A DNA stretch of 32,000 bases, taken from Nanoarchaeum equitans Kin4-M (GTDB lineage: Archaea > Nanobdellota > Nanobdellia > Nanobdellales > Nanoarchaeaceae). Positions 1-32,000 of the stretch are shown one piece after another; within the stretch, counting starts at the first letter, position 1, and the number at the start of each line of letters is the position of its first letter. The position numbers and the translations under genes are program-made. Below the pieces are notes generated by a model that had not been told where the DNA came from, ran no database searches, and was given only the letters and a program-made list of their open reading frames with translations. The stretch covers positions 330,001 through 362,000 of the forward strand of contig AE017199.1 of assembly GCA_000008085.1 (NCBI GenBank), given 5' to 3'.

Positions 1-14
1 AAATTAAGGGAGAT

Positions 15-944
15 GTGGTAATAAAAACTGATAATGAAAGTATAATTTACAAAAGCCATTATATTAATGGAAAAAAACCTTTATATTTGGTTTTTGATTC
101 TAAGGATTTTAATACTAAAGAAAGAACCTTTTTCATAAAATCCAATTCTTATGTTCTAATAAATTATTATGACAATGAGCAACAAATTTCCTTAGTTGAA
201 AAGGTTGCAGCTGCAAAAAAGGTGGAAAGCTTTTTTTCTAAAATAGACCAAATTTTGGGATGGTTTGTATTATTAGCTATAGCATTTATAATAGTGTTAG
301 TTATATTAAGTGTTCCAATAGGGGTATTGTCTGCATTGGTTAGTTCAGCCCCGACAATTTTAAATATAATTTTAAATTTAAGTAAAAAAATTGGAAAAAT
401 AATAGCCTTTATAAAAATAGCGATTGTGATAGCCGCTTTTCTATCGCCAAACATAGCAAAACTTCTATTAGGAATTGATGATAGTTATAAAGAATTGTTT
501 AAATCTCAAACAGGACTAGTTAGCAAAATTAATAAACCTGTGATAGGAGTAACAACCCTTATTCCTAAAAAAGACGATACCAAATGGTTTTTGTATTCGG
601 TATTGCATAAATCTATACAAAACCTATTTGAAAAAAAAGACATAATTTTATCGAAATATAATATTAGTGTTTGCAAAATAAATAATTATAGTACAATATA
701 TCAAGGTAGAGATATAAAAATATATTGCAACAATGGTTGTTCATTCGAAAGCAAAACCGGTAAACCAATTAATGCCAAACTATTTATAATAGATGAAGCT
801 CCAACCAGTGAAAAAGAATACGGATTGTATCTTTCTAGGGGGAATATAGCGATTTTATTAGATCCATCTTACCCAATAGGAGAGAAAGACGTAGAAACCA
901 TCGCTCTAGAACTTATAAAGGGCTTTAAAGCAATATATTGTTAA
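15..944 (+). CDS. hypothetical membrane protein, function unknown (possibly 5'-truncated by window edge)
   Basis: 309-codon ORF from GTG at 15. The frame is already open from nt 3, so the gene may begin upstream of the window. Central hydrophobic stretches GWFVLLAIAFIIVLVILSVPIGVLSALV and IAFIKIAIVIAAFL. No family recognised. Confidence 0.45.
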   Translation: MVIKTDNESIIYKSHYINGKKPLYLVFDSKDFNTKERTFFIKSNSYVLINYYDNEQQISLVEKVAAAKKVESFFSKIDQILGWFVLLAIAFIIVLVILSVPIGVLSALVSSAPTILNIILNLSKKIGKIIAFIKIAIVIAAFLSPNIAKLLLGIDDSYKELFKSQTGLVSKINKPVIGVTTLIPKKDDTKWFLYSVLHKSIQNLFEKKDIILSKYNISVCKINNYSTIYQGRDIKIYCNNGCSFESKTGKPINAKLFIIDEAPTSEKEYGLYLSRGNIAILLDPSYPIGEKDVETIALELIKGFKAIYC

Positions 945-965
945 AATATAACATGTTTATAACGT

Positions 966-1703
966 ATGAAACTTATAGGTACAGGTTGGAAAAGTCCTTC
1001 TTTAATAGATGTGCACAATAAAGTTACTTTTACTCTATGGCTTTGTGGGTGTAATTTGAAATGCCCTTTTTGTCATAACTGGAAAATAGCCGAAAAAATA
1101 GGGTGTGGAGAATTAGATATAAATAGATTGTTAGACGAATTAGATAGTGCTTCTTTATTAATAGATTATTTACATGTTACTGGGGGAGAACCCTTATTGC
1201 AATGGGAACCATTATTGGAATTGTTCAAAACCTCTTACGAAAATTATAATGTGGAAAACAGTTTGAATACTAATTTTACATTAACTATCCCATTAAAGAA
1301 GCATTTGGATTCGGGTTATGTTCACCATGTTGCTACCGATCTAAAAGTGCCCCCAAATGAAATGTATGGGGTAGAAAATTGGAAAGCCTTATGGGAATCC
1401 TATTTGAAAAGCCTTTCTCTAATGAAAGAATATGATATCCCCTTAGAATTAAGAATTCCTGTTTCGAGATTCCCATGGGAAGAAAAGAAACCATACATAG
1501 ACCAAGCACTTAAAGCTTTAGGAGACGCAAACTTCTATGTAATAATAAACCCATTATTGAATTACCCAGTTGTAAATCCTAGAAACAAAGAATGGTGTGA
1601 CAAGCATTGTTCTCCTCAAAAAGAAGAATTAAATATAATAAAAGACTATTTAGAGAGCCAAGGAATAAAAGTTTATCTAAAAGGGCACAGCGAATTAATA
1701 TAG
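966..1703 (+). CDS. radical SAM activating-enzyme family protein (PflA/NrdG-like)
   Basis: 245 aa. CGCNLKCPFCHN contains the CX3CX2C radical-SAM cluster motif near the N-terminus, followed by a GGEPLL SAM-binding motif. Size and layout match organic-radical activases. Confidence 0.7.
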   Translation: MKLIGTGWKSPSLIDVHNKVTFTLWLCGCNLKCPFCHNWKIAEKIGCGELDINRLLDELDSASLLIDYLHVTGGEPLLQWEPLLELFKTSYENYNVENSLNTNFTLTIPLKKHLDSGYVHHVATDLKVPPNEMYGVENWKALWESYLKSLSLMKEYDIPLELRIPVSRFPWEEKKPYIDQALKALGDANFYVIINPLLNYPVVNPRNKEWCDKHCSPQKEELNIIKDYLESQGIKVYLKGHSELI

Positions 1704-1758
1704 CCGGGGCAGTGGGGTCGAGAACCCCGTATGCTAGACCTGGCTACACCACGGGGGC
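1703..1758 (-). tRNA. tRNA-Glu(CUC) 5' half (split tRNA gene)
   Basis: Minus strand 1758..1719 reads GCCCCCG UG GUGU AGCCAGGUCUA GCAU A CGGGG UUCUCG. That is the acceptor 5' strand, the D arm, the anticodon-stem 5' strand and loop nt 32-37 with anticodon CUC. A 16-nt GC-rich tail ACCCCACUGCCCCGGC (1718..1703) follows instead of a variable loop and T arm. A TTTTTAAA box at 1786..1779 sits exactly 20 nt before G1. Confidence 0.85.
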
Positions 1759-1766
1759 AGTGATAA

Positions 1767-1786
1767 AATTTAAACCCATTTAAAAA
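1767..1786. promoter_or_regulatory. interleaved divergent TATA boxes (mre11 / tRNA-Glu half)
   Basis: Plus-strand AATTTAAA at 1767-1774, then 20 nt, gives a start at 1795 (ATG at 1796). Minus-strand TTTTTAAA at 1786-1779, then 20 nt, gives G1 at 1758. Confidence 0.7.
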
Positions 1787-1795
1787 CATTAACTA

Positions 1796-2881
1796 ATGAT
1801 AGCTTTCATTAGCGATTTGCATTTGGGCAATATTTACGCTAATAAAAAAGAGACTGAAGAGCATAGCTATAATGCTTTGGCAAAAATCGAAGAAAAGCTA
1901 TTAGAATACCAACCAGATTTAGTTTTGGTTGGAGGGGATATATTCGATAAAAACAAAGTCTCTGGAAAAGAGATTGGGGTATTCATAGATTTTATTAATA
2001 AAATGAATAAAAACAACATCGGAGTAGTAAGTATTAGCGGTAACCACGATGGCAAATATTGGTTAAAAGAATCATTCGATCACGCTATTCCCTATATTTT
2101 ATACAAAAGCGGAATTAACCCAGAGAATGGTTATGAATATTACTCTTTTGCTGGAATTTATTTAAAAAATTCGAGGGATTGGAAAACCCTTTCAATGATA
2201 GAGGATAAATATGATATCTCTATAGTAGGGTTTTCTTTTTATACCAAAGACCGTTTACCAGAATTGTATGAGTATTTGTCTATAATTGATAGGGAAAAAA
2301 GCGATTATATTTTACTAATGCACCAATCTCTCAAAAGTTTATTACCCCAAGATCCAGCAGCGATAGATTTAACCATTGAGAATTACAAATACGCTTTATT
2401 TGGGCATATGCATATGAAGTACTATAAGGATAAAATAATAGTAACACCCCCACCATATTCTATTTCGTTAAAAGAGGCCAATACTGAAAAAGGCTTTTGG
2501 TTAATAGATAAAAAACCCGTTTTTGTTCCTATAGAGGATAGTAGGCCTTTTATTAAAATGGCTATTGATTTAGATAACCCAATAGAGATAAAGCCAAACA
2601 AAAATGCCATTTTAATTTTAGATGTCTATTATAGAGAATCTCAAATAGACAAACTAAATCTATTGAAGAAAACCTTATCGGAAAACTTTTTGTATGTTAA
2701 AATAAACCCAATATTGAAAGAGACTAGCAAAATTATTGTTAAAAAGAGTGAAAACAAGGAAGAAATATTTAAGAAATATCTAAAAGAAGATTATGATTTC
2801 TTTATGGAATTATATGAAAAATTTAGAGACATAAAAGATCCAGAAACTATTGTTCAATACCTCGAATTTTTCTATCGATGA
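1796..2881 (+). CDS. mre11: DNA double-strand break repair nuclease Mre11
   Basis: 361 aa. Calcineurin-like phosphoesterase motifs appear in Mre11 order: DLHLG, GGDIFD, GNHDG, LLMHQS, FGHMH. No rad50 is adjacent. Confidence 0.8.
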   Translation: MIAFISDLHLGNIYANKKETEEHSYNALAKIEEKLLEYQPDLVLVGGDIFDKNKVSGKEIGVFIDFINKMNKNNIGVVSISGNHDGKYWLKESFDHAIPYILYKSGINPENGYEYYSFAGIYLKNSRDWKTLSMIEDKYDISIVGFSFYTKDRLPELYEYLSIIDREKSDYILLMHQSLKSLLPQDPAAIDLTIENYKYALFGHMHMKYYKDKIIVTPPPYSISLKEANTEKGFWLIDKKPVFVPIEDSRPFIKMAIDLDNPIEIKPNKNAILILDVYYRESQIDKLNLLKKTLSENFLYVKINPILKETSKIIVKKSENKEEIFKKYLKEDYDFFMELYEKFRDIKDPETIVQYLEFFYR

Positions 2882-3830
2882 CATTTTTATTAGATTGTAA
2901 CAAAACTACTCTCGAATCTACATGTTCATCAACCAAATCGTAATCTATATATTCGCTTAATTTTTTAGCGAATTCTTTTACTTCTTCATGTGTAGGCATG
3001 TTTTTTATTGTTAGTCTTTGTCTCGAATAACCCAATAACATAAACGCTTTTACTTCAACAAAATGGGGATTATACTTTTCTATTAAAGAGGCCCAACCCT
3101 CAAAATCTGTATCATTTATACCTTTAATTAATGTTATCCTCGCTACTTTTCTTGTTTTAGCGTGCCTCATTAGTTTTAAGCTTTTATTGAACCTCTTCCA
3201 TGCATCATTTAACAATGGTTTAGATACTTGGAAAAACAATTCTTCATTTGGAGCAGTAAAAGATATATAGAATTGAGTAGGCAATGCATTTTTTTCTATT
3301 AATTTTTCTATAGTTTCATAAACTACCCCATTTGTAACTATAAATATACTCTTAAGCCAGTGCCAGCTCTTTTTTAGATACAATATAGCTTCGTCCATCC
3401 TACCATATAATAATGGTTCTCCAATTAATGAAAATGTAACATGGTTTGGCAACAACGCTTCTTCTAACATTTTTTTATCCACTTTTTCATTACCTTTAAA
3501 ACCTATTAATAGCTCTGCTCTTAGCTTTCTTAGATTTTCTAACAAATCTTTTGGATCGGGCCAATCTTCATTAAGCAAATCTATATGCCCTTTTTGAAAT
3601 TCGTGATTTGGCCTCCAACAATAGATACATCTATTAGTACACCAAAATGCTGCTAAAGATATTTGCATACATCTATGTGTGTCTATTCCATAGAATTTGT
3701 TTTTGTAGCAAAATCTTTTGTTTTTCAAAGCTTCTTTAGTCCAATGGCATATTTCTACTGCTCCAGTTTTGTAAACTCTATAACCCGCTTTTTCATACAT
3801 TTCTTTTATTTTTTCATCAACATATAACAC
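2847..3830 (-). CDS. taw1: tRNA wybutosine-pathway radical SAM enzyme Taw1/TYW1
   Basis: Radical-SAM motif CTNRCIYCWRP, preceded by a second Cys cluster (CHW..CYKNKFYGIDTHRCMQ) typical of TYW1. TTTATAAA at 3859-3852 predicts a start at 3831, immediately before GTG 3830 (VLYVDEKIKEMYEKAGY...). The 34 extra N-terminal codons of the track ORF (up to 3932) overlap the divergent gene and are not used. Confidence 0.75.
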   Translation of the reverse strand: MLYVDEKIKEMYEKAGYRVYKTGAVEICHWTKEALKNKRFCYKNKFYGIDTHRCMQISLAAFWCTNRCIYCWRPNHEFQKGHIDLLNEDWPDPKDLLENLRKLRAELLIGFKGNEKVDKKMLEEALLPNHVTFSLIGEPLLYGRMDEAILYLKKSWHWLKSIFIVTNGVVYETIEKLIEKNALPTQFYISFTAPNEELFFQVSKPLLNDAWKRFNKSLKLMRHAKTRKVARITLIKGINDTDFEGWASLIEKYNPHFVEVKAFMLLGYSRQRLTIKNMPTHEEVKEFAKKLSEYIDYDLVDEHVDSRVVLLQSNKNVIDRKIRGIEQ

Positions 3831-3832
3831 CT

Positions 3833-3859
3833 GTTTTAAATGGAGTACCCATTTATAAA
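3833..3859. promoter_or_regulatory. interleaved divergent TATA boxes (SPOUT gene / taw1)
   Basis: Plus-strand GTTTTAAA at 3833-3840 gives a start at 3861 (ATG 3862). Minus-strand TTTATAAA at 3859-3852 gives a start at 3831 (GTG 3830). Confidence 0.65.
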
Positions 3860-3861
3860 TA

Positions 3862-4560
3862 ATGCGCGTAATAGTATTCTTCGTAGAGCCTGAGAAAGTT
3901 GATAACATAGGAGCAATGGCAAGGGTTTGCAAAAACTTTAATGCAGATTTATATTTAATTAACCCAAAAGTAGATAACTACGAAAAAGCCTTTGTTGTAG
4001 CAAAGCATGCCCAAGATTTATTGCAAAAAGCGATAGAGAATAAGCTAAATAGTATAGATGAAGCAAAAGAATTAGTTGATATAAGTGTGGGCACTACAGG
4101 AAAAATAGCTAACGAATACAATGTATTAAGAAGCCCTTTAAAACCATGGGAATTAGCAGAGAGGTTTGCCAATAGCGATATAAAACTTGGTATATTTATT
4201 GGAAGAGAAAGCATAGGTTTAACTAATGAAGAGCTATCAAAAATGGATTTTATTGTTACTATTCCTGCGAATAAAGAATATCCAATACTAAATGCTACCC
4301 ATGCTACAGCAATAATTTTATATGAATTATTCAAACATTCAAAAGAAGGGCATGTTAATTTAGCTTTACCAAAAAAAGAACAAATCGATGTTTTATTAGA
4401 TTATGTGAAGAAAATAATTGATAAACTGCCTCAACCAGATTATAGAAAGGAATATTATTTTATAATAATGAGAAAACTTATTACGCAAGGCATAATAAAT
4501 AGCAGGGAAGCCAATACATTAATTGGGTTTTTTAGATCTATATATGAAAATCTCAAATGA
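3862..4560 (+). CDS. SPOUT-class RNA 2'-O-methyltransferase (SpoU/TrmH, TrmJ/LasT-like)
   Basis: 232 aa. VFFVEPEKVDNIGAMARVCKNFNADLYLINPK (SpoU motif 1), IFIGRESIGLTNEEL (motif 2), and LNATHATAIILYEL (motif 3, knot). Confidence 0.75.
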   Translation: MRVIVFFVEPEKVDNIGAMARVCKNFNADLYLINPKVDNYEKAFVVAKHAQDLLQKAIENKLNSIDEAKELVDISVGTTGKIANEYNVLRSPLKPWELAERFANSDIKLGIFIGRESIGLTNEELSKMDFIVTIPANKEYPILNATHATAIILYELFKHSKEGHVNLALPKKEQIDVLLDYVKKIIDKLPQPDYRKEYYFIIMRKLITQGIINSREANTLIGFFRSIYENLK

Positions 4561-4606
4561 AGATATTGTGTGCTTCTGAACTAATGATGAAAGGAGCAGG
4601 AACAGA
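4557..4606 (+). ncRNA. C/D box sRNA (sRNA-1)
   Basis: AUGAAGA-UAUUGUGUGCUU-CUGA-ACUA-AUGAUGA-AAGGAGCAGGAA-CAGA. This is C, a 12-nt guide, D', a 4-nt spacer, C', a 12-nt guide, and D, 50 nt in total. The C box contains the UGA stop codon (4558-4560) of the upstream gene. The C(U5>A)/D(U2>A) change is compensatory at the K-turn U:U position. Confidence 0.65.
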
Positions 4607-4614
4607 TTATTAAA
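4607..4614 (+). promoter_or_regulatory. TATA box for the 4635 gene
   Basis: TTATTAAA followed by 20 nt, then the A of ATG at 4635. The box abuts the D box of sRNA-1. Confidence 0.6.
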
Positions 4615-4634
4615 TAGTATATAATTTTTCCCTA

Positions 4635-4991
4635 ATGAAAGCAGCAGTAGCGTGTTACGAAAGCAATGGTGTGTATAAGCTATTCCCAACAGAGTTTGGC
4701 CATGCCCCCATATTTGTAATAGTAGACCTCGATACAAAACAAATAGTAGAAAAAAGGGAAAACCCCTATAAGGGAGAAGAATCCAAAGATAAATTCAAAA
4801 AATTAGCCGAATATTTGAAAGATGTGGATTATTTTGTAGGCAAACAATTTGGTACATCTGTTTTGAAATTAAGGCCAATGTTTAACAAAATCCCCGTAGT
4901 AGTTAATGCCGAAACCTTAGAAGAAGCAATAGAAAAACTATCTAATTCGAAAGATAAGCTAAATTTAGACAGCTATGTTATTTTGTTGTAG
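4635..4991 (+). CDS. NifB/NifX-family (dinitrogenase FeMo-cofactor-binding fold, COG1433-like) protein
   Basis: 118 aa. MKAAVA...FGHAPIFVIVDL...NP...VDYFVGKQFG...IPVV matches the pattern of small archaeal NifX-like proteins recalled from memory. Confidence 0.55.
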   Translation: MKAAVACYESNGVYKLFPTEFGHAPIFVIVDLDTKQIVEKRENPYKGEESKDKFKKLAEYLKDVDYFVGKQFGTSVLKLRPMFNKIPVVVNAETLEEAIEKLSNSKDKLNLDSYVILL

Positions 4992-5330
4992 TTTGGCCAA
5001 TTCCTCTTTTAATTCGTCTTTTATTTTATCAATATCATTTTTAAGTTTTTCAGCCTCTATTTTCAAAGAATCCAATTGTTTTGCCATCTTTTCTATGGCT
5101 TTGTCTTTGTCTATTTCTACATAATACTTAGCTCCAACTGGGACAATAACTTTGTTCGTTTCTTTTGCTTCCCCTTTGATTAGCAAACCATTAAATAATA
5201 TTAAGCCATTCCCATCTCTTAGCTCTTTTAAATATTCTATAGCTAATTCCAATTCCGCTACTCTATTTAGTATTACTTCATATTCCTTTGTAAGCTCTTC
5301 AAAGAGCAAATACTTTTCTCTTAGATCCAT
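4965..5330 (-). CDS. pfdA: prefoldin subunit (alpha-type)
   Basis: 121 aa. Coiled-coil N and C termini flank a beta-hairpin region: LILFNGLLIKGEAKETNKVIVPVGAKYYVEIDKDKAIEKM. TTTATAAA at 5358-5351 places the start on ATG 5330. Confidence 0.6.
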   Translation of the reverse strand: MDLREKYLLFEELTKEYEVILNRVAELELAIEYLKELRDGNGLILFNGLLIKGEAKETNKVIVPVGAKYYVEIDKDKAIEKMAKQLDSLKIEAEKLKNDIDKIKDELKEELAKLQQNNIAV

Positions 5331-5350
5331 TAAGAGAATAAGCCTTTTCT

Positions 5351-5358
5351 TTTATAAA
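5351..5358. promoter_or_regulatory. single palindromic TATA box shared by divergent pfdA and hef
   Basis: TTTATAAA reads the same on both strands. It lies 20 nt from 5330 (ATG of pfdA) and 20 nt from 5379 (first in-frame codon region of hef). Confidence 0.6.
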
Positions 5359-5378
5359 TGGATTTTTGTCTATAATCT

Positions 5379-7457
5379 ATCCATGGCATAGAGCCAAGAG
5401 AATACCAAAAAAGAATATTCGAGACCGCTAAAAACTATAATACATTAATAGTATTGCCAACAGGTTTAGGGAAAACAGTAATAGCGTTAATGCTAATAGA
5501 GTATTTCAAACAAAAATACCCGGATAAAAAGATATTGTTTTTAGCTCCTACAAAACCTTTGGTTAATCAACATGTGGAATTTTTAAGAAAATATAGCGAT
5601 ATAGATCCAACAAAAATAGTTGGTATAAGTGGGGACATACCAAAAGAAAAAAGGGTAAAACTTTATAATGCCGATGTTATAGTTGCAACTCCCCAAACCA
5701 TAAAAAATGATTTGGCCAATAACTTAATAGATTTGAACAAATTCTCTTTAATTATATTTGATGAAGCGCATAGGGCTGTGGGTAACTATTCTTACACATA
5801 TATAGCTCGCAATTTCAATAATAGAATTGTAGGCCTAACCGCTTCCCCTGGGAGCGATGAAGAGAAAATAAAAGAAATAATAGAAAACTTAAAAATAGAG
5901 AGAATAGAATATAGAAACGAAGATTCCTCAGATGTTAGACCTTATGTAAAGAAAAAGGTTATAAAATATATCGGGGTAGCATTAGACAAAGAAATACTTA
6001 CAGCTTCTTCTCTTATACAAGAGGCGATAGAGATAAGGAAGAAAAAATTGGAAGAGCTTGGCATATTAAAGAGAAAAATAAAGGATATTGCTTTATTAAT
6101 GGAAGAGCTAAAGAAGAAACAAGCTTATAGCTTAGATGAAAGGGTAAAAGATGCTATAATTATTGGTTCTGAAATTTTAATTTTATTCCATGCTTTGAAA
6201 ACATTGCAAACCCAAACATATAGAGCATTTCTTAAATTTTGTGAAAACCTCTTCGAAAATGCCCAGAAATTAAGTGAAAAAAATGTTGCCGAAGATGTAA
6301 GGCTAAAAAAAGCATATTTGTATGTTAAAGATTTAGTTAAACAAGGCAAAGAACATCCAAAAATTAATGCTTTGTTAGAGATAATAAAAAAGAATAAAGA
6401 CAAAAAAATTATAGTTTTTGCCCAGCTTACAGATACGGTAATGCAGATAACTGAATTATTGAACAAAAATAACATAAAAGCTGTAGCGTTTACTGGTAAA
6501 AAGCTTATGACTCAAAAAAAGCAAATAGAGACTTTAGACAAATTTAGGGCTAATATATATAATGTTTTGGTTGCTTCTTCTGTTGCAGAAGAAGGGTTAG
6601 ATATACCGAAGGTGGATTTAGTAATATTTTATGAACCTATTCCCTCTGCAATTAGGGCCATACAAAGAAAAGGTAGAACCGGCAGGTTAAACTACGGTGA
6701 AGTAATAATATTGTATTCTAAAAATACTTTAGATGAAAAAGCTCTTTGGGCCTCTATTAGAAAAGAAAAAAAGATGTATGAAATATTGGAAAAACTTTCT
6801 AAAGAGGTTAAACCAAAAAAAGAGCAAACTTTAAACGAAGTATTGGGATTTAGATATAAAATTATTGCTGACCAAAGAGAACAAAATTCTTTAGTAGTAG
6901 ATGCGTTAAAAAAATTAGGTATAGGGGTTAAAATTGAGAATTTAGAGGTTGGCGATTATATAGTTGGCGATGTAGTAATAGAAAGAAAAACTATTAGGGA
7001 TTTCGTTGATTCTATAATAGATAATAGGATATGGGATCAAATGAATAAATTATCGCAATTAGATAAAAAACTTTTAATATTGGAAGGAGAAGAAGACCCA
7101 TATTTTATTAGAGATGTTAACCCCAATGTTATAAGGAGTGTTATATTAACTTTATCCTTAAAAGGGATACCAATAATAAGAACTAAAAACCCTATTGATA
7201 CAGCTTATTACATTAAAGTTTTGTCTGAAAAACAAAATAAACTGCCACAAATACCTAAAATAAAGAAAAAAGAACTAACTCCTAAAGAGGTTTTAGCTTC
7301 TTTTCCTGGTATTGGTGAAAAGAGTGCCGAAGAGCTATTAAAAAGATACAAAACTATAAAAAATGTTGTTAATGCTTCTTTATCGGGTTTATCTATTATT
7401 TTGGGGGAAAAGCGTGCTAAGAAGCTTAAAGAATTTTTAGAGAAAGAATATCAGTAG
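5379..7457 (+). CDS. hef: Hef-type helicase-nuclease (SF2 helicase + XPF/Mus81 nuclease + HhH2); start codon unresolved
   Basis: Helicase motifs LPTGLGKT, FDEAH, TASPG, QRKGRTGR. Nuclease motif GDYIVGDVVIERKTIRDFVDSI (GDXnERKX3D). C-terminal FPGIGEKSAEELL helix-hairpin-helix. The track starts at TTG 5454, but the in-frame upstream sequence IEPREYQKRIFETAKNYNTLIV (Q-motif region) is open back to 5376. Confidence 0.85.
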   Translation: MHGIEPREYQKRIFETAKNYNTLIVLPTGLGKTVIALMLIEYFKQKYPDKKILFLAPTKPLVNQHVEFLRKYSDIDPTKIVGISGDIPKEKRVKLYNADVIVATPQTIKNDLANNLIDLNKFSLIIFDEAHRAVGNYSYTYIARNFNNRIVGLTASPGSDEEKIKEIIENLKIERIEYRNEDSSDVRPYVKKKVIKYIGVALDKEILTASSLIQEAIEIRKKKLEELGILKRKIKDIALLMEELKKKQAYSLDERVKDAIIIGSEILILFHALKTLQTQTYRAFLKFCENLFENAQKLSEKNVAEDVRLKKAYLYVKDLVKQGKEHPKINALLEIIKKNKDKKIIVFAQLTDTVMQITELLNKNNIKAVAFTGKKLMTQKKQIETLDKFRANIYNVLVASSVAEEGLDIPKVDLVIFYEPIPSAIRAIQRKGRTGRLNYGEVIILYSKNTLDEKALWASIRKEKKMYEILEKLSKEVKPKKEQTLNEVLGFRYKIIADQREQNSLVVDALKKLGIGVKIENLEVGDYIVGDVVIERKTIRDFVDSIIDNRIWDQMNKLSQLDKKLLILEGEEDPYFIRDVNPNVIRSVILTLSLKGIPIIRTKNPIDTAYYIKVLSEKQNKLPQIPKIKKKELTPKEVLASFPGIGEKSAEELLKRYKTIKNVVNASLSGLSIILGEKRAKKLKEFLEKEYQ

Positions 7458-7500
7458 TGCCCATCACTCTTCATCTCTCTGGGTAGCCGTATGTCATCAT
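7451..7500 (-). ncRNA. C/D box sRNA (sRNA-2), D' guide complementary to the 16S rRNA 3' domain
   Basis: Minus strand: AUGAUGA-CAUACGGCUACC-CAGA-GAG-AUGAAGA-GUGAUGGGCACUA-CUGA, 50 nt. The C box contains the rps5 stop codon. The D box overlaps the last sense codon of hef. The first guide is complementary to GGUAGCCGUA, the conserved archaeal 16S sequence just upstream of helix 45. Confidence 0.8.
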
Positions 7501-8192
7501 TTGTTTATTATAGAGCCTTCTGTATAGCCAGAGAACTTTATAAAGAATGGTTGTACTCTTACATTCGATAGCTTCTTCAAAGCATCGAATACTGCAAATA
7601 CATGGTTCATTTTAGTTTTGGTCTTACCGAAAGATCTAACCCAAACATCTTTTATTCCGGCCAATCTAAATATTTTCTTTATCTCATCGTCTGCAACTAT
7701 TCCTACTCCCTTTGGAGCTGGTTTTAATATAACTCTAACACTTCCGGATTTGCCCTCAACTTGGTATGGAATAGAATGGGGAGCCCCACAAGCACATTCC
7801 CAAGAACCACAACCTCTCGCAACTTTTATTATATTTAGTTTAGCTCTATTAATAGCTTTTTCTCTAGCTATCAATAAATCGGAGCTTCTTCCTAATCCAA
7901 CTCCAACATGGCCATCTTTGTCTCCTACTATGGCAATAACTTCGTATCTCGTTTTATTACCTTCAGCAGTTTTCTTTTGTGCCATTCTATATGGTTTTTT
8001 AGACCTAAACTTACCTCTTATTATACGCCATTTCATAAATTCAACCTCTAAATTTGGTAACAATACATCAACTATCTCTGGTTCTCTAATAACATATTTA
8101 TTAGATAATATCTCATCTATATTTGTTATTTTACCCTCTTTGACTAACCTGCCTAACTTGGTTTTAGGTTGCCATTCCTCTATATTAACCAT
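7497..8192 (-). CDS. rps5: 30S ribosomal protein uS5
   Basis: 231 aa. VIAIVGDKDGHVGVGLGRSSDLLIAREKAINRAKLNII and the C-terminal GIVADDEIKKIFRLAGIKDVW are typical of S5. GTTTTAAA at 8221-8214 gives a start 1 nt before the ATG. Confidence 0.9.
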   Translation of the reverse strand: MVNIEEWQPKTKLGRLVKEGKITNIDEILSNKYVIREPEIVDVLLPNLEVEFMKWRIIRGKFRSKKPYRMAQKKTAEGNKTRYEVIAIVGDKDGHVGVGLGRSSDLLIAREKAINRAKLNIIKVARGCGSWECACGAPHSIPYQVEGKSGSVRVILKPAPKGVGIVADDEIKKIFRLAGIKDVWVRSFGKTKTKMNHVFAVFDALKKLSNVRVQPFFIKFSGYTEGSIINK

Positions 8193-8222
8193 TGGAGAAA
8201 AAACAATAATTTATTTAAAACC

Positions 8223-9353
8223 TTATCTAGTGATTTGCAAGTTTTTCAATTCTTCTAAATATTTGTTACCTTTTCCTTCTAAGAAATATTTTCTAGCAGG
8301 CTCTAATATTTCTATTAGCTTTTCTGCTACATACTCTTTTAAATCTAATGGATGTATTTGCTTTTTAGCATACGCTTCTTTTAATTGTTCGACATTATCA
8401 AATTCCATTGTTTGATGGGTTTTTTTGTTTTCTATTACTATGGGCTCTTTTAATATTGGATATATAACATATTCGACCAATTCTATTATTGGGTTTAGCT
8501 CTATTTCCCCTATGGGGCAATAAGCCTTTCTAATTTTTCTCCTTATATCTTCGGGAGTATCATGAATAAATATTGCAGTCTCGGGTTTAGATTTAGACAT
8601 TTTGATATCTATAACACTGTCCTCAAATAATTCCCTATTGTTTGTTTTCTTAGCCTCTAATAGTTTTTGTCTAATATTCTCATCTATATGCATTCCTAAT
8701 AATAAATGATGGTGTACAGCTATGGGCTTATAACCAAAAGCATCTGAAACCTCTATGGCTATAACATGGGCCTTCCTTTGGTCTATTCCCCCATGGGCTA
8801 AATTAACATTTAAGCTATATATATCTGCAACTTGCATAGGCACATATAATAATTGGGCGAAACTTATTGATTCTCCTTGCTTTCTTCCCATAATAGTTAT
8901 GCCCTTTTTAATTCTATTTAATGTTGTGTTCATAGAGATTTTTATTATGTTTTCTAGATATTCTATACCCAATTTCTCATACAATTCAGAGCCTAAGACT
9001 ACTTTTACTTCGTCTGGGTCTCCTCCTACAGTTTTAAGCGAAACCTTTAATGCTTCAGCGAAATAACCTTTCGCGACTTTTCTTATTGTTTCTAAATCCC
9101 CGCCTAACTTTTTATTAATCCATGAATGGTAATCCGCTAAAAATAAAGTAGTTTTAACTTTGGCTTTTTGAAAATCTCTAACTTTTAGCATAGAAATTAT
9201 TCCTGTGCCTAAATGCACAAAACCAGAGATTTCAAAACCAATGTAATGGTTTAAATCTATTCCTTGTTCTAAATATTGCTTTAACCTATCGATAGTAAGA
9301 ATTTCTTCTGTGGGCTTTTGTGCGATGAGGTTTATTCTTTCTTCTATATCCAT
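8223..9353 (-). CDS. tyrS: tyrosyl-tRNA synthetase
   Basis: 376 aa class I aaRS. HLGT (HIGH-type) and KMSKS motifs. [16 protein letters not shown] and [24 protein letters not shown] resemble archaeal TyrRS, not TrpRS. Confidence 0.85.
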
Positions 9354-9374
9354 TATTTTAAAGCGAATCCCTAA

Positions 9375-9390
9375 TTTAAAAGCCTTTAAA
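9375..9390. promoter_or_regulatory. back-to-back divergent TATA boxes (tyrS / H/ACA RNA)
   Basis: Minus-strand CTTTTAAA at 9382-9375 gives a start at 9354 (ATG 9353). Plus-strand CCTTTAAA at 9383-9390 gives a start at G9411. Confidence 0.7.
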
Positions 9391-9410
9391 TTCTTTATAT
9401 ATTATTCTAT

Positions 9411-9567
9411 GGCAAGGGACCGGCGGCCGAGAGGTGTAACCTATGACTGTCCCGTCAGGGATAGGATGAATAGGTCCCACCGCGGCCGTCGACAGCCCGG
9501 CACGAGAGTCCCCGAGTGAGAAGGCTATGGCCGTCGATGAGCTCGGGTGTTAGTGTGCGGGCAACAC
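9411..9567 (+). ncRNA. two-hairpin box H/ACA guide sRNA
   Basis: GC-rich island. Hairpin 1: a 9-bp lower stem (9421-9429/9483-9491), a pocket (AGAGGUGUAA / UCCCACCG), a 5-bp upper stem (9440-44/9470-74), a K-turn (GA 9445-46 opposite the GAU bulge plus GA at 9465-69), a 7-bp stem with a GUCA loop, and ACA at 9492-94. Hairpin 2: a lower stem (9495-9503/9555-9562), a pocket (GAGAGU / UGUUAGU), an upper stem (9511-16/9542-47), an identical GAU-GA K-turn (9536-40 opposite GA 9518-19), an apical stem with a UAUG loop, and ACA at 9564-66. Both ACA boxes lie 14-16 nt from the top of the 3' pocket strand. A T5 run follows. Confidence 0.8.
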
Positions 9568-9575
9568 TTTTTAAA
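9568..9575 (+). promoter_or_regulatory. TTTTTAAA: oligo-T terminator of the H/ACA RNA doubling as the TATA box of rpl41e
   Basis: T5 immediately follows the second ACA box. The same octamer lies 20 nt before 9596, and the ATG is at 9597. Confidence 0.6.
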
Positions 9576-9596
9576 TGTTATCTTTCTTTTTCCCCA

Positions 9597-9704
9597 ATGA
9601 AGAGATCTAGTAGGAGATGGAAAAAATATATGCAATCTCGATGGAAATGGCAGAAAAAGAGAATGAGGAGAGAAAAACGTAAAAGGAGGATGATGAGGAG
9701 ATGA
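9597..9704 (+). CDS. rpl41e: 50S ribosomal protein eL41
   Basis: 35 aa: MKRSSRRWKKYMQSRWKWQKKRMRREKRKRRMMRR. The W-x-KKRMRR-x-KRKRR core is the eL41 signature. It begins at Met28 of the 9516..9704 track ORF, whose upstream part lies inside the H/ACA RNA. Confidence 0.8.
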   Translation: MKRSSRRWKKYMQSRWKWQKKRMRREKRKRRMMRR

Positions 9705-10183
9705 AATTCTCACTAAAGGTTTTAGTTATATTCCTTTATAGTGCTTTTTTAATAACATTTCTCGATTTGTATGTTAACTATCTAAAGGGAGAAACATTTA
9801 GATATATATTTTTTGATTTGGTTGGTTATCATATATTTCCATATTTGTTTGTTTTGATAGCGCCTTGGTTACCTTTAATTATTTTCTACCCGGAAAAACT
9901 AAATATATGGATTGCCGGAATAATAGCGAGCTCTTTGATTAACGATTTGGTATGGTGTATATTTTATTCAATAGACAATTGCTTATATAGAGAATTTCTT
10001 TCAAACGATATATGGATGGTTTTAGATATAGGGATAAAAATCAAAATACCGGGGATAGCGATGCTATTTTTTAGTATAGCGAGAGTTTTGCTAATAATTT
10101 ATTTAACTAGAGAGTATCTTTTTAATTTTTTCAGGCAAATAGTCAATATAAAGTTTCCCATTAACAAACGCATAAGGGTATAG
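9701..10183 (+). CDS. hypothetical integral membrane protein
   Basis: 160 aa with 4-5 predicted TM helices. Its ATG overlaps the rpl41e stop (ATGA), suggesting translational coupling. The 3' end overlaps the convergent 1012-aa gene by 81 nt. Confidence 0.5.
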   Translation: MKFSLKVLVIFLYSAFLITFLDLYVNYLKGETFRYIFFDLVGYHIFPYLFVLIAPWLPLIIFYPEKLNIWIAGIIASSLINDLVWCIFYSIDNCLYREFLSNDIWMVLDIGIKIKIPGIAMLFFSIARVLLIIYLTREYLFNFFRQIVNIKFPINKRIRV

Positions 10184-13141
10184 CTTTTTCTCTAAATATT
10201 GGTTATACAATAAATACTTTACCCCAACTTTCTTTAATTCTTCTATCGAGGCTTTCTCTATATATTGCTGCAATTGATATACGGCATAAGCTTCCTCTAC
10301 TTCATTTAATTGTTTGTCTCCAACTAATTTGGCAACCCTTCTAAAATCTTCGGGGCTATTAACATATAACCTCGCTCTTAAGCAGTAATCTCCATAAGCT
10401 TTTAGTATGGCTAATTTAGATTGCCCATCTAAATGTTTCAAAGCACACTTTACCGAATCATAATCACATAGTTTAGCTTTCTCTATACAGCTTTTAGTTA
10501 TTTCTATTTTGGCCTCTTTTGGAAGTTTGTCCCAGCAACTTACACAACAATTATCAATATTTTTAGCATGGCCTTTTATTTTGAATATCGCATCATATAA
10601 CATTTTATAAGTATCGGAAACAACATTTGTTATTTTTTCTAATAGTTTTTGTATATTTCCTATTAACCCATTAATGAAACCTATTGAATCTTTTAACAAA
10701 AGCAACGCACTAACTGCTCCCGCTCCAACAAATGGTATTGCTGCTGCTCCTGGTATTAATACACCAATGGCACACTCTAATATGGGGAAAACTATTTTAG
10801 CTAATATCATTAACAGGGAATTTACTATATATAATACGGCTAATATGTTTGCTAACATGTATGCAATATCTATTAGCGAAGGCATTTTACCATCTCTAAT
10901 ATTGGCTATCAAAGAATCTACTTCTTTTTTAGATTTGCCTAACATCGCATTTATTTGATCTATTTGTTTTTCCATATTAGAATTGCCCAAATCACATAGA
11001 TACAATAAACCGTCTAATTTGCTTACATCTATGTTTGCGAAATTTTTTAATACTCTCTCTATTTGGTCTTTGTTTTCTCCAACCACTTTGGCATAGCCAT
11101 TTTTTACTTCTAATGACAATTGGTATAAATATAATAAGTTCTTTTTACATTGCGATAATTTATTATAATCGAACCTATTTTTATAATAGTTTATCAAAAA
11201 GTTGAATAGCTTAGAACAGGATAATCGCGTTATAGATGTGTTATCCCAATATTTTACTATTAAATCAGCAACTCTAATTAGCTTGCTATCTAATGAAGGA
11301 TGTTGGTAGAAATCATACAATATGGCCATTTCATTATAAAGCTCTTCCGCTTTCTCCCTTAGCTCTGTGCTATTGTTATATTGTAATTCTTGGGCATATT
11401 GTTTATACACAGATTTTACATATTGATAAGTAAGGTTTGCGGCTTCTTTGACATAGTCCAATAACAAGTTTTTCTCTTTCGAGCTAACCAAATAAGAATA
11501 ATATAAAACTTTGTTTAACCACAAGTTTTTGTTATTGAATTCGTTTATCTCTTTATCTATTTTTTTCGCAATAAATGATATTAAAATTAAGGGATTTGCT
11601 TTATCTCTTATATCGTTTACTATATTGTTAGCGCATTTGTAAACAAATAAAAACCTATAATCGCTTGTATCAACATAAGTTACTTGTTTGTGTTTAGATA
11701 TTATCCAAATTGAGTTAAAATATACGTTACCTTTTCCAGTTTTTCCCTTAGTTCTTAAGAATTTATTACTATTGCTAATTATATATTGGTAGTTAGACCC
11801 AAACCCAAAATACCCGGCAATATCTTTATTACAACTACTTACTTTGGTGTTTAAGCTTTGAACCCACCTTTTTTTGTTTTCTACATAATTATATAAATCA
11901 TATTCATAACCTGCATATTCTTCATCGCCAGCATATACATTGTTTATATTAGAATAGCATTCTTTTAAGTTACAGTTACAATTTAAGTCTGTATTGTTAT
12001 CATTGGAAGCCCAACCATAATTACTATCATATTTGGGAGTAACTATAGTTTTAATTTTCCCTACATTGTTTATTATATCGTAAAATTCCTTCATACGGCT
12101 TTTTATATTAGAAAGATGTGATTTTAGTTGTTTTAAATCGTTCTGCGCTTTGCTAAGCAAATTAGATAGCAATAGCAATATTATTATTAATGGTGCCATC
12201 GTTGTTACATAATCTAAACAAAATCTGCTCGCTTTTATTTTAATTTTGGCTTCATACTCCAATGGGGGTAGTTCTATTTGAGAATCGAACCTATTATTAA
12301 AAACATACGATGGAACAGTTATAGACATTTTTTGATTAACATTTATTGGATTGTTAAAAGAGATAGACAATAAATTATTACCAAAATTGGATATAATAGA
12401 ACAAGCACTTCTTGCTATGCTCTCTATTATCCTATTTAATGGTATTTCAAACCGAGGAATACATACCCCACAAAGAAATGGAAAATTAAAGAATATATTG
12501 CCTATTCTATAATTGAACTCTATTCTTTTATTTATTTGGGCGTTTACATTTACATTGGAAAAACCAACATTGATCGGTTTCCCCTCTAAAGGTTTATTCT
12601 CTATTATCGATTTCTGTATTTCTTCGCCTTTCGCTTCTAATATTGTTTTGCCCCTTTCCTCTTTGGAAAAAGTTTTATAATACCTATTCCCAAATATGTT
12701 GCTATCTAAAATAAGGTTTACCCTAATGTATGGCCATTTTATTTTGTATTTTTCATTAGGGTTTACATCATTGGGAGTGCCTGTTACATAAACTATTGGT
12801 TTTAAACCTATATTTGTGTTAAAATTAATTTTGGGCTTAATATTTAGATTACATACTATGTTTATCCATGGGTTTGTTCCAATTAATGAACTATATCTTT
12901 TTTCTATTTCATTAGGCTTTGGGGGCAAAGGATAATTTAGATTAACCCTTGGATTACTATTTAAAGCGCTTTTCATTAAATTTGGGCTAACAAAATTAAT
13001 CGGTATATTAATATTTGGCTTACCAGGATTGACATTGTATAAACCAGTATATTTATATGTATTGGTTTCTATGTCTATAGATAATTGAGATACTGCTATA
13101 GGAGTAAATATTAATAGTGAGGCCAAAAAGTAATGGCGCAC
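10103..13141 (-). CDS. large (1012 aa) secreted/membrane-anchored protein, function unknown
   Basis: GTG start at 13141, exactly 20 nt downstream of ATTTTAAA (13169-13162). N-terminal signal-like MRHYFLASLLIFTPIAVSQL. An Asn/Pro-rich, beta-like N-terminal third. Internal hydrophobic segments (MAPLIIILLLLSNLL; IAYMLANILAVLYIVNSLLMILAKIVFPILECAIGVLIPGAAAIPFVGAGAVSALLLL). A Cys-rich helical C-terminus. Confidence 0.7.
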   Translation of the reverse strand: MRHYFLASLLIFTPIAVSQLSIDIETNTYKYTGLYNVNPGKPNINIPINFVSPNLMKSALNSNPRVNLNYPLPPKPNEIEKRYSSLIGTNPWINIVCNLNIKPKINFNTNIGLKPIVYVTGTPNDVNPNEKYKIKWPYIRVNLILDSNIFGNRYYKTFSKEERGKTILEAKGEEIQKSIIENKPLEGKPINVGFSNVNVNAQINKRIEFNYRIGNIFFNFPFLCGVCIPRFEIPLNRIIESIARSACSIISNFGNNLLSISFNNPINVNQKMSITVPSYVFNNRFDSQIELPPLEYEAKIKIKASRFCLDYVTTMAPLIIILLLLSNLLSKAQNDLKQLKSHLSNIKSRMKEFYDIINNVGKIKTIVTPKYDSNYGWASNDNNTDLNCNCNLKECYSNINNVYAGDEEYAGYEYDLYNYVENKKRWVQSLNTKVSSCNKDIAGYFGFGSNYQYIISNSNKFLRTKGKTGKGNVYFNSIWIISKHKQVTYVDTSDYRFLFVYKCANNIVNDIRDKANPLILISFIAKKIDKEINEFNNKNLWLNKVLYYSYLVSSKEKNLLLDYVKEAANLTYQYVKSVYKQYAQELQYNNSTELREKAEELYNEMAILYDFYQHPSLDSKLIRVADLIVKYWDNTSITRLSCSKLFNFLINYYKNRFDYNKLSQCKKNLLYLYQLSLEVKNGYAKVVGENKDQIERVLKNFANIDVSKLDGLLYLCDLGNSNMEKQIDQINAMLGKSKKEVDSLIANIRDGKMPSLIDIAYMLANILAVLYIVNSLLMILAKIVFPILECAIGVLIPGAAAIPFVGAGAVSALLLLKDSIGFINGLIGNIQKLLEKITNVVSDTYKMLYDAIFKIKGHAKNIDNCCVSCWDKLPKEAKIEITKSCIEKAKLCDYDSVKCALKHLDGQSKLAILKAYGDYCLRARLYVNSPEDFRRVAKLVGDKQLNEVEEAYAVYQLQQYIEKASIEELKKVGVKYLLYNQYLEKKLYPYAFVNGKLYIDYLPEKIKKILSS

Positions 13142-13161
13142 AGATGTATAATTAGATTTTA

Positions 13162-13169
13162 TTTAAAAT
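13162..13169 (-). promoter_or_regulatory. TATA box of the 1012-aa gene
   Basis: The minus strand reads ATTTTAAA, then 20 nt, then the G of GTG at 13141. It lies just downstream of the aIF5A stop codon. Confidence 0.6.
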
Positions 13170-13604
13170 TTATTGTTTAAACACTTGCATAACAACAGGT
13201 ACACCTAAATCCCACACTATAACATTGGCCCCAGGTTCTACTTTGTCTTTTAATTCCTCTGGTACTTTAGCTTCTATAACTTCGTATGTTTCCAAATCCA
13301 TTACTTGTGCTACTACTTCTTCTACTTCTCCTTGTGGAGAAGGTACTTTCCTTTTTTCTGTTGCTATTATTTGGCCTTTAATTTTTTTGATTTGGGGCAC
13401 TTTAATAGGGTCGCTTGTTGGTTTAATTATTACTATTTTCTTACCGCTTGTAACGCTAATTGCCTCTATTCTTGCTTTTGCAGACCCATGCTTTCCTGGT
13501 TTGGATGTTTCTATAGAAACTATTTTATATACTTCTCCATCTTGTTCGTTGTATATATAATTGCCAACCTTTAATTCTCCAACCTTTTTAACAATAACTT
13601 CCAT
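13170..13604 (-). CDS. eif5a: translation initiation factor aIF5A
   Basis: Hypusine-site loop TSKPGKHGSAKARIE. TTTTTAAA at 13632-13625 places the transcription start on the second ATG (13604, MEVIVKK...). The track ORF starts 3 codons earlier, at 13613. Confidence 0.9.
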   Translation of the reverse strand: MEVIVKKVGELKVGNYIYNEQDGEVYKIVSIETSKPGKHGSAKARIEAISVTSGKKIVIIKPTSDPIKVPQIKKIKGQIIATEKRKVPSPQGEVEEVVAQVMDLETYEVIEAKVPEELKDKVEPGANVIVWDLGVPVVMQVFKQ

Positions 13605-13622
13605 TTCTCGCATAGAATAAAA

Positions 13623-13632
13623 GTTTTAAAAA
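13623..13632. promoter_or_regulatory. coincident bidirectional TATA element (aIF5A / gatE C-half)
   Basis: GTTTTAAAAA. Plus-strand GTTTTAAA (13623-30) gives the G of GTG at 13651. Minus-strand TTTTTAAA (13632-25) gives the A of ATG at 13604. Confidence 0.7.
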
Positions 13633-13650
13633 TTTGTTTTCCTTCTAAAT

Positions 13651-14637
13651 GTGAAAGCTATCCTAAAAGATGTTACTTCTTTAGTTTCTAATTTTAATAG
13701 CAAAATAATACAAAAATCATTGAAAGAAGGGAAAAGGGCTTATATTATAGTTTTACCCAAGTTTGCAGGCCTTTTAAAATATGAAATAGGTAAAAGGAGG
13801 GTTGCTAAAGAATTGGTCGATGTTATTAAAAGGTTAGGCGTTAAAGGAATAATACATAGTGACGAATTGCCCAATTACGGTATAACCGAAGAAAATGTTA
13901 AACAAATTAGGGATTTTTTAAACATAAATGAAGAGGACGCTTTTATTATTTATTTGGTTGAACCTGAAAAATATAAAATTATCGCTGAAGCAATAATAAA
14001 TAGGCTAAACGAAATGATAAAATCTATTCCTAAAGATACTAGGCAAGCTCTAGAGGATGGAACTACTGCTTTTCTTAGGCCAAGGCCTGGTGCATCTAGA
14101 ATGTATCCCGAAACGGATCATCCATTAATTTTTATAGAAAAAACAAAGGATGGCTATTTAGTAAAGTATGGAGACAAAGAGTTTATTTATAAACCCAAAA
14201 AAATCGATTATGATAAAATATTTCAATACCTAAAAGAAAAAACTAATGAGAATTTGGCTAATGCCATAATTAAGAGCGAACATGTTTATTACATTATGGA
14301 GCTTTTTGAAAAATACAAAAACATAAAACCAACAATAATTGCTTCCATATTTTTTAACCCTGATGTAAAAATAGACTATAAAAAGATAGACATTGCCCTA
14401 AATGCTTTGAGTAAGGGTTTAATAACAAAAGAAGCGTTAGTAGATGTAATAAATAGTGATAACCCTGAAAAAACTATTAATGAATTAAAAGCTCTATCAA
14501 AAGAAGAAGCGAAAACAATTATTATGGATTTAATTAAAAAACATGGAAAAAAAGCTAAAGCCATAGCTTTCAAAGAGTTAAGAAAAAGAGTAGATCCGAA
14601 AATTATTAATGAAATTTTCCAAGAATTAGAAGGATAA
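13651..14637 (+). CDS. gatE: Glu-tRNA(Gln) amidotransferase subunit E, C-terminal half only (split gene)
   Basis: 328 aa starting inside the GatE insertion domain. HSDELPNYGITEENVKQIRDFL and DTRQALEDGTTAFLRPRPGASRMYPETDHP match the middle of GatE, followed by a helical/YqeY-like tail. The N-terminal catalytic cradle (about 270 aa) is absent. The gene has its own leaderless GTG promoter. Confidence 0.75.
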   Translation: MKAILKDVTSLVSNFNSKIIQKSLKEGKRAYIIVLPKFAGLLKYEIGKRRVAKELVDVIKRLGVKGIIHSDELPNYGITEENVKQIRDFLNINEEDAFIIYLVEPEKYKIIAEAIINRLNEMIKSIPKDTRQALEDGTTAFLRPRPGASRMYPETDHPLIFIEKTKDGYLVKYGDKEFIYKPKKIDYDKIFQYLKEKTNENLANAIIKSEHVYYIMELFEKYKNIKPTIIASIFFNPDVKIDYKKIDIALNALSKGLITKEALVDVINSDNPEKTINELKALSKEEAKTIIMDLIKKHGKKAKAIAFKELRKRVDPKIINEIFQELEG

Positions 14638-15807
14638 TGGGTTTTTAGTATTATCACATTCAGGGTTTTTACCCCTCTCGCATACACCCATATCTTTATA
14701 ATATTCGGTTCTATCGCAATTTGGGGGTAAATATTGTACACCTTCAGATTCTTTTCTCATATGCCACTCTATTTGGTATTCTATATATCTTTCTCTTAAT
14801 GGGGGGTCGTTTCTTTGATTCCATTCCATTAAAATTCTTTTTATTTCGTCCCAGCTATAGCCTTTTCTTCTAAAATAGTTTATTAGAATAAATACAGCTC
14901 TCTTTCTCCCATCTTTTAACCCTTTTAATATGTTTTGTATGCATGGGGCTATTCTATTAGTTTTCGGTTTTCTTTTGATCTCTTTTATTTTTTCCCATTT
15001 TTCTTCTTTTTGGTATTTGTCAAAAACCAAAGCGTCTTTTATAAATTGCTCTAAGCTTTTGCTTTCTTTTACATTAAAATCCCAATCTACTGGTTCTACT
15101 AATTCGGGAGAAGCTAAGAGAGGTTCGAAATTTGATATGTCTTTTACAGGAATCGATGCTAAGCCCGTTTTTTCATTTAAAGAATAAGGCGCCCTATATA
15201 AATGTCTTTTACTTATTACAACCATATCAACTATAAAATTCTCTATTAATTCATTAGCATCTTTGCCAGTTTCCTCTAACAAAGGTTCCAAATCATTTTT
15301 AATTTTTTCTTTAACTCTTGTAATGGTATAATACAATAATAATCTGGCCAAATCCGGAAACCTATCTTTTAGTTCTATTAACTCTCCATCAAATACTATC
15401 TCTTTAGGGAAAGCTTCCCATGGCACTATTATGTGGAACCCCTTATTACCAGAATATTTTATAAAATGGGGAATTCCCTTGTTTGTTAGATATATATCTA
15501 TTTGTTTAGCAATTACCTTCGATATATCAATATCTTGTGTATCTATATCGAAAACCAAATCCCAACCAATTCTTAATTCTTTTTCGTTCGCTTTTCCTAA
15601 TAAAGATGGGTCTTTCCATCTTTCTAAAGATATATGGAATGACATTGCCCCTTTTTTTACTTCTAACAATAAATCTTGCTCGTATTCTATTATTACAGGC
15701 CTCCTAAAGAAGGATTTGTTTTTTTGATATAAAATCCCAACCTCTCTATTTTCGAAAAATTTTATTATATAAGGGGCAACTTTTTTGTAATATTCTATTC
15801 TATCCAA
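14626..15807 (-). CDS. DNA primase, PriS catalytic domain fused to a PriL-CTD-like Fe-S domain
   Basis: AEP motifs DLVFDIDTQD and SGNKGFHIIVPW in the N-terminal ~260 aa. The C-terminal ~120 aa carries APCIQNILKGLKDGRKRAVFILINYF plus Cys in NCD, VCE and PEC, giving four candidate cluster ligands. The TTG start overlaps the rpl21e 3' end by 8 nt. Confidence 0.8.
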   Translation of the reverse strand: MDRIEYYKKVAPYIIKFFENREVGILYQKNKSFFRRPVIIEYEQDLLLEVKKGAMSFHISLERWKDPSLLGKANEKELRIGWDLVFDIDTQDIDISKVIAKQIDIYLTNKGIPHFIKYSGNKGFHIIVPWEAFPKEIVFDGELIELKDRFPDLARLLLYYTITRVKEKIKNDLEPLLEETGKDANELIENFIVDMVVISKRHLYRAPYSLNEKTGLASIPVKDISNFEPLLASPELVEPVDWDFNVKESKSLEQFIKDALVFDKYQKEEKWEKIKEIKRKPKTNRIAPCIQNILKGLKDGRKRAVFILINYFRRKGYSWDEIKRILMEWNQRNDPPLRERYIEYQIEWHMRKESEGVQYLPPNCDRTEYYKDMGVCERGKNPECDNTKNPLSF

Positions 15808-16096
15808 CTTTCTTTAGATGGGCTGGATGTACTATAAGTAATTTCTTTTCCCCATTGAATTCTAATTCTACTTCATAGCAATTGCCTCTTTTTCCAACAA
15901 CTGTACCAACTAATCCATGGTATCTAGGATGGGGCATCCCATAATGCCAAGAAGGCTCTATAACTATAGCTACTTTGTCATTATTGTTAAACTTTTGCAA
16001 TATCCTAGTTATAGTAAGTTTGCCCCTTTGCCTAGGATGTTTAGAAAGTTTATCTCTTGTTTTTCTTCTAAAGCCTTTGCCCTTTCTATCAACCAT
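15800..16096 (-). CDS. rpl21e: 50S ribosomal protein eL21
   Basis: 98 aa from Met73 of the track ORF: MVDRKGKGFRRKTRDKLSKHPRQRGKLTITRILQKF...PHPRYHGLVGTVVGKRG, a typical L21e. TTTATAAA at 16125-16118 gives a start at 16097. Confidence 0.9.
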   Translation of the reverse strand: MVDRKGKGFRRKTRDKLSKHPRQRGKLTITRILQKFNNNDKVAIVIEPSWHYGMPHPRYHGLVGTVVGKRGNCYEVELEFNGEKKLLIVHPAHLKKVG

Positions 16097-16102
16097 TGGA
16101 TA

Positions 16103-16125
16103 GCTATTAATAGACTCTTTATAAA
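16103..16125. promoter_or_regulatory. interleaved divergent TATA boxes (nth / rpl21e)
   Basis: Minus-strand TTTATAAA at 16125-16118 gives 16097. A weaker plus-strand GCTATTAA at 16103-16110 gives 16131, the second ATG of nth. Confidence 0.5.
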
Positions 16126-16763
16126 TGCAAATGCAGATTGAAGAGCAATTAAAGATTATAGAAGATTTGGTTAAAAAATTAAATGATAGGTTAGCAGTTC
16201 CATATATATGGGAGAAAACTAAAGACCCTTTTTGGGCTTTGATCGCGACAGTTCTTTCTATAAGAACCAGGGAAGAACAAACAATTAGAGCTTCTTTAAA
16301 TTTATATAACAAATATAAAGATTATAAAAATTTGGCTAAAGCACCAATAGAGGAAATAGAAGATTTAATAAAAAATGTTGGATTGTATAAGCAGAAAGCA
16401 AAATGGATTAAAACCATAGCTCAAAGATGGGATTATAATAAAAAATGTGACGAAAGCTTTATAAGGAATTTACCTGGGGTAGGAAGAAAAGTTGGCAATG
16501 TTTATCTTAATTTAGTATGCAACAAACCCTATATAGCGGTTGATGTGCATGTCCATAGGATAGCCAATAGATTAGGTTGGGTAAAAACCAAAACCCCCGA
16601 GGAAACGGAAAAACAGTTATACAAAATAATACCCAAAGAGTATTGGCCCAAACTAAATCATATGCTTGTTTTGTTTGGGCGAAATATATGTTTACCTTCA
16701 AAGCCTAAATGTGATATTTGTCCATTAGATTGTCCCTATAAATACAATAAAAATAAACCTTGA
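16125..16763 (+). CDS. nth: endonuclease III (HhH-GPD DNA glycosylase/AP lyase)
   Basis: DPFWALIATVLSIRT, the HhH motif LPGVGRKVGNVYL, and a C-terminal four-Cys cluster CLPSKPKCDICPLDC. The start is ATG 16125 or ATG 16131; promoter spacing favours the latter. Confidence 0.85.
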   Translation: MQMQIEEQLKIIEDLVKKLNDRLAVPYIWEKTKDPFWALIATVLSIRTREEQTIRASLNLYNKYKDYKNLAKAPIEEIEDLIKNVGLYKQKAKWIKTIAQRWDYNKKCDESFIRNLPGVGRKVGNVYLNLVCNKPYIAVDVHVHRIANRLGWVKTKTPEETEKQLYKIIPKEYWPKLNHMLVLFGRNICLPSKPKCDICPLDCPYKYNKNKP

Positions 16764-17618
16764 ATGGACATAGATAAAATACTAGAAGCAGGGCGAATAG
16801 CTAAAGAAGCCAGGGAATATGCACAAAAATTATGTAAATCTATAACAGATGGATTAGAACTAGCAATAAAAGTGGAAGAGTTTATTAAAAAGAGGGCCAA
16901 ATTAGCTTTCCCAGTTAATGTTTCCATCCATAATGTGGCAGCACATTTTAGCCCTATAGAGCCTATAGAGATGTATGGAGTAGTAAAAATTGATTTGGGC
17001 GCAAATGTTGATGGCTATTTATCAGACACAGCCTTTAGTTGTGATTTAGATGGTAATTACGAAGAACTAGTAGAAGCATCAAAAAAAGCTTTAGAGAACG
17101 CGTCAAAAATAATGAGATATGGAGTAACTTTATCAGAAATAGGCAAAACTATTGAAGAAACAATAAAATCTTATGGTTTCAATCCAATAAAGAATTTGAC
17201 AGGCCATTCTATAGAATATAACCAATTGCATGGGGGATTATATATTCCTAATTATGACAATGGCGATAAAACAATTATAAAAGAGGGATTATATGCTATA
17301 GAACCTTTTGCTACTATGGGAAAGGGCTATGTTAGAAATGGCCCCCCATCTAATATATATATTTTAGTAAAACCTAAGAGAGTTAGAGACATAAGAGCTA
17401 GAAAGGTTTTGCAATACATAATAGAAAACTATGGATGGTTGCCATTCGCCAAAAGATGGCTAATAGAGGAATTCGGCCCAATAGATAGAGAGCTTTACTA
17501 TTTGCTTAAAGAAGGAATAATATATAGTTATCCCCAACTAATAGAGGAAAAACCGGTATCACAATTCGAACATACTTTCTTAGTCCTAAAAGATAAAACC
17601 ATTATCACAACCCTTTAA
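16764..17618 (+). CDS. map: methionine aminopeptidase, archaeal type 2
   Basis: 284 aa. AAHFSP, DLGANVDGYLSDTAFS, GHSIEYNQLHGG, and EHTFLV (pita-bread metal ligands). The ATG directly follows the nth stop. Confidence 0.9.
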   Translation: MDIDKILEAGRIAKEAREYAQKLCKSITDGLELAIKVEEFIKKRAKLAFPVNVSIHNVAAHFSPIEPIEMYGVVKIDLGANVDGYLSDTAFSCDLDGNYEELVEASKKALENASKIMRYGVTLSEIGKTIEETIKSYGFNPIKNLTGHSIEYNQLHGGLYIPNYDNGDKTIIKEGLYAIEPFATMGKGYVRNGPPSNIYILVKPKRVRDIRARKVLQYIIENYGWLPFAKRWLIEEFGPIDRELYYLLKEGIIYSYPQLIEEKPVSQFEHTFLVLKDKTIITTL

Positions 17619-17619
17619 A
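17612..17619 (+). promoter_or_regulatory. TATA box of rpoP, embedded in the map stop codon
   Basis: CCTTTAAA (contains the TAA stop of map), then 20 nt, then the A of ATG at 17640. Confidence 0.65.
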
Positions 17620-17639
17620 TTGTTATTTTATTATACTCA

Positions 17640-17777
17640 ATGCCAATATATGTTTGCTTTAATTGTGGGAGGGAAATAAAAATAGAAGGCAAACCAAGAT
17701 CGAGATGCCCATATTGTAATTCTACACTATTGTTCAAAAAACCCCCAAGGTTAACTAAACATCTAAAAGCTAGGTAA
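17640..17777 (+). CDS. rpoP: DNA-directed RNA polymerase subunit Rpo12 (RpoP)
   Basis: 45 aa, not in the ORF track: MPIYVCFNCGREIKIEGKPRSRCPYCNSTLLFKKPPRLTKHLKAR. It has a C4 zinc ribbon (CxxC...CxxC) followed by the basic tail typical of RpoP. Its stop codon shares nt 17777 with the 3' end of the convergent tRNA-Thr. Confidence 0.8.
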   Translation: MPIYVCFNCGREIKIEGKPRSRCPYCNSTLLFKKPPRLTKHLKAR

Positions 17778-17848
17778 GCCGCCGGCGGGATTCGAACCCG
17801 CGACCTCCGCCTTACCAGGGCGGCGCTCTTCCGCTGAGCTACGGCGGC
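17777..17848 (-). tRNA. tRNA-Thr(GGU)
   Basis: Minus strand: GCCGCCG UA GCUC AGCGGAA GAGC G CCGCC CUGGUAA GGCGG AGGUC GCGGG UUCGAAU CCCGC CGGCGGC U. This is a full cloverleaf with anticodon GGU and discriminator U, no intron, and no encoded CCA. TTTTTAAA lies exactly 20 nt upstream of G1. Confidence 0.95.
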
Positions 17849-17868
17849 GTAGGAGTATAGATGCAACA

Positions 17869-17884
17869 TTTAAAAATCTTTAAA
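17869..17884. promoter_or_regulatory. back-to-back divergent TATA boxes (tRNA-Thr / AAA+ gene)
   Basis: Minus-strand TTTTTAAA at 17876-17869 gives G1 at 17848. Plus-strand TCTTTAAA at 17877-17884 gives the G of GTG at 17905. Confidence 0.75.
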
Positions 17885-17904
17885 ATGCAATAATTCGATA
17901 GCTC

Positions 17905-18897
17905 GTGAGTATTTTCAAAGAACTAAGCGATAGTCTTAAACAATATTTAAAAGAAGGCAAAGACCCTTTTCCCGATATAATTGGGAATAAAAAGGCTAAA
18001 GAAGATGTTATTAGTTGTTTGCTTAGTGGGAGGCATTTCTTAATTATAGGTCCCCCTGGCATCGGTAAAACTACATTAGCTAAAAGCATAGCTAAAATTT
18101 TGCCCCCAATTGAAACAGACATAGAACCATATTGGTTAGAAGGCACCCCATTCCCAACAAAGAAAACAAAAAAGAAAAAAATAGAAGGGATAAAAAGGTT
18201 TGTACGTATACAGGGTAGTCCCGATTTGAATCCCGAGGATATAGTTGGCACTATAGACCCAACAAAAGCACTAAAATATGGCATATCCATAGAAAGCTTT
18301 GTGCCAGGAAAGATATTTAGAGCGAATAGAGGAGTTTTATTTTTTGATGAAATAAACAGGGCTCCTCCGAAAATACAAAACCTATTATTACAAGCATTAG
18401 AGGAAGGTTATGTTAGTTTAGGCCCATTCGATATAGATGTGCCTACCGATTTTATATTTATTGCTACAATGAATCCAAAAGAATATGAAGGAACAACCGA
18501 ATTAAGCGAAGCACTAATGGATAGATTAGATATAATCTATTTGGATTACCCTGAAACATTAGAAATAGAAAAGCAAATAGTTTTAGAAAAAGGCAAAAAA
18601 TTAGTTTTATTTCCAGACGAATTGTTAGAAAAAATGTTGTCTTTTATTAGAGAATTAAGGAATGACGAAAATTTAGAAATAAAGCCTAGTCCTAGGGCTA
18701 GCATTGGTATATATGAAAGGGCACAGGCATATGCATTAATTAGAAATTCTAAAAAAGTGGAATGGCAAGACATAGAAAGAGCATTCCTAAGTGTGTTGCC
18801 ATCTAGGATAAAGCTTAAACCACATGTAGCAATAAAAATGGATGAACAACAATATATAAAACAACTTTTGGACAAGGATACTAAAAAAAAACTATAA
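17905..18897 (+). CDS. AAA+ ATPase, MoxR / Mg-chelatase-I-like family
   Basis: 330 aa. Walker A GPPGIGKTT, Walker B and sensor region VLFFDEINRAPPKIQNLLLQALEEG, and the ChlI-like insertion IQGSPDLNPEDIVGTIDP. Leaderless GTG start. It ends in an A9 tract followed by TAA. Confidence 0.8.
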   Translation: MSIFKELSDSLKQYLKEGKDPFPDIIGNKKAKEDVISCLLSGRHFLIIGPPGIGKTTLAKSIAKILPPIETDIEPYWLEGTPFPTKKTKKKKIEGIKRFVRIQGSPDLNPEDIVGTIDPTKALKYGISIESFVPGKIFRANRGVLFFDEINRAPPKIQNLLLQALEEGYVSLGPFDIDVPTDFIFIATMNPKEYEGTTELSEALMDRLDIIYLDYPETLEIEKQIVLEKGKKLVLFPDELLEKMLSFIRELRNDENLEIKPSPRASIGIYERAQAYALIRNSKKVEWQDIERAFLSVLPSRIKLKPHVAIKMDEQQYIKQLLDKDTKKKL

Positions 18898-19064
18898 TAA
18901 TCTCTAAAGCTTTAGCAAAGGGTATACAAAGAATAAATAAAAACACAATAAAGCACAACCCTGACATAATAGGAATCCCAATAGAGGAATTAAGCGATAA
19001 AACAATAAAACAATTACAAAAAGAGAAAATTATAGATGAAGAAGGGAAAATTACTCAAAAAGGT

Positions 19065-19715
19065 TTGGCCATAGCTTTAGAGGAATTAATAAGATATGGG
19101 CATTATCTTTTTGGCGAAAAACCTGGTTTTGGTTATGAAAAAGAGATAATTGGTTATACCCAAGGGTTAAAACCCATATGGGATTTAGATTTGAGGAAAA
19201 CCACTTATATGTTAGCTATAACAAAGAATTTGCTTTATTCTCTAGTTTTTAGAGTGTATAGGCCTTTAGCGGAAAAGGAGTATATAGTTTTATTAGATTG
19301 TAGTGGGTCTATGAAAGGGGAAAAATTTGAAAAAGCTTTAGCGATAGCTTTATCTATTATATATAAATACAAAAGGGTTGGCCTTATTTTGTTTAACAAT
19401 AAAATAATAAAATCTATTCCCCCAACAGAGAACAAAACTTTATTGGTTAATTCTTTGTTTGTTATCCCAAGAGAGAAAACCAATATTAGTATTGCATTAG
19501 AAGAAGCAATGAAATATGCTAAACCAAAAAGTGAGATTTTTATAATAACAGATGCTGTTCCCACAGATGAAACAGTTGATGAACTAATAGAAACAGTTAG
19601 AAAACTGGCTTTAAAAAATATAAAAGTCCATGTTATTGGTATAAACCTAAAAGAAGGCAAAATAGTTGCAGAAACAATAGCAAAAATTAGTTCTTCTTTA
19701 TTGTACGAATTTTAA
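19065..19715 (+). CDS. von Willebrand factor A (vWA) domain protein; true N-terminus probably upstream
   Basis: MIDAS motif DCSGSMKG, plus ...IFIITDAVPTDE. The track start is TTG 19065, with no promoter or SD. The same frame is open for 60 more codons, back to 18885. Confidence 0.75.
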   Translation: MAIALEELIRYGHYLFGEKPGFGYEKEIIGYTQGLKPIWDLDLRKTTYMLAITKNLLYSLVFRVYRPLAEKEYIVLLDCSGSMKGEKFEKALAIALSIIYKYKRVGLILFNNKIIKSIPPTENKTLLVNSLFVIPREKTNISIALEEAMKYAKPKSEIFIITDAVPTDETVDELIETVRKLALKNIKVHVIGINLKEGKIVAETIAKISSSLLYEF

Positions 19716-20635
19716 AGGAATGGTCCAACCAATAAAGGCAATATTATAGTTACATCTCCCCAAATAGTTACATGTTTTGCTTTTTTGTCTATTTTACCCC
19801 AACTAATTGCCTCTCTCGTTCTAGCCCCAGAGAGAGAGCCATCTAACTCTACTGCAGAAGTAACATACACAGCATATTTTAGACCATTGGAAAATTGAGC
19901 CCACCATATTGTGTGGTGTTTAGAGATACCCCCTCCAAGCATTAATGCGCCTATATTTTTATCCCCAAAGAATTGGTTTAGCAAAAATTCTTCATCTAAC
20001 CATACATTTACATTAAAATCTCTATGTTCTTGTCTGAACAATAAAATTTGGGTACCAACTGCTCCATCGGTTATGCCAGGTATTATTATAGGAATTCTAT
20101 TTTTGTAAGCCCAATAAATAATAGATTCTTCTTTTTTGGGATGGTTTTCTAAATATTCCCCTAAAAGCCATACAAATTCATATGTGGATAACTCTTTCTT
20201 TTTATTATAAATATAAGGTAAAGCTTTTTTTAGTATATTCTCTATTGCCAGACCATAGTTTTCCTCAGGAATAAAAATGTTTCCCAATCTAAATATGTTT
20301 TTCTCTCTCAACTCTATATCGTCCGCTTCAAAGTATCCTAAATAATAATCTTTTTCCAACCTCGCTAAGTCATGGTCTAATGTACCACAAGTAGTTATAA
20401 CTAAATCGAACATTTTTCTTTTTATTAACTCTTTTATTATCCCTCTAATCCCTGTTGCAATAATGTCGGCAGGAAAACTTAATATTTTGTATTCGGCATT
20501 ATCAAACATCTCTTTTAATATTTCGTAACCTCTATACAGTTCTTGTGCTTGGAATCCTCCAATGGAAGAAAACTGTTTTATCAATTCTTCTATTGTTGTG
20601 TTTTTATTTACATTTAAATCTCTAACAGGTTTCAT
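19712..20635 (-). CDS. dys: deoxyhypusine synthase
   Basis: 307 aa. TTCGTLDHDL, IPIIIPGITDGAVG and LGGGISKHH motifs of DHS. Its ATG overlaps the stop of the upstream 1050-aa gene (TAATG). Confidence 0.9.
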   Translation of the reverse strand: MKPVRDLNVNKNTTIEELIKQFSSIGGFQAQELYRGYEILKEMFDNAEYKILSFPADIIATGIRGIIKELIKRKMFDLVITTCGTLDHDLARLEKDYYLGYFEADDIELREKNIFRLGNIFIPEENYGLAIENILKKALPYIYNKKKELSTYEFVWLLGEYLENHPKKEESIIYWAYKNRIPIIIPGITDGAVGTQILLFRQEHRDFNVNVWLDEEFLLNQFFGDKNIGALMLGGGISKHHTIWWAQFSNGLKYAVYVTSAVELDGSLSGARTREAISWGKIDKKAKHVTIWGDVTIILPLLVGPFL

Positions 20636-23600
20636 TATTTTTGTTTGTCAGACAATTTATAAATAACATTGAAAACCTTTAGCTCTTCTTTTAGGTTATC
20701 TAGTATCTTTTTTGTATCTTCATTATTAAATGTATAGCTATGCGGTTTTAATGTTATATAAGGATAAAACATTGTTACCAATTGGGGATAACCTATAATA
20801 TCTTTAGCTCTTTTGTACACATATTCATAGGCTAACTTTCTTAAAGCGTAGTTAAGATAATCTAAAAAGGTTGAATTAACTTCGATAGGAAAGGAATATT
20901 TATCATAAACTAAGGGCACTATTATTGTATCTATGTGGAATAATATGATATGTTTATTCCCAAATAGGGGATCGCCATTAACTAGGATTTTTCTATCTAT
21001 GTCATTGCCATCCATATTATTACTGGGAGTAAATACTATAGCTAGAACATTATTATTTTTGTCTACTAGAAACAAATAACCATAGACATCTTTTACAAGA
21101 TATGAATCCTTATTAGTTTTAAAAAATAAACCAATCCAATCGCCAGTATAGTAAGTATAGGTAGTACTAGAGAACCAGCCTTTGTCTTCGTATTCTTTAA
21201 AGAAAGTTTTTTCTGGGAACTTTCTTAGTTCTAGTTTATCCCCTCCCCATACAGGAAAATAGTTATTAACTATAGCGTGGGGCCAGCTTTCTATTACTCC
21301 ATAAACTTTGTTCCTACTTATGACTAAAGCTGTTCTTCGGGGGAAATAAACTATATCATAATTATTTATAATATGAACATTAGGTTTTTCGTCTACCCAT
21401 ATTTTTTTCAACCCATACTTCAGCCTATATCCTTTAGGAGTATCTATTTCTTTTAATGCTGGGATAAAAGATATTTTTATTGTATCTAACACATATTCGG
21501 GACTATCCGTTAACCCCCGAGAATATACGCTAAAAACAAAATCGTAATCTATGGGCTTTATATTATCTATTTCAGAGATAATGTGTAAAGGTATAATTCT
21601 TTTTTCATCTCTGTCTAATTTGTTATTCTCATTCCAATCCATAGGACACACAAATTTGTTTTCTCTCCATTTGCACGCATAAGCTATAGCTATTACAGTA
21701 TTGTTAAGCCATATAGATTTGCCATCATCTAATATGAAAAAATTCAATGTTATTAATTTGTAAGGGTTTTTTAATAAGTTTACCGCTTCTCTTTTTAGTT
21801 CTTTCTCGAAAGCCTTGTAGAATTCTTCTTTATCAAATTTAGATGGCAATAACTCTAAAGGTTTGCCCTTATTGTAAATAGCTATATAAGGTAAAACTTC
21901 CAATGTTTTATTATTTATATAATAGTAAGCCTTTAATTGTACCTTGTACCATAAATCAATTTCTTCTATTCTATCATCAAAAGAGCAATTTGCTTCTATA
22001 TGATTTTCTTTTAAAACTCCATCGCAAAGGTAATATTTGTCCCTATATATCTTTAATCCATACTGTGGTTTTTTAATAAACATAAAGGTTTTTCCATCTC
22101 TCTTTATCTCTTTTATTTTTTCATAATCAATTGTTATTATAACAGTATTGTCTTTTATATCTAATTTCGCACCGCAAGGGTATTCTATTACTAAACATAT
22201 TTTCCCCTCACAACTGCTAAAATATATATTAATATAGTTTATTTTTTTGCAAACAGTTTTAATTTCTTTGTCTGCAGTTATTTTTATGATAACCTTATTA
22301 GCAAGCTTTTCTACATCTATACTAGGGGGAGCAAGTTCAATATTTTTTGCTTCTCCACTATTTAATTCTATATAAGCGCTACCCTTCCCTTTAATATTTA
22401 GTTGGGCCCACCCTATATAGTAATTGTCATATCTTGCTTCAATTTTTATGTTATCTTTGTTTGTTTCGCATATATAATAATTAACCTCTTTATCACATTT
22501 TTCGCCATTTACAAAAATCTCCATATTATTATACTCTTTTTTTGTTGGCTCTATTTTTAGTTTAATATTTTCTTCTTTGTTAATCAATATTTTAAAATCT
22601 GTTTCGAATTCTCCGCAAATATCATATGCTTCTATTCTTTTACCGGGCTTACCTTCTGGAGTACATATGGTAAAACCTTCAATTTGCTTATATATGCTAC
22701 ATAACCTTTTCCCAATTTTCGATAATATGTTGGAATTAATCTTTCTTATGTGTAATCCATCTTTTGCGAAACATTTGACTTCTAGGCCTTTTCCATAATA
22801 GTAAGTTTCCCTTTCTAAATAAGTTAGATCTCCTTTTTCTGTTTCTATAAAATAATTGCCTATATATTTGCCAACAGCTTTTTCCTTAAATAATGGGTTT
22901 ATTTTGACAAAACATTTAGTTGGTATTCCTTCTACGGATTCTCCCTTATAAAGGGGATTTTCCAAAATTAGTTTTCCTTTTTGCAACGCATCTGCTTCGC
23001 ATACATCTGCTTTAATATAACCATTAGGGGTTTTTTTAACTAATTGGGCATCTATTTTGGCCTTTCCAATATAAATATAACCATTTCCATTTTCATCATA
23101 CTCTCCATCAATTATATAGGTTTTTCTAACTAAAACAGTATTAAAATTGAATACAAATTCATAATTACCTGGTTTTAATGCTGTTTCCGGTATGCTATTT
23201 AAATCGCATACGATTTCTTTTTTATTATCGCTATCTATATCTTTAAAATCACAATTCCAGATTATTCTACTAACTTCCACTGTAACTTTTTTTATATTGT
23301 CTAATAATTTGTCTATTTCGCCTAATGCATCAACTTCAAAATATAATATATTACTATAGCGAGGAGTTATTAAAATAGGAGAACAATATGTTACATATAA
23401 ATCATGTAAACTTCCCGTTTGTTCACTAACCAACACTTTAGAATTGAGTATTTCCGATACTAGTGTAGTTCTATCCCCTATTTTTATAGAAATGTGGTTT
23501 TCTTTAGCTATTGTTGAACAATCCTCAGTTGGGTTATTTTTTAATATAAAATAACCATCTTTTATACAAACTGTGGATAAAAACTTTCTAATACTATTTA

Positions 23601-23787
23601 AGTCTTCACAAGTTTTTTCGCTATTATACCAACTAACTAAAAAATCTATTACATTTGAAGGTTTTTCCCCAAATTTTACAGCTTTGTTTATAACGAAAGC
23701 ACTAGTAGCTAGGAATATACCTAATAATACCGCTTCGAATAGGACTTCTAAAGATCTATTCAATCCTCGTAATGGCATATTCCCCAT
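20635..23787 (-). CDS. large (1050 aa) Cys-rich surface protein with a class III (type IV pilin-like) signal-peptide-like N-terminus
   Basis: The N-terminus is M(GNM)PLRG-LNRSLEVLFEAVLLGIFLATSAFVI: short and basic, then Gly, then a ~22-residue hydrophobic helix with Glu at +6. The rest is beta-rich with many Cys, and I recognise no family. The start is ATG 23787 or 23778; both overlap the aIF2-alpha 3' end. Confidence 0.7.
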   Translation of the reverse strand: MGNMPLRGLNRSLEVLFEAVLLGIFLATSAFVINKAVKFGEKPSNVIDFLVSWYNSEKTCEDLNSIRKFLSTVCIKDGYFILKNNPTEDCSTIAKENHISIKIGDRTTLVSEILNSKVLVSEQTGSLHDLYVTYCSPILITPRYSNILYFEVDALGEIDKLLDNIKKVTVEVSRIIWNCDFKDIDSDNKKEIVCDLNSIPETALKPGNYEFVFNFNTVLVRKTYIIDGEYDENGNGYIYIGKAKIDAQLVKKTPNGYIKADVCEADALQKGKLILENPLYKGESVEGIPTKCFVKINPLFKEKAVGKYIGNYFIETEKGDLTYLERETYYYGKGLEVKCFAKDGLHIRKINSNILSKIGKRLCSIYKQIEGFTICTPEGKPGKRIEAYDICGEFETDFKILINKEENIKLKIEPTKKEYNNMEIFVNGEKCDKEVNYYICETNKDNIKIEARYDNYYIGWAQLNIKGKGSAYIELNSGEAKNIELAPPSIDVEKLANKVIIKITADKEIKTVCKKINYINIYFSSCEGKICLVIEYPCGAKLDIKDNTVIITIDYEKIKEIKRDGKTFMFIKKPQYGLKIYRDKYYLCDGVLKENHIEANCSFDDRIEEIDLWYKVQLKAYYYINNKTLEVLPYIAIYNKGKPLELLPSKFDKEEFYKAFEKELKREAVNLLKNPYKLITLNFFILDDGKSIWLNNTVIAIAYACKWRENKFVCPMDWNENNKLDRDEKRIIPLHIISEIDNIKPIDYDFVFSVYSRGLTDSPEYVLDTIKISFIPALKEIDTPKGYRLKYGLKKIWVDEKPNVHIINNYDIVYFPRRTALVISRNKVYGVIESWPHAIVNNYFPVWGGDKLELRKFPEKTFFKEYEDKGWFSSTTYTYYTGDWIGLFFKTNKDSYLVKDVYGYLFLVDKNNNVLAIVFTPSNNMDGNDIDRKILVNGDPLFGNKHIILFHIDTIIVPLVYDKYSFPIEVNSTFLDYLNYALRKLAYEYVYKRAKDIIGYPQLVTMFYPYITLKPHSYTFNNEDTKKILDNLKEELKVFNVIYKLSDKQK

Positions 23788-24517
23788 TGCCTATATATTT
23801 TTCTATTATGTCGTTTATAGTTTTTAATTTTCTTTCCAATTCCTTTGGGTCTTCGCCTTCTATTCTAATATAATATTTACCAGACCCTTGGTATTTGGCT
23901 TCGAATCCTAAATTCTCTATTTCTTCAAAAATTTTTCTAATCCTATTAATGCCATCGGTTTCTATTGTATATAATTCGATTAAAGCTTTTATTTCATATT
24001 TTTTTGGTTTTATTCTTTCTTTTATTATTTCCAATAACGGTTCGGCATATTTTTTAGGAATTCTATATTTTTTTAACAATTCCGGGTTTTTAGCTATTTC
24101 TAAAAAAGCTTTGTATAAAGAAACCTCTTTTTTTAATATGGGCTCTGCGACTTTCTTTCTTATTGCTTCGTAATCTTCATTTAATTTATTGGCTAATAAC
24201 TCTAAAATTTTGTTAGCTGCTTGTTCCATTCTAAATTCGGATAGCTTTCTCTTTACTTCTTGGGGGTGGGCCTTTCTTAAGCTAAAATAAATAGTTTTTG
24301 ATAAAGGATCAACTCTAATTACTTTGCCTACAACTATTTGACCAACCCTAACATGATCTTTTATGTCTTTTATTCTCCCCCTAGCAACTTCGTTAAATGG
24401 CAAAATAGCATCTGCTTCATATTCTAATGGCTCTGCTATAGCTGCGGCTGGGTCTATTTTGATTATTTTTGCAACTATATATTCTCCAACATTAGGTAAT
24501 GTTTTCTTCTTTATCAC
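23756..24517 (-). CDS. eif2a: translation initiation factor aIF2 alpha subunit
   Basis: 253 aa. N-terminal S1 domain LPNVGEYIVAKIIKI...VRVGQIVVGKVIRVD, followed by helical and alpha-beta domains. Confidence 0.9.
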   Translation of the reverse strand: MIKKKTLPNVGEYIVAKIIKIDPAAAIAEPLEYEADAILPFNEVARGRIKDIKDHVRVGQIVVGKVIRVDPLSKTIYFSLRKAHPQEVKRKLSEFRMEQAANKILELLANKLNEDYEAIRKKVAEPILKKEVSLYKAFLEIAKNPELLKKYRIPKKYAEPLLEIIKERIKPKKYEIKALIELYTIETDGINRIRKIFEEIENLGFEAKYQGSGKYYIRIEGEDPKELERKLKTINDIIEKYIGNGEYAITRIE

Positions 24518-25404
24518 TTTTCATATTCAAATATGCCTTTATAAGTATTTATTCTAACATACTTGGGAACAAAATCCAATGCTACACATGGAATATTGTT
24601 TTCTCTTAAATTTATCGCTAAATGCGATAGAAATGTTGGCTCTTTTACTATTATACCTTTTATTTTGTCTAAATATTTGGAGAGCCAATAGTATAGCCTA
24701 TTCACATATATAATACCCTCTATTTTATCTTTTTCGCTTTTTATGTATTTTACAGGGCCTTCCATTATGCCAGGGCTAATAACTATAATGTTAGGGTTTT
24801 CTGGGATAGTTTTAGTTATGGGCCTAACTTGTAAAACGTATAATCTCTTATTATATGCGAACTCTATATCAATGTCAAAACCCATATATTTTCTAATTTC
24901 ATTAATTTTGTTCTTTATTCTATCTAATAAGCTGTCAACCTTTTTATTAAATAAATCTAAATTTTTATAGATTCTTTTCCCATCAATGTATATAACATCG
25001 CTTTCTTCTGTGGCAAACCTCTTGCTTAATTCTATTATTGTTTTATTATATACAAATCCTACTCCATGGTATTGGGCTTTTATATATTTGGTAACTAAAA
25101 CAGGTATTCCCTTTTCTTGTATTTTCTTAATATAAAACAACGCTTTCCTTTTTGGCACTCTTATATAGGATTCATATTTACCAGCATTGGCTTTTTCTTT
25201 TGTATCTTCATCAAAAGAAGAAGACCTAATTGAGTAAAATCTATAATTATATTGGTTTAGGGCTTTTTCTATGGTATAATCATTATCCTCTAAAGTTACC
25301 ACAAACCCATTTGGAGTTAAAAATTTTTGTTTAACTAACGATAAATAATAAGCTTTGTTTCCTACTAATTCTTTATATTTGTATGCCTCTTTTAGAGGTA
25401 TCAC
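24514..25404 (-). CDS. miniature PEP-utilising-type enzyme: ATP-grasp (PPDK_N-like) + phosphohistidine swivel domain, no PEP/pyruvate-binding domain
   Basis: 296 aa, GTG start. LVGNKAYYLSLVKQKFLTPNGFVVT, SIRSSSFDEDT..NAGKYES, and DIDIEFAY..LYVLQVRPIT (PPDK/PpsA N-terminal motifs). It is followed by GIIVKEPTFLSHLAINLRENNIPCV (mobile His domain). Confidence 0.7.
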   Translation of the reverse strand: MIPLKEAYKYKELVGNKAYYLSLVKQKFLTPNGFVVTLEDNDYTIEKALNQYNYRFYSIRSSSFDEDTKEKANAGKYESYIRVPKRKALFYIKKIQEKGIPVLVTKYIKAQYHGVGFVYNKTIIELSKRFATEESDVIYIDGKRIYKNLDLFNKKVDSLLDRIKNKINEIRKYMGFDIDIEFAYNKRLYVLQVRPITKTIPENPNIIVISPGIMEGPVKYIKSEKDKIEGIIYVNRLYYWLSKYLDKIKGIIVKEPTFLSHLAINLRENNIPCVALDFVPKYVRINTYKGIFEYEK

Positions 25405-25407
25405 AGA

Positions 25408-25431
25408 ATTTTAAAGCGATATAATTAAAAA
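25408..25431. promoter_or_regulatory. interleaved divergent TATA boxes
   Basis: Plus-strand ATTTTAAA at 25408-15 gives the A of ATG at 25436. A minus-strand T-rich box TTTTTAAT/TTTTTTAA at about 25432-25424 lies about 20 nt before GTG 25404. Confidence 0.55.
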
Positions 25432-25435
25432 AGCA

Positions 25436-25912
25436 ATGATAAAAGCCCAGGTTTTTTATGACGCTTTGGGTGCTCCAAAAGAAAATGTTGTTTCTTTTTT
25501 AAAAGATTTGGTTGAAAGAATAAAGCAATACGAAGGAGCAAAAGTTATTGATTATAAAATATTAGAGCCAGAACCCCAAGGAAATAACTTGTATTCTTCT
25601 GTAGCAATATTAATAATGGAATTCGAAGATTTGTTTAGAGTATTTCAATTCGTTTTAGATTACCCTCCAGCGACAATAGAAATACTATATCCGGAAGGCC
25701 CAGATCAATTATTAAGAGATATAGAGAAAGAATTATCCAAATGCGTTGATAAAGAAAAAGTAAACCAACTTAGAAAAGAAATTAAAGCTTTGAAATCTTT
25801 GATACCAACGAAAGCTACTTTAAATTTGATTTTAAACGATTTAGCAACCAAACAACATCAAATGGGGTTGCTAATTAAAGAATTACAAGCGAGGTTGCAA
25901 CTTCAACAATAG
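25436..25912 (+). CDS. hypothetical protein
   Basis: 158-aa ORF with a leaderless-type promoter. No motif recognised; coiled-coil C-terminus. Confidence 0.5.
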   Translation: MIKAQVFYDALGAPKENVVSFLKDLVERIKQYEGAKVIDYKILEPEPQGNNLYSSVAILIMEFEDLFRVFQFVLDYPPATIEILYPEGPDQLLRDIEKELSKCVDKEKVNQLRKEIKALKSLIPTKATLNLILNDLATKQHQMGLLIKELQARLQLQQ

Positions 25913-26505
25913 ATTTTTTCTAAATTTTTCGAAAAATAATACACAAACCAACTAATTATAAACAAAACTGATAAATATATAAACTTAAAAGGTATAAAAA
26001 GGATAGGAATAAACAATAAAACCAAAACAAATGAGAATAACATTGATGGCAAAGAAAATGTATATGCTATAAGTTTTTTTGTATTAGTTTCGTTATGCAA
26101 TGCTTTATATGTTGGATATATTGTCAATAATAGCAAAAGCAATTGGAATATAAGTAATGTAATTGTTGATAACAACAAAACCATATTCATCGGGTTTTTC
26201 ATTATTTGGTTAAACAAATAGAGCGATAGCAATAATAAAGATATGTTTAATATTTTGAAAGCTGAATGGTATTTTATTAAAACAGGCAATACCTTTTTAG
26301 TTCTCTCTATCGATTCTTTTATAGAATAACCAACAATTATGGAACGCGCTAATTCTATAGCCCATATCAATAATACGGTTTCAATTATTATAATTATCGA
26401 CAATACAACTATATCATTTATAGTTAGGTTTAAACCGATATTTATAGATTGGGCAAGCAATTCCATAATATAGCTAACTATCAATAAAGCGATAAATTTC
26501 AACAT
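25903..26505 (-). CDS. hypothetical polytopic membrane protein
   Basis: 200 aa with about 6 hydrophobic helices. CTTATAAA at 26533-26526 lies 20 nt before ATG 26505. Confidence 0.55.
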   Translation of the reverse strand: MLKFIALLIVSYIMELLAQSINIGLNLTINDIVVLSIIIIIETVLLIWAIELARSIIVGYSIKESIERTKKVLPVLIKYHSAFKILNISLLLLSLYLFNQIMKNPMNMVLLLSTITLLIFQLLLLLLTIYPTYKALHNETNTKKLIAYTFSLPSMLFSFVLVLLFIPILFIPFKFIYLSVLFIISWFVYYFSKNLEKIYC

Positions 26506-26510
26506 GAAAA

Positions 26511-26533
26511 TTTTTAAACCAATTATTTATAAG
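26511..26533. promoter_or_regulatory. interleaved divergent TATA boxes (tRNA 3' half / membrane protein)
   Basis: Plus-strand TTTTTAAA at 26511-18 gives G26539. Minus-strand CTTATAAA at 26533-26 gives 26505. Confidence 0.7.
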
Positions 26534-26538
26534 GTTCT

Positions 26539-26598
26539 GGGCAGCCACGGGGCCCGAATTTGGTCCCCGTGACCCCGGTTCGAATCCGGGCGGGGCTA
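26539..26598 (+). tRNA. tRNA 3' half (split tRNA gene); the U72-type acceptor implies an A1:U72 tRNA (Gln or initiator Met candidate)
   Basis: GC-rich leader GGGCAGCCACGGGGCCC (26539-55), then GAAUUUGG, then U-CCCCG-UGAC-CCCGG-UUCGAAU-CCGGG-CGGGGCU-A. That gives an anticodon-stem 3' strand, a variable loop, a complete T arm, an acceptor 3' strand and discriminator A. There is no acceptor 5' strand or D arm upstream. The last 3 nt overlap the stop codon of the convergent gene, and a T-rich run follows. Confidence 0.85.
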
Positions 26599-27378
26599 CT
26601 CCTTTATTTTTCTTAATAACTTCTTATGCAATCTCTTAATCATCTCTTTTTTATCTTGCATAAATATTATATCACTTTGGCCCCATACTTCTAAATGCCA
26701 TGCAAATGGAGAAGGCATTTCCACTTCTTTTATATATATTTTCATTTTTTTAACTTTTCTCATAAATTCTTTAGCATGGAATATATCCATTTTATCCTCT
26801 AGAATTGTTCTATATGTTTCTTTCAATAAAGGAAAATCTGGGTAATGCTCTAAAAGGAAATTCAATAACGATTCTGCATTAATTTGTTGCCTCGATATTG
26901 GTATTTCTTTTCCCATGTATTTTTTTAGTATCATTAACCCTGTATTTGCCACATGTCTAAACACCCTCTTAAACATCTCGCTATTTTTAATGGCTTCTCT
27001 TAATATTTCTTCGAATTTATCTTCTTTTATTGATAATAAACCTAACAACTCTACTTTTTTTAATGCTTTCTCTTTTGGCACTATTATAGAAAAACCATAA
27101 TCCGATACAACTGTTCTTACATTAGTTCGCTTTTCTTTACTAATTAAATAAGCGAAAGCTCTAGACAAAGCATCGTTTGCTTTTCTTCCTAAAACAGTAT
27201 GAAAAATGTATTCTTCTATGTCATTATGGGGATATACCTCTATTAATAGTTCGTCTCTCTTTGGGATAAGCAAATATTTATATTGCTCTAACATATATTG
27301 GGCCAAATTTTTTGCTACTCTATCATTTACTTTGTATTTTTGTTTTATATAGTTAGTTAAATTCTCTATTTCAACCAT
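26596..27378 (-). CDS. Lhr-type large helicase-related protein, C-terminal (DEAD/H-associated) domain only (split gene)
   Basis: 260 aa. HTVLGRKANDALSRAFAYL, SDYGFSIIVP, FRHVANTGLMILKKY, DFPLLKETYRTILEDKMD and MPSPFAWHL resemble the domain that follows the helicase core in Lhr/COG1201 proteins. No helicase core is present. Confidence 0.6.
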   Translation of the reverse strand: MVEIENLTNYIKQKYKVNDRVAKNLAQYMLEQYKYLLIPKRDELLIEVYPHNDIEEYIFHTVLGRKANDALSRAFAYLISKEKRTNVRTVVSDYGFSIIVPKEKALKKVELLGLLSIKEDKFEEILREAIKNSEMFKRVFRHVANTGLMILKKYMGKEIPISRQQINAESLLNFLLEHYPDFPLLKETYRTILEDKMDIFHAKEFMRKVKKMKIYIKEVEMPSPFAWHLEVWGQSDIIFMQDKKEMIKRLHKKLLRKIKE

Positions 27379-28754
27379 TCTTTCTTAGGACGGAATGGTT
27401 TATATTTTATACCATTGCCCTGGAAAAACAAACTAAATGCCTCTACATAATGCAATCTTAAAGAATGTATAAACCCACTTAGAATAGATAAGATAAAATT
27501 AAACAATATTATAAAGGGTATAGCAACAATTTTTATTGGGTTAGGGAATATAGATGTTAGGGCTATTTGCAATATATTTGTGGCTAATGCCAATGCTGTT
27601 AATCTAATATAGCTAAGCAATTTCGATAGTAATTCTAAAAATGGAGAATAAAATTGCAATCTGTTTTTCCATATACTATAAATTATCAATGGGGCGAACG
27701 CGTATACAATTATATTATTTATGGGCATTTTTAATAGTAAGCATATAGTTATATACCCTATCAAAGGAATTGCTATAAGTTCAAAAACTTTTTTTCCTAA
27801 AATAGAAGCGATAGTTAAATGTATTACTCCTATAGCTATAGGTAATCCCAAAAGAATTAGGGGATCTTGTATGTTTAGCCCATTGGATATAGGATAAGTA
27901 AATAAGCTTCCAAAAACAAAACCAACAAAAATAGATATTAAAGAGCTAACCAATAGGATAGTAAATAGCTTTTTGTTATTTGTGTTGTCGAAATACCTTT
28001 TTAATAATAAGGTAAATACTAATGATAATAACCCATATCCCATGTCTGCAAATGTTATTGCATAGAATATAGGGAAAAACAAAGCTATATACAAGGTAGG
28101 GTCTTTTTCTTTATAATTTGGTATAGAGAATAGCTCTATTAAATATTCGAAATCTCTAACTATTGGGGGGTTATTTAATAAAGTGGGGCCTTCTTTGGCT
28201 TCTTTTATCTCTAAAATTACGGGTTTATCTTTTAATAGATCAACTAATTCGTTTAAAGATCTCTTTGGTATATAACCTCTAACCATTAATATTACTCCTT
28301 TTTTGAAAGAGTATTCTATTGCGTTCAAATACTCTAATTTGTTTTCCAAATATTCCTTATAAGCCAAAATCTTTTGCCAGTCAATTTTTATTTTTTCTAT
28401 CTTGTATTTTTTGTTTTCCAATTTAGCCAAAATTTGCTTTTCATATTGGTCAGCTAGTTTTTCTAATTTGGGTAAAATAGAATAAAAATAAGCTCTCGCT
28501 TCCTCTTTAGTATAGCGCTTTTTCTTAGTAAAAACCAAATCCCAAATAGATATCAAATTAAGCTTATTTATTAAATCTAAGGCCCAATAAACCTTGGCCA
28601 GTTCTTTTTCTATTTCTTCCCTATATTCTATATTAAGGGATTTTTTCTTCGATAATATTAGATGGGCTTTCCCCCAATTATATAATATTTTTGTTATAGC
28701 AAACGCTTTTGTTATCGGGAAATAGAGTTTAAACTTATATAGAGGCTCTATCAT
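27366..28754 (-). CDS. atpI: A/V-type ATPase subunit I (a)
   Basis: 462 aa. A coiled-coil N-terminal domain, then about 7 TM helices. LSYIRLTALALA is the conserved essential-Arg helix. It looks shorter than the ~650-700 aa I recall as typical. Confidence 0.85.
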   Translation of the reverse strand: MIEPLYKFKLYFPITKAFAITKILYNWGKAHLILSKKKSLNIEYREEIEKELAKVYWALDLINKLNLISIWDLVFTKKKRYTKEEARAYFYSILPKLEKLADQYEKQILAKLENKKYKIEKIKIDWQKILAYKEYLENKLEYLNAIEYSFKKGVILMVRGYIPKRSLNELVDLLKDKPVILEIKEAKEGPTLLNNPPIVRDFEYLIELFSIPNYKEKDPTLYIALFFPIFYAITFADMGYGLLSLVFTLLLKRYFDNTNNKKLFTILLVSSLISIFVGFVFGSLFTYPISNGLNIQDPLILLGLPIAIGVIHLTIASILGKKVFELIAIPLIGYITICLLLKMPINNIIVYAFAPLIIYSIWKNRLQFYSPFLELLSKLLSYIRLTALALATNILQIALTSIFPNPIKIVAIPFIILFNFILSILSGFIHSLRLHYVEAFSLFFQGNGIKYKPFRPKKEWLK

Positions 28755-28936
28755 TTGATCGCTTCAGCTTTCGCTTGTTCTATAATTCTTTTATATAATT
28801 GTTCTCCTTCTCTATATGCTTGTTCTATAATCGCTTTATAATCCATGTGGGCCTGCTTAATCATAGAATAAAACAATCTATTTATTCTTTCTATTTTCTC
28901 TATTATTGTTGGCACTGTTAGTTTTATGTGGCTCAT
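28751..28936 (-). CDS. small ORF translationally coupled to atpI (possibly shorter, from Met25 at 28864)
   Basis: 61 aa. Helical C-terminus AIIEQAYREGEQLYKRIIEQAKAEAIK. Its stop overlaps the atpI start (ATGA). Its 5' 59 nt overlap the 69-aa ORF in another frame. Confidence 0.3.
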   Translation of the reverse strand: MSHIKLTVPTIIEKIERINRLFYSMIKQAHMDYKAIIEQAYREGEQLYKRIIEQAKAEAIK

Positions 28937-29087
28937 TTAAAAGGCTTTCCTTTAGTGCTTCAGCTATAGATTCTTTTATTATCTCTTTAGCAAAATTCTT
29001 TATATGGGGTCTAAGAAAAACCATAACTGTAACAGAGGCGAGCAATACTCCTAACACATAGCCCAAAGCGCTATCTATCATAGACAT
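28878..29087 (-). CDS. small membrane protein (N-terminal TM helix + amphipathic helix)
   Basis: 69 aa: MSMIDSALGYVLGVLLASVTVMVFL, then AKEIIKESIAEALKESLL. The ATG at 29087 lies 21-22 nt from the palindromic TTTAAA at 29109-14, the leaderless geometry. Confidence 0.5.
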   Translation of the reverse strand: MSMIDSALGYVLGVLLASVTVMVFLRPHIKNFAKEIIKESIAEALKESLLNEPHKTNSANNNRENRKNK

Positions 29088-29106
29088 TGGGCTTTATCCC
29101 ATAATA

Positions 29107-29116
29107 ACTTTAAATA
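29107..29116. promoter_or_regulatory. coincident bidirectional TATA element (rpoF / 69-aa gene)
   Basis: Plus-strand ACTTTAAA (29107-14) gives the A of ATG at 29135. Minus-strand TATTTAAA (29116-09) gives a start 1 nt before ATG 29087. Confidence 0.65.
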
Positions 29117-29134
29117 TTGTTGTTTTGTAGTTTA

Positions 29135-29446
29135 ATGGAAATTATCAAAGAAGAACCAATCACTAATGAAAAAGCCTATCAAATATTGGCTAAACAAAAA
29201 CAATTATCTTATAGAGCAGAAAGAACGAAAAAGTATTTGGAAAAAATCGGTTTTATAAAGAATAGTGACGAAATATTAAAGCAATTGGTTGATTTAGGCA
29301 TAGAGTTGGAAAAAGCGATAATGATTGTAAATACTATGCCAAAAACAAACGATGAAGTAAGGGCTATATTAGAAAAAGATTACACCCCCGAAATAGGCAA
29401 AAAAGTATTAGAAATAATGAAGAAGGCTTTAAGCTCTGAAAAATGA
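29135..29446 (+). CDS. rpoF: DNA-directed RNA polymerase subunit Rpo4 (RpoF)
   Basis: 103 aa from the ATG at 29135. The track ORF starts at TTG 29117, inside the promoter. ITNEKAYQILAK..LSYRAERTKKYLEKI...AIMIVNTMPKTNDEVRAIL fits the Rpb4/RpoF pattern. Confidence 0.7.
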   Translation: MEIIKEEPITNEKAYQILAKQKQLSYRAERTKKYLEKIGFIKNSDEILKQLVDLGIELEKAIMIVNTMPKTNDEVRAILEKDYTPEIGKKVLEIMKKALSSEK

Positions 29447-29466
29447 TGACCCCTGGCAGGGACAGA
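29417..29466 (+). ncRNA. C/D box sRNA (sRNA-3)
   Basis: AUGAAGA-AGGCUUUAAGCU-CUGA-AAA-AUGAUGA-CCCCUGGCAGGGA-CAGA, 50 nt. The first half overlaps the last 10 codons of rpoF. C' contains the rpoF stop codon. The D box ends 1 nt before the stop of the convergent pepA. Box variants are the same as in sRNA-1. Confidence 0.6.
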
Positions 29467-30798
29467 TTATAGCTTTTGAACCAATTTATATAATAACCTA
29501 ACCCCAAACCCCGTTAATCCTTTGTATGCGCTTGGTATTGCCCTATTAGCTATCGCTGGCCCAGCGATATCTAAATGTAGGAATTTTTCTATAGGGCTAA
29601 ACTCTTTCAAAAATAGCCCTCCCTGGATTGCATGCGCTTCTCTCCCATTAGCATTCTTAATATCTGCTACAGCACTTTTTAATAATTCTCTATAACCTTC
29701 ATATAAAGGTAATTCCCATACCAATTCGTAGACTTCCTTTCCCGCTTCAATTGCTTTATTTACTAAATCTTTTTCCCCCATCGCTGCGGCGATTTCGTGG
29801 CCCAAAGCGATTATTTGTCCTCCTGTTAATGTTGAAACCTCTATTATGGCTTTTGGATTATATTTTGCACTATAAGCAATTGCATCTGCCAATGTTAATC
29901 TTCCTTCTGCGTCGGTATTAGTTACTTCAACAGTTTTCCCATTATAAGCCTTTATTATGTCATTAACTTTATAGGATTCTCCTGAAATAACATTTTCTGC
30001 TATAGGTATTAACGCAACTATTGGAATATCTTTTTTGTTTTTAGCTATTGCATATAGCGCCCCAATTACTGCGGCAGAACCGGACATGTCTCCATGCATA
30101 TTATACATATAATCTGTGGGCTTCAACGAATAACCTCCTGTATCAAAGGTTATTGCTTTCCCAACTAAAACAATAGGGTTGTCCTTTAAATTGTATTCTA
30201 AAATAACTAACCTTGGTTTGTATATACTGCCTTTGCCTACATAAACCAATAAGTTTAACCCTTCTCTTATTAAATCGTCGTAATGTAATACTTTTATATT
30301 TACAGGCAATCCCTTAAATATCTCGATTATTTTCTTTTCATATGTTTCAGGATTTAATACATTTGGGGGTTCGTTAGCTAAATCCCTAGCTAAATATTGT
30401 GCTTCCATTAATGTGATATATTCTTTTACCTTCTCTTTGTCATCGCAAATAAATTTTATTATTTTCTCTTGCTTTTCGCTTTTGTATCTATCAAATATAT
30501 AAGATGTAGAAAGAATCCCAATAATGGCTTTATCTTTGCTCTCTATTTCTCTTAAATCTATTATAAATTCTTTGAACGGACTATTTTTTATATATCTTCC
30601 TGCTAAGAAATAGGCTTTCCATTCGTCTTTTACATAAACTATTAGATAATCTCTATCTTTTTTTACAAAAATAGCATTATCTCTTTTAAAGAAATCTTCA
30701 TCAACATTAGCATAGCTTTTTACTGATTCCCTATCTTTAAAGAACTTTACTATCACTCCCCCATCCGCGTGGTCTGTTAAATAAAATTTGGTTGGCAT
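29467..30798 (-). CDS. pepA: leucyl aminopeptidase (M17 family)
   Basis: 443 aa. VGKAITFDTGGYSLKP and NTDAEGRLTLADAIAY active-site motifs. Confidence 0.9.
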   Translation of the reverse strand: MPTKFYLTDHADGGVIVKFFKDRESVKSYANVDEDFFKRDNAIFVKKDRDYLIVYVKDEWKAYFLAGRYIKNSPFKEFIIDLREIESKDKAIIGILSTSYIFDRYKSEKQEKIIKFICDDKEKVKEYITLMEAQYLARDLANEPPNVLNPETYEKKIIEIFKGLPVNIKVLHYDDLIREGLNLLVYVGKGSIYKPRLVILEYNLKDNPIVLVGKAITFDTGGYSLKPTDYMYNMHGDMSGSAAVIGALYAIAKNKKDIPIVALIPIAENVISGESYKVNDIIKAYNGKTVEVTNTDAEGRLTLADAIAYSAKYNPKAIIEVSTLTGGQIIALGHEIAAAMGEKDLVNKAIEAGKEVYELVWELPLYEGYRELLKSAVADIKNANGREAHAIQGGLFLKEFSPIEKFLHLDIAGPAIANRAIPSAYKGLTGFGVRLLYKLVQKL

Positions 30799-30844
30799 TA
30801 ATTAATTTGATGTTATTTTATAAAAGGGTTTTTTATTATTATGT

Positions 30845-31135
30845 ATGATGAAGAAAAAATTCGAAGAAGCATTAACCAAATTCGAAGAGTTTGGGTTGGT
30901 AACATTAGCATTAGCATTCGTTTTTTTGGTTTTAGTATTGTATCCATTGTTTATGGGAGTAGCTTTTGCTTTTGTAGGGTTAGTTTTTAACAATATACCT
31001 TATGCACATAATGCAATAGTTTATACATTAAAGCAATTTGGCTTAGATTTTACTAATAAGTTAGATTATCTAGGATTCTTCGCTGGGGTACTATTGGCAT
31101 ACCTTTCAATATTAGTAGGAGAATTCCGAAGATGA
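30845..31135 (+). CDS. hypothetical small membrane protein
   Basis: 96 aa with 2-3 TM helices. Coupled (ATGA) to the next ORF. No fixed-distance TATA box. Confidence 0.45.
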   Translation: MMKKKFEEALTKFEEFGLVTLALAFVFLVLVLYPLFMGVAFAFVGLVFNNIPYAHNAIVYTLKQFGLDFTNKLDYLGFFAGVLLAYLSILVGEFRR

Positions 31136-31713
31136 TCGAGATATTAATAGCAATATTAGATATAGTTTTATCTATTTGGAACGCTTACGCTTCAGGGTAT
31201 AATAGTGTATTGCTAAGAAAATTAGAGTTTTCTAACGATTGGAAGATAACCCTATTCAGTATAGCGAACCAGTTTGCTTTAGTCTTAGCATTTGCTGGCG
31301 CAACATATGGTACAGCAATAATATTAGGATATATATTAATGTATTTGCATTATATTAGCTATAAAGCGCTAATCGCTTTATTGTCGCTAAACAATTTAGT
31401 TTTTGGAGGTTTAATAGTATTCACTGGTATAGTTATTACTATACAATCCATAGTGCAAGCATCAGTAACTAAAAAAGCTATAGATATTGGAGTGGCGATA
31501 TATAACACTATAGCGTCTTTGTTTAACCTAATACAATACATACAAGCTTTCCCCGCTTTAACAGAAACCTGGAACGAAAGCGAAGAAGAAAACAAAAACC
31601 AAGCGTTAATAGTATTAGCCTTAGCTGCTTTTATTGGAATAGTATTAACATTTTATGCCTATAAGATGGGAAGAGAAAAAGCATTAAAAGAAATAAATTA
31701 TTCAATCGCATAA
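31132..31713 (+). CDS. hypothetical polytopic membrane protein
   Basis: 193 aa with about 5 TM helices and an acidic loop NESEEENKN. Confidence 0.5.
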   Translation: MIEILIAILDIVLSIWNAYASGYNSVLLRKLEFSNDWKITLFSIANQFALVLAFAGATYGTAIILGYILMYLHYISYKALIALLSLNNLVFGGLIVFTGIVITIQSIVQASVTKKAIDIGVAIYNTIASLFNLIQYIQAFPALTETWNESEEENKNQALIVLALAAFIGIVLTFYAYKMGREKALKEINYSIA

Positions 31714-32000
31714 TTTATTGCTTCTCTTAGATTTTTAACAGGTATTATAGTGAAATTAAATTGTTTAAAATATTGGACCAAATCTATTTGCTTTGGCTCT
31801 AATACCATTGTACAAGTTTTTATCCCTAATATTGTGTGGCACTTCTCTTTATACAAATAAACAGTATAATATCTGTTTTGCCACGGTATTATAAAGCAAT
31901 TGTATTTTTGCATAACTGCTTTGGCTTTTTCTATTATACCCCCAACAGGGTAAACATTACCATAACTATCTACTACTCCTGTGGCAACACAATTTTTTAG
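31698..32000 (-). CDS. Lon-type (S16) protease, C-terminal fragment; the gene continues beyond the window end
   Basis: The frame is open from 32000: LKNCVATGVVDSYGNVYPVGGIIEKAKAV-MQKYNCFIIPWQN...IIPVKNLREAINYAI matches the Lon proteolytic-domain pattern TGE..G.V.PVGG..EK..AA...G....IIP..N, with the catalytic Lys in GGIIEK. The track ORF (31698..31913) is only its tail. Confidence 0.65.
   Translation of the reverse strand, partial: LKNCVATGVVDSYGNVYPVGGIIEKAKAVMQKYNCFIIPWQNRYYTVYLYKEKCHTILGIKTCTMVLEPKQIDLVQYFKQFNFTIIPVKNLREAINYAIE

Follow-up and report, generated by a model that had tools for sequence, protein, structure and literature searches.

The 5' half gene of tRNA-Glu(CUC) in Nanoarchaeum equitans: a catalogued split tRNA locus recovered from raw sequence

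Nanoarchaeum equitans is the organism in which tRNAs built from two separately encoded halves were discovered. Its split tRNA genes were reportedly described by Randau et al. in 2005 (Nature 433:537). That landmark established that an essential adaptor RNA can be built from two transcripts. Split tRNAs also feed the debate over whether tRNA originated as a pair of half-sized minigenes, and they explain why the (alpha-beta)2 splicing endonuclease has a broad specificity. The trans-spliced species of N. equitans are tRNA-iMet, -His, -Lys, -Gln, -Glu(UUC) and -Glu(CUC), made from 11 half genes (PMC3491384, PMC3218864, PMC3655853). RNA-seq detects the precursors of all 11 halves, with defined 5' ends and a purine at the start; most end with a GC-rich stretch (PMC3491384). 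These stretches are the usual transcript end and are complementary solely to the matching half (PMC3491384). In promoters of nanoarchaeal tRNAs and tRNA halves, box A precedes the start by 26 nt, and 5' leaders are missing in N. equitans tRNAs because RNase P is absent (PMC3491384). For tRNA-Glu, Table 1 of Chan, Cozen and Lowe (2011; PMC3218864) places the CUC 5' half at 331758(-), with a precursor of ~56 nt, a mature length of 40 nt and the ligation site at 37/38. The same table gives the CUC 3' half at 487064(-), with lengths of ~56/35 nt, and the UUC 5' half at 436673(-), whose 3' half is common with Glu CUC.

Split tRNAs are also described in Crenarchaeota: tri-split tRNAs in Caldivirga maquilingensis, tRNA-Asp(GUC) in Aeropyrum pernix and Thermosphaera aggregans, and tRNA-Lys(CUU) in Staphylothermus (PMC3218864). 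They resemble the N. equitans system in having separate transcripts, a complementary zip of ~13 nt and a bulge-helix-bulge (BHB) cut by (alpha-beta)2 endonuclease, and the Asp(GUC) cases are likewise split at 37/38 (PMC3218864). The layout differs, however. The Aeropyrum and Thermosphaera halves lie within ~160 bp, whereas in N. equitans ~155 kb separates the halves of tRNA-Glu(CUC), and a single 3' half is used by two 5' halves. Cis-spliced archaeal pre-tRNAs with the canonical 37/38 intron have the splice position, endonuclease, ligase and BHB logic in common with the locus studied here. Yet here the intron is discontinuous: there are two transcripts with their own promoters, and tail and leader together amount to an intron cut in two. 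In the terrestrial nanoarchaeon Nst1, which lacks split tRNA genes and has kept RNase P (Podar et al., PMC3655853), the tRNA-Glu genes are intact, and the orthologues share ~85% nucleotide identity with those of N. equitans (PMC3655853). Because the Nst1 orthologues are intact, the split is derived in the lineage of N. equitans, and it looks specific to that lineage.

We analyzed a 32,000-nt stretch of N. equitans Kin4-M DNA, positions 330001-362000 of the genome NC_005213 (the window). The minus strand from 1758 to 1703 reads GCCCCCGTGGTGTAGCCAGGTCTAGCATACGGGGTTCTCGACCCCACTGCCCCGGC, an element of 56 nt that was read directly and extracted twice, and that divides into GCCCCCGTGGTGTAGCCAGGTCTAGCATACGGGGTTCTCG followed by ACCCCACTGCCCCGGC. 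The element and its immediate surroundings contain the following features.

1719..1758, minus strand: mature part, tRNA-Glu(CUC) 5' half, GCCCCCGUGGUGUAGCCAGGUCUAGCAUACGGGGUUCUCG, tRNA positions 1-37, 40 nt
1703..1718, minus strand: 3' extension ACCCCACUGCCCCGGC, 16 nt, 13 of them G or C
1779..1784, minus strand: box A TTTAAA, starting exactly 26 nt upstream of G1758; no 5' leader
966..1703, plus strand: convergent NrdG-type radical-SAM activase open reading frame (TIGR02495, 147 bits against a cut-off of 131)
ATG at 1796, plus strand: divergent Mre11/SbcD-like phosphoesterase, flanking the 5' half

We put the probability at about 97% that this element is the gene for the 5' half of N. equitans tRNA-Glu(CUC), trans-spliced as proposed below. 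The reading draws on two kinds of evidence. Sequence, promoter spacing, identity with the published locus and acceptor-strand complementarity were computed here; what is said of how the half is transcribed, how the precursor is cut in vitro, what the spliced product reads and where the partner lies comes from the literature.

The 40-nt part is a contiguous 5' portion of a cloverleaf (1758..1719) that ends at a known splice position. Positions 1-7 form the acceptor 5' strand GCCCCCG and are followed by U8 and G9. The D stem, GUGU/GCAU, encloses an 11-nt D loop containing GG, and A26 comes next. The 5' strand of the anticodon stem is CGGGG (27-31), and the loop runs U32 U33 C34 U35 C36 G37, so that the mature part ends with G37, directly after the anticodon CUC. 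That tRNA positions 1-37 take up 40 nt is due to extra residues in the D loop. Beyond position 37, the minus strand of the element contains no variable loop, T arm or acceptor 3' strand, just as an earlier note on this DNA had read it.

Position 1758(-) of the window corresponds to genome position 331758(-), and position, strand, both lengths and split site agree exactly with Table 1 of PMC3218864. The earlier note, made from the letters alone, had proposed a separate 5' half of tRNA-Glu(CUC) with a GC-rich tail, broken after nucleotide 37 and built like the split tRNAs of N. equitans. Its proposal agrees with the catalogued half gene in strand and to the exact base, its break is the published 37/38 ligation site (PMC3218864), and the element is one of that organism's published half genes. 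Compared with the catalogued Glu(CUC) 5' half of N. equitans, we see no difference: the lengths of 56 and 40 nt, the 37/38 site, the GC-rich extension and the leaderless start with box A at -26 are all alike.

The offset of 330000 between window and genome, on which this identity depends, is backed by five published RNAs. The relevant features of the window are these.

4552-4611, plus strand: C/D-box sRNA17, verbatim, published at 334552-334611 (PMC3491384)
7448-7505, minus strand: C/D-box sRNA18, verbatim, published at 337448-337505 (PMC3491384)
29412-29470, plus strand: C/D-box sRNA19, verbatim, published at 359412-359470 (PMC3491384)
9411-9574, plus strand: H/ACA-box sRNA, double hairpin, published at 339411-339574; the largest GC island (9406-9569)
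26559-26598, plus strand: tRNA-Gln(UUG) 3' half, mature 40 nt from U33, U33-UUG...CGGGGCUA
26539-26558, plus strand: leader of the Gln 3' half, GGGCAGCCACGGGGCCCGAA, 20 nt, GC-rich, starting at G26539
26513-26518, plus strand: box A of the Gln 3' half, at -26

sRNA16 and sRNA20, published just outside 330001-362000, are absent from the window. For Gln(UUG), the 3' half is listed at 356559(+) with a split at 32/33, and its 5' partner at 419223(-), outside the window (PMC3218864). From 26559 on the plus strand we read U33-UUG-G-U-CCCCG-UGAC-CCCGG-UUCGAAU-CCGGG-CGGGGCU-A. The presence of this half where it was predicted is independent confirmation that the table of PMC3218864 and the window are in register.

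Standard detectors recover little of this. A scan of the window at Rfam gathering thresholds reported none of sRNA17, sRNA18 and sRNA19. The HgcG/Pab40 model matched the H/ACA sRNA at 42.4 bits (E = 2e-10), well under its gathering score of 77, and a default Rfam scan therefore misses it. The Rfam tRNA model gave the Gln 3' half 18.7 bits, again under the gathering score. As for the bare Glu 5' half, neither ARAGORN nor the Rfam tRNA model called it, even with the searched stretch ending at 37/38, and Rfam truncated-match searches returned no tRNA match. This silence is expected of half a tRNA without a T arm. Base composition, on the other hand, picks the element out. The window is 31% GC, and only 0.76% of its 40-nt windows reach 60% GC or more, merging into six islands in 32 kb. 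The four large islands are the Glu 5' half, tRNA-Thr(GGU), the tRNA-Gln 3' half and the H/ACA sRNA. Split half genes such as the Glu(CUC) 5' half are thus a class that ARAGORN and the Rfam tRNA model miss, and the locus serves as a positive control for reading raw sequence, which recovered the architecture, the split position, the anticodon and the partner's acceptor strand. The Glu(CUC) 5' half is already published as one of the original eleven half genes, and the locus holds no new biology.

The lack of any detector call could also be expected of a dead tRNA-Glu fragment, unexpressed and partnerless, left over from a gene that was truncated when the DNA was rearranged or a mobile element integrated. 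Half tRNAs do arise as remnants of integration sites; the bare tRNA 3' end on viral contig L086, described below, is an example. The promoter argues against such a relic. The element has its own box A at -26 and a purine start that is also the first tRNA nucleotide, and TTTAAA lies at -26 of tRNA-Thr (start 17848) and of the Gln 3' half (start 26539) as well, so the spacing is that of the functional tRNA genes in the window. Moreover, the break falls precisely at the canonical 37/38 splice position, and what follows is a GC-rich tail that is not tRNA. Published RNA-seq and RT-PCR of the spliced tRNA, together with the reported partner locus, already refute a dead fragment (PMC3491384, PMC3218864, PMC2761253), and we consider it wildly improbable.

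Downstream of G37, the 16-nt extension is GC-rich, non-tRNA and within the 12-16 nt seen for such tails. With the 40 nt of the mature part it gives a precursor of 56 nt, matching the ~56 nt published (PMC3218864) and the ~56-nt precursor that had been predicted. At 1703, the last base of the tail lies opposite the G of the TAG stop codon (1701-1703) that ends the convergent frame 966..1703; the tail had been said to run into the stop codon of a convergent radical-SAM gene, and the two indeed overlap at base 1703. That abutment invites a different assignment, in which the island is a structured 3' end of the NrdG-type gene on the plus strand, a terminator or stabilizing hairpin, and its likeness to tRNA is accidental. 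The element does start at the G of the stop codon, and it stands out as a GC-rich island against an AT-rich genome. But the minus strand satisfies every constraint on a 5' half, including the 7-nt acceptor strand, U8, a D arm with GG and the anticodon strand; it has U33, then CUC, then a purine at 37; and it equals a published tRNA primer (PMC2761253). The isolated RNA also folds no better than shuffled sequences. A role confined to the 3' end of the NrdG-type mRNA is thus extremely unlikely, and we retain the tRNA half. The same 56 nt and promoter occur, identical, on independent metagenome or run assemblies (L001, L002, L006) that also encode an identical NrdG-type protein.

As its share of the trans-intron, the tail zips to the leader of the 3' half and is cut away by the splicing endonuclease; the complementarity rests on the literature. 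Its beginning, ACCCC (1714-1718, minus strand), is a copy of predicted tRNA positions 38-42. Since the tail thus starts like the predicted 3' exon, A-CCCC follows both splice sites. Because the tail opens with ACCCC, the 56-nt RNA can form a cis hairpin, GGGGUU-CUC-GACCCC, which mimics an anticodon arm and is present in both the minimum-energy and the centroid structures. This raises the idea that the 5' half precursor is also a small RNA in its own right. The fold as a whole has no statistical support, however (z = +0.62 against shuffles), as expected of an RNA whose structure depends on its partner; the two-fold pseudo-symmetry of a BHB can account for the repeat; and we found no support in the literature. 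An additional small-RNA function therefore has next to no probability in our estimate. As a half precursor, the RNA may simply show in its ACCCC repeat that pseudo-symmetry, with similar helices after both cut sites.

A 5' half requires a partner, and none for the tail was found in the 32-kb window with up to 3 mismatches allowed. The partner had been expected outside the window, and it is published there, at 487064(-). We take its neighbor to be NEQ547 (AlaRS-alpha), estimated near 485-487 kb. Part of the partner's sequence can be recovered from published primers. Mitchell et al. (2009; PMC2761253) amplified spliced N. equitans tRNA-Glu with two primers. Their forward RT-PCR primer, GCCCCCGTGGTGTAGCCaGGTctAGCATAC, matches the element's first 30 nt exactly (PMC2761253). 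From the reverse primer, TGCCCCCGCCGGGATTTGAACC, it follows that the tRNA ends in ...GGTTCAAATCCCGGCGGGGGCA (PMC2761253), which comprises a standard T loop, the T-stem strand CCCGG, the acceptor 3' strand CGGGGGC and discriminator A. The partner strand CGGGGGC, read from this reverse primer, pairs by Watson-Crick rules with GCCCCCG at 7/7 positions; it is the very acceptor 3' strand that had been forecast from the 5' half.

To assemble the molecule in silico, we joined the 40 nt of the 5' half, an inferred A38, CCCCG, four unspecified variable-loop bases, an inferred CCG and the 22 known bases. The product is 75 nt long, and ARAGORN calls it tRNA-Glu(ctc) whatever filler is used for the variable loop. 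With CCA it reaches 78 nt, the published mature size (PMC2761253). By the same logic, the mature 3' half is predicted to read A-CCCCG-NNNN-CCGGGUUCAAAUCCCGGCGGGGGCA, about 35 nt. Its leader would contain GCCGGGGCAGUGGG(G) and be complementary to the tail stretch CCCCACUGCCCCGGC. A leader of ~21 nt (56-35) would accommodate a zipper of 14-15 nt, a central helix of 4 nt and 2-3 bulged nt.

These data suggest the following course of assembly. From the box A promoter, an RNA of ~56 nt would be transcribed, starting at tRNA position 1 and carrying 40 nt of tRNA and the 16-nt tail. The tail would then pair with the ~21-nt leader of the separate 3' half, encoded ~155 kb away at NC_005213 487064(-); the same 3' half would also serve the Glu(UUC) 5' half at 436673(-). 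In the zipped halves, the tRNA body would fold and the junction would form a relaxed BHB. The heteromeric endonuclease NEQ205-NEQ261 would cut after G37 and before nucleotide 38, and an RNA ligase would join the exons, with CCA addition yielding the 78-nt mature tRNA. NEQ205-NEQ261 is known to cleave pre-tRNA-Glu(CUC) in vitro, and ligation yields a product whose anticodon loop is correct (PMC2761253). We infer the exact tail-leader pairing and the geometry of the bulges. On this last point the earlier note needs amendment. It had assumed a canonical 3-4-3 BHB, and the 5' side of that model is compatible with the sequence, with 32-35 in the helix, C36-G37-A in the bulge and CCCC... in the outer helix. 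One of its bulges is probably wrong, as the published junction of pre-tRNA-Glu(CUC) is a relaxed BHB in which one bulge has 3 nt and the other 4 nt (PMC2761253).

We also searched sequence collections for the 3' half, with the pattern GGGGCAGTGG N{14,34} GTTCRA N8 GGGGGC, in which the leader core is 10 nt long. The scan of a genome collection gave nine chance matches, in GC-rich bacteria, and the source genome is seemingly missing from the collections. A metagenome scan with G-U pairs allowed gave 69 matches, made up of GC-rich chance matches and intact tRNAs from archaea other than N. equitans, with no N. equitans half among them. Either the absence of the source genome from the collections or an imperfect match to the 10-nt leader core would explain why the scans failed; the T-loop and acceptor part of the pattern is borne out by the published primer. 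Scans of viral contigs for the primer-derived 3' end and for 5' halves returned nothing relevant, and a text search of the literature for the leader and tail sequences found the primers alone.

The metagenome matches include a 63-nt family of intact tRNAs at 23 loci (L017, L023, L024, L029, L038, L042, L044, L045, L047, L049, L051, L052, L058, L059, L062, L065, L067, L072, L073, L075, L077, L079 and L082). All but L017 and L023 begin GCCCCCGT-GGGGTAGTGG. The acceptor stem of the GCCCCCGT-GGGGTAGTGG family is that of N. equitans tRNA-Glu, but its members are neither split nor Glu; their anticodon regions differ, for example ...CTCCGGA... or ...CTGCGGA.... On the AT-rich viral contig L086 (IMGVR_UViG_3300025308_000337), positions 10370-10394 of the minus strand hold the last ~25 nt of a tRNA (CCGGGTTCAAATCCCGGCGGGGGCA) with no recognizable 5' part. 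This is likely a copy of an integration (att) site. Its match to the 3' end of N. equitans tRNA-Glu probably reflects the shared ancestry of archaeal tRNA 3' ends and no link to N. equitans.

Upstream of the Glu 5' half, a spacer of only 37 bp (1759-1795) separates it from the Mre11-like gene and contains two palindromic TTTAAA boxes. While the first (1779-1784) is the box A of the half gene, the second (1768-1773) lies 26 nt short of position 1794, which is two bases ahead of the ATG of the Mre11-like gene. This spacing suggests that the spacer may be a minimal bidirectional promoter pair and the Mre11-like mRNA leaderless. Taken jointly, the two minor unpublished readings of the locus, a cis anticodon-arm mimic that might provide protection or allow modification before splicing and this bidirectional promoter pair, strike us as unlikely.

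Two genes for tRNA/rRNA modification enzymes lie near the 5' half. A radical-SAM protein of wyosine formation (Taw1/TYW1-type) is encoded at 2850-3932 on the minus strand, and a SpoU-family methylase (Pfam SpoU_methylase) at 3862-4560 on the plus strand, in the position of NEQ384, which is annotated as COG0565 rRNA methylase (Randau 2012, PMC3491384). With the longest open reading frames, the two genes overlap head-to-head by ~70 bp.

Follow-up and report, generated by a model that had tools for sequence, protein, structure and literature searches.

A box C/D sRNA in the gap between hef and rps5 of Nanoarchaeum equitans is Neq sR18, a guide for Gm1508 of 16S rRNA with a predicted second site in 23S rRNA

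We identified a complete box C/D guide RNA on the minus strand between the convergent genes hef and rps5, within a 32,000-nt stretch of the Nanoarchaeum equitans genome (hereafter, the window), and its sequence identifies it as Neq sR18, which belongs to the 26 box C/D sRNAs of this archaeon. [quoted passage not shown] The explanation taken as a whole, which includes the identity of the RNA, its origin from the tail of the rps5 transcript, the guiding of both modifications and the binding of the ribonucleoprotein components, is one that we hold with very high confidence; the RNA, Gm1508 and both complementarities exist, as observed here or published. As a discovery, none of this is new: the sequence, expression, genomic context and 16S target of sR18, and the methyl group itself, appeared in print between 2012 and 2017, and the present result is the correct reading of a known element. 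Its value is one of calibration, in that a tool-free reading of the raw sequence (the first-pass annotation of this DNA) found a real guide RNA together with its experimentally confirmed target nucleotide. The additions made here are minor and comprise a near-equal site at 16S G522, a 23S site with a mismatch at the N+5 position, and a predicted site of the D guide in the GTPase-associated centre.

The mature RNA, with ends as mapped by published RNA-seq, is 58 nt long and occupies positions 7448–7505 of the minus strand, where the sequence from 7505 to 7448 reads AACAA-AUGAUGA-CAUACGGCUACC-CAGA-GAG-AUGAAGA-GUGAUGGGCACUA-CUGA-UAU. Box C (AUGAUGA, 7500–7494) is followed by the 12-nt D' guide CAUACGGCUACC (7493–7482), box D' (CAGA, a variant of CUGA, 7481–7478), a 3-nt spacer (GAG, 7477–7475), box C' (AUGAAGA, 7474–7468), the 13-nt D guide GUGAUGGGCACUA (7467–7455) and box D (CUGA, 7454–7451), all by reading of the sequence. 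Five nucleotides precede box C, so that the mature RNA begins within the S5 open reading frame, and three nucleotides follow box D. This layout is that of a canonical compact archaeal box C/D sRNA: a box C of the form RUGAUGA is found close to the 5' terminus and CUGA close to the 3' terminus, and between them are a D' and a C' box, a short spacer apart, which gives two guides, both close to the usual length of about 12 nt. The two deviations in the boxes have parallels in the same organism, CAGA serving as a D or D' box also in N. equitans sR1, sR5, sR7, sR8, sR9 and others, and UGAAGA being a frequent box variant among the N. equitans sRNAs; the D guide, at 13 nt versus the canonical 12, is accommodated by a one-base insertion when aligned to the profile described below. 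Thus, the complete minus-strand box C/D sRNA that the first-pass annotation had placed at 7451–7500 is present with every feature where it was described; this extent corresponds to the 50-nt core, whereas the mature RNA is longer.

The gap itself is flanked by two confidently assigned genes. On the plus strand, hef (NEQ387, 5454–7457) encodes the Hef helicase-nuclease (NCBIfam Hef nuclease, E = 6e-217), with helicase, ERCC4 and HhH domains matched in Pfam, and on the minus strand, rps5 (NEQ388, 7497–8192) encodes ribosomal protein S5 (NCBIfam PRK04044, E = 3e-93), with both the N- and the C-terminal Ribosomal_S5 domains matched in Pfam. The S5 gene is solitary, following the gene for tyrosyl-tRNA synthetase, and is not part of a ribosomal protein operon, a setting that, like the G+C content of 31%, pointed to Nanoarchaeum. 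From stop codon to stop codon, the convergent genes are 39 nt apart, and the 50-nt core of the sRNA spans all of this distance and overlaps both stop regions, in agreement with the earlier description of an sRNA that fills the gap. The stop codon of rps5, UGA at 7499–7497 on the minus strand, is the first UGA of the AUGAUGA of box C, so that the sRNA core does start on this codon as had been proposed. At the other end, hef terminates with ...TAT CAG TAG, and the complement of box D, TCAG (7451–7454), comprises CAG, the final sense codon, and one further base, which bears out the overlap read at first pass. The final 10 nt of hef are antisense to the mature sRNA, and the D guide lies opposite the stop codon of hef and the bases immediately following it.

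The identification with Neq sR18 is based on an exact match: positions 7448–7505 of the minus strand are identical in 58 of 58 bases to the published sRNA18, and the sequence occurs only once in the window. The published entry (Randau 2012, PMC3491384) lists sRNA18 at 337448–337505 with a coverage of 4400, the sequence AACAAATGATGACATACGGCTACCCAGAGAGATGAAGAGTGATGGGCACTACTGATAT and the context NEQ387->sRNA18<-NEQ388<-, labels it in the table as ‘snoscan C/D box sRNA15’, and reports its detection by RNA-seq with 4,400 reads, which settles the detectability of the RNA on which the first-pass reading had been made to depend. The same RNA was later named NeqsR18 (Dennis 2015, PMC4644070). The flanking 40-mers in the Randau table agree with the window when compared by eye, as do the neighbours hef and S5. 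Furthermore, the window contains exact matches to the published sRNA17 (sR17, 4552–4611) and sRNA19 (sR19, 29412–29470), as well as a match to a published H/ACA sRNA starting at 9411, and all four RNAs are placed at a genome-to-window offset of exactly 330,000, so that the window corresponds to 330,001–362,000 of NC_005213. Between the element described here and Neq sR18 of the three earlier studies (PMC3491384, PMC4644070, PMC5389701) we found no difference: the 58 nt, the neighbours, the Gm1508 target and the predicted target 23S-1174 are the same.

Additionally, we constructed a sequence-only profile (R1) from 21 C/D sRNAs of the published N. equitans set, with sR17, sR18 and sR19 excluded, and used it to score every position on both strands of the 32-kb window. 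The sR18 site was recovered as a member of the N. equitans set with 22.4 bits (E = 2.6e-6), along with sR19 (E = 1.4e-7) and sR17 (E = 2.8e-6); beyond these three, the next match in the window had an E value of only 0.76. No C/D family was found by Rfam across the whole window at gathering thresholds. In a permissive Rfam search, a dozen archaeal C/D families aligned to exactly 7448–7504, all below threshold, which we attribute to the generic box layout; the best score among RF01141 (sR18) and the other C/D families was 22.6 bits, where the threshold is 45. The families RF01141 (sR18), RF01139 (sR2) and RF00095 (snoPyro_CD) resemble Neq sR18 in box order and spacing, but with 14–23 bits they stay far from their gathering values of 42–45, and their guides are unrelated. 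The name ‘sR18’ shared by RF01141 and the N. equitans RNA is presumably a coincidence.

As the rRNA genes are located outside the window, the N. equitans 16S (1,500 nt) and 23S (2,990 nt) rRNAs were rebuilt from published alignments (Dennis 2015, PMC4644070) and checked by known PLEXY target coordinates, which fell at the expected places. Both guides were then slid along the full length of the two rRNAs, with 300 shuffled guides as the chance control. For the D' guide, the top site across both rRNAs is 16S 1464–1475 (GGUAGCCGUAGG), corresponding to 1504–1515 in E. coli numbering, where the N. equitans 16S reads ...ACAAGGUAGCCGUAGGGGAACC... The duplex has Watson–Crick pairs at positions 1–10, an A–G mismatch at position 11 and a C–G pair at position 12, with an energy of −17.9 kcal/mol; the score was matched by 5 of the 300 shuffled guides. 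The N+5 nucleotide is N. equitans G1468, equivalent to E. coli G1508, and is engaged in a C–G pair. Each of the two guides of sR18 finds an rRNA site with at least about 9 bp and a Watson–Crick pair at N+5.

These results agree closely with the first-pass annotation, which had proposed that the D' guide targets GGUAGCCGUA in the 3' region of 16S rRNA, with the methyl group on the third G of GGUAG: the motif is present in the 16S rRNA of N. equitans and forms 10 contiguous pairs with the guide, this site is the best match of the guide to the organism's own 16S rRNA, and the computed N+5 nucleotide is G1508. One point has to be corrected. The target had been placed just 5' of helix 45, whereas most of it belongs to helix 45, of which it forms the 5' strand (1506–1515), and only G1504–G1505 lie outside. 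The experiments suggested at first pass, RiboMeth-seq and primer extension on 16S rRNA, had already been published: a fragment A(Gm)Cp of N. equitans 16S rRNA, 1507–1509, was found by MALDI-MS, and Gm1508 was confirmed by primer extension at low dCTP and by RiboMeth-seq (Seistrup 2017, PMC5389701). Since these methylation tests found Gm1508, the original interpretation is supported. The legend of Figure 5 in the same paper names Neq sR18 as the guide for Gm1508. In the 16S and 23S alignments of Dennis 2015 (PMC4644070) there is no ‘N18’ mark, and thus no target was assigned to sR18 in that study.

The most serious alternative is that the true target of the D' guide, or an additional one, is G522 of N. 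equitans 16S rRNA (about E. coli 554). This site was the choice of PLEXY in 2012, reported as GGUGGmCCGUGA at 16S-522, and its duplex is nearly equal in energy to that at helix 45 (−16.9 versus −17.9 kcal/mol), with a pairing that spans N+5. However, its 10 pairs consist of 8 Watson–Crick and 2 G–U pairs, whereas the helix 45 site offers 10 unbroken Watson–Crick pairs and one further pair; moreover, Gm1508 is experimentally established with sR18 named as its guide (PMC5389701), and we found no report in the literature of a methyl group at 16S G522. We therefore regard a role for G522 as unlikely, although not negligible, and retain G1508 as the target. The third site of the D' guide, 23S 2797–2808, forms 11 pairs with the mismatch located exactly at N+5.

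It has been noted that N. equitans is without RsmA/Dim1, and the pairing of sRNAs with the region of helices 44 and 45 was proposed to replace the maturation checkpoint (Seistrup 2017, PMC5389701); the takeover of this checkpoint by guide RNAs of helices 44/45 is thus an idea of earlier authors, and one of some biological interest. The 5' strand of helix 45 adjoins the unmethylated RsmA/Dim1 site. One form of this idea would make sR18 mainly an assembly chaperone or checkpoint, which holds the helix 45 strand unfolded until release and could also hold the 23S helix 43 or 23S 2797 site, as an RNA-based substitute for RsmA/Dim1 in which methylation is secondary. The absence of RsmA/Dim1 fits such a role, as does the pairing at 23S 2797–2808, which with its mismatch at N+5 is of the non-methylating type. 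However, the 23S 2797 match is within the range that shuffled guides sometimes attain, and since methylation of G1508 does occur, the standard guide function is sufficient; we consider it improbable that the chaperone role is the main one.

Returning to sR18 as a conventional dual guide, we searched for the target of the D guide, which at first pass had been correctly measured at 13 nt but left with no nameable target. The alignment to rRNA gave one clear best site, 23S UAGUGUCCAUCAU, with 13 contiguous pairs (11 Watson–Crick and 2 G–U), an energy of −19.3 kcal/mol and a score that was reached by 1 of the 300 shuffled guides. The segment aligns under E. coli 1069–1081, which we take to be the loop region of helix 43, in the GTPase-associated centre that binds L11 and thiostrepton. 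The N+5 nucleotide is at position 1073 and forms a C–G pair, so that the D guide would be expected to methylate this G. We found no literature report of methylation at the helix 43 site of 23S rRNA. The same site had been predicted by PLEXY as 23S-1174 (Randau 2012, PMC3491384). Neither guide plausibly targets the tRNA-Thr encoded in the window, with which the duplex energies are −10.2 and −8.9 kcal/mol at best.

With the two guides directed at different subunits, sR18 could conceivably be a two-subunit tether or timer, in which the D' guide holds the 5' strand of 16S helix 45 and the D guide holds 23S helix 43. Such an RNA may be part of the putative RNA-based maturation checkpoint of the Nanoarchaeota, and 23S 2797–2808 might serve as a non-methylating docking site of the D' guide; only the pairings are observed, the coupling between them being a speculation that extends Seistrup 2017, and we offer it with little confidence. 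By contrast, the possibility that AT-rich words resembling the boxes came together by chance in this short intergenic stretch, and that no RNA is made from it, is vanishingly small and has been disproved by published RNA-seq and by the published evidence of modification: UGAUGA-like words are frequent at a G+C content of 31%, and no Rfam match reaches its gathering threshold, but the element is an exact match to a transcript verified by RNA-seq, was recovered by an out-of-sample profile (E = 2.6e-6) that gave no false positive anywhere in the window, and has strong rRNA matches for both guides. The G+C content given is that of the whole window.

Several other RNAs of N. equitans act on the 3' end of 16S rRNA, namely, sR13 (Am1408 and Am1534), sR20 (Gm1530 and 23S Cm1920) and sR25 (Um1528). 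Like sR18, these are compact (~52–60 nt) with unpaired ends and address helix 44/45 targets in the absence of RsmA/Dim1 dimethylation, and sR20 also resembles sR18 in directing one guide to 16S and the other to 23S rRNA; unlike sR18, they carry other guides for other sites, and sR13 has its own promoter, whereas sR18 is located on the 3' end of rps5. An sRNA of Nanopusillus acidilobi, another nanoarchaeon without RsmA, is predicted to act on A1408 through its D' guide and on G1508 through its D guide (Seistrup 2017, PMC5389701). It shares with sR18 the G1508 guide, but carries it on the D side, next to a guide for A1408, whereas in sR18 it is on the D' side and combined with a guide for 23S helix 43.

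A search of 185,579 species genomes with the exact pattern TGAWGANNTACGGCTACCCWGA for G1508 guides returned one match, in a bacterial Binatia MAG, which was treated as chance because about four chance matches are expected; the G1508 guide sRNA of N. acidilobi was not recovered by this exact-pattern scan. A tighter sR18 pattern gave zero matches in a viral contig collection. In a synteny sample of 80 metagenomic S5 loci (S5 identity ≤60%), neither an N. equitans-type C/D sRNA (R1, E ≤ 0.1, default filters) nor the guide core of sR18 was found. In these searches no homologue was found in relatives, a point that weighs against the explanation, and the placement of the sRNA on the 3' end of rps5 may be specific to N. 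equitans.

With regard to biogenesis, most C/D sRNAs of N. equitans overlap mRNAs, do not have their own promoter and are processed, whereas five sRNAs have their own promoter and terminator; sRNA18 is not listed among the five (Randau 2012, PMC3491384). sR18 is probably transcribed together with rps5 (NEQ388), at the 3' end of its transcript, from which processing would leave the 58-nt RNA. If it behaves like other archaeal box C/D sRNAs, the C/D and C'/D' boxes would fold into k-turns to which L7Ae binds, and Nop5 and fibrillarin would be recruited; fibrillarin (NEQ125) and NOP56 (NEQ342) are both present in the N. equitans cell (Randau 2012, PMC3491384). The genes for these two proteins are not located in this window. 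The D' guide pairs with helix 45 of 16S rRNA along its 5' strand (1504–1513) and directs the 2'-O-methyl group to G1508, opposite the fifth base upstream of box D', and the D guide pairs with 23S helix 43 and, by the N+5 rule, would direct a methyl group to the G at E. coli position 1073. At or just past the 3' end of the sRNA, the minus strand carries a pyrimidine run, UUCUUUCUCU (7439–7448), which is a possible archaeal terminator for the joint rps5–sRNA transcript, polypyrimidine terminators having been described in N. equitans (Randau 2012, PMC3491384). A TATA-like element, TTTATAAA (7544–7537), located inside rps5 and 32–39 nt upstream of the mature 5' end, is a candidate for an independent promoter of sR18, with a spacing that appears somewhat too great for a standard archaeal promoter.

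The 12-nt guide located 5′ of box D′ in sR18, the published box C/D sRNA encoded between the convergent hef and rps5 (S5) genes, has a further rRNA match outside the window: in the N. equitans 23S rRNA, positions 2797-2808 (Dennis 2015 alignment numbering, PMC4644070), GGUGUCCGUAUG, 11 of the 12 nucleotides pair with the guide, and the one that does not is precisely the N+5 nucleotide, opposite the fifth guide base. This segment could be a non-methylating docking site for the guide, or the match could be due to chance. On the minus strand, within the S5 reading frame, a TATA-like element, TTTATAAA (7537-7544), lies 32-39 nt upstream of the mature 5′ end of sR18; it may act as an internal promoter of low strength, or may just reflect AT-rich coding sequence.

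The sole published H/ACA sRNA of N. equitans, with two hairpins containing k-turns, lies at 9411-9574 (+; start at 9411 compared by eye with the published sequence) and was not detected by Rfam at the gathering threshold. It is flanked by an upstream TTTAAA box and a downstream T-run, with the tyrosyl-tRNA synthetase gene located downstream. The region directly downstream of this sRNA (9580-9705, +) is purine-rich, and words resembling UGAUGA or UGAAGA occur in it several times, as in GGATGATGAGGAGATGA (9687-9703, +). Because the C/D profile built from 21 other N. equitans sRNAs yielded only partial, very weak matches there (E 6-9), these box-like words are probably coding sequence or chance occurrences. 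Two overlapping ORFs, of 160 aa (9701-10183, +) and 1,012 aa (10103-13141, −), had no matches in Pfam or NCBIfam.

Two other published C/D sRNAs were located by exact sequence match. The 5′ end of sR17 (4552-4611, +) overlaps the final 9 nt of a TrmJ/SpoU-type methyltransferase ORF (3862-4560), as already recorded for NEQ384 (Randau 2012, PMC3491384), and sR19 (29412-29470, +) is the best-scoring match in the window to the same profile, from which sR17, sR18 and sR19 were left out (E 1.4e-7).

Follow-up and report, generated by a model that had tools for sequence, protein, structure and literature searches.

Between positions 9354 and 9411 of the Nanoarchaeum equitans DNA studied here, the gene for tyrosyl-tRNA synthetase and that for an H/ACA box sRNA are transcribed away from each other, and the locus raises the question of how two promoters are accommodated in so short a spacer and what determines the distance between their starts. 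An earlier note on the sequence had assigned the divergent promoters of this region to three discrete geometries (back-to-back, coincident and interleaved) and had proposed that in the latter two the partners compete. The window, i.e. the whole stretch of 32,000 nucleotides that was analysed, corresponds to bases 330001–362000 of the genome (NC_005213; 490,885 bp in one contig, ~31% G+C). Positions are given in window coordinates (genome position minus 330000) unless a genome position is indicated. The elements of the locus are the following.

8223–9353, minus strand: tyrS, tyrosyl-tRNA synthetase (Pfam tRNA-synt_1b, E = 2e-38; ATG at 9353–9351)
9375–9380, minus strand: TTTAAA core of the tyrS promoter, from the sequence, at −26 to −21 from 9354
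9385–9390, plus strand: TTTAAA core of the H/ACA sRNA promoter, from the sequence, at −26 to −21 from 9411; score 11.8
9411–9574, plus strand: H/ACA box sRNA, from RNA-seq termini (Randau 2012, supplement 2)

Promoters were scored with a matrix built from an alignment of 37 tRNA genes found by ARAGORN. N. equitans is devoid of RNase P, so that its tRNA 5′ ends represent transcript starts; its promoters carry the box A (TTTAAA) 26–27 nt ahead of the position where transcription begins (Randau 2012, PMC3491384). The consensus of the 37 genes consists of AAAA at −32 to −29, T at −28, TTTT at −27 to −24, AAA at −23 to −21 and T at −20, which places TTTAAA at −26 to −21. The maximum score of one promoter on this matrix is 16.2.

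The tyrS promoter score is highest, at 13.1, for a start at 9354, which predicts a leader of 1 nt. The corresponding BRE (−32 to −29) reads AAGG at 9383–9386 and runs into the H/ACA box, whose first two bases it covers; reciprocally, the BRE of the H/ACA promoter, AAAG at 9379–9382, extends over the final two bases of the tyrS box. Both promoter scores lie inside the range of tRNA promoters, and both starts carry a purine at +1 (G at 9411 and, on the minus strand, A at 9354). The two TTTAAA cores are separate and offset by 10 bp; they do not form one symmetric, shared TATA box.

On the H/ACA side, an sRNA of 164 nt has been mapped at genome positions 339411–339574, between tyrS and the next gene, and a box A has been noted for its promoter (Randau 2012, PMC3491384). 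Ends in a poly(A)-tailed library fall at 9567–9575. The RNA data used here are Logan contigs of RNA runs, which cannot show transcript starts. Read in this way, a contig of run X3 ending at 9354 gives a weak hint at the tyrS start, and a gap in the contigs of run X1 over 9376–9434 agrees with the prediction, uncovered parts not being evidence in themselves. A basic ORF of 35 aa at 9597–9701 returned no Pfam match. The interval 9354–9411 is a 57-bp divergent region comprising two complete, back-to-back archaeal BRE/TATA promoters.

Divergent junctions in the window and in the genome

All ten divergent pairs listed in the earlier note are present in the sequence at the places given there, among them a second pair with a start-to-start distance (D) of 57 bp; its list fell short by an eleventh junction, 30798/30845, with D = 47 bp. 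Throughout the 11 junctions of the window, D is ≤58 bp. Besides the tyrS locus, the spacers are:

17849–17904: back-to-back, 57 bp, tRNA-Thr(GGT) (17777–17848, minus strand) and AAA+ MoxR-like ATPase (GTG 17905, plus strand)
5331–5378: shared box, 49 bp, prefoldin subunit (ATG 5330, minus strand) and Hef-like helicase/nuclease (5379, plus strand)
13605–13650: shared box, 47 bp, aIF5A (ATG 13604, minus strand) and GAD-domain protein (GTG 13651, plus strand)
29088–29134: shared box, 48 bp, 69-aa ORF (ATG 29087, minus strand) and Rpb4-like protein (ATG 29135, plus strand)
30799–30844: shared box, 47 bp, junction 30798/30845, central TTTTATAAAA, weak promoter scores
1759–1795: crossed boxes, tRNA-Glu(CUC) 5′ half (1758, minus strand) and Mre11-like phosphoesterase (ATG 1796, plus strand)
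3831–3861: crossed boxes, 32 bp, wyosine radical-SAM enzyme (GTG 3830, minus strand) and SpoU methylase (ATG 3862, plus strand)
16097–16130: crossed boxes, 35 bp, ribosomal protein L21e (ATG 16096, minus strand) and HhH-GPD glycosylase (ATG 16131, plus strand)
25405–25435: crossed boxes, 32 bp, junction 25404/25436, plus-gene TTTAAA at 25410–25415, minus-gene box at 25425–25430
26506–26538: crossed boxes, 34 bp, 200-aa ORF (ATG 26505, minus strand) and tRNA 3′ half (26539, plus strand)

At 17848/17905 the two TTTAAA cores (17869–17874 and 17879–17884) are offset by 10 bp, as they are at the tyrS locus. The promoter scores are 14.8 and 10.8, the start at 17848 is the 5′ end of tRNA-Thr, and one contig of run X4 bridges the spacer. 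The three coincident pairs of the earlier note contain one palindrome each, 20–21 nt from both starts. These are TTTATAAA at 5351–5358 for 5330/5379, where the promoter scores are weak (2.6 and 3.6), TTTAAA at 13625–13630 for 13604/13651, 20 nt from each start, and TTTAAA at 29109–29114 for 29087/29135. The five interleaved pairs contain two boxes each, every box serving the farther gene; at 3830/3862, for instance, each of the two lies at −26 to −21 of the farther gene. The minus-gene box at 25425–25430 reads TTTTAA on the minus strand, and the promoter of the tRNA-Glu 5′ half scores 14.2 at 1758. Among the RNA contigs, one of run X2 ends at 3831, and an end at 16089 recurs in three runs that represent two studies; both are weak indications, given that contigs cannot prove starts. 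An X1 gap at 13581–13671 is equally weak, uncovered parts again not being evidence, and one X1 contig bridges 1729–9375.

Several of the less evident starts could be assigned to real genes. The conserved N-terminus of the Hef-like protein, IEPREYQ, is encoded upstream of the first ATG, GTG or TTG; translation must therefore start at ATC 5379 or ATA 5388, at the predicted transcript start. L21e shows a full-length family match (residues 5–97 against profile positions 3–99). For the tRNA 3′ half starting at 26539, complementarity was seen between its leader and the trailer of a 5′ half (genome position 419223), together with a partial, sub-threshold Rfam tRNA match at 26550–26598 (E = 0.12); the tRNA-Glu 5′ half at 1758 gave no Rfam match. 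Pfam assignments were obtained for the other partner genes of the listed junctions. Hand correction with Pfam alignments and the sequence was applied to three of the window's 11 junctions, for which the initial calls had been 5330/5454, 15807/16125 and 28915/29135.

For the genome as a whole, 133–134 divergent neighbour pairs were obtained from 556 gene calls made for this analysis. The refined set (n = 134) contains refined gene models, stable-RNA genes and the three hand corrections. When the matrix was scanned upstream of the 556 gene calls, the predicted starts showed a sharp peak at the opening base of the start codon, with 79 hits at position 0 and a further 42 at −1. The great majority of N. 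equitans mRNAs are thus predicted to lack a leader and to share the rigid box-to-start spacing of the tRNAs. Because most mRNA starts would lie at the start codon or 1 nt before it and the core is held at −26 to −21, D is obtained by adding 47 to the core-to-core offset. With starts placed with the help of the promoters, the 134 distances are distributed as given below; the class counts are approximate and those for the long-distance tail are probably overestimates, as they depend on our own gene calls.

D ≤16 bp: 7 pairs
D 17–25 bp: 1 pair
D 26–42 bp: 30 pairs
D 43–45 bp: 1 pair
D 46–50 bp: 41 pairs (22 at 47, 7 at 48, 10 at 49)
D 51–54 bp: 1 pair
D 55–58 bp: 9 pairs (6 at 57)
D 59–63 bp: 0 pairs
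D 64–120 bp: 30 pairs
D >120 bp: 14 pairs

The distribution of the 134 pairs is not continuous but shows a sharp peak at 47–49 bp, a cluster at 26–42 bp and a small peak at 57 bp, where the earlier note had expected maxima at ~48, ~34 and 57 bp. Its three geometries are real; as a classification they are not exhaustive, with 7 pairs at ≤16 bp and a tail of 44 pairs at ≥64 bp lying outside them. The shared-box class accounts for 41 of the 134 pairs (about 30%), and 80 of 134, about 60%, are in overlapping registers.

For a number of pairs the promoter score helped to choose the start codon, which is circular there; a control by the longest-ORF rule, without promoter information, is therefore reported. 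It yielded 13 pairs at 47 bp, 5 at 48 bp and 3 at 49 bp, and none at 41–46 or at 53–54 bp. Within 40–56 bp, 21 of 29 pairs sit at 47–49 bp (binomial p = 1.5e-10). Conversely, promoter-matrix hits taken alone are uninformative, as third-order Markov random sequence yields the same peaks at 47–48 and 56–57 bp through the self-symmetry of the motif. A matrix-only histogram is hence not evidence for the classes, and the evidence rests on real genes starting at the predicted places.

The spacers of each class share a common anatomy. At D = 47 it is 20 nt, TTTAAA and 20 nt, the core being invariant in 18 of 18 pairs. The left flank is A-rich and the right flank T-rich, forming a BRE-TATA-BRE unit: A occupies the left positions −32 to −29 in 10–12 of the 18 pairs and T the mirrored positions in 6–12 of 18, the genome average being 0.34 for A or T each. 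At D = 49 the order is 20 nt, TTTATAAA and 20 nt. At D = 32 the cores occupy positions 6–11 and 21–26, and in a sub-peak at 32–33 bp (7–9 pairs) the BRE position −32 falls on or beside the start of the partner. Crossed pairs are often weak in promoter score, with a mean of 2.1 for the weaker partner.

Promoter symmetry and the permitted distances

The reading we prefer, and to which we assign a probability of roughly 85%, is that the region 9354–9411 represents one case of a genome-wide rule, according to which copies of a near-palindromic promoter can overlap in a few registers only and have been packed into these by genome shrinkage. The promoter, AAAA-T-TTTTAAA-T, is nearly palindromic, and two opposed copies would consequently be compatible in few registers: with crossed boxes at D of about 27–42, with one shared palindromic box at D = 47–49, with BRE and TATA elements swapped at D of about 57, and as fully separate promoters at D ≥64. 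Pressure to shrink the genome would then pack divergent pairs into the shortest workable of these registers.

A compatibility landscape was calculated, giving for each D the best joint matrix score that a plus-strand and a minus-strand promoter can attain in one sequence, with start codons fixed:

D 33–37 bp: joint score 32.5
D 44 bp: joint score 16.8
D 47 bp: joint score 27.1 (local maximum)
D 52 bp: joint score 1.3
D 57 bp: joint score 32.3 (local maximum)
D 61 bp: joint score 25.5
D ≥65 bp: joint score about 32.5

The joint score is full at 33–41 bp, collapses at 43–45 bp and at 50–54 bp (≤16.9 in the latter range) and dips at 60–62 bp. The near-emptiness of the histogram between the classes is explained by out-of-register cores, or by a T-run meeting an A-run, for which A and T would be required at one position. 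The discreteness of the distances accordingly follows from a near-palindromic promoter combined with a rigid box-to-start distance, and a regulatory purpose is not needed. The landscape accounts for the gaps, but not for 47 bp being the tallest peak, since 33–41 and 57 bp are at least as compatible. The prominence of 47 bp is most simply attributed to economy, as this register would need one box only and would keep an uncrossed spacer as short as possible, in a genome that is being strongly reduced. Compaction would then be the driving force, and every predicted mRNA start is presumably in use.

Two further genomes were compared: the closest relative (G001; 568 kb examined) and the complete genome of a member of another family (G002; 605,887 bp, 24% G+C). 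In the latter, box hexamers peak at about −29 from the start codon, and the longest-ORF histogram shows a peak at 52–53 bp (13 pairs), a cluster at 28–45 bp and gaps at 46–50 and 59–62 bp. The closest relative shows clusters at 27–46 bp (dominant), 48–51 bp and 62–67 bp, with 52–61 and 68–74 bp empty. The architecture therefore recurs in both relatives, shifted as the box-to-start distance of each predicts.

The 57-bp register and competition between promoters

In the 57-bp register, which includes the tyrS locus, the A-half of each box doubles as the A-rich BRE of the opposite promoter, and each T-run is the complement of the other's BRE. The ideal sequence returned by the compatibility calculation for this distance is the palindrome ATTTAAAAATTTTTAAAT, and exactly this sequence occurs at genome positions 221737/221794 (D = 57, scores 15.4 and 15.4). 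This locus lies between a membrane-protein gene, with its start taken from the longest ORF, and a tRNA-His 5′ half. By placed start there are six 57-bp pairs; four have both promoter scores ≥5, and two of these four are the window loci 9354/9411 and 17848/17905. At this score threshold, only 55 bp (1 pair) and 57 bp (4 pairs) are occupied in the range of 50–63 bp. The three strong 57-bp pairs each include a stable-RNA gene, and their two-sided scores are the highest of any class. These properties fit 57 bp as the shortest uncrossed register permitting two full-consensus promoters. As a class of its own, the 57-bp register is plausible, yet only marginally established.

The simplest alternative is that 57 bp is not a preferred register at all but simply marks where the range of ordinary, mutually independent divergent promoters begins, the two window cases coinciding by chance; we give this slightly less than an even chance. 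Apart from the window loci, the distance is represented by one unbiased pair, 221737/221794, and by 120114/120173, whose start is promoter-assisted. With the two window loci left out, two of the three other pairs within 55–63 bp (both scores ≥5) sit at 57 bp (p about 0.03); overall, the independent support for the class amounts to p about 0.03–0.05. The self-symmetric motif produces 56–57-bp matrix pairs in third-order Markov random sequence at about two thirds of the real count, and the genome from the other family has no peak at the equivalent 62–63 bp. In the closest relative, neither tyrS and the H/ACA sRNA gene nor tRNA-Thr and the AAA+ gene are syntenic, so that the spacings of the window loci have no counterpart there to be compared with. 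Against a mere lower edge speak the sharp local maximum in joint compatibility (32.3, compared with 25.5 at 61 bp and at most 16.9 at 50–54 bp), the confinement of two-sided strong pairs to 55 and 57 bp within the range of 50–63 bp, the perfect predicted palindrome at the additional locus, the association of the three strong cases with stable-RNA genes and very high scores on both sides, and the separate 62–67-bp cluster in the closest relative beyond its empty zone at 52–61 bp.

A more far-reaching version would regard 57 bp as a third, selected overlap register, a BRE/TATA swap with ATTTAAAAATTTTTAAAT as its ideal, employed where both partners need maximal strength, notably stable RNAs, and would in addition place ~60% of the divergent pairs under obligatory mutual exclusion. 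We regard this combination as rather unlikely; if true, it would mean a hard-wired reciprocal coupling of neighbouring genes in a regulator-poor genome.

Mutual exclusion had been put forward in the earlier note for the coincident and interleaved pairs. For these it is a sound deduction, but it is not special to them, as the BREs at 57 bp lie on the box of the partner and its flank. Judged from the overlaps, two oppositely oriented TBP/TFB complexes should be unable to co-occupy shared, crossed or 57-bp spacers. The further proposal that the discrete geometries exist because the complexes compete, as a putative reciprocal coupling that replaces transcription factors in a regulator-poor genome, we consider clearly improbable. 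It would draw on the expectation that one TBP site, or overlapping BRE and TATA elements, cannot hold two opposed TBP-TFB-RNAP complexes, on the large share of divergent pairs in overlapping registers, and on E. coli, where steric competition at bidirectional promoters has been demonstrated, although only at high promoter activity (PMC12825309). In that same study, however, all five bidirectional promoters tested were too low in basal activity for competition. Moreover, the positions of gaps and peaks follow from sequence compatibility alone, the partners show no evident functional pairing (tyrS and H/ACA sRNA, aIF5A and the GAD-domain protein, prefoldin and Hef), and the distinction between back-to-back pairs on the one hand and coincident or interleaved pairs on the other breaks down, given that back-to-back promoters overlap too.

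An explanation of the classes as artefacts of annotation or motif symmetry, with the second promoter being the reverse reading of one palindrome and one of the two starts unreal, is hardly credible and largely refuted: random sequence does reproduce the matrix-only peaks, but the 47–49-bp peak persists under the longest-ORF rule, the partners are bona fide genes with family matches reaching their N-termini (e.g. L21e), the 5′ ends of tRNAs, tRNA halves and the H/ACA sRNA are fixed independently, and the two other genomes peak at their own spacing.

Relation to known bidirectional promoters

Bidirectional promoters with a shared, symmetric TATA box are known from Thermococcus kodakarensis and Haloferax volcanii; in T. 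kodakarensis, divergent starts are mostly 52 bp apart around the shared TATA and more rarely 36 bp apart, the BRE then reaching the opposite start, and both spacings have been ascribed to motif symmetry (Warman et al., bioRxiv 10.1101/2020.01.31.928960, Nat Microbiol 2021). In Pyrococcus furiosus, a BRE-TATA-BRE motif has been described, and in vitro transcription proceeds in both directions from two starts separated by 49 bp (Gruenberger et al. 2019, PMC6640164). The 47–49-bp class of N. equitans has the same anatomy, with starts separated by two box-centre-to-start distances and a BRE on each side; its spacing is 47 bp, with the box about 3 bp nearer to the start. While the divergent product in those organisms is mostly an antisense or non-coding RNA, real genes are transcribed in both directions in N. 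equitans (for the most part leaderless mRNAs, tRNAs and sRNAs). The tyrS locus differs from this arrangement in having two boxes, as does 17848–17905. The 36-bp class of T. kodakarensis is resembled by the N. equitans sub-peak at 32–35 bp, with BRE position −32 at or beside the start of the partner and a similar offset from the shared-box peak (52 − 36 = 16, compared with 47 − 32 = 15); the N. equitans counterpart, however, is broad (26–42 bp), joins two coding or RNA genes and includes many weak scores. The tyrS locus is not a member of this class.

The box A promoters of N. equitans tRNA, tRNA-half, CRISPR-leader and H/ACA genes have been described, with TTTAAA 26–27 nt upstream of a purine start (Randau 2008 and 2012; PMC3491384), and the core at 9385–9390 is among the published cases. 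That work (PMC3491384) deals with single stable-RNA promoters, and not with the geometry of pairs or with protein-coding partners. A literature search found no paper describing the present divergent-promoter organisation for N. equitans, and the swap register with its +10 bp offset is absent from the bioRxiv text of Warman et al. and from Gruenberger et al. (PMC6640164). In bacteria, bidirectional promoters likewise show discrete spacings, 18 bp and minor classes, which arise from the symmetry of the −10 element (Warman et al.; PMC10268837, PMC12825309). The principle is shared, in that preferred spacings arise where important positions of the motif pair with their mirror images and that polymerases may compete sterically; the elements, sigma70 and the −10 hexamer there as against TBP/TFB and the TATA box here, and the spacings differ. 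What is seen in N. equitans belongs with the bidirectional promoters already known from archaea, of which it represents an extreme form linking gene to gene; one register may be new, and no new mechanism is revealed.

The spacing rule is of practical use, as it corrects start codons (the start of L21e and the non-canonical start of Hef were recovered) and aids the discovery of small RNA genes and tRNA halves. It also supplies naturally occurring templates (32, 47 and 57 bp) suited to studies of competition between archaeal initiation complexes. For the organism itself, promoter sharing in a minimal genome reaches about 60% of the divergent gene pairs, with allowed spacings that are predictable from promoter symmetry. 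The principle that symmetry makes promoters bidirectional is thereby extended from the mostly non-coding divergent RNAs of Thermococcales to pairs of essential genes.

Translation start of the Hef-like gene

The plus-strand gene that starts at 5379, divergently from a prefoldin subunit gene, encodes a Hef-like protein whose reading frame lacks an early canonical start codon.

5376-5460 (+), N-terminal region of the Hef-like helicase/nuclease, seen in the sequence

The first ATG, GTG or TTG of the frame occurs at 5454. As the conserved N-terminal motif IEPREYQ...GLGKT is encoded 5' of this position, and the frame is open from after the stop codon at 5373-5375, a non-canonical start codon is required. 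Translation would have to begin at ATC 5379 or ATA 5388, and this codon is predicted to form the extreme 5' end of a leaderless mRNA.

Small RNA ends and adjoining genes

Two small RNAs are concerned, the first being the H/ACA sRNA (9411-9574).

9568-9704 (+), 3' end of the H/ACA sRNA and downstream small ORF region
9597-9704 (+), extremely basic ORF of 35 aa
7447-7505 (-), 3' end region of C/D sRNA18

CACTTTTTAAATG (9565-9577), which carries the T-run and the H/ACA sRNA's 3' end, includes a TTTAAA box (9571-9576). At standard spacing from this box, a start is predicted at 9596 (score 11.5), 1 nt upstream of the ATG of the basic ORF. As read from these bases, the H/ACA sRNA terminator overlaps the putative promoter of the next gene. 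The ORF returned no Pfam match; it may encode a small ribosomal protein.

C/D sRNA18 has its 3' end at ~7448 (-), as indicated by poly(T) loose ends 'before' 7447-7453 in small-RNA libraries made by A-tailing. This RNA adjoins the Hef-like gene at its stop region (gene end at 7457) and also the stop end of the minus-strand gene that comes next, at 7497-8192.

Closest divergent pairs

Genome-wide, putative starts are separated by 6-16 bp in seven divergent pairs (e.g. genome positions 462597/462603, 458731/458738, 277833/277847 and 189403/189419) and by 17-25 bp in one. At 6-16 bp a standard box must lie within the first codons of the partner gene, and at least one partner mostly has a poor promoter score.

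Split tRNA halves and box position in relatives

Split tRNA half genes were undetected by ARAGORN, and also at Rfam gathering thresholds. They are marked by G+C-rich islands, each starting exactly 26 nt downstream of a strong box.

1690-1758 (-), split tRNA half gene
26539-26600 (+), split tRNA half gene
genome positions 221794, 409228, 419223 and 436673, further split tRNA half genes

Complementarity links the leader of the half at 26539 to the trailer of a 5' half, the one at genome position 419223.

tRNA boxes were compared in the closest relative (G001) and a complete relative of another family (G002; loci L001-L077 in all). In these genomes the boxes of protein genes lie ~3 bp farther upstream of the start codon, at -29 and at -27 to -29. 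Their tRNA boxes do not keep to a fixed 26 nt before the mature 5' end, being located farther upstream at varying distances, which suggests that tRNAs of these relatives, unlike those of N. equitans, carry leader sequences.

Follow-up and report, generated by a model that had tools for sequence, protein, structure and literature searches.

Archaeal H/ACA guide RNAs that address helix 69 of 23S rRNA have been described in Pyrococcus and Haloferax. In P. abyssi, the third of the three motifs of Pab40 (grouped with Pf7 and Afu4 in the Rfam family HgcG, RF00064) guides modification of U2016 in 23S rRNA with strong in vitro activity; stem-loop 69 contains two highly conserved pseudouridines, and U2016 is one of them (Muller 2008, PMC2377435). 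Haloferax volcanii, a host with very few guided pseudouridines, carries the two-hairpin RNA sR-h45, whose 3' hairpin (SL2) produces both pseudouridines of helix 69, acting on a target in which UNUN stays unpaired and depending on the ACA box of the hairpin (Majumder et al. 2020, RNA 26:396); its 5' hairpin targets U2605 within a GGGUUU segment. A further, atypical type of H/ACA-like sRNA is found in Pyrobaculum (RF02808, PyrR210), where a G/C-rich 3' segment and an ACA come after a K-turn hairpin. In Nanoarchaeum equitans, a single H/ACA sRNA of 159 nt was reported between NEQ389 and NEQ392, represented by about 10,900 RNA-seq reads. It has two ACA motifs and two K-turns that are identical, its box A promoter precedes the start by 26 nt, and it ends in a T-stretch (Randau 2012, Genome Biol 13:R63, PMC3491384). 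Later work cites this RNA as the nanoarchaeal example of its class.

The DNA analysed here, referred to as the window, is a stretch of 32,000 nucleotides of N. equitans Kin4-M whose position 1 corresponds to genome position 330001, as deduced from the published coordinates. Positions 9411-9569 of the window are identical to the 159-nt H/ACA sRNA sequence of Randau 2012 (Additional file 2), which places the RNA at 339411-339569 of the genome; the table of that paper has 339411-339574. The molecule, its location, and its two hairpins are the same as those of Fig. 5b and Additional file 2 in that work, and our analysis differs from it in the target predictions alone. An initial sequence-only reading had presented the segment as if it were a new finding, whereas the RNA has been known, with expression data, since 2012; its standing as a discrete, stable small RNA comes from that published RNA-seq species and not from a new experiment. 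What is new here is limited to the probable reassignment of the second hairpin to helix 69 of 23S rRNA. The elements of the locus are as follows.

9411..9569, plus strand: mature H/ACA box sRNA, 159 nt (published RNA-seq sequence, GC island, fold, Rfam HgcG)
9385..9390, plus strand: TTTAAA, promoter of the sRNA (box A, TATA-like), lying 26 nt ahead of the mapped 5' end G9411 (from the sequence)
9568..9575, plus strand: T5 stretch (9568-72), the transcript end, overlapping a TTTAAA at 9570-75 (published 3' end at 9569)
9597..9704, plus strand: rpl41e, 35 aa, NEQ392a in the Randau 2012 table, a neighbour gene outside the RNA (sequence match to structure chains)
9701-10183, plus strand: NEQ392 (match to N. 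equitans Kin4-M)
8223-9353, minus strand: NEQ389, tyrosyl-tRNA synthetase (TyrRS), 376 aa (exact match to N. equitans Kin4-M)
7497-8192, minus strand: NEQ388, uS5 (match to N. equitans Kin4-M)

The downstream boundary of the RNA is closely juxtaposed with the start of the next gene. Neither Pfam nor NCBIfam recognises the open reading frame at 9597-9704, but a sequence search of solved ribosome structures aligns it from end to end with archaeal L41e chains (6skf_Bk, E 0.0035), and all 21 of its 21 matches are eL41/eS32 chains. The second TTTAAA, at 9570-75, precedes A9596 by 26 nt, A9596 being the base just ahead of the L41e ATG. It is the likely box A of the L41e gene, since this spacing fits the 26-nt box A rule of Randau 2012. 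The idea that the terminator of the sRNA is shared with the L41e promoter, which the sequence-only reading had put forward as a T5 terminator doubling as the TATA box of rpl41e, is thus a reasonable one, and it would imply a leaderless L41e mRNA.

The island stands out from its surroundings in both composition and stability. Its GC content lies between 0.47 and 0.59 in windows over 9411-9569, as against about 0.28-0.33 in the flanks. In the plus strand of 9405-9575, the predicted fold consists of two hairpins in succession and has -77.5 kcal/mol (z = -4.25), a stability that none of 200 shuffled sequences equalled, while the minus strand of the island is far less exceptional (z = -2.27). Folded separately, the two hairpins keep the same form, with z = -4.64 for hairpin 1 and -3.03 for hairpin 2, and in each of them the lower stem, the pocket and the upper stem form in both the minimum free energy (MFE) and the centroid structures, whether the hairpins are folded jointly or apart. 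Hairpin 1 is built as follows.

9421..9491, plus strand: hairpin 1 (MFE and centroid folds, motifs read from the sequence)
9421-9429 with 9483-9491, plus strand: lower stem, 9 bp (fold)
9430-38 and 9476-82, plus strand: pocket strands AGAGGUGUA and CCCACCG (fold)
9439-44 with 9470-75, plus strand: upper stem, 6 bp (fold)
9445-46 and 9465-69, plus strand: K-turn, GA opposite GAU-GA (sequence)
9447-64, plus strand: apical stem-loop, a 7-bp stem with a GUCA loop (fold)
9492..9494, plus strand: ACA box 1, directly after the stem (sequence)

Hairpin 2 repeats this plan with small deviations.

9495..9562, plus strand: hairpin 2 (folds, and alignment to motif 3 of Rfam HgcG/Pab40)
9495-9504 with 9554-62, plus strand: lower stem, 9 bp, G9500 bulged (fold)
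9505-10 and 9548-53, plus strand: pocket strands AGAGUC and UGUUAG (fold)
9511-17 with 9541-47, plus strand: upper stem, 7 bp (fold)
9518-19 and 9536-40, plus strand: K-turn, GA opposite GAU-GA (sequence)
9520-35, plus strand: short apical stem-loop (fold)
9564..9566, plus strand: ACA box 2, one nucleotide (A9563) past the lower stem and 15 nt after G9549 (sequence)
9504..9510, plus strand: predicted 5' guide, of which G9504-U9509 pair with ACUCUC at 23S 2012-2017, the 3' strand of helix 69
9548..9553, plus strand: predicted 3' guide, of which G9549-A9552 pair with UAAC at 23S 2004-2007, in the loop of helix 69

The dimensions of the two hairpins can be set against those of known archaeal H/ACA motifs. 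Sixteen nucleotides separate the upper stem from the ACA in hairpin 1 and hairpin 2 alike, and in both the box lies just 3' of the lower stem. The upper stems of 6 and 7 bp compare with 5-6 bp given for this helix by Muller 2008, which also sets the ACA-to-uridine distance at 14-15 nt, and with the 7 bp of the Rfam consensus for Pab40 motif 3. In each hairpin, GA faces a three-nucleotide GAU bulge followed by GA, a predicted L7Ae site. No ANANNA H box is present between the hairpins; the ACA at 9492-94 makes up the whole hinge, as Randau 2012 likewise remarks. The GAUGA elements could call to mind a box C/D sRNA, and we rejected that assignment: they lie inside the hairpins opposite GA, terminal C/D pairing is lacking, and no C/D family matches here.

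Much of this architecture had been anticipated before any comparison with databases. A double-hairpin H/ACA guide RNA in a GC-rich island had been proposed, with a lower stem, internal pocket, upper stem, GAU-bulge/GA-GA K-turn and apical stem-loop in each hairpin and an ACA 14-16 nt from the top of the pocket, and the folds, the published transcript and the Rfam comparison below all bear this out. Four small points need adjustment, two of which, on the pocket of hairpin 1 and on the overlapping ORFs, are taken up below. The proposed extent of 9411-9567 has the correct start, but the mapped transcript continues to 9569, and the ACA said to follow each lower stem directly does so in hairpin 1, whereas A9563 intervenes in hairpin 2.

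How does the RNA relate to known families? A scan at Rfam gathering thresholds returned no match over the sRNA region. In E-value mode, the covariance-model search that had been suggested as a check recovered HgcG (Pab40, archaeal H/ACA) with 40.0 bits and an E-value of 6.9e-10 on 301 nt, and with 42.4 bits and 1.3e-8 on the whole 32-kb window, where it was the only match besides a tRNA; these 40-42 bits do not reach the curated gathering score of 77 bits for RF00064. The family has three motifs and the N. equitans sRNA two hairpins, so that motif 1 of the model is deleted in the alignment and hairpin 1 is laid on motif 2 with large gaps. Similarity of hairpin 1 to Pab40 motif 1 or 2 is undetectable. 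Hairpin 2, in contrast, aligns with motif 3 of Pab40/Pf7/Afu4 over its whole length and element by element: in both, the lower stem of 9-10 bp contains a single bulge, the 5' guide covers 6 nt, the upper stem has 7 bp and carries the GA...GAUGA K-turn, the 3' guide reads UGUUA, and an ACA is present. Formal membership of RF00064 therefore fails, yet hairpin 2, with an identical 3' guide and architecture, behaves like the family's helix 69 motif. The differences from Pab40 concern the 5' guide, which reads GAGAGUC in N. equitans and GGUUAG in Pab40, and the register on the 3' strand of helix 69, which would be shifted downward by 2-3 nt and leave UGUA unpaired where Pab40 leaves U or UC.

The sR-h45 RNA offers a second point of comparison, limited to architecture and target. 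In both RNAs it is the 3' hairpin that is directed to the loop of helix 69, where four nucleotides of the target stay unpaired, as established for SL2 and predicted for hairpin 2. The ACA-to-uridine distances are 17 and 19 nt in sR-h45 and about 15-16 and 17-18 nt in hairpin 2. Unlike the N. equitans hairpins, which are joined by the ACA alone, those of sR-h45 are connected by a 56-nt linker and an AUA H-box element. The 5' hairpins also differ, as hairpin 1 does not match the U2605 site. Hairpin 1 resembles the Pyrobaculum type in the succession of K-turn hairpin, G/C-rich 3' segment and ACA, but it has the canonical 9-bp lower stem that this type lacks, and the PyrR210 match to it, which uses an alternative GGGACC/GGUCCC helix, is not significant (16 bits, E 0.87).

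Helix 69 of N. equitans was rebuilt from two overlapping box C/D target strings in Additional file 2 of Randau 2012, namely GGGAGTAACTGTA at 23S positions 1999-2011 and CTGTAACTCTCTTA at 2007-2020, which together give GGGAG-UAACUGUAA-CUCUC. The pocket of hairpin 2 can pair with this sequence in the form UAAC-UGUA-ACUCUC, with 4 + 6 bp, all ten of them Watson-Crick, and with UGUA (23S 2008-11) unpaired between the two guide duplexes; C9510 faces A2011. Bipartite complementarity to rRNA, on which the original proposal of a guide RNA had been made to depend, is thus present for hairpin 2. The distance of 15 nt between G9549 and ACA box 2 falls within the rule of 14-15 nt. By alignment with the E. 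coli loop UAACUAUAA, U2008 and U2010 are what we take to be the equivalents of E. coli 1915 and 1917. The predicted main target would be U2008 (E. coli 1915), and because all four nucleotides of UGUA stay unpaired, U2010 (E. coli 1917) may be modified as well.

Related 23S sequences were compared at this site. Relatives turned up in genome contigs (L005-L008) and metagenome contigs (L009-L012); none is N. equitans, and they match at most 7 of 23 published N. equitans snippets. Seven related 23S sequences entered the comparison. An unbiased scan placed helix 69 as the top site for hairpin 2 in all four relatives' 23S sequences ranked (L005, L007, L009 and L010), a ranking that covers the relatives' 23S, with N. 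equitans's own rRNA represented by the published snippets only. In L010, where helix 69 contains GACUCUC, hairpin 2 forms 4 + 7 bp with seven of them contiguous, a score reached by one of 200 shuffled guides. In L007, which has the CCCUC variant, the score of 8.5 is unremarkable (99 of 200 shuffled guides reach it). The size of the score alone is not significant in L007; the case for helix 69 rests on the coincidence with a site known to be homologously guided. The 3' strand of helix 69 reads CCCUC in six of the seven related sequences and CUCUC in L010; judged by sequence, the guide GAGAG suits the CUCUC of N. equitans better than CCCUC, and this looks like co-variation of guide and target. 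Taken with the element-by-element likeness to Pab40 motif 3, these results make it probable that hairpin 2 corresponds to Pab40/Pf7 motif 3 and to sR-h45 SL2 and guides pseudouridylation of the helix 69 loop.

Several properties of the predicted duplex deserve separate mention. Two count against it: the 3' guide duplex is just 4 bp long (UAAC/GUUA), and four unpaired target nucleotides are atypical. The 3' guide is considered the more important arm (Muller 2008); the strongly active Pab40 motif 3 can form no more than the same 4 bp. A third point against it comes from Haloferax, where modification was lost when the internal N was a G, there because the G was able to pair with a pocket C. The helix 69 loop of N. 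equitans is also predicted by plexy to be methylated at G2003 and U2010 under the guidance of two C/D sRNAs (Randau 2012).

Sequence searches beyond these 23S sequences gave little. The N. equitans helix 69 string was absent from viral contigs, a search for a conserved open reading frame antisense to 23S with N. equitans-specific residues returned one unrelated protein, and the genes that are conserved next to 23S in related nanoarchaeotes (those for ProRS, a 143-aa protein, MinD and a FlaI-like ATPase) are all missing from the window. Around the four closest TyrRS relatives (L015-L018, 72-75% identity), whose loci do not conserve synteny, there was neither an H/ACA match at E <= 0.01 nor the helix 69 guide motif. 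The loci with an exact TyrRS match (L001-L004) are N. equitans itself and carry an identical sRNA. As none of the loci scanned yielded a homologue from another nanoarchaeote, covariation lends the stems no support.

What might hairpin 1 recognise? Its ideal target would read 5'-CGGUGGG-UN-UACACCUCU-3'. No convincing site was found in the 16S rRNA of L015, the closest 16S used (8 of 10 N. equitans 16S snippets match it exactly, with the same numbering), or in the 23S of four relatives. The pocket is self-complementary, in that GGUG (9433-36) pairs with CACC (9478-81) and partly closes the pocket of the free RNA; this 4-bp closed form accounts for 76% of the ensemble at 37 C. Among the N. equitans snippets, the A-loop sequence GGUG-UU-CACC offers 4 + 4 bp and would target U2632 (E. 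coli U2554) with the ACA 14 nt away, a second candidate is a non-canonical pairing in the helix 89/PTC strand, and a third, a deduced site near 1935, contains an A x A mismatch. None of the snippet candidates is above chance given the number of registers tried.

Other sites for hairpin 1 were discarded. A helix 89/PTC site, GGUGUUUGGCACCUC, gives no more than 5 + 4 bp on the actual N. equitans sequence, GCGGUUUGAGACCUC. The segment corresponding to the Haloferax GGGUUU around U2605 reads UUC in all seven related 23S sequences, hairpin 1 has no complementarity to it, and the 16S 3' end and the T-arms of tRNAs were rejected by inspection.

What is documented here or in the literature comprises the transcript, its fold, the anatomy of K-turns, ACA boxes and spacing, and the similarity to Pab40/HgcG. 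We propose the following model for the working of this RNA. The sRNA has a box A promoter to itself, begins at G9411 and ends in the T-stretch at 9569, and it forms two H/ACA hairpins linked by ACA alone. By analogy with characterised archaeal H/ACA RNPs, each hairpin would bind L7Ae at its K-turn and Cbf5-Nop10-Gar1 at its lower stem and ACA. Each pocket would then hold rRNA by base pairs flanking a uridine, and Cbf5 would isomerise this uridine to pseudouridine. A partial Pfam scan, of ten window ORFs, identified none as Cbf5, Nop10, Gar1 or L7Ae; the table of Randau 2012 assigns NEQ454 to COG0130 (rRNA pseudouridine synthase, Cbf5/TruB type). We regard it as very likely that 9411-9569 is the gene for the sole H/ACA guide sRNA of N. 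equitans and that this account explains the segment as a whole.

Other readings of the segment differ widely in how much they explain. The most radical would make it a source of small proteins, since three ORFs (9310-9519 and 9516-9704 on the plus strand, 9525-9713 on the minus strand) exist mechanically in the ORF list, or else a structured 5' leader or terminator of its neighbours. We give this virtually no credence: RNA-seq shows an abundant, discrete species of 159 nt that has a promoter and a T-stretch to itself, no product of the three ORFs occurs in a collection of some 15 billion proteins, the length of these ORFs is owed to the GC island, and the coding part of 9516-9704 is the L41e portion at 9597-9704 only. 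The advice not to annotate these ORFs as proteins was therefore sound, but the RNA was hardly hidden under them, as they are not annotated in the public collection searched. It also seems improbable that the targets listed in Additional file 2 of Randau 2012 from RNAsnoop (16S U234 for stem 1, 23S U614 and 16S U796 for stem 2) are the real ones and helix 69 no target. Those predictions are purely computational and were never validated, and unconstrained H/ACA target predictions are often wrong (Muller 2008). In L015, the 16S sequences around 234 (GAGGA-U-GGGCCGGCGGCC) and 795/796 (GCGGGC-U-A-CC) complement the GC-rich lower stems rather than the pocket strands and are not among the best pocket matches, and the 3' guide of hairpin 2 is the one it has in common with the helix 69 guide, Pab40 motif 3. 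To judge from these sequences, the published targets look unconvincing.

A reading in which hairpin 2 is the only active guide, and hairpin 1 is a degenerate or structural module serving, for instance, as a platform for RNP assembly or stability, has more to recommend it, although we still think it unlikely. The pairing of GGUG with CACC within the pocket of hairpin 1, which predominates in the predicted ensemble, the lack of a convincing target in the 16S of L015 or the four relatives' 23S, the weak 4 + 4 bp or mismatched sites in the N. equitans snippets, and the lack of a significant Rfam match of its own all point in that direction. Yet the K-turn of hairpin 1 is perfect, its upper and lower stems measure 6 and 9 bp, and its ACA is correctly spaced, and the retention of this anatomy in a reduced genome of 490 kb argues for function. 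The 4-bp pocket helix would also melt at about 90 C, and the search for targets covered the relatives' 23S and, for N. equitans 23S, snippets only, so that absence of a target is not established.

A single scheme in which both hairpins are active guides can be drawn from these observations. Hairpin 2 would belong to a pan-archaeal lineage of helix 69 guides comprising Pab40/Pf7/Afu4 motif 3, sR-h45 SL2 of Haloferax, and hairpin 2 of N. equitans, with the RNAsnoop targets being wrong. Its one pocket could, by holding UGUA open, account for the two conserved pseudouridines of helix 69 (E. coli 1915 and 1917). The self-complementary pocket of hairpin 1, in turn, may open onto the A-loop GGUG-UU-CACC and modify U2632, next to a predicted Um2630. 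Such an arrangement in the A-loop would mirror the Um-Gm-pseudouridine cluster of yeast. We offer the scheme in its entirety tentatively, its chance of being right in all parts falling a little short of even.

With respect to method, the locus serves as a positive control: a reading of the raw sequence recovered a genuine H/ACA guide with correct anatomy. For N. equitans, the re-analysis of targets suggests that a 490-kb genome keeps the H/ACA machinery at least partly for the modification of helix 69. Helix 69 is also guided in Pyrococcus and Haloferax, and the assignment of hairpin 2 fits a view of helix 69 as a conserved core of RNA-guided pseudouridylation in archaea.

The 5' leader of the H/ACA sRNA carries GGGACC (window 9416-9421), which is complementary to GGUCCC (9473-9478), a stretch covering the end of the hairpin 1 upper stem and the top of the hairpin 1 3' guide. 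The alternative GGGACC/GGUCCC helix could compete with the canonical hairpin 1 fold or occlude its pocket; a weak Rfam PyrR210 alignment is built on this same helix.

At the other end of the sRNA, the T5 terminator is overlapped by TTTAAA, the likely box A of the L41e gene (window 9568-9575). The L41e ORF (35 aa; 9597-9704, plus strand) had no match in Pfam or NCBIfam, and was recognised solely by comparison with solved ribosome structures. The likely box A lies 26 nt upstream of A9596, a position that implies a leaderless L41e mRNA.

The window also contains three C/D box sRNAs of Randau 2012, located by exact sequence match:

4552-4611, plus strand, C/D box sRNA17
7448-7505, minus strand, C/D box sRNA18
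29412-29470, plus strand, C/D box sRNA19

None of the three was recovered in the window by Rfam at E <= 0.05.

In L015, the locus of the closest relative compared (TyrRS 75% identical), the 16S rRNA lies at 4941-7137 on the minus strand. Of 10 N. equitans 16S snippets, 8 have an exact match in it. After roughly position 880 this 16S is interrupted by an AT-rich, intron-like insertion of about 698 nt, which may encode a homing endonuclease. On the same strand, some 200 nt upstream of the 16S, stands an H/ACA-like hairpin (7330-7390, minus strand; fold z = -2.9) with a lower stem of 8 bp (CCGUGGGU/ACCCACGG), a pocket (AGCUCG/UAUCC), an upper stem of 6 bp and a K-loop-like loop (UGAUGUAAUGAG). 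After these comes GC-ACA, at a distance of 15 nt from the top of the pocket. In the L017 locus of another relative (TyrRS 74% identical), an isolated GC-rich segment at 16185-16240 on the plus strand, GTGACCCGGGTTCGAATCCCGGCCGCCGCA, resembles a tRNA 3' half and suggests split tRNA genes in that organism.

The 23S rRNA loci L005-L011 come from Nanoclepta, Nanopusillaceae, one Aenigmatarchaeota-labelled MAG and metagenome contigs. Their 23S rRNA is unlinked, and the surrounding gene order is conserved among these lineages: FlaI-like ATPase, 23S, ProRS, a 143-152-aa protein and MinD, with RNase P RNA between 23S and ProRS in L009 and L011. The PTC-proximal 23S of these loci is unusually divergent (e.g., GGGUUCAG versus GGGUUUAG in E. 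coli).

For N. equitans itself, the 23S sequence 1999-2017, which lies outside the window, was taken from Additional file 2 of Randau 2012 (PMC3491384), where C/D sRNA11 and sRNA22 are predicted to direct methylation of G2003 and U2010. Hairpin 2 of the H/ACA sRNA is complementary to the 23S around U2008 and U2010. Judged from these predicted methylations together with the hairpin 2 complementarity, helix 69 (23S 1999-2017) seems to be a hot spot for RNA modification in N. equitans.

Follow-up and report, generated by a model that had tools for sequence, protein, structure and literature searches.

Archaea that have RNase P transcribe their tRNA genes with leaders. Nanoarchaeum equitans is the textbook case of an organism lacking this otherwise universal enzyme, and the promoters of its tRNA genes are the reason, which made their description an important finding in 2008 (Randau 2008, Nature 453:120, 'Life without RNase P'). 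As recounted in PMC10100707, every tRNA gene has a promoter (box A) 26 or 27 nt upstream, transcription begins at +1 (for His, Tyr and iMet at -1), the leaderless tRNAs bear 5'-triphosphates, and N. equitans is without an RNase P gene. By RNA-seq, tRNA leaders were absent, 11 of 11 tRNA halves had defined 5' termini with the starting purine needed for initiation, -1 extensions were seen where position +1 is a pyrimidine, and RNase P RNA was not detected; the RNA had been treated with TAP, with no differential (TEX +/-) design (Randau 2012, PMC3491384). The split tRNA genes of this species have also been catalogued (Randau 2005; Chan, Cozen, Lowe 2011, PMC3218864). Leaderless transcription of protein genes is known from Haloferax volcanii, where 72% of mRNAs are leaderless (PMC4983044).

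We analyzed a stretch of 32,000 nucleotides (the window), which is NC_005213:330001-362000 of N. equitans Kin4-M; four published sRNAs (Randau 2012 Additional file 2, PMC3491384) match it exactly at genome coordinate minus 330000. Four RNA loci in the window, namely a tRNA-Thr(GGU) gene, the 5' half of tRNA-Glu(CUC), the 3' part of tRNA-Gln(UUG) and an H/ACA box sRNA, have the same spacing (4/4 loci), in which an octamer is followed by 20 nt and then by a G. The first-pass annotation had reported this octamer and exactly 20 nt before G17848, G1758 and G26539, and every one of those coordinates and spacings was correct when checked. Its further observation of a 20-nt spacing before G9411 of the H/ACA RNA also held, with CCTTTAAA as the box. 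The arrangement had been described there 'as published for N. equitans', and rightly so, since Randau 2008 and Randau 2012 concern the same genome and loci.

The sole complete tRNA placed in the window by ARAGORN and Rfam is tRNA-Thr(GGU), on the minus strand at 17777..17848 (Rfam RF00005, 74.9 bits, model positions 1-71). The gene has no encoded CCA, and G17848 is both nucleotide +1 of the tRNA and position 1 of the model. Its TATA box (box A), TTTTTAAA, lies on the same strand at 17869..17876 with an A-rich, BRE-like AAAGA as its 5' neighbor, and a 20-nt spacer (17868..17849) separates the box from G17848. Rfam also returned a weak match to Plastid-ycf2 antisense to this tRNA (17776-17848, plus strand; E = 0.061), which is almost certainly spurious.

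The 5' half of tRNA-Glu(CUC) is encoded on the minus strand as well. Here the TATA box TTTTTAAA occupies 1779..1786 and is followed by 20 nt and then by G1758, which starts a 40-nt sequence that folds as tRNA positions 1-37 with the anticodon CUC (1758..1719, within a precursor at 1703..1758). A G+C-rich tail, ACCCCACUGCCCCGGC, lies 3' of the mature part. The published start of this half is 331758(-), which is window position 1758, with a precursor of ~56 nt, a mature part of 40 nt and a split at 37/38; its 3' partner is at genome position 487064, beyond the window (PMC3218864 Table 1).

A third copy of TTTTTAAA, at 26511..26518 on the plus strand, is followed by 20 nt and then by G26539. The RNA downstream had been listed as 'the 3' half' alongside the Glu 5' half, with G26539 treated like a mature 5' end, and both descriptions needed correction. 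It is the 3' part of tRNA-Gln(UUG), with a junction at 32/33 and a mature start at 356559(+), or window position 26559 (PMC3218864 Table 1). The same table gives ~61 nt for the precursor and 40 nt for its mature part, and the precursor therefore starts ~20 nt earlier, at window position 26539. G26539 is then the primary 5' end, and the predicted transcription start, of a 20-nt leader, GGGCAGCCACGGGGCCCGAA (26539..26558, plus strand), that is spliced off; no tRNA fold defines this base, and its assignment as a 5' end rests on the published transcript data. The mature part, nt 33-73 of tRNA-Gln(UUG), spans 26559..26598 on the same strand and reads UUUGGU CCCCG UGAC CCCGG UUCGAAU CCGGG CGGGGCU A. 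Within it, UUUGGU, 5' of CCCCG, corresponds to positions 33-38 in the anticodon loop of tRNA-Gln(UUG), and the acceptor strand CGGGGCU-A suits Gln (A1-U72) and does not fit the Glu half in the window. The Gln 5' part is at genome position 419223, outside the window (PMC3218864 Table 1). The leader would pair with the tail of this 5' part and is removed by the splicing endonuclease (PMC3218864, PMC3491384). Both parts of split tRNAs in the window thus lie at published coordinates, and each consists of a half cloverleaf and a G+C-rich pairing segment.

One other assignment for the 3' part was considered and rejected. As the partner of the Glu 5' half it fails at acceptor pairs 1-72 and 2-71 against GCCCCCG, its leader and the Glu tail pair over merely 6 + 4 bp, and the published table assigns it to Gln. 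A pattern search for the Gln 5' partner (GCCCCG N30-45 CCCCGTGGCTGCCC) gave 106 matches, all with a G+C content of at least 41%, mostly in high-G+C bacteria and none in N. equitans, which we attribute to chance. Separately, a cis helix can form between CACGGGG of the Gln leader and CCCCGUG at tRNA positions 39-45, with the anticodon loop inside it (26546-26571), and thus the leader duplicates the 5' strand of the anticodon stem. Such a copy would be expected had the split gene derived from a full-length one that carried an intron-like insertion at 32/33.

The fourth RNA locus is the H/ACA box sRNA, a double hairpin of 159 nt on the plus strand at 9411..9569, which matches exactly the published sequence from 339411. 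Its TATA box CCTTTAAA, at 9383..9390 on the same strand with AAAAG just 5', differs in 2 of 8 bases from the other three boxes and is followed by 20 nt and then by G9411. The minimum free energy fold (-77.5 kcal/mol, z = -4.7) contains two hairpins, an ACA hinge at 9491-9493, a second ACA near the 3' end and two k-turn bulges, which is the hairpin-ACA-hairpin-ACA architecture of H/ACA RNAs. Against the Rfam family HgcG/Pab40 (RF00064) it scored 42.4 bits, under the gathering threshold of 77 (E = 1.3e-8), and so resembles the family without being a member. As with the Gln leader, no tRNA fold defines the 5' end; published transcript data do, and the RNA-seq end at 339411 is window position 9411 (Randau 2012, PMC3491384). 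This is the single published H/ACA sRNA of N. equitans, and its reported position between NEQ389 (TyrRS) and NEQ392 agrees with the adjoining ORF in the window, which encodes a class I Tyr/Trp-type tRNA synthetase. At its other end, the T5 run that ends the sRNA sits inside an TTTTTAAA octamer 21 nt before ATG 9597 (9568-9599), which starts an ORF of 35 codons, apparently the one listed as 'NEQ392a' in the published table. The H/ACA terminator and the TATA box of the next gene seem to be the same bases.

The shared spacing is supported by the counts in the window. TTTTTAAA occurs 10 times on the two strands, below the dinucleotide-shuffle mean of 29, and 3 of these 10 copies lie at one identical offset from three tRNA-type genes. 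At a rate of ~1.6e-4 per position, the probability of 3/3 at a single fixed offset is ~4e-12. For the looser class TTTAAA/TATAAA, with a background of 0.0038 at a spacer of 20, the probability of 4/4 is ~2e-10; TTTAAA itself occurs 112 times on the two strands of the window. Besides these same four loci, the window has no strong G+C islands (threshold, a 40-nt G+C of 0.675 or more).

Archaeal promoters usually consist of a BRE, a TATA box and an initiator, and the four loci resemble this generic layout. Each has an A/T-rich 8-mer centered ~25 nt before the start, a purine-rich, BRE-like stretch upstream and a pyrimidine-purine initiator, with a pyrimidine at -1 and G at +1 at all four. The A-rich stretch immediately 5' of the box reads AAAGA, GAAAA or AAAAG across the RNA loci, and 17 aligned sites with a spacer of 20 yielded the BRE-like consensus aaAaAtTTtTAAA. 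In the promoters of tRNA-Thr and the Glu 5' half, TTTAAA spans -26..-21.

At all four RNA loci, a protein gene also diverges from the same intergenic region (1769-1786; 9375-9390; 17869-17884; 26513-26531), and in three cases the TATA hexamers of the divergent pair are exactly 10 nt apart. At tRNA-Thr and the H/ACA sRNA the promoters of the two genes are arranged back to back. The Glu 5' half and ORF 1796+, like the Gln 3' part and ORF 26505-, have crossed promoters: each box lies between the box and the start of the other gene, and the starts are 34-38 bp apart.

The same boxes were found in front of protein genes. TTTAAA or TATAAA precedes 17 of 30 ORF start codons, with a spacer of 20 nt in 12 ORFs and of 21 nt in 5, a count that includes two starts (13604, 29135) reassigned to internal ATGs once the box was known and that falls to 15 of 30 without them. 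Examples are the starts at 4635+, 5330-, 13141-, 13604-, 13651+, 17905+, 20635-, 24517-, 25436+, 26505-, 27378-, 29135+ and 30845+. The background for a box at a spacer of 20-21 is 0.75% (binomial 9e-29). ORFs spaced in this way need leaderless mRNAs, and therefore transcription would start 21-22 nt after the box; the start implied by the ORFs coincides with the position of nucleotide +1 in the RNA genes, which provides an internal calibration. From their sequence, most transcription units in the window are predicted to yield leaderless mRNAs. The 20-nt spacing is consequently the general promoter geometry of this genome and not a tRNA-specific device, and the first-pass annotation, which had treated it as a property of tRNA-type genes, must be revised on this point.

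Box position can also pick out true ORF starts, whether ATG, GTG or even internal ATGs, as at 13604 and 29135. A different start problem concerns the ORF at 15800-16312 on the minus strand (170 aa), in which an L21e domain covers residues 77-169 only. This L21e ribosomal protein gene probably begins well past the first TTG. As annotated, the ORF overlaps an HhH-GPD glycosylase ORF on the opposite strand (16125-16763).

The spacing is not shared by every small RNA in the window. Three C/D box sRNAs, which match the window exactly, are sRNA17 (genome 334552-334611, window 4552-4611, plus strand), sRNA18 (genome 337448-337505, window 7448-7505, minus strand) and sRNA19 (genome start 359412, window 29412-29470, plus strand). 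None of these three, which are all in the window, has a TATA box at the standard spacing, and they overlap the 3' ends of same-strand ORFs encoding a SpoU methylase, ribosomal protein S5 and an Rpb4-like protein, respectively. Having no box and overlapping ORF 3' ends, these sRNAs probably acquire their 5' ends by processing of the mRNA 3' region, and they serve as a negative control for the spacing rule.

Searches of the 32-kb window for RNase P components gave no RNA match with Rfam (E <= 1) and no protein family match with Pfam across the 30 ORFs scanned; for the genome as a whole, the lack of the enzyme is taken from the literature. More generally, the promoter geometry, the statistics, the identity of the loci and the lack of RNase P components in the window were computed here, while the 5'-triphosphates, the RNA-seq termini and the genome-wide absence of the enzyme come from published work.

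These data lead us to a model in which archaeal TBP/TFB promoters are placed so that initiation falls on the first G of the RNA, making RNase P unnecessary for tRNA-Thr and the Glu 5' half, and we hold this with high confidence. The A-rich BRE-like stretch, the box A of the form [T/C][T/C]TTTAAA and the pyrimidine-purine initiator would together form an ordinary TBP/TFB promoter, and we infer from their sequence that TBP and TFB would bind these particular boxes. RNA polymerase would then initiate on the first G of the RNA, 21 nt past the last A of the box. With the promoter start on the first G, the primary 5' end would therefore be the mature 5' end in tRNA-Thr and the Glu(CUC) 5' half, carrying a 5'-triphosphate and no leader. 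N. equitans would have lost RNase P, an enzyme that leaderless tRNAs would not need. At the Gln(UUG) 3' part, initiation would fall on the first base of the G+C-rich leader, which would find the partner transcript and later be cut off by the splicing endonuclease. The H/ACA sRNA would likewise be initiated on its own first base. Since the box-to-start distance is 20-21 nt at most ORFs, the tRNA arrangement would exemplify a design, common to the whole genome, that places the beginning of a gene at its transcription start.

The central proposal of the first-pass annotation, that these 5' ends are made by initiation and not by RNase P, accordingly agrees with the published triphosphates, the leaderless RNA-seq termini and the calibration from ORFs. 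Its appeal to four independent loci was in part too broad: tRNA-Thr and the Glu 5' half do bear on RNase P, but the Gln 3' part and the H/ACA sRNA do not, because the Gln leader is lost in splicing and H/ACA RNAs are never substrates of the enzyme.

The alternative that survives best takes this point further. It holds that the spacing is simply the universal archaeal TATA-to-start distance in a genome where nearly all transcription units, those of protein genes among them, begin at the start site, with no specific meaning for tRNA maturation, so that the four loci would not amount to four independent tests of RNase P loss. The 17 of 30 ORF start codons with a box at 20-21 nt fit this reading, as does the fact that the Gln 3' part and the H/ACA sRNA are RNase P substrates in no organism. 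However, it complements initiation on the first G more than it competes with it, since in tRNA-Thr and the Glu 5' half the predicted start is the structural +1, which is precisely what removes the need for RNase P. The arrangement is moreover reported for all N. equitans tRNAs (PMC10100707), including those with -1 extensions (PMC3491384). We therefore regard the universal distance as a possible but less probable account when it is offered in place of the proposed model.

A second alternative is that transcription starts 1-3 nt further upstream, on the A at -2 (tRNA-Thr, H/ACA sRNA) or -3 (Glu), and that a short leader is trimmed by a nuclease other than RNase P. A purine is indeed present at these positions, the ORF spacers of 20 or 21 nt imply that the box alone fixes no single base, and the three C/D sRNAs indicate that 5' processing of other RNAs exists. 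Sequence by itself thus also allows these starts, but the published 5'-end data exclude them: 5'-triphosphates on mature tRNAs are described (PMC10100707), RNA-seq termini coincide with +1 (PMC3491384), and the H/ACA end is G9411. The Gln 3' part, in addition, has no purine in the four bases before G26539. An upstream start with trimming is therefore very improbable.

A/T-rich words such as TTTAAA (112 copies) are common in a genome of 31% G+C, and the octamer might have come to lie near G+C-rich RNA genes by chance. This reading is refuted by the counts, with just 10 copies of TTTTTAAA of which three share an offset and P ~2e-10 for the hexamer class at 4/4 loci, and has a negligible probability.

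If initiation on the first G is accepted, its origin may be considered. A box-to-start distance of 20-21 nt is found at 57% of ORFs, the H/ACA sRNA and the tRNA halves. The tRNA arrangement could thus be a by-product of a genome-wide start-on-gene design, and RNase P could have become dispensable because a leaderless architecture already existed, a suggestion that we put forward only tentatively and consider somewhat doubtful. If true, it would mean that no special repair after RNase P loss, and no later rearrangement of promoters, was needed.

We also looked for comparable loci in metagenomes. A search with TyrRS yielded 71 loci (626 kb, G+C 27-65%) with no close relatives among them. These loci held few tRNAs (3 in the 71 loci by ARAGORN; 3 in the 149 kb scanned with Rfam), and nhmmer found no homologue of the H/ACA sRNA, the Glu half or the Gln part in them. 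The box spacer could be read at two tRNAs, which are too few for a comparative test. One is an intron-bearing tRNA on the minus strand of L142 (1146-1245), with TTTAAA 27 nt upstream, which predicts a leader of ~6 nt; the other is a tRNA-Val on the plus strand of L107 (1327-1397), with TTTAAT 21 nt upstream. A ~6-nt leader would be expected in an organism with RNase P, and two tRNAs prove nothing.

The closest match to the arrangement seen here is the set of leaderless tRNA genes of N. equitans itself, described by Randau 2008 for the same genome, the same loci and with the same claim. The box A reported there at 26-27 nt upstream corresponds to the TTTAAA at -26..-21 in the window. The finding is therefore already known for this genome and these loci. 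In comparison with Randau 2008 and Randau 2012, the H/ACA sRNA and the tRNA 3' part are additional examples of the spacing, although both transcripts and their ends have also been published. Our additions are the re-identification of the 3' part (Gln, junction 32/33, with a removed leader) and the recognition that the spacing is common to protein genes. Of the 11 published halves of split tRNAs in N. equitans (Randau 2005; Chan, Cozen, Lowe 2011, PMC3218864), two are loci described here, namely the Glu(CUC) 5' half and the Gln(UUG) 3' part, each with a promoter of its own.

The ORFs of the window resemble the leaderless mRNAs of the Haloferax volcanii type, with start codons at the transcription start site. 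Unlike in archaea that bear RNase P, in N. equitans the RNA genes are leaderless as well. A further comparison is with Nst1, the terrestrial nanoarchaeote from Obsidian Pool (Podar 2013, PMC3655853), which belongs to the same phylum and whose tRNA genes are ~85% identical. Nst1 has RNase P, with three protein subunits and a shortened RNA, and has no split tRNAs (PMC3655853); it follows that leaderless tRNA genes are a trait derived within the lineage of N. equitans.

Follow-up and report, generated by a model that had tools for sequence, protein, structure and literature searches.

The GC-rich element at positions 26539-26598 of the forward strand is almost certainly a locus already published from Nanoarchaeum equitans, the 3′ half gene of its trans-spliced tRNA-Gln(UUG). 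The window, by which we mean the whole 32,000 nt stretch of DNA that was analysed, is NC_005213 330001-362000 (the offset of 330000 being anchored by three exact matches to published sRNA sequences and by the agreeing published position of an H/ACA sRNA), and the half gene occupies genome coordinates 356539-356598. Chan, Cozen & Lowe (2011, their Table 1; PMC3218864) list the mature part of the Gln(UUG) 3′ half as starting at 356559 on the forward strand, with precursor and mature lengths of ~61 and 40 nt, the 5′ half as starting at 419223 on the reverse strand (~49 and 33 nt), and the ligation site as 32/33. Their coordinate 356559(+) falls on window position 26559, the first U of the sequence UUUGGU, with strand and coordinate in agreement; the mature part (26559-26598) is 40 nt long, exactly the published length, and the precursor (26539-26598) is 60 nt, as compared with the published ~61 nt. 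Coordinate, mature length, anticodon and ligation site are all identical to those of the published 3′ half, so that the element departs in no respect from its published description and adds no new biology to what was already known.

N. equitans is known from textbooks for its split tRNA genes, a peculiarity that figures in the debate over whether tRNAs originated from two minigenes or were split late. Six tRNAs of this organism are trans-spliced, tRNA-Gln(UUG) among them, and the half genes published for it number 11, including the present locus, whose 32/33 junction is one of only two in N. equitans known to lie elsewhere than 37/38. Randau, Pearson & Soll reportedly described the split tRNA-Gln(UUG) in FEBS Lett in 2005, which would place the locus in the literature since that year. 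RNA-seq has detected all 11 halves and their termini and supported trans-splicing, the mature spliced tRNAs having been characterized earlier (Randau, 2012; PMC3491384). What we take from this literature is that a 5′ half exists and where it lies, that ligation is at 32/33, that the 11 halves are expressed and that trans-splicing occurs; the anatomy of the 3′ half, its Gln(UUG) identity, the spacing of its promoter and the exact agreement with the published locus come from our own analysis. The preliminary description of this DNA, made from the letters without database searches, had recognized a tRNA 3′ half, and the recovery of a known element from raw sequence shows that reading to have been sound. 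Its suggestion that the processing geometry deserved to be mapped comes late, since reports already exist on both halves, on the mature tRNA and on every precursor end (Randau, 2005; Randau, 2012, PMC3491384).

Anatomy and identity of the half gene

The element reads GGGCAGCCACGGGGCCCGAA followed by UUUGGUCCCCGUGACCCCGGUUCGAAUCCGGGCGGGGCUA (as a whole, GGGCAGCCACGGGGCCCGAAUUUGGUCCCCGUGACCCCGGUUCGAAUCCGGGCGGGGCUA), and its parts are listed in Table 1. When 26559-26598 was searched alone, Infernal returned a 5′-truncated match to the Rfam tRNA model (model positions 32-71 of 71, 20.5 bits, E = 0.0084), in which UUUGGU occupies loop columns, CCCCG forms the 3′ side of the anticodon stem, and a 4 nt variable loop, UGAC, leads into the T arm and acceptor strand. 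The T arm (CCCGG-UUCGAAU-CCGGG), acceptor strand (CGGGGCU) and discriminator A at 26574-26598 are just as they had been described; according to both the parse and Infernal this part of the tRNA body is contiguous and is by itself insufficient for a whole tRNA. Neither ARAGORN nor Rfam at the gathering threshold makes a call at the element, as is to be expected for a half gene, and their sole call in the window is tRNA-Thr(GGU) at 17777-17848(-). A permuted or contiguous tRNA gene at 26539-26598 was also considered and was rejected.

Table 1. Features of the Gln(UUG) half gene and other RNA genes of the window
Feature	Position	Strand	Remarks and basis
Archaeal box A (TATA-like), TTTAAA	26513-26518	+	Within TTTTTAAA at 26511-26518; starts 26 nt upstream of G26539
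Leader part 1, 14 nt GC-rich zipper GGGCAGCCACGGGG	26539-26552	+	Predicted to pair with the putative 5′-half trailer CCCCGUGGCUGCCC; sequence, promoter spacing, co-fold with predicted partner
Leader part 2, CCCG	26553-26556	+	Putative central 4 bp helix of the bulge-helix-bulge motif, with exon C27-G30; complementarity, co-fold
Predicted 3 nt bulge, A-A-U33	26557-26559	+	3′ splice site between 26558 and 26559; published 356559 and ligation site 32/33
Mature 3′ exon of tRNA-Gln(UUG), positions 33-73	26559-26598	+	40 nt; no position 47; CCA not encoded; Infernal, published size and coordinates
U33	26559	+	
Anticodon UUG	26560-26562	+	Infernal alignment
G37	26563	+	
U38	26564	+	
Anticodon-stem 3′ strand, CCCCG	26565-26569	+	
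Variable loop, UGAC	26570-26573	+	
T stem and loop	26574-26590	+	CCCGG 26574-26578, UUCGAAU 26579-26585, CCGGG 26586-26590
Acceptor 3′ strand, CGGGGCU	26591-26597	+	
Discriminator A73	26598	+	
Pyrimidine/T-rich stretch CTCCTTTATTTTTCTT, after A73	26599-26614	+	Likely archaeal terminator; sequence
tRNA-Glu(CUC) 5′ half	1703-1758	-	Published start 331758(-) (Chan et al., 2011; PMC3218864); TTTAAA at -26
C/D box sRNA17	4552-4611	+	Exact match to published sequence
C/D box sRNA18	7448-7505	-	Exact match to published sequence
Single N. equitans H/ACA sRNA	9411-9574	+	Published 339411-339574; TTTAAA at -26; GC island
tRNA-Thr(GGU)	17777-17848	-	74.9 bits; first base exactly 26 nt after TTTAAA
C/D box sRNA19	29412-29470	+	Exact match to published sequence

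Archaeal tRNA-Gln has the anticodon UUG or CUG, preceded by U33 and followed by a purine at position 37, and its A1:U72 pair and discriminator A73 are the features used by the GluRS/GatDE route. The half gene contains U33-UUG-G37 at 26559-26563, as placed by Infernal, together with U72 (26597) and A73 (26598); position 1 belongs to the 5′ half and lies outside the window. It had been argued from U72 that the missing half must supply A1 and that the tRNA was one for Gln or the initiator Met, which is correct as far as it goes. The element would be the 3′ half of the initiator tRNA-Met if U72 and A73 were considered by themselves, both being compatible with an archaeal initiator, in which A1:U72 is typical too, and if the split lay at 37/38, in which case no anticodon would be read in the half. 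However, Infernal puts U33-UUG-G37 in the anticodon-loop columns of the half itself, and since UUG lies inside 26559-26598 the identity is Gln and not initiator Met. The published initiator-Met 3′ half, moreover, is at 3254(+), far outside the window, and the present locus is listed as Gln(UUG) with its 5′ half at 419223(-) (Chan et al., 2011; PMC3218864), so that the initiator reading is hardly credible and the element is neither an orphan nor of ambiguous identity, as had been supposed.

The position of the junction can be read in a similar way. A 37/38 junction is found in four of the six split tRNAs of N. equitans (Chan et al., 2011; PMC3218864), and it could be imagined that here too the anticodon is supplied by the 5′ half, with GAAUUUGGU as an unusual intron or bulge sequence. 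But if the variable loop is 4 nt long, numbering backwards from the T arm assigns CCCCG to positions 39-43 and UUUGGU to positions 33-38, and the published mature 3′ part is 40 nt long, not 35-36 nt, with ligation at 32/33 (Chan et al., 2011; PMC3218864); we consider a canonical split very improbable. The preliminary description was right that the junction does not fit 37/38, and two of its details change with the 32/33 site: the leader is 20 nt long (26539-26558) rather than 17 nt, since the mature part starts at 26559, and the proposed pairing of GAAU with an A32-U33-U34-U35 loop of the other half is wrong, as U33-U35 belong to the 3′ half.

At its 3′ end the half gene has a 3 nt tail-to-tail overlap with a 260 aa DEAD_assoc ORF (26596-27378, reverse strand), whose TAG stop codon is the reverse complement of C71-U72-A73 (26596-26598). 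This ORF is probably NEQ409, the C-terminal piece of a split Lhr-type helicase.

Promoter, likely terminator and base composition

The element is 72 % GC and its leader (26539-26558) 75 % GC, in a window of 30.8 % GC. There are only four islands with at least 66 % GC in 50 nt (1695-1766, 9404-9569, 17758-17870 and 26525-26614), and the other three all correspond to known structured RNAs, namely the tRNA-Glu 5′ half, the H/ACA sRNA and tRNA-Thr. The same set is found from the promoters: TTTAAA, whose background frequency is 0.00175 per position and strand, is also present at -26 for the tRNA-Glu 5′ half (1758, reverse), tRNA-Thr (17848, reverse) and the H/ACA sRNA (9411, forward), and when TTTAAA at -26 is required together with a GC-rich 30-mer after it, just four RNA-gene 5′ ends are recovered in the window (1758, 9411, 17848 and 26539). 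The octamer TTTTTAAA is common to the promoters of the Glu 5′ half, tRNA-Thr and the Gln 3′ half. The element is far beyond chance.

A box A 26 nt upstream of the start has been reported for the tRNA and tRNA-half genes of N. equitans, as have T-stretch terminators downstream of its tRNA genes (Randau, 2012; PMC3491384). This spacing points to G26539 as the transcription start, in keeping with the earlier proposal of a half gene with its own promoter and a transcript that begins at the first G of the leader. It is scarcely conceivable that the element is a defunct piece of tRNA, left behind for instance by a rearrangement or at an integration site, with no part in making tRNA. Such a fragment might well go uncalled by tRNA finders and have an unremarkable self-fold, as this element does, but here there is a perfect promoter at -26 like those of functional RNA genes, a terminator-like T run and a full set of intact helices; in addition, RNA-seq detected all 11 halves and supported trans-splicing (Randau, 2012; PMC3491384), and, by published accounts, tRNA-Gln(UUG) is one of six essential isoacceptors that N. 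equitans assembles from halves.

The leader and stem had also been noted to be capable of folding on themselves (CACGGGG...CCCCGUG). This self-fold does form, although there is nothing unusual about its stability (z = -0.86), and a functional role for it was rejected on that basis.

Proposed pairing of the halves and splice motif

In the canonical bulge-helix-bulge (BHB) motif two 3 nt bulges flank a 4 bp helix, and the cuts fall between the second and third nucleotides of each bulge. An arrangement of this type can be drawn for the Gln halves, using complementarity rules and a predicted sequence for the partner. Positions 27-31 must be CGGGG because they pair with positions 39-43 (CCCCG), and C27-G30 can therefore also pair with CCCG of the leader (26553-26556). 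The leader would then be divided into 14, 4 and 2 nt, the last two probably forming a bulge with U33 (Table 1). When the element is co-folded with the predicted partner, with N for bases that are not fixed, a 14 bp helix, a 3 nt bulge and a 4 bp helix are obtained. Given the published sizes of the 5′ half, ~49 nt as precursor and 33 nt when mature, its trailer should be ~16 nt long, which fits a 14 nt zipper plus 1-2 nt and does not fit a zipper of 17 nt or more. The trailer predicted in the preliminary description (GGGCCCCGUGGCUGCCC) is thus probably 3 nt too long, in view of this published length and of the pairing of CCCG, which is most likely with C27-G30.

We propose that processing would proceed as follows. 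The box A promoter of the half gene drives a transcript of ~60 nt from G26539, consisting of a 20 nt leader and then tRNA positions 33-73, including the anticodon UUG. Annealing between the first 14 nt of the leader and the trailer of the 5′ half, which has a gene of its own (positions 1-32; 419223, reverse strand), would bring the two together, and the next four bases of the leader, CCCG, would pair with exon C27-G30, giving bulges of G31-N32-trailer nt 1 on one strand and A-A-U33 on the other, and a BHB motif displaced by 5 nt from its canonical place. The heterotetrameric splicing endonuclease NEQ205/NEQ261 would cut after position 32 and before U33, and an RNA ligase would join 32 to 33, after which the anticodon stem (27-31 with 39-43) would form and CCA would be added.

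An alternative is that there is no displaced BHB at all: with the anticodon stem already in place, cleavage would be at a relaxed bulge-helix-loop motif beside the 14 bp zipper. Relaxed motifs, trans bulge-helix-loop substrates among them, are tolerated by the (alpha-beta)2 endonuclease of N. equitans, which leaves room for such a reading. A truncated model gives both conformations essentially the same energy (-40.3 kcal/mol for the BHB-like fold and -40.4 kcal/mol for that with the anticodon stem formed), and folding energy alone thus picks neither as the processing conformation. However, with the anticodon stem formed U33 would lie in the 12 nt strand of an internal loop, with no 4 bp helix at the canonical distance from the cut, whereas pairing of CCCG with C27-G30 puts both published cuts between the second and third nucleotides of 3 nt bulges that are 4 bp apart. 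We therefore think the relaxed motif unlikely and prefer the displaced BHB.

If position 32 is an A, junctions at 31/32 and 32/33 would be indistinguishable by sequence alone. The numbering of junctions also varies among papers, the split of tRNA-Lys being given as 32/33 in one figure legend and as 30/31 by Chan et al. (2011; PMC3218864).

Among the nearest parallels is the tRNA-Lys(CUU) that is split in N. equitans and Staphylothermus, which like tRNA-Gln is trans-spliced and carries its anticodon in the 3′ half with the junction upstream of it, and which has the GC-rich zipper and the BHB that are predicted for tRNA-Gln; it differs in being another isoacceptor and in being joined at 30/31, two positions further 5′ and inside the anticodon stem, with a motif classed as canonical hBHBh′ (Chan et al., 2011; PMC3218864). 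The N. equitans tRNAs that are split at 37/38 (Glu CUC, Glu UUC, His and initiator Met) share with tRNA-Gln the TTTAAA at -26, a leaderless 5′ end, the complementary GC-rich leader and trailer that are predicted for tRNA-Gln, and the same endonuclease and ligase pathway, but have the anticodon in the 5′ half and build the central BHB helix from loop positions 32-35 and not from stem positions 27-30. Non-canonical cis introns at or near 32/33 in Crenarchaeota such as Pyrobaculum interrupt the anticodon loop at the same place and likewise depend on an endonuclease of the (alpha-beta)2 type, with its tolerance of BHB motifs that are displaced or relaxed; these are single transcripts, however, whereas the tRNA-Gln 'intron' is itself interrupted and its two pieces are transcribed ~63 kb apart.

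The gene for the 5′ half is located ~57 kb outside the window, in the neighbourhood of NEQ475, which encodes a CDC48-type ATPase. Within the window, a search for the 17 nt trailer predicted earlier (GGGCCCCGTGGCTGCCC) with up to three mismatches found only the complement of the leader itself, and no partner lies in this stretch; the tRNA-Glu 5′ half at 1703-1758, with which the element does not pair, had rightly been dismissed. Across 185,579 species genomes the 17-mer gave 107 chance matches in high-GC bacteria and no nanoarchaeal locus, and even the window's own copy was missing from these matches, its source region appearing to be masked or absent in that collection; this 17-mer was longer by 3 nt than it should have been. 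A corrected pattern, AGCCCCG-N(20-40)-CCCCGTGGCTGCCC, which would match both halves, had 17 chance matches in metagenome contigs (GC 0.53-0.74, none of them tRNA-like) and none in viral contigs. Sequences of the half were sought in the full text of papers and none was found, and the supplements of Randau (2012; PMC3491384), Fujishima (2008) and Giannone (2011) hold coverage numbers, sRNA tables and protein lists, with no tRNA-half sequences or peptides.

Public contigs that encode proteins of the window are 100 % identical to it over every overlap and represent the same strain. In short-read assemblies of this strain (Logan ERR97657xx and SRR4136252) the contigs from both sides end within the T arm, at 26569 and 26590, presumably as a result of T-arm sequence that is common to other tRNA genes, and half genes of this sort are easily lost at contig ends.

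Part of the zipper resembles the tRNA itself. CACGGGG in the leader (26546-26552) is the exact reverse complement of CCCCGUG in the exon (26565-26571, positions 39-45), and from this complementarity the trailer of the 5′ half would begin with a 7 nt copy of positions 39-45 (9 of 14 nt identical overall). The tRNA-Glu(CUC) 5′ half (1703-1758, reverse strand) has a layout like that of Gln, with one bulge base and a zipper, at the canonical site: after CUCG37 and the splice site it reads A and then CCCCACUGCCCCGGC, and the start of this trailer (A-CCCCA) matches the start expected of the missing 3′ exon (A38 and C39-C42). Such resemblances would be accounted for if the zippers were fossils of the tRNA, each half gene being a decayed copy of a full-length or overlapping tRNA gene, which we offer as a speculative and rather doubtful idea suggested by the sequence comparison. 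Were it true, it would favour late splitting by duplication or rearrangement over ancestral minigenes, and the joined halves would toggle between a processing fold and one like that of the mature tRNA. We found no statement of this idea in the literature examined, a body of work outside which the primary 2005 papers fall.

Other RNAs and reading frames in the window

The three C/D box sRNAs in the window correspond to sRNA17 (334552), sRNA18 (337448) and sRNA19 (359412), which are published as RNAs of 58-60 nt (Randau, 2012, Additional file 2; PMC3491384). These and the H/ACA sRNA are seen by Rfam only below threshold, in matches resembling sR18, sR5 and HgcG, and the sub-threshold HgcG match at ~9348-9571 coincides with the H/ACA sRNA. 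Two very large ORFs, at 10103-13141 (1012 aa) and 20635-23787 (1050 aa), both on the reverse strand, have no Pfam match at E <= 0.001.

The position of its box A indicates that tRNA-Thr(GGU) is transcribed without a 5′ leader, which agrees with the reported absence of RNase P in N. equitans. A 328 aa ORF with a GAD domain at 13651-14637 on the forward strand, 13 kb from the Gln half gene, is presumably NEQ396, a piece of a split GatE. GatDE converts Glu-tRNA-Gln to Gln-tRNA-Gln, and the nearness of this gene to a tRNA-Gln half is probably a coincidence.
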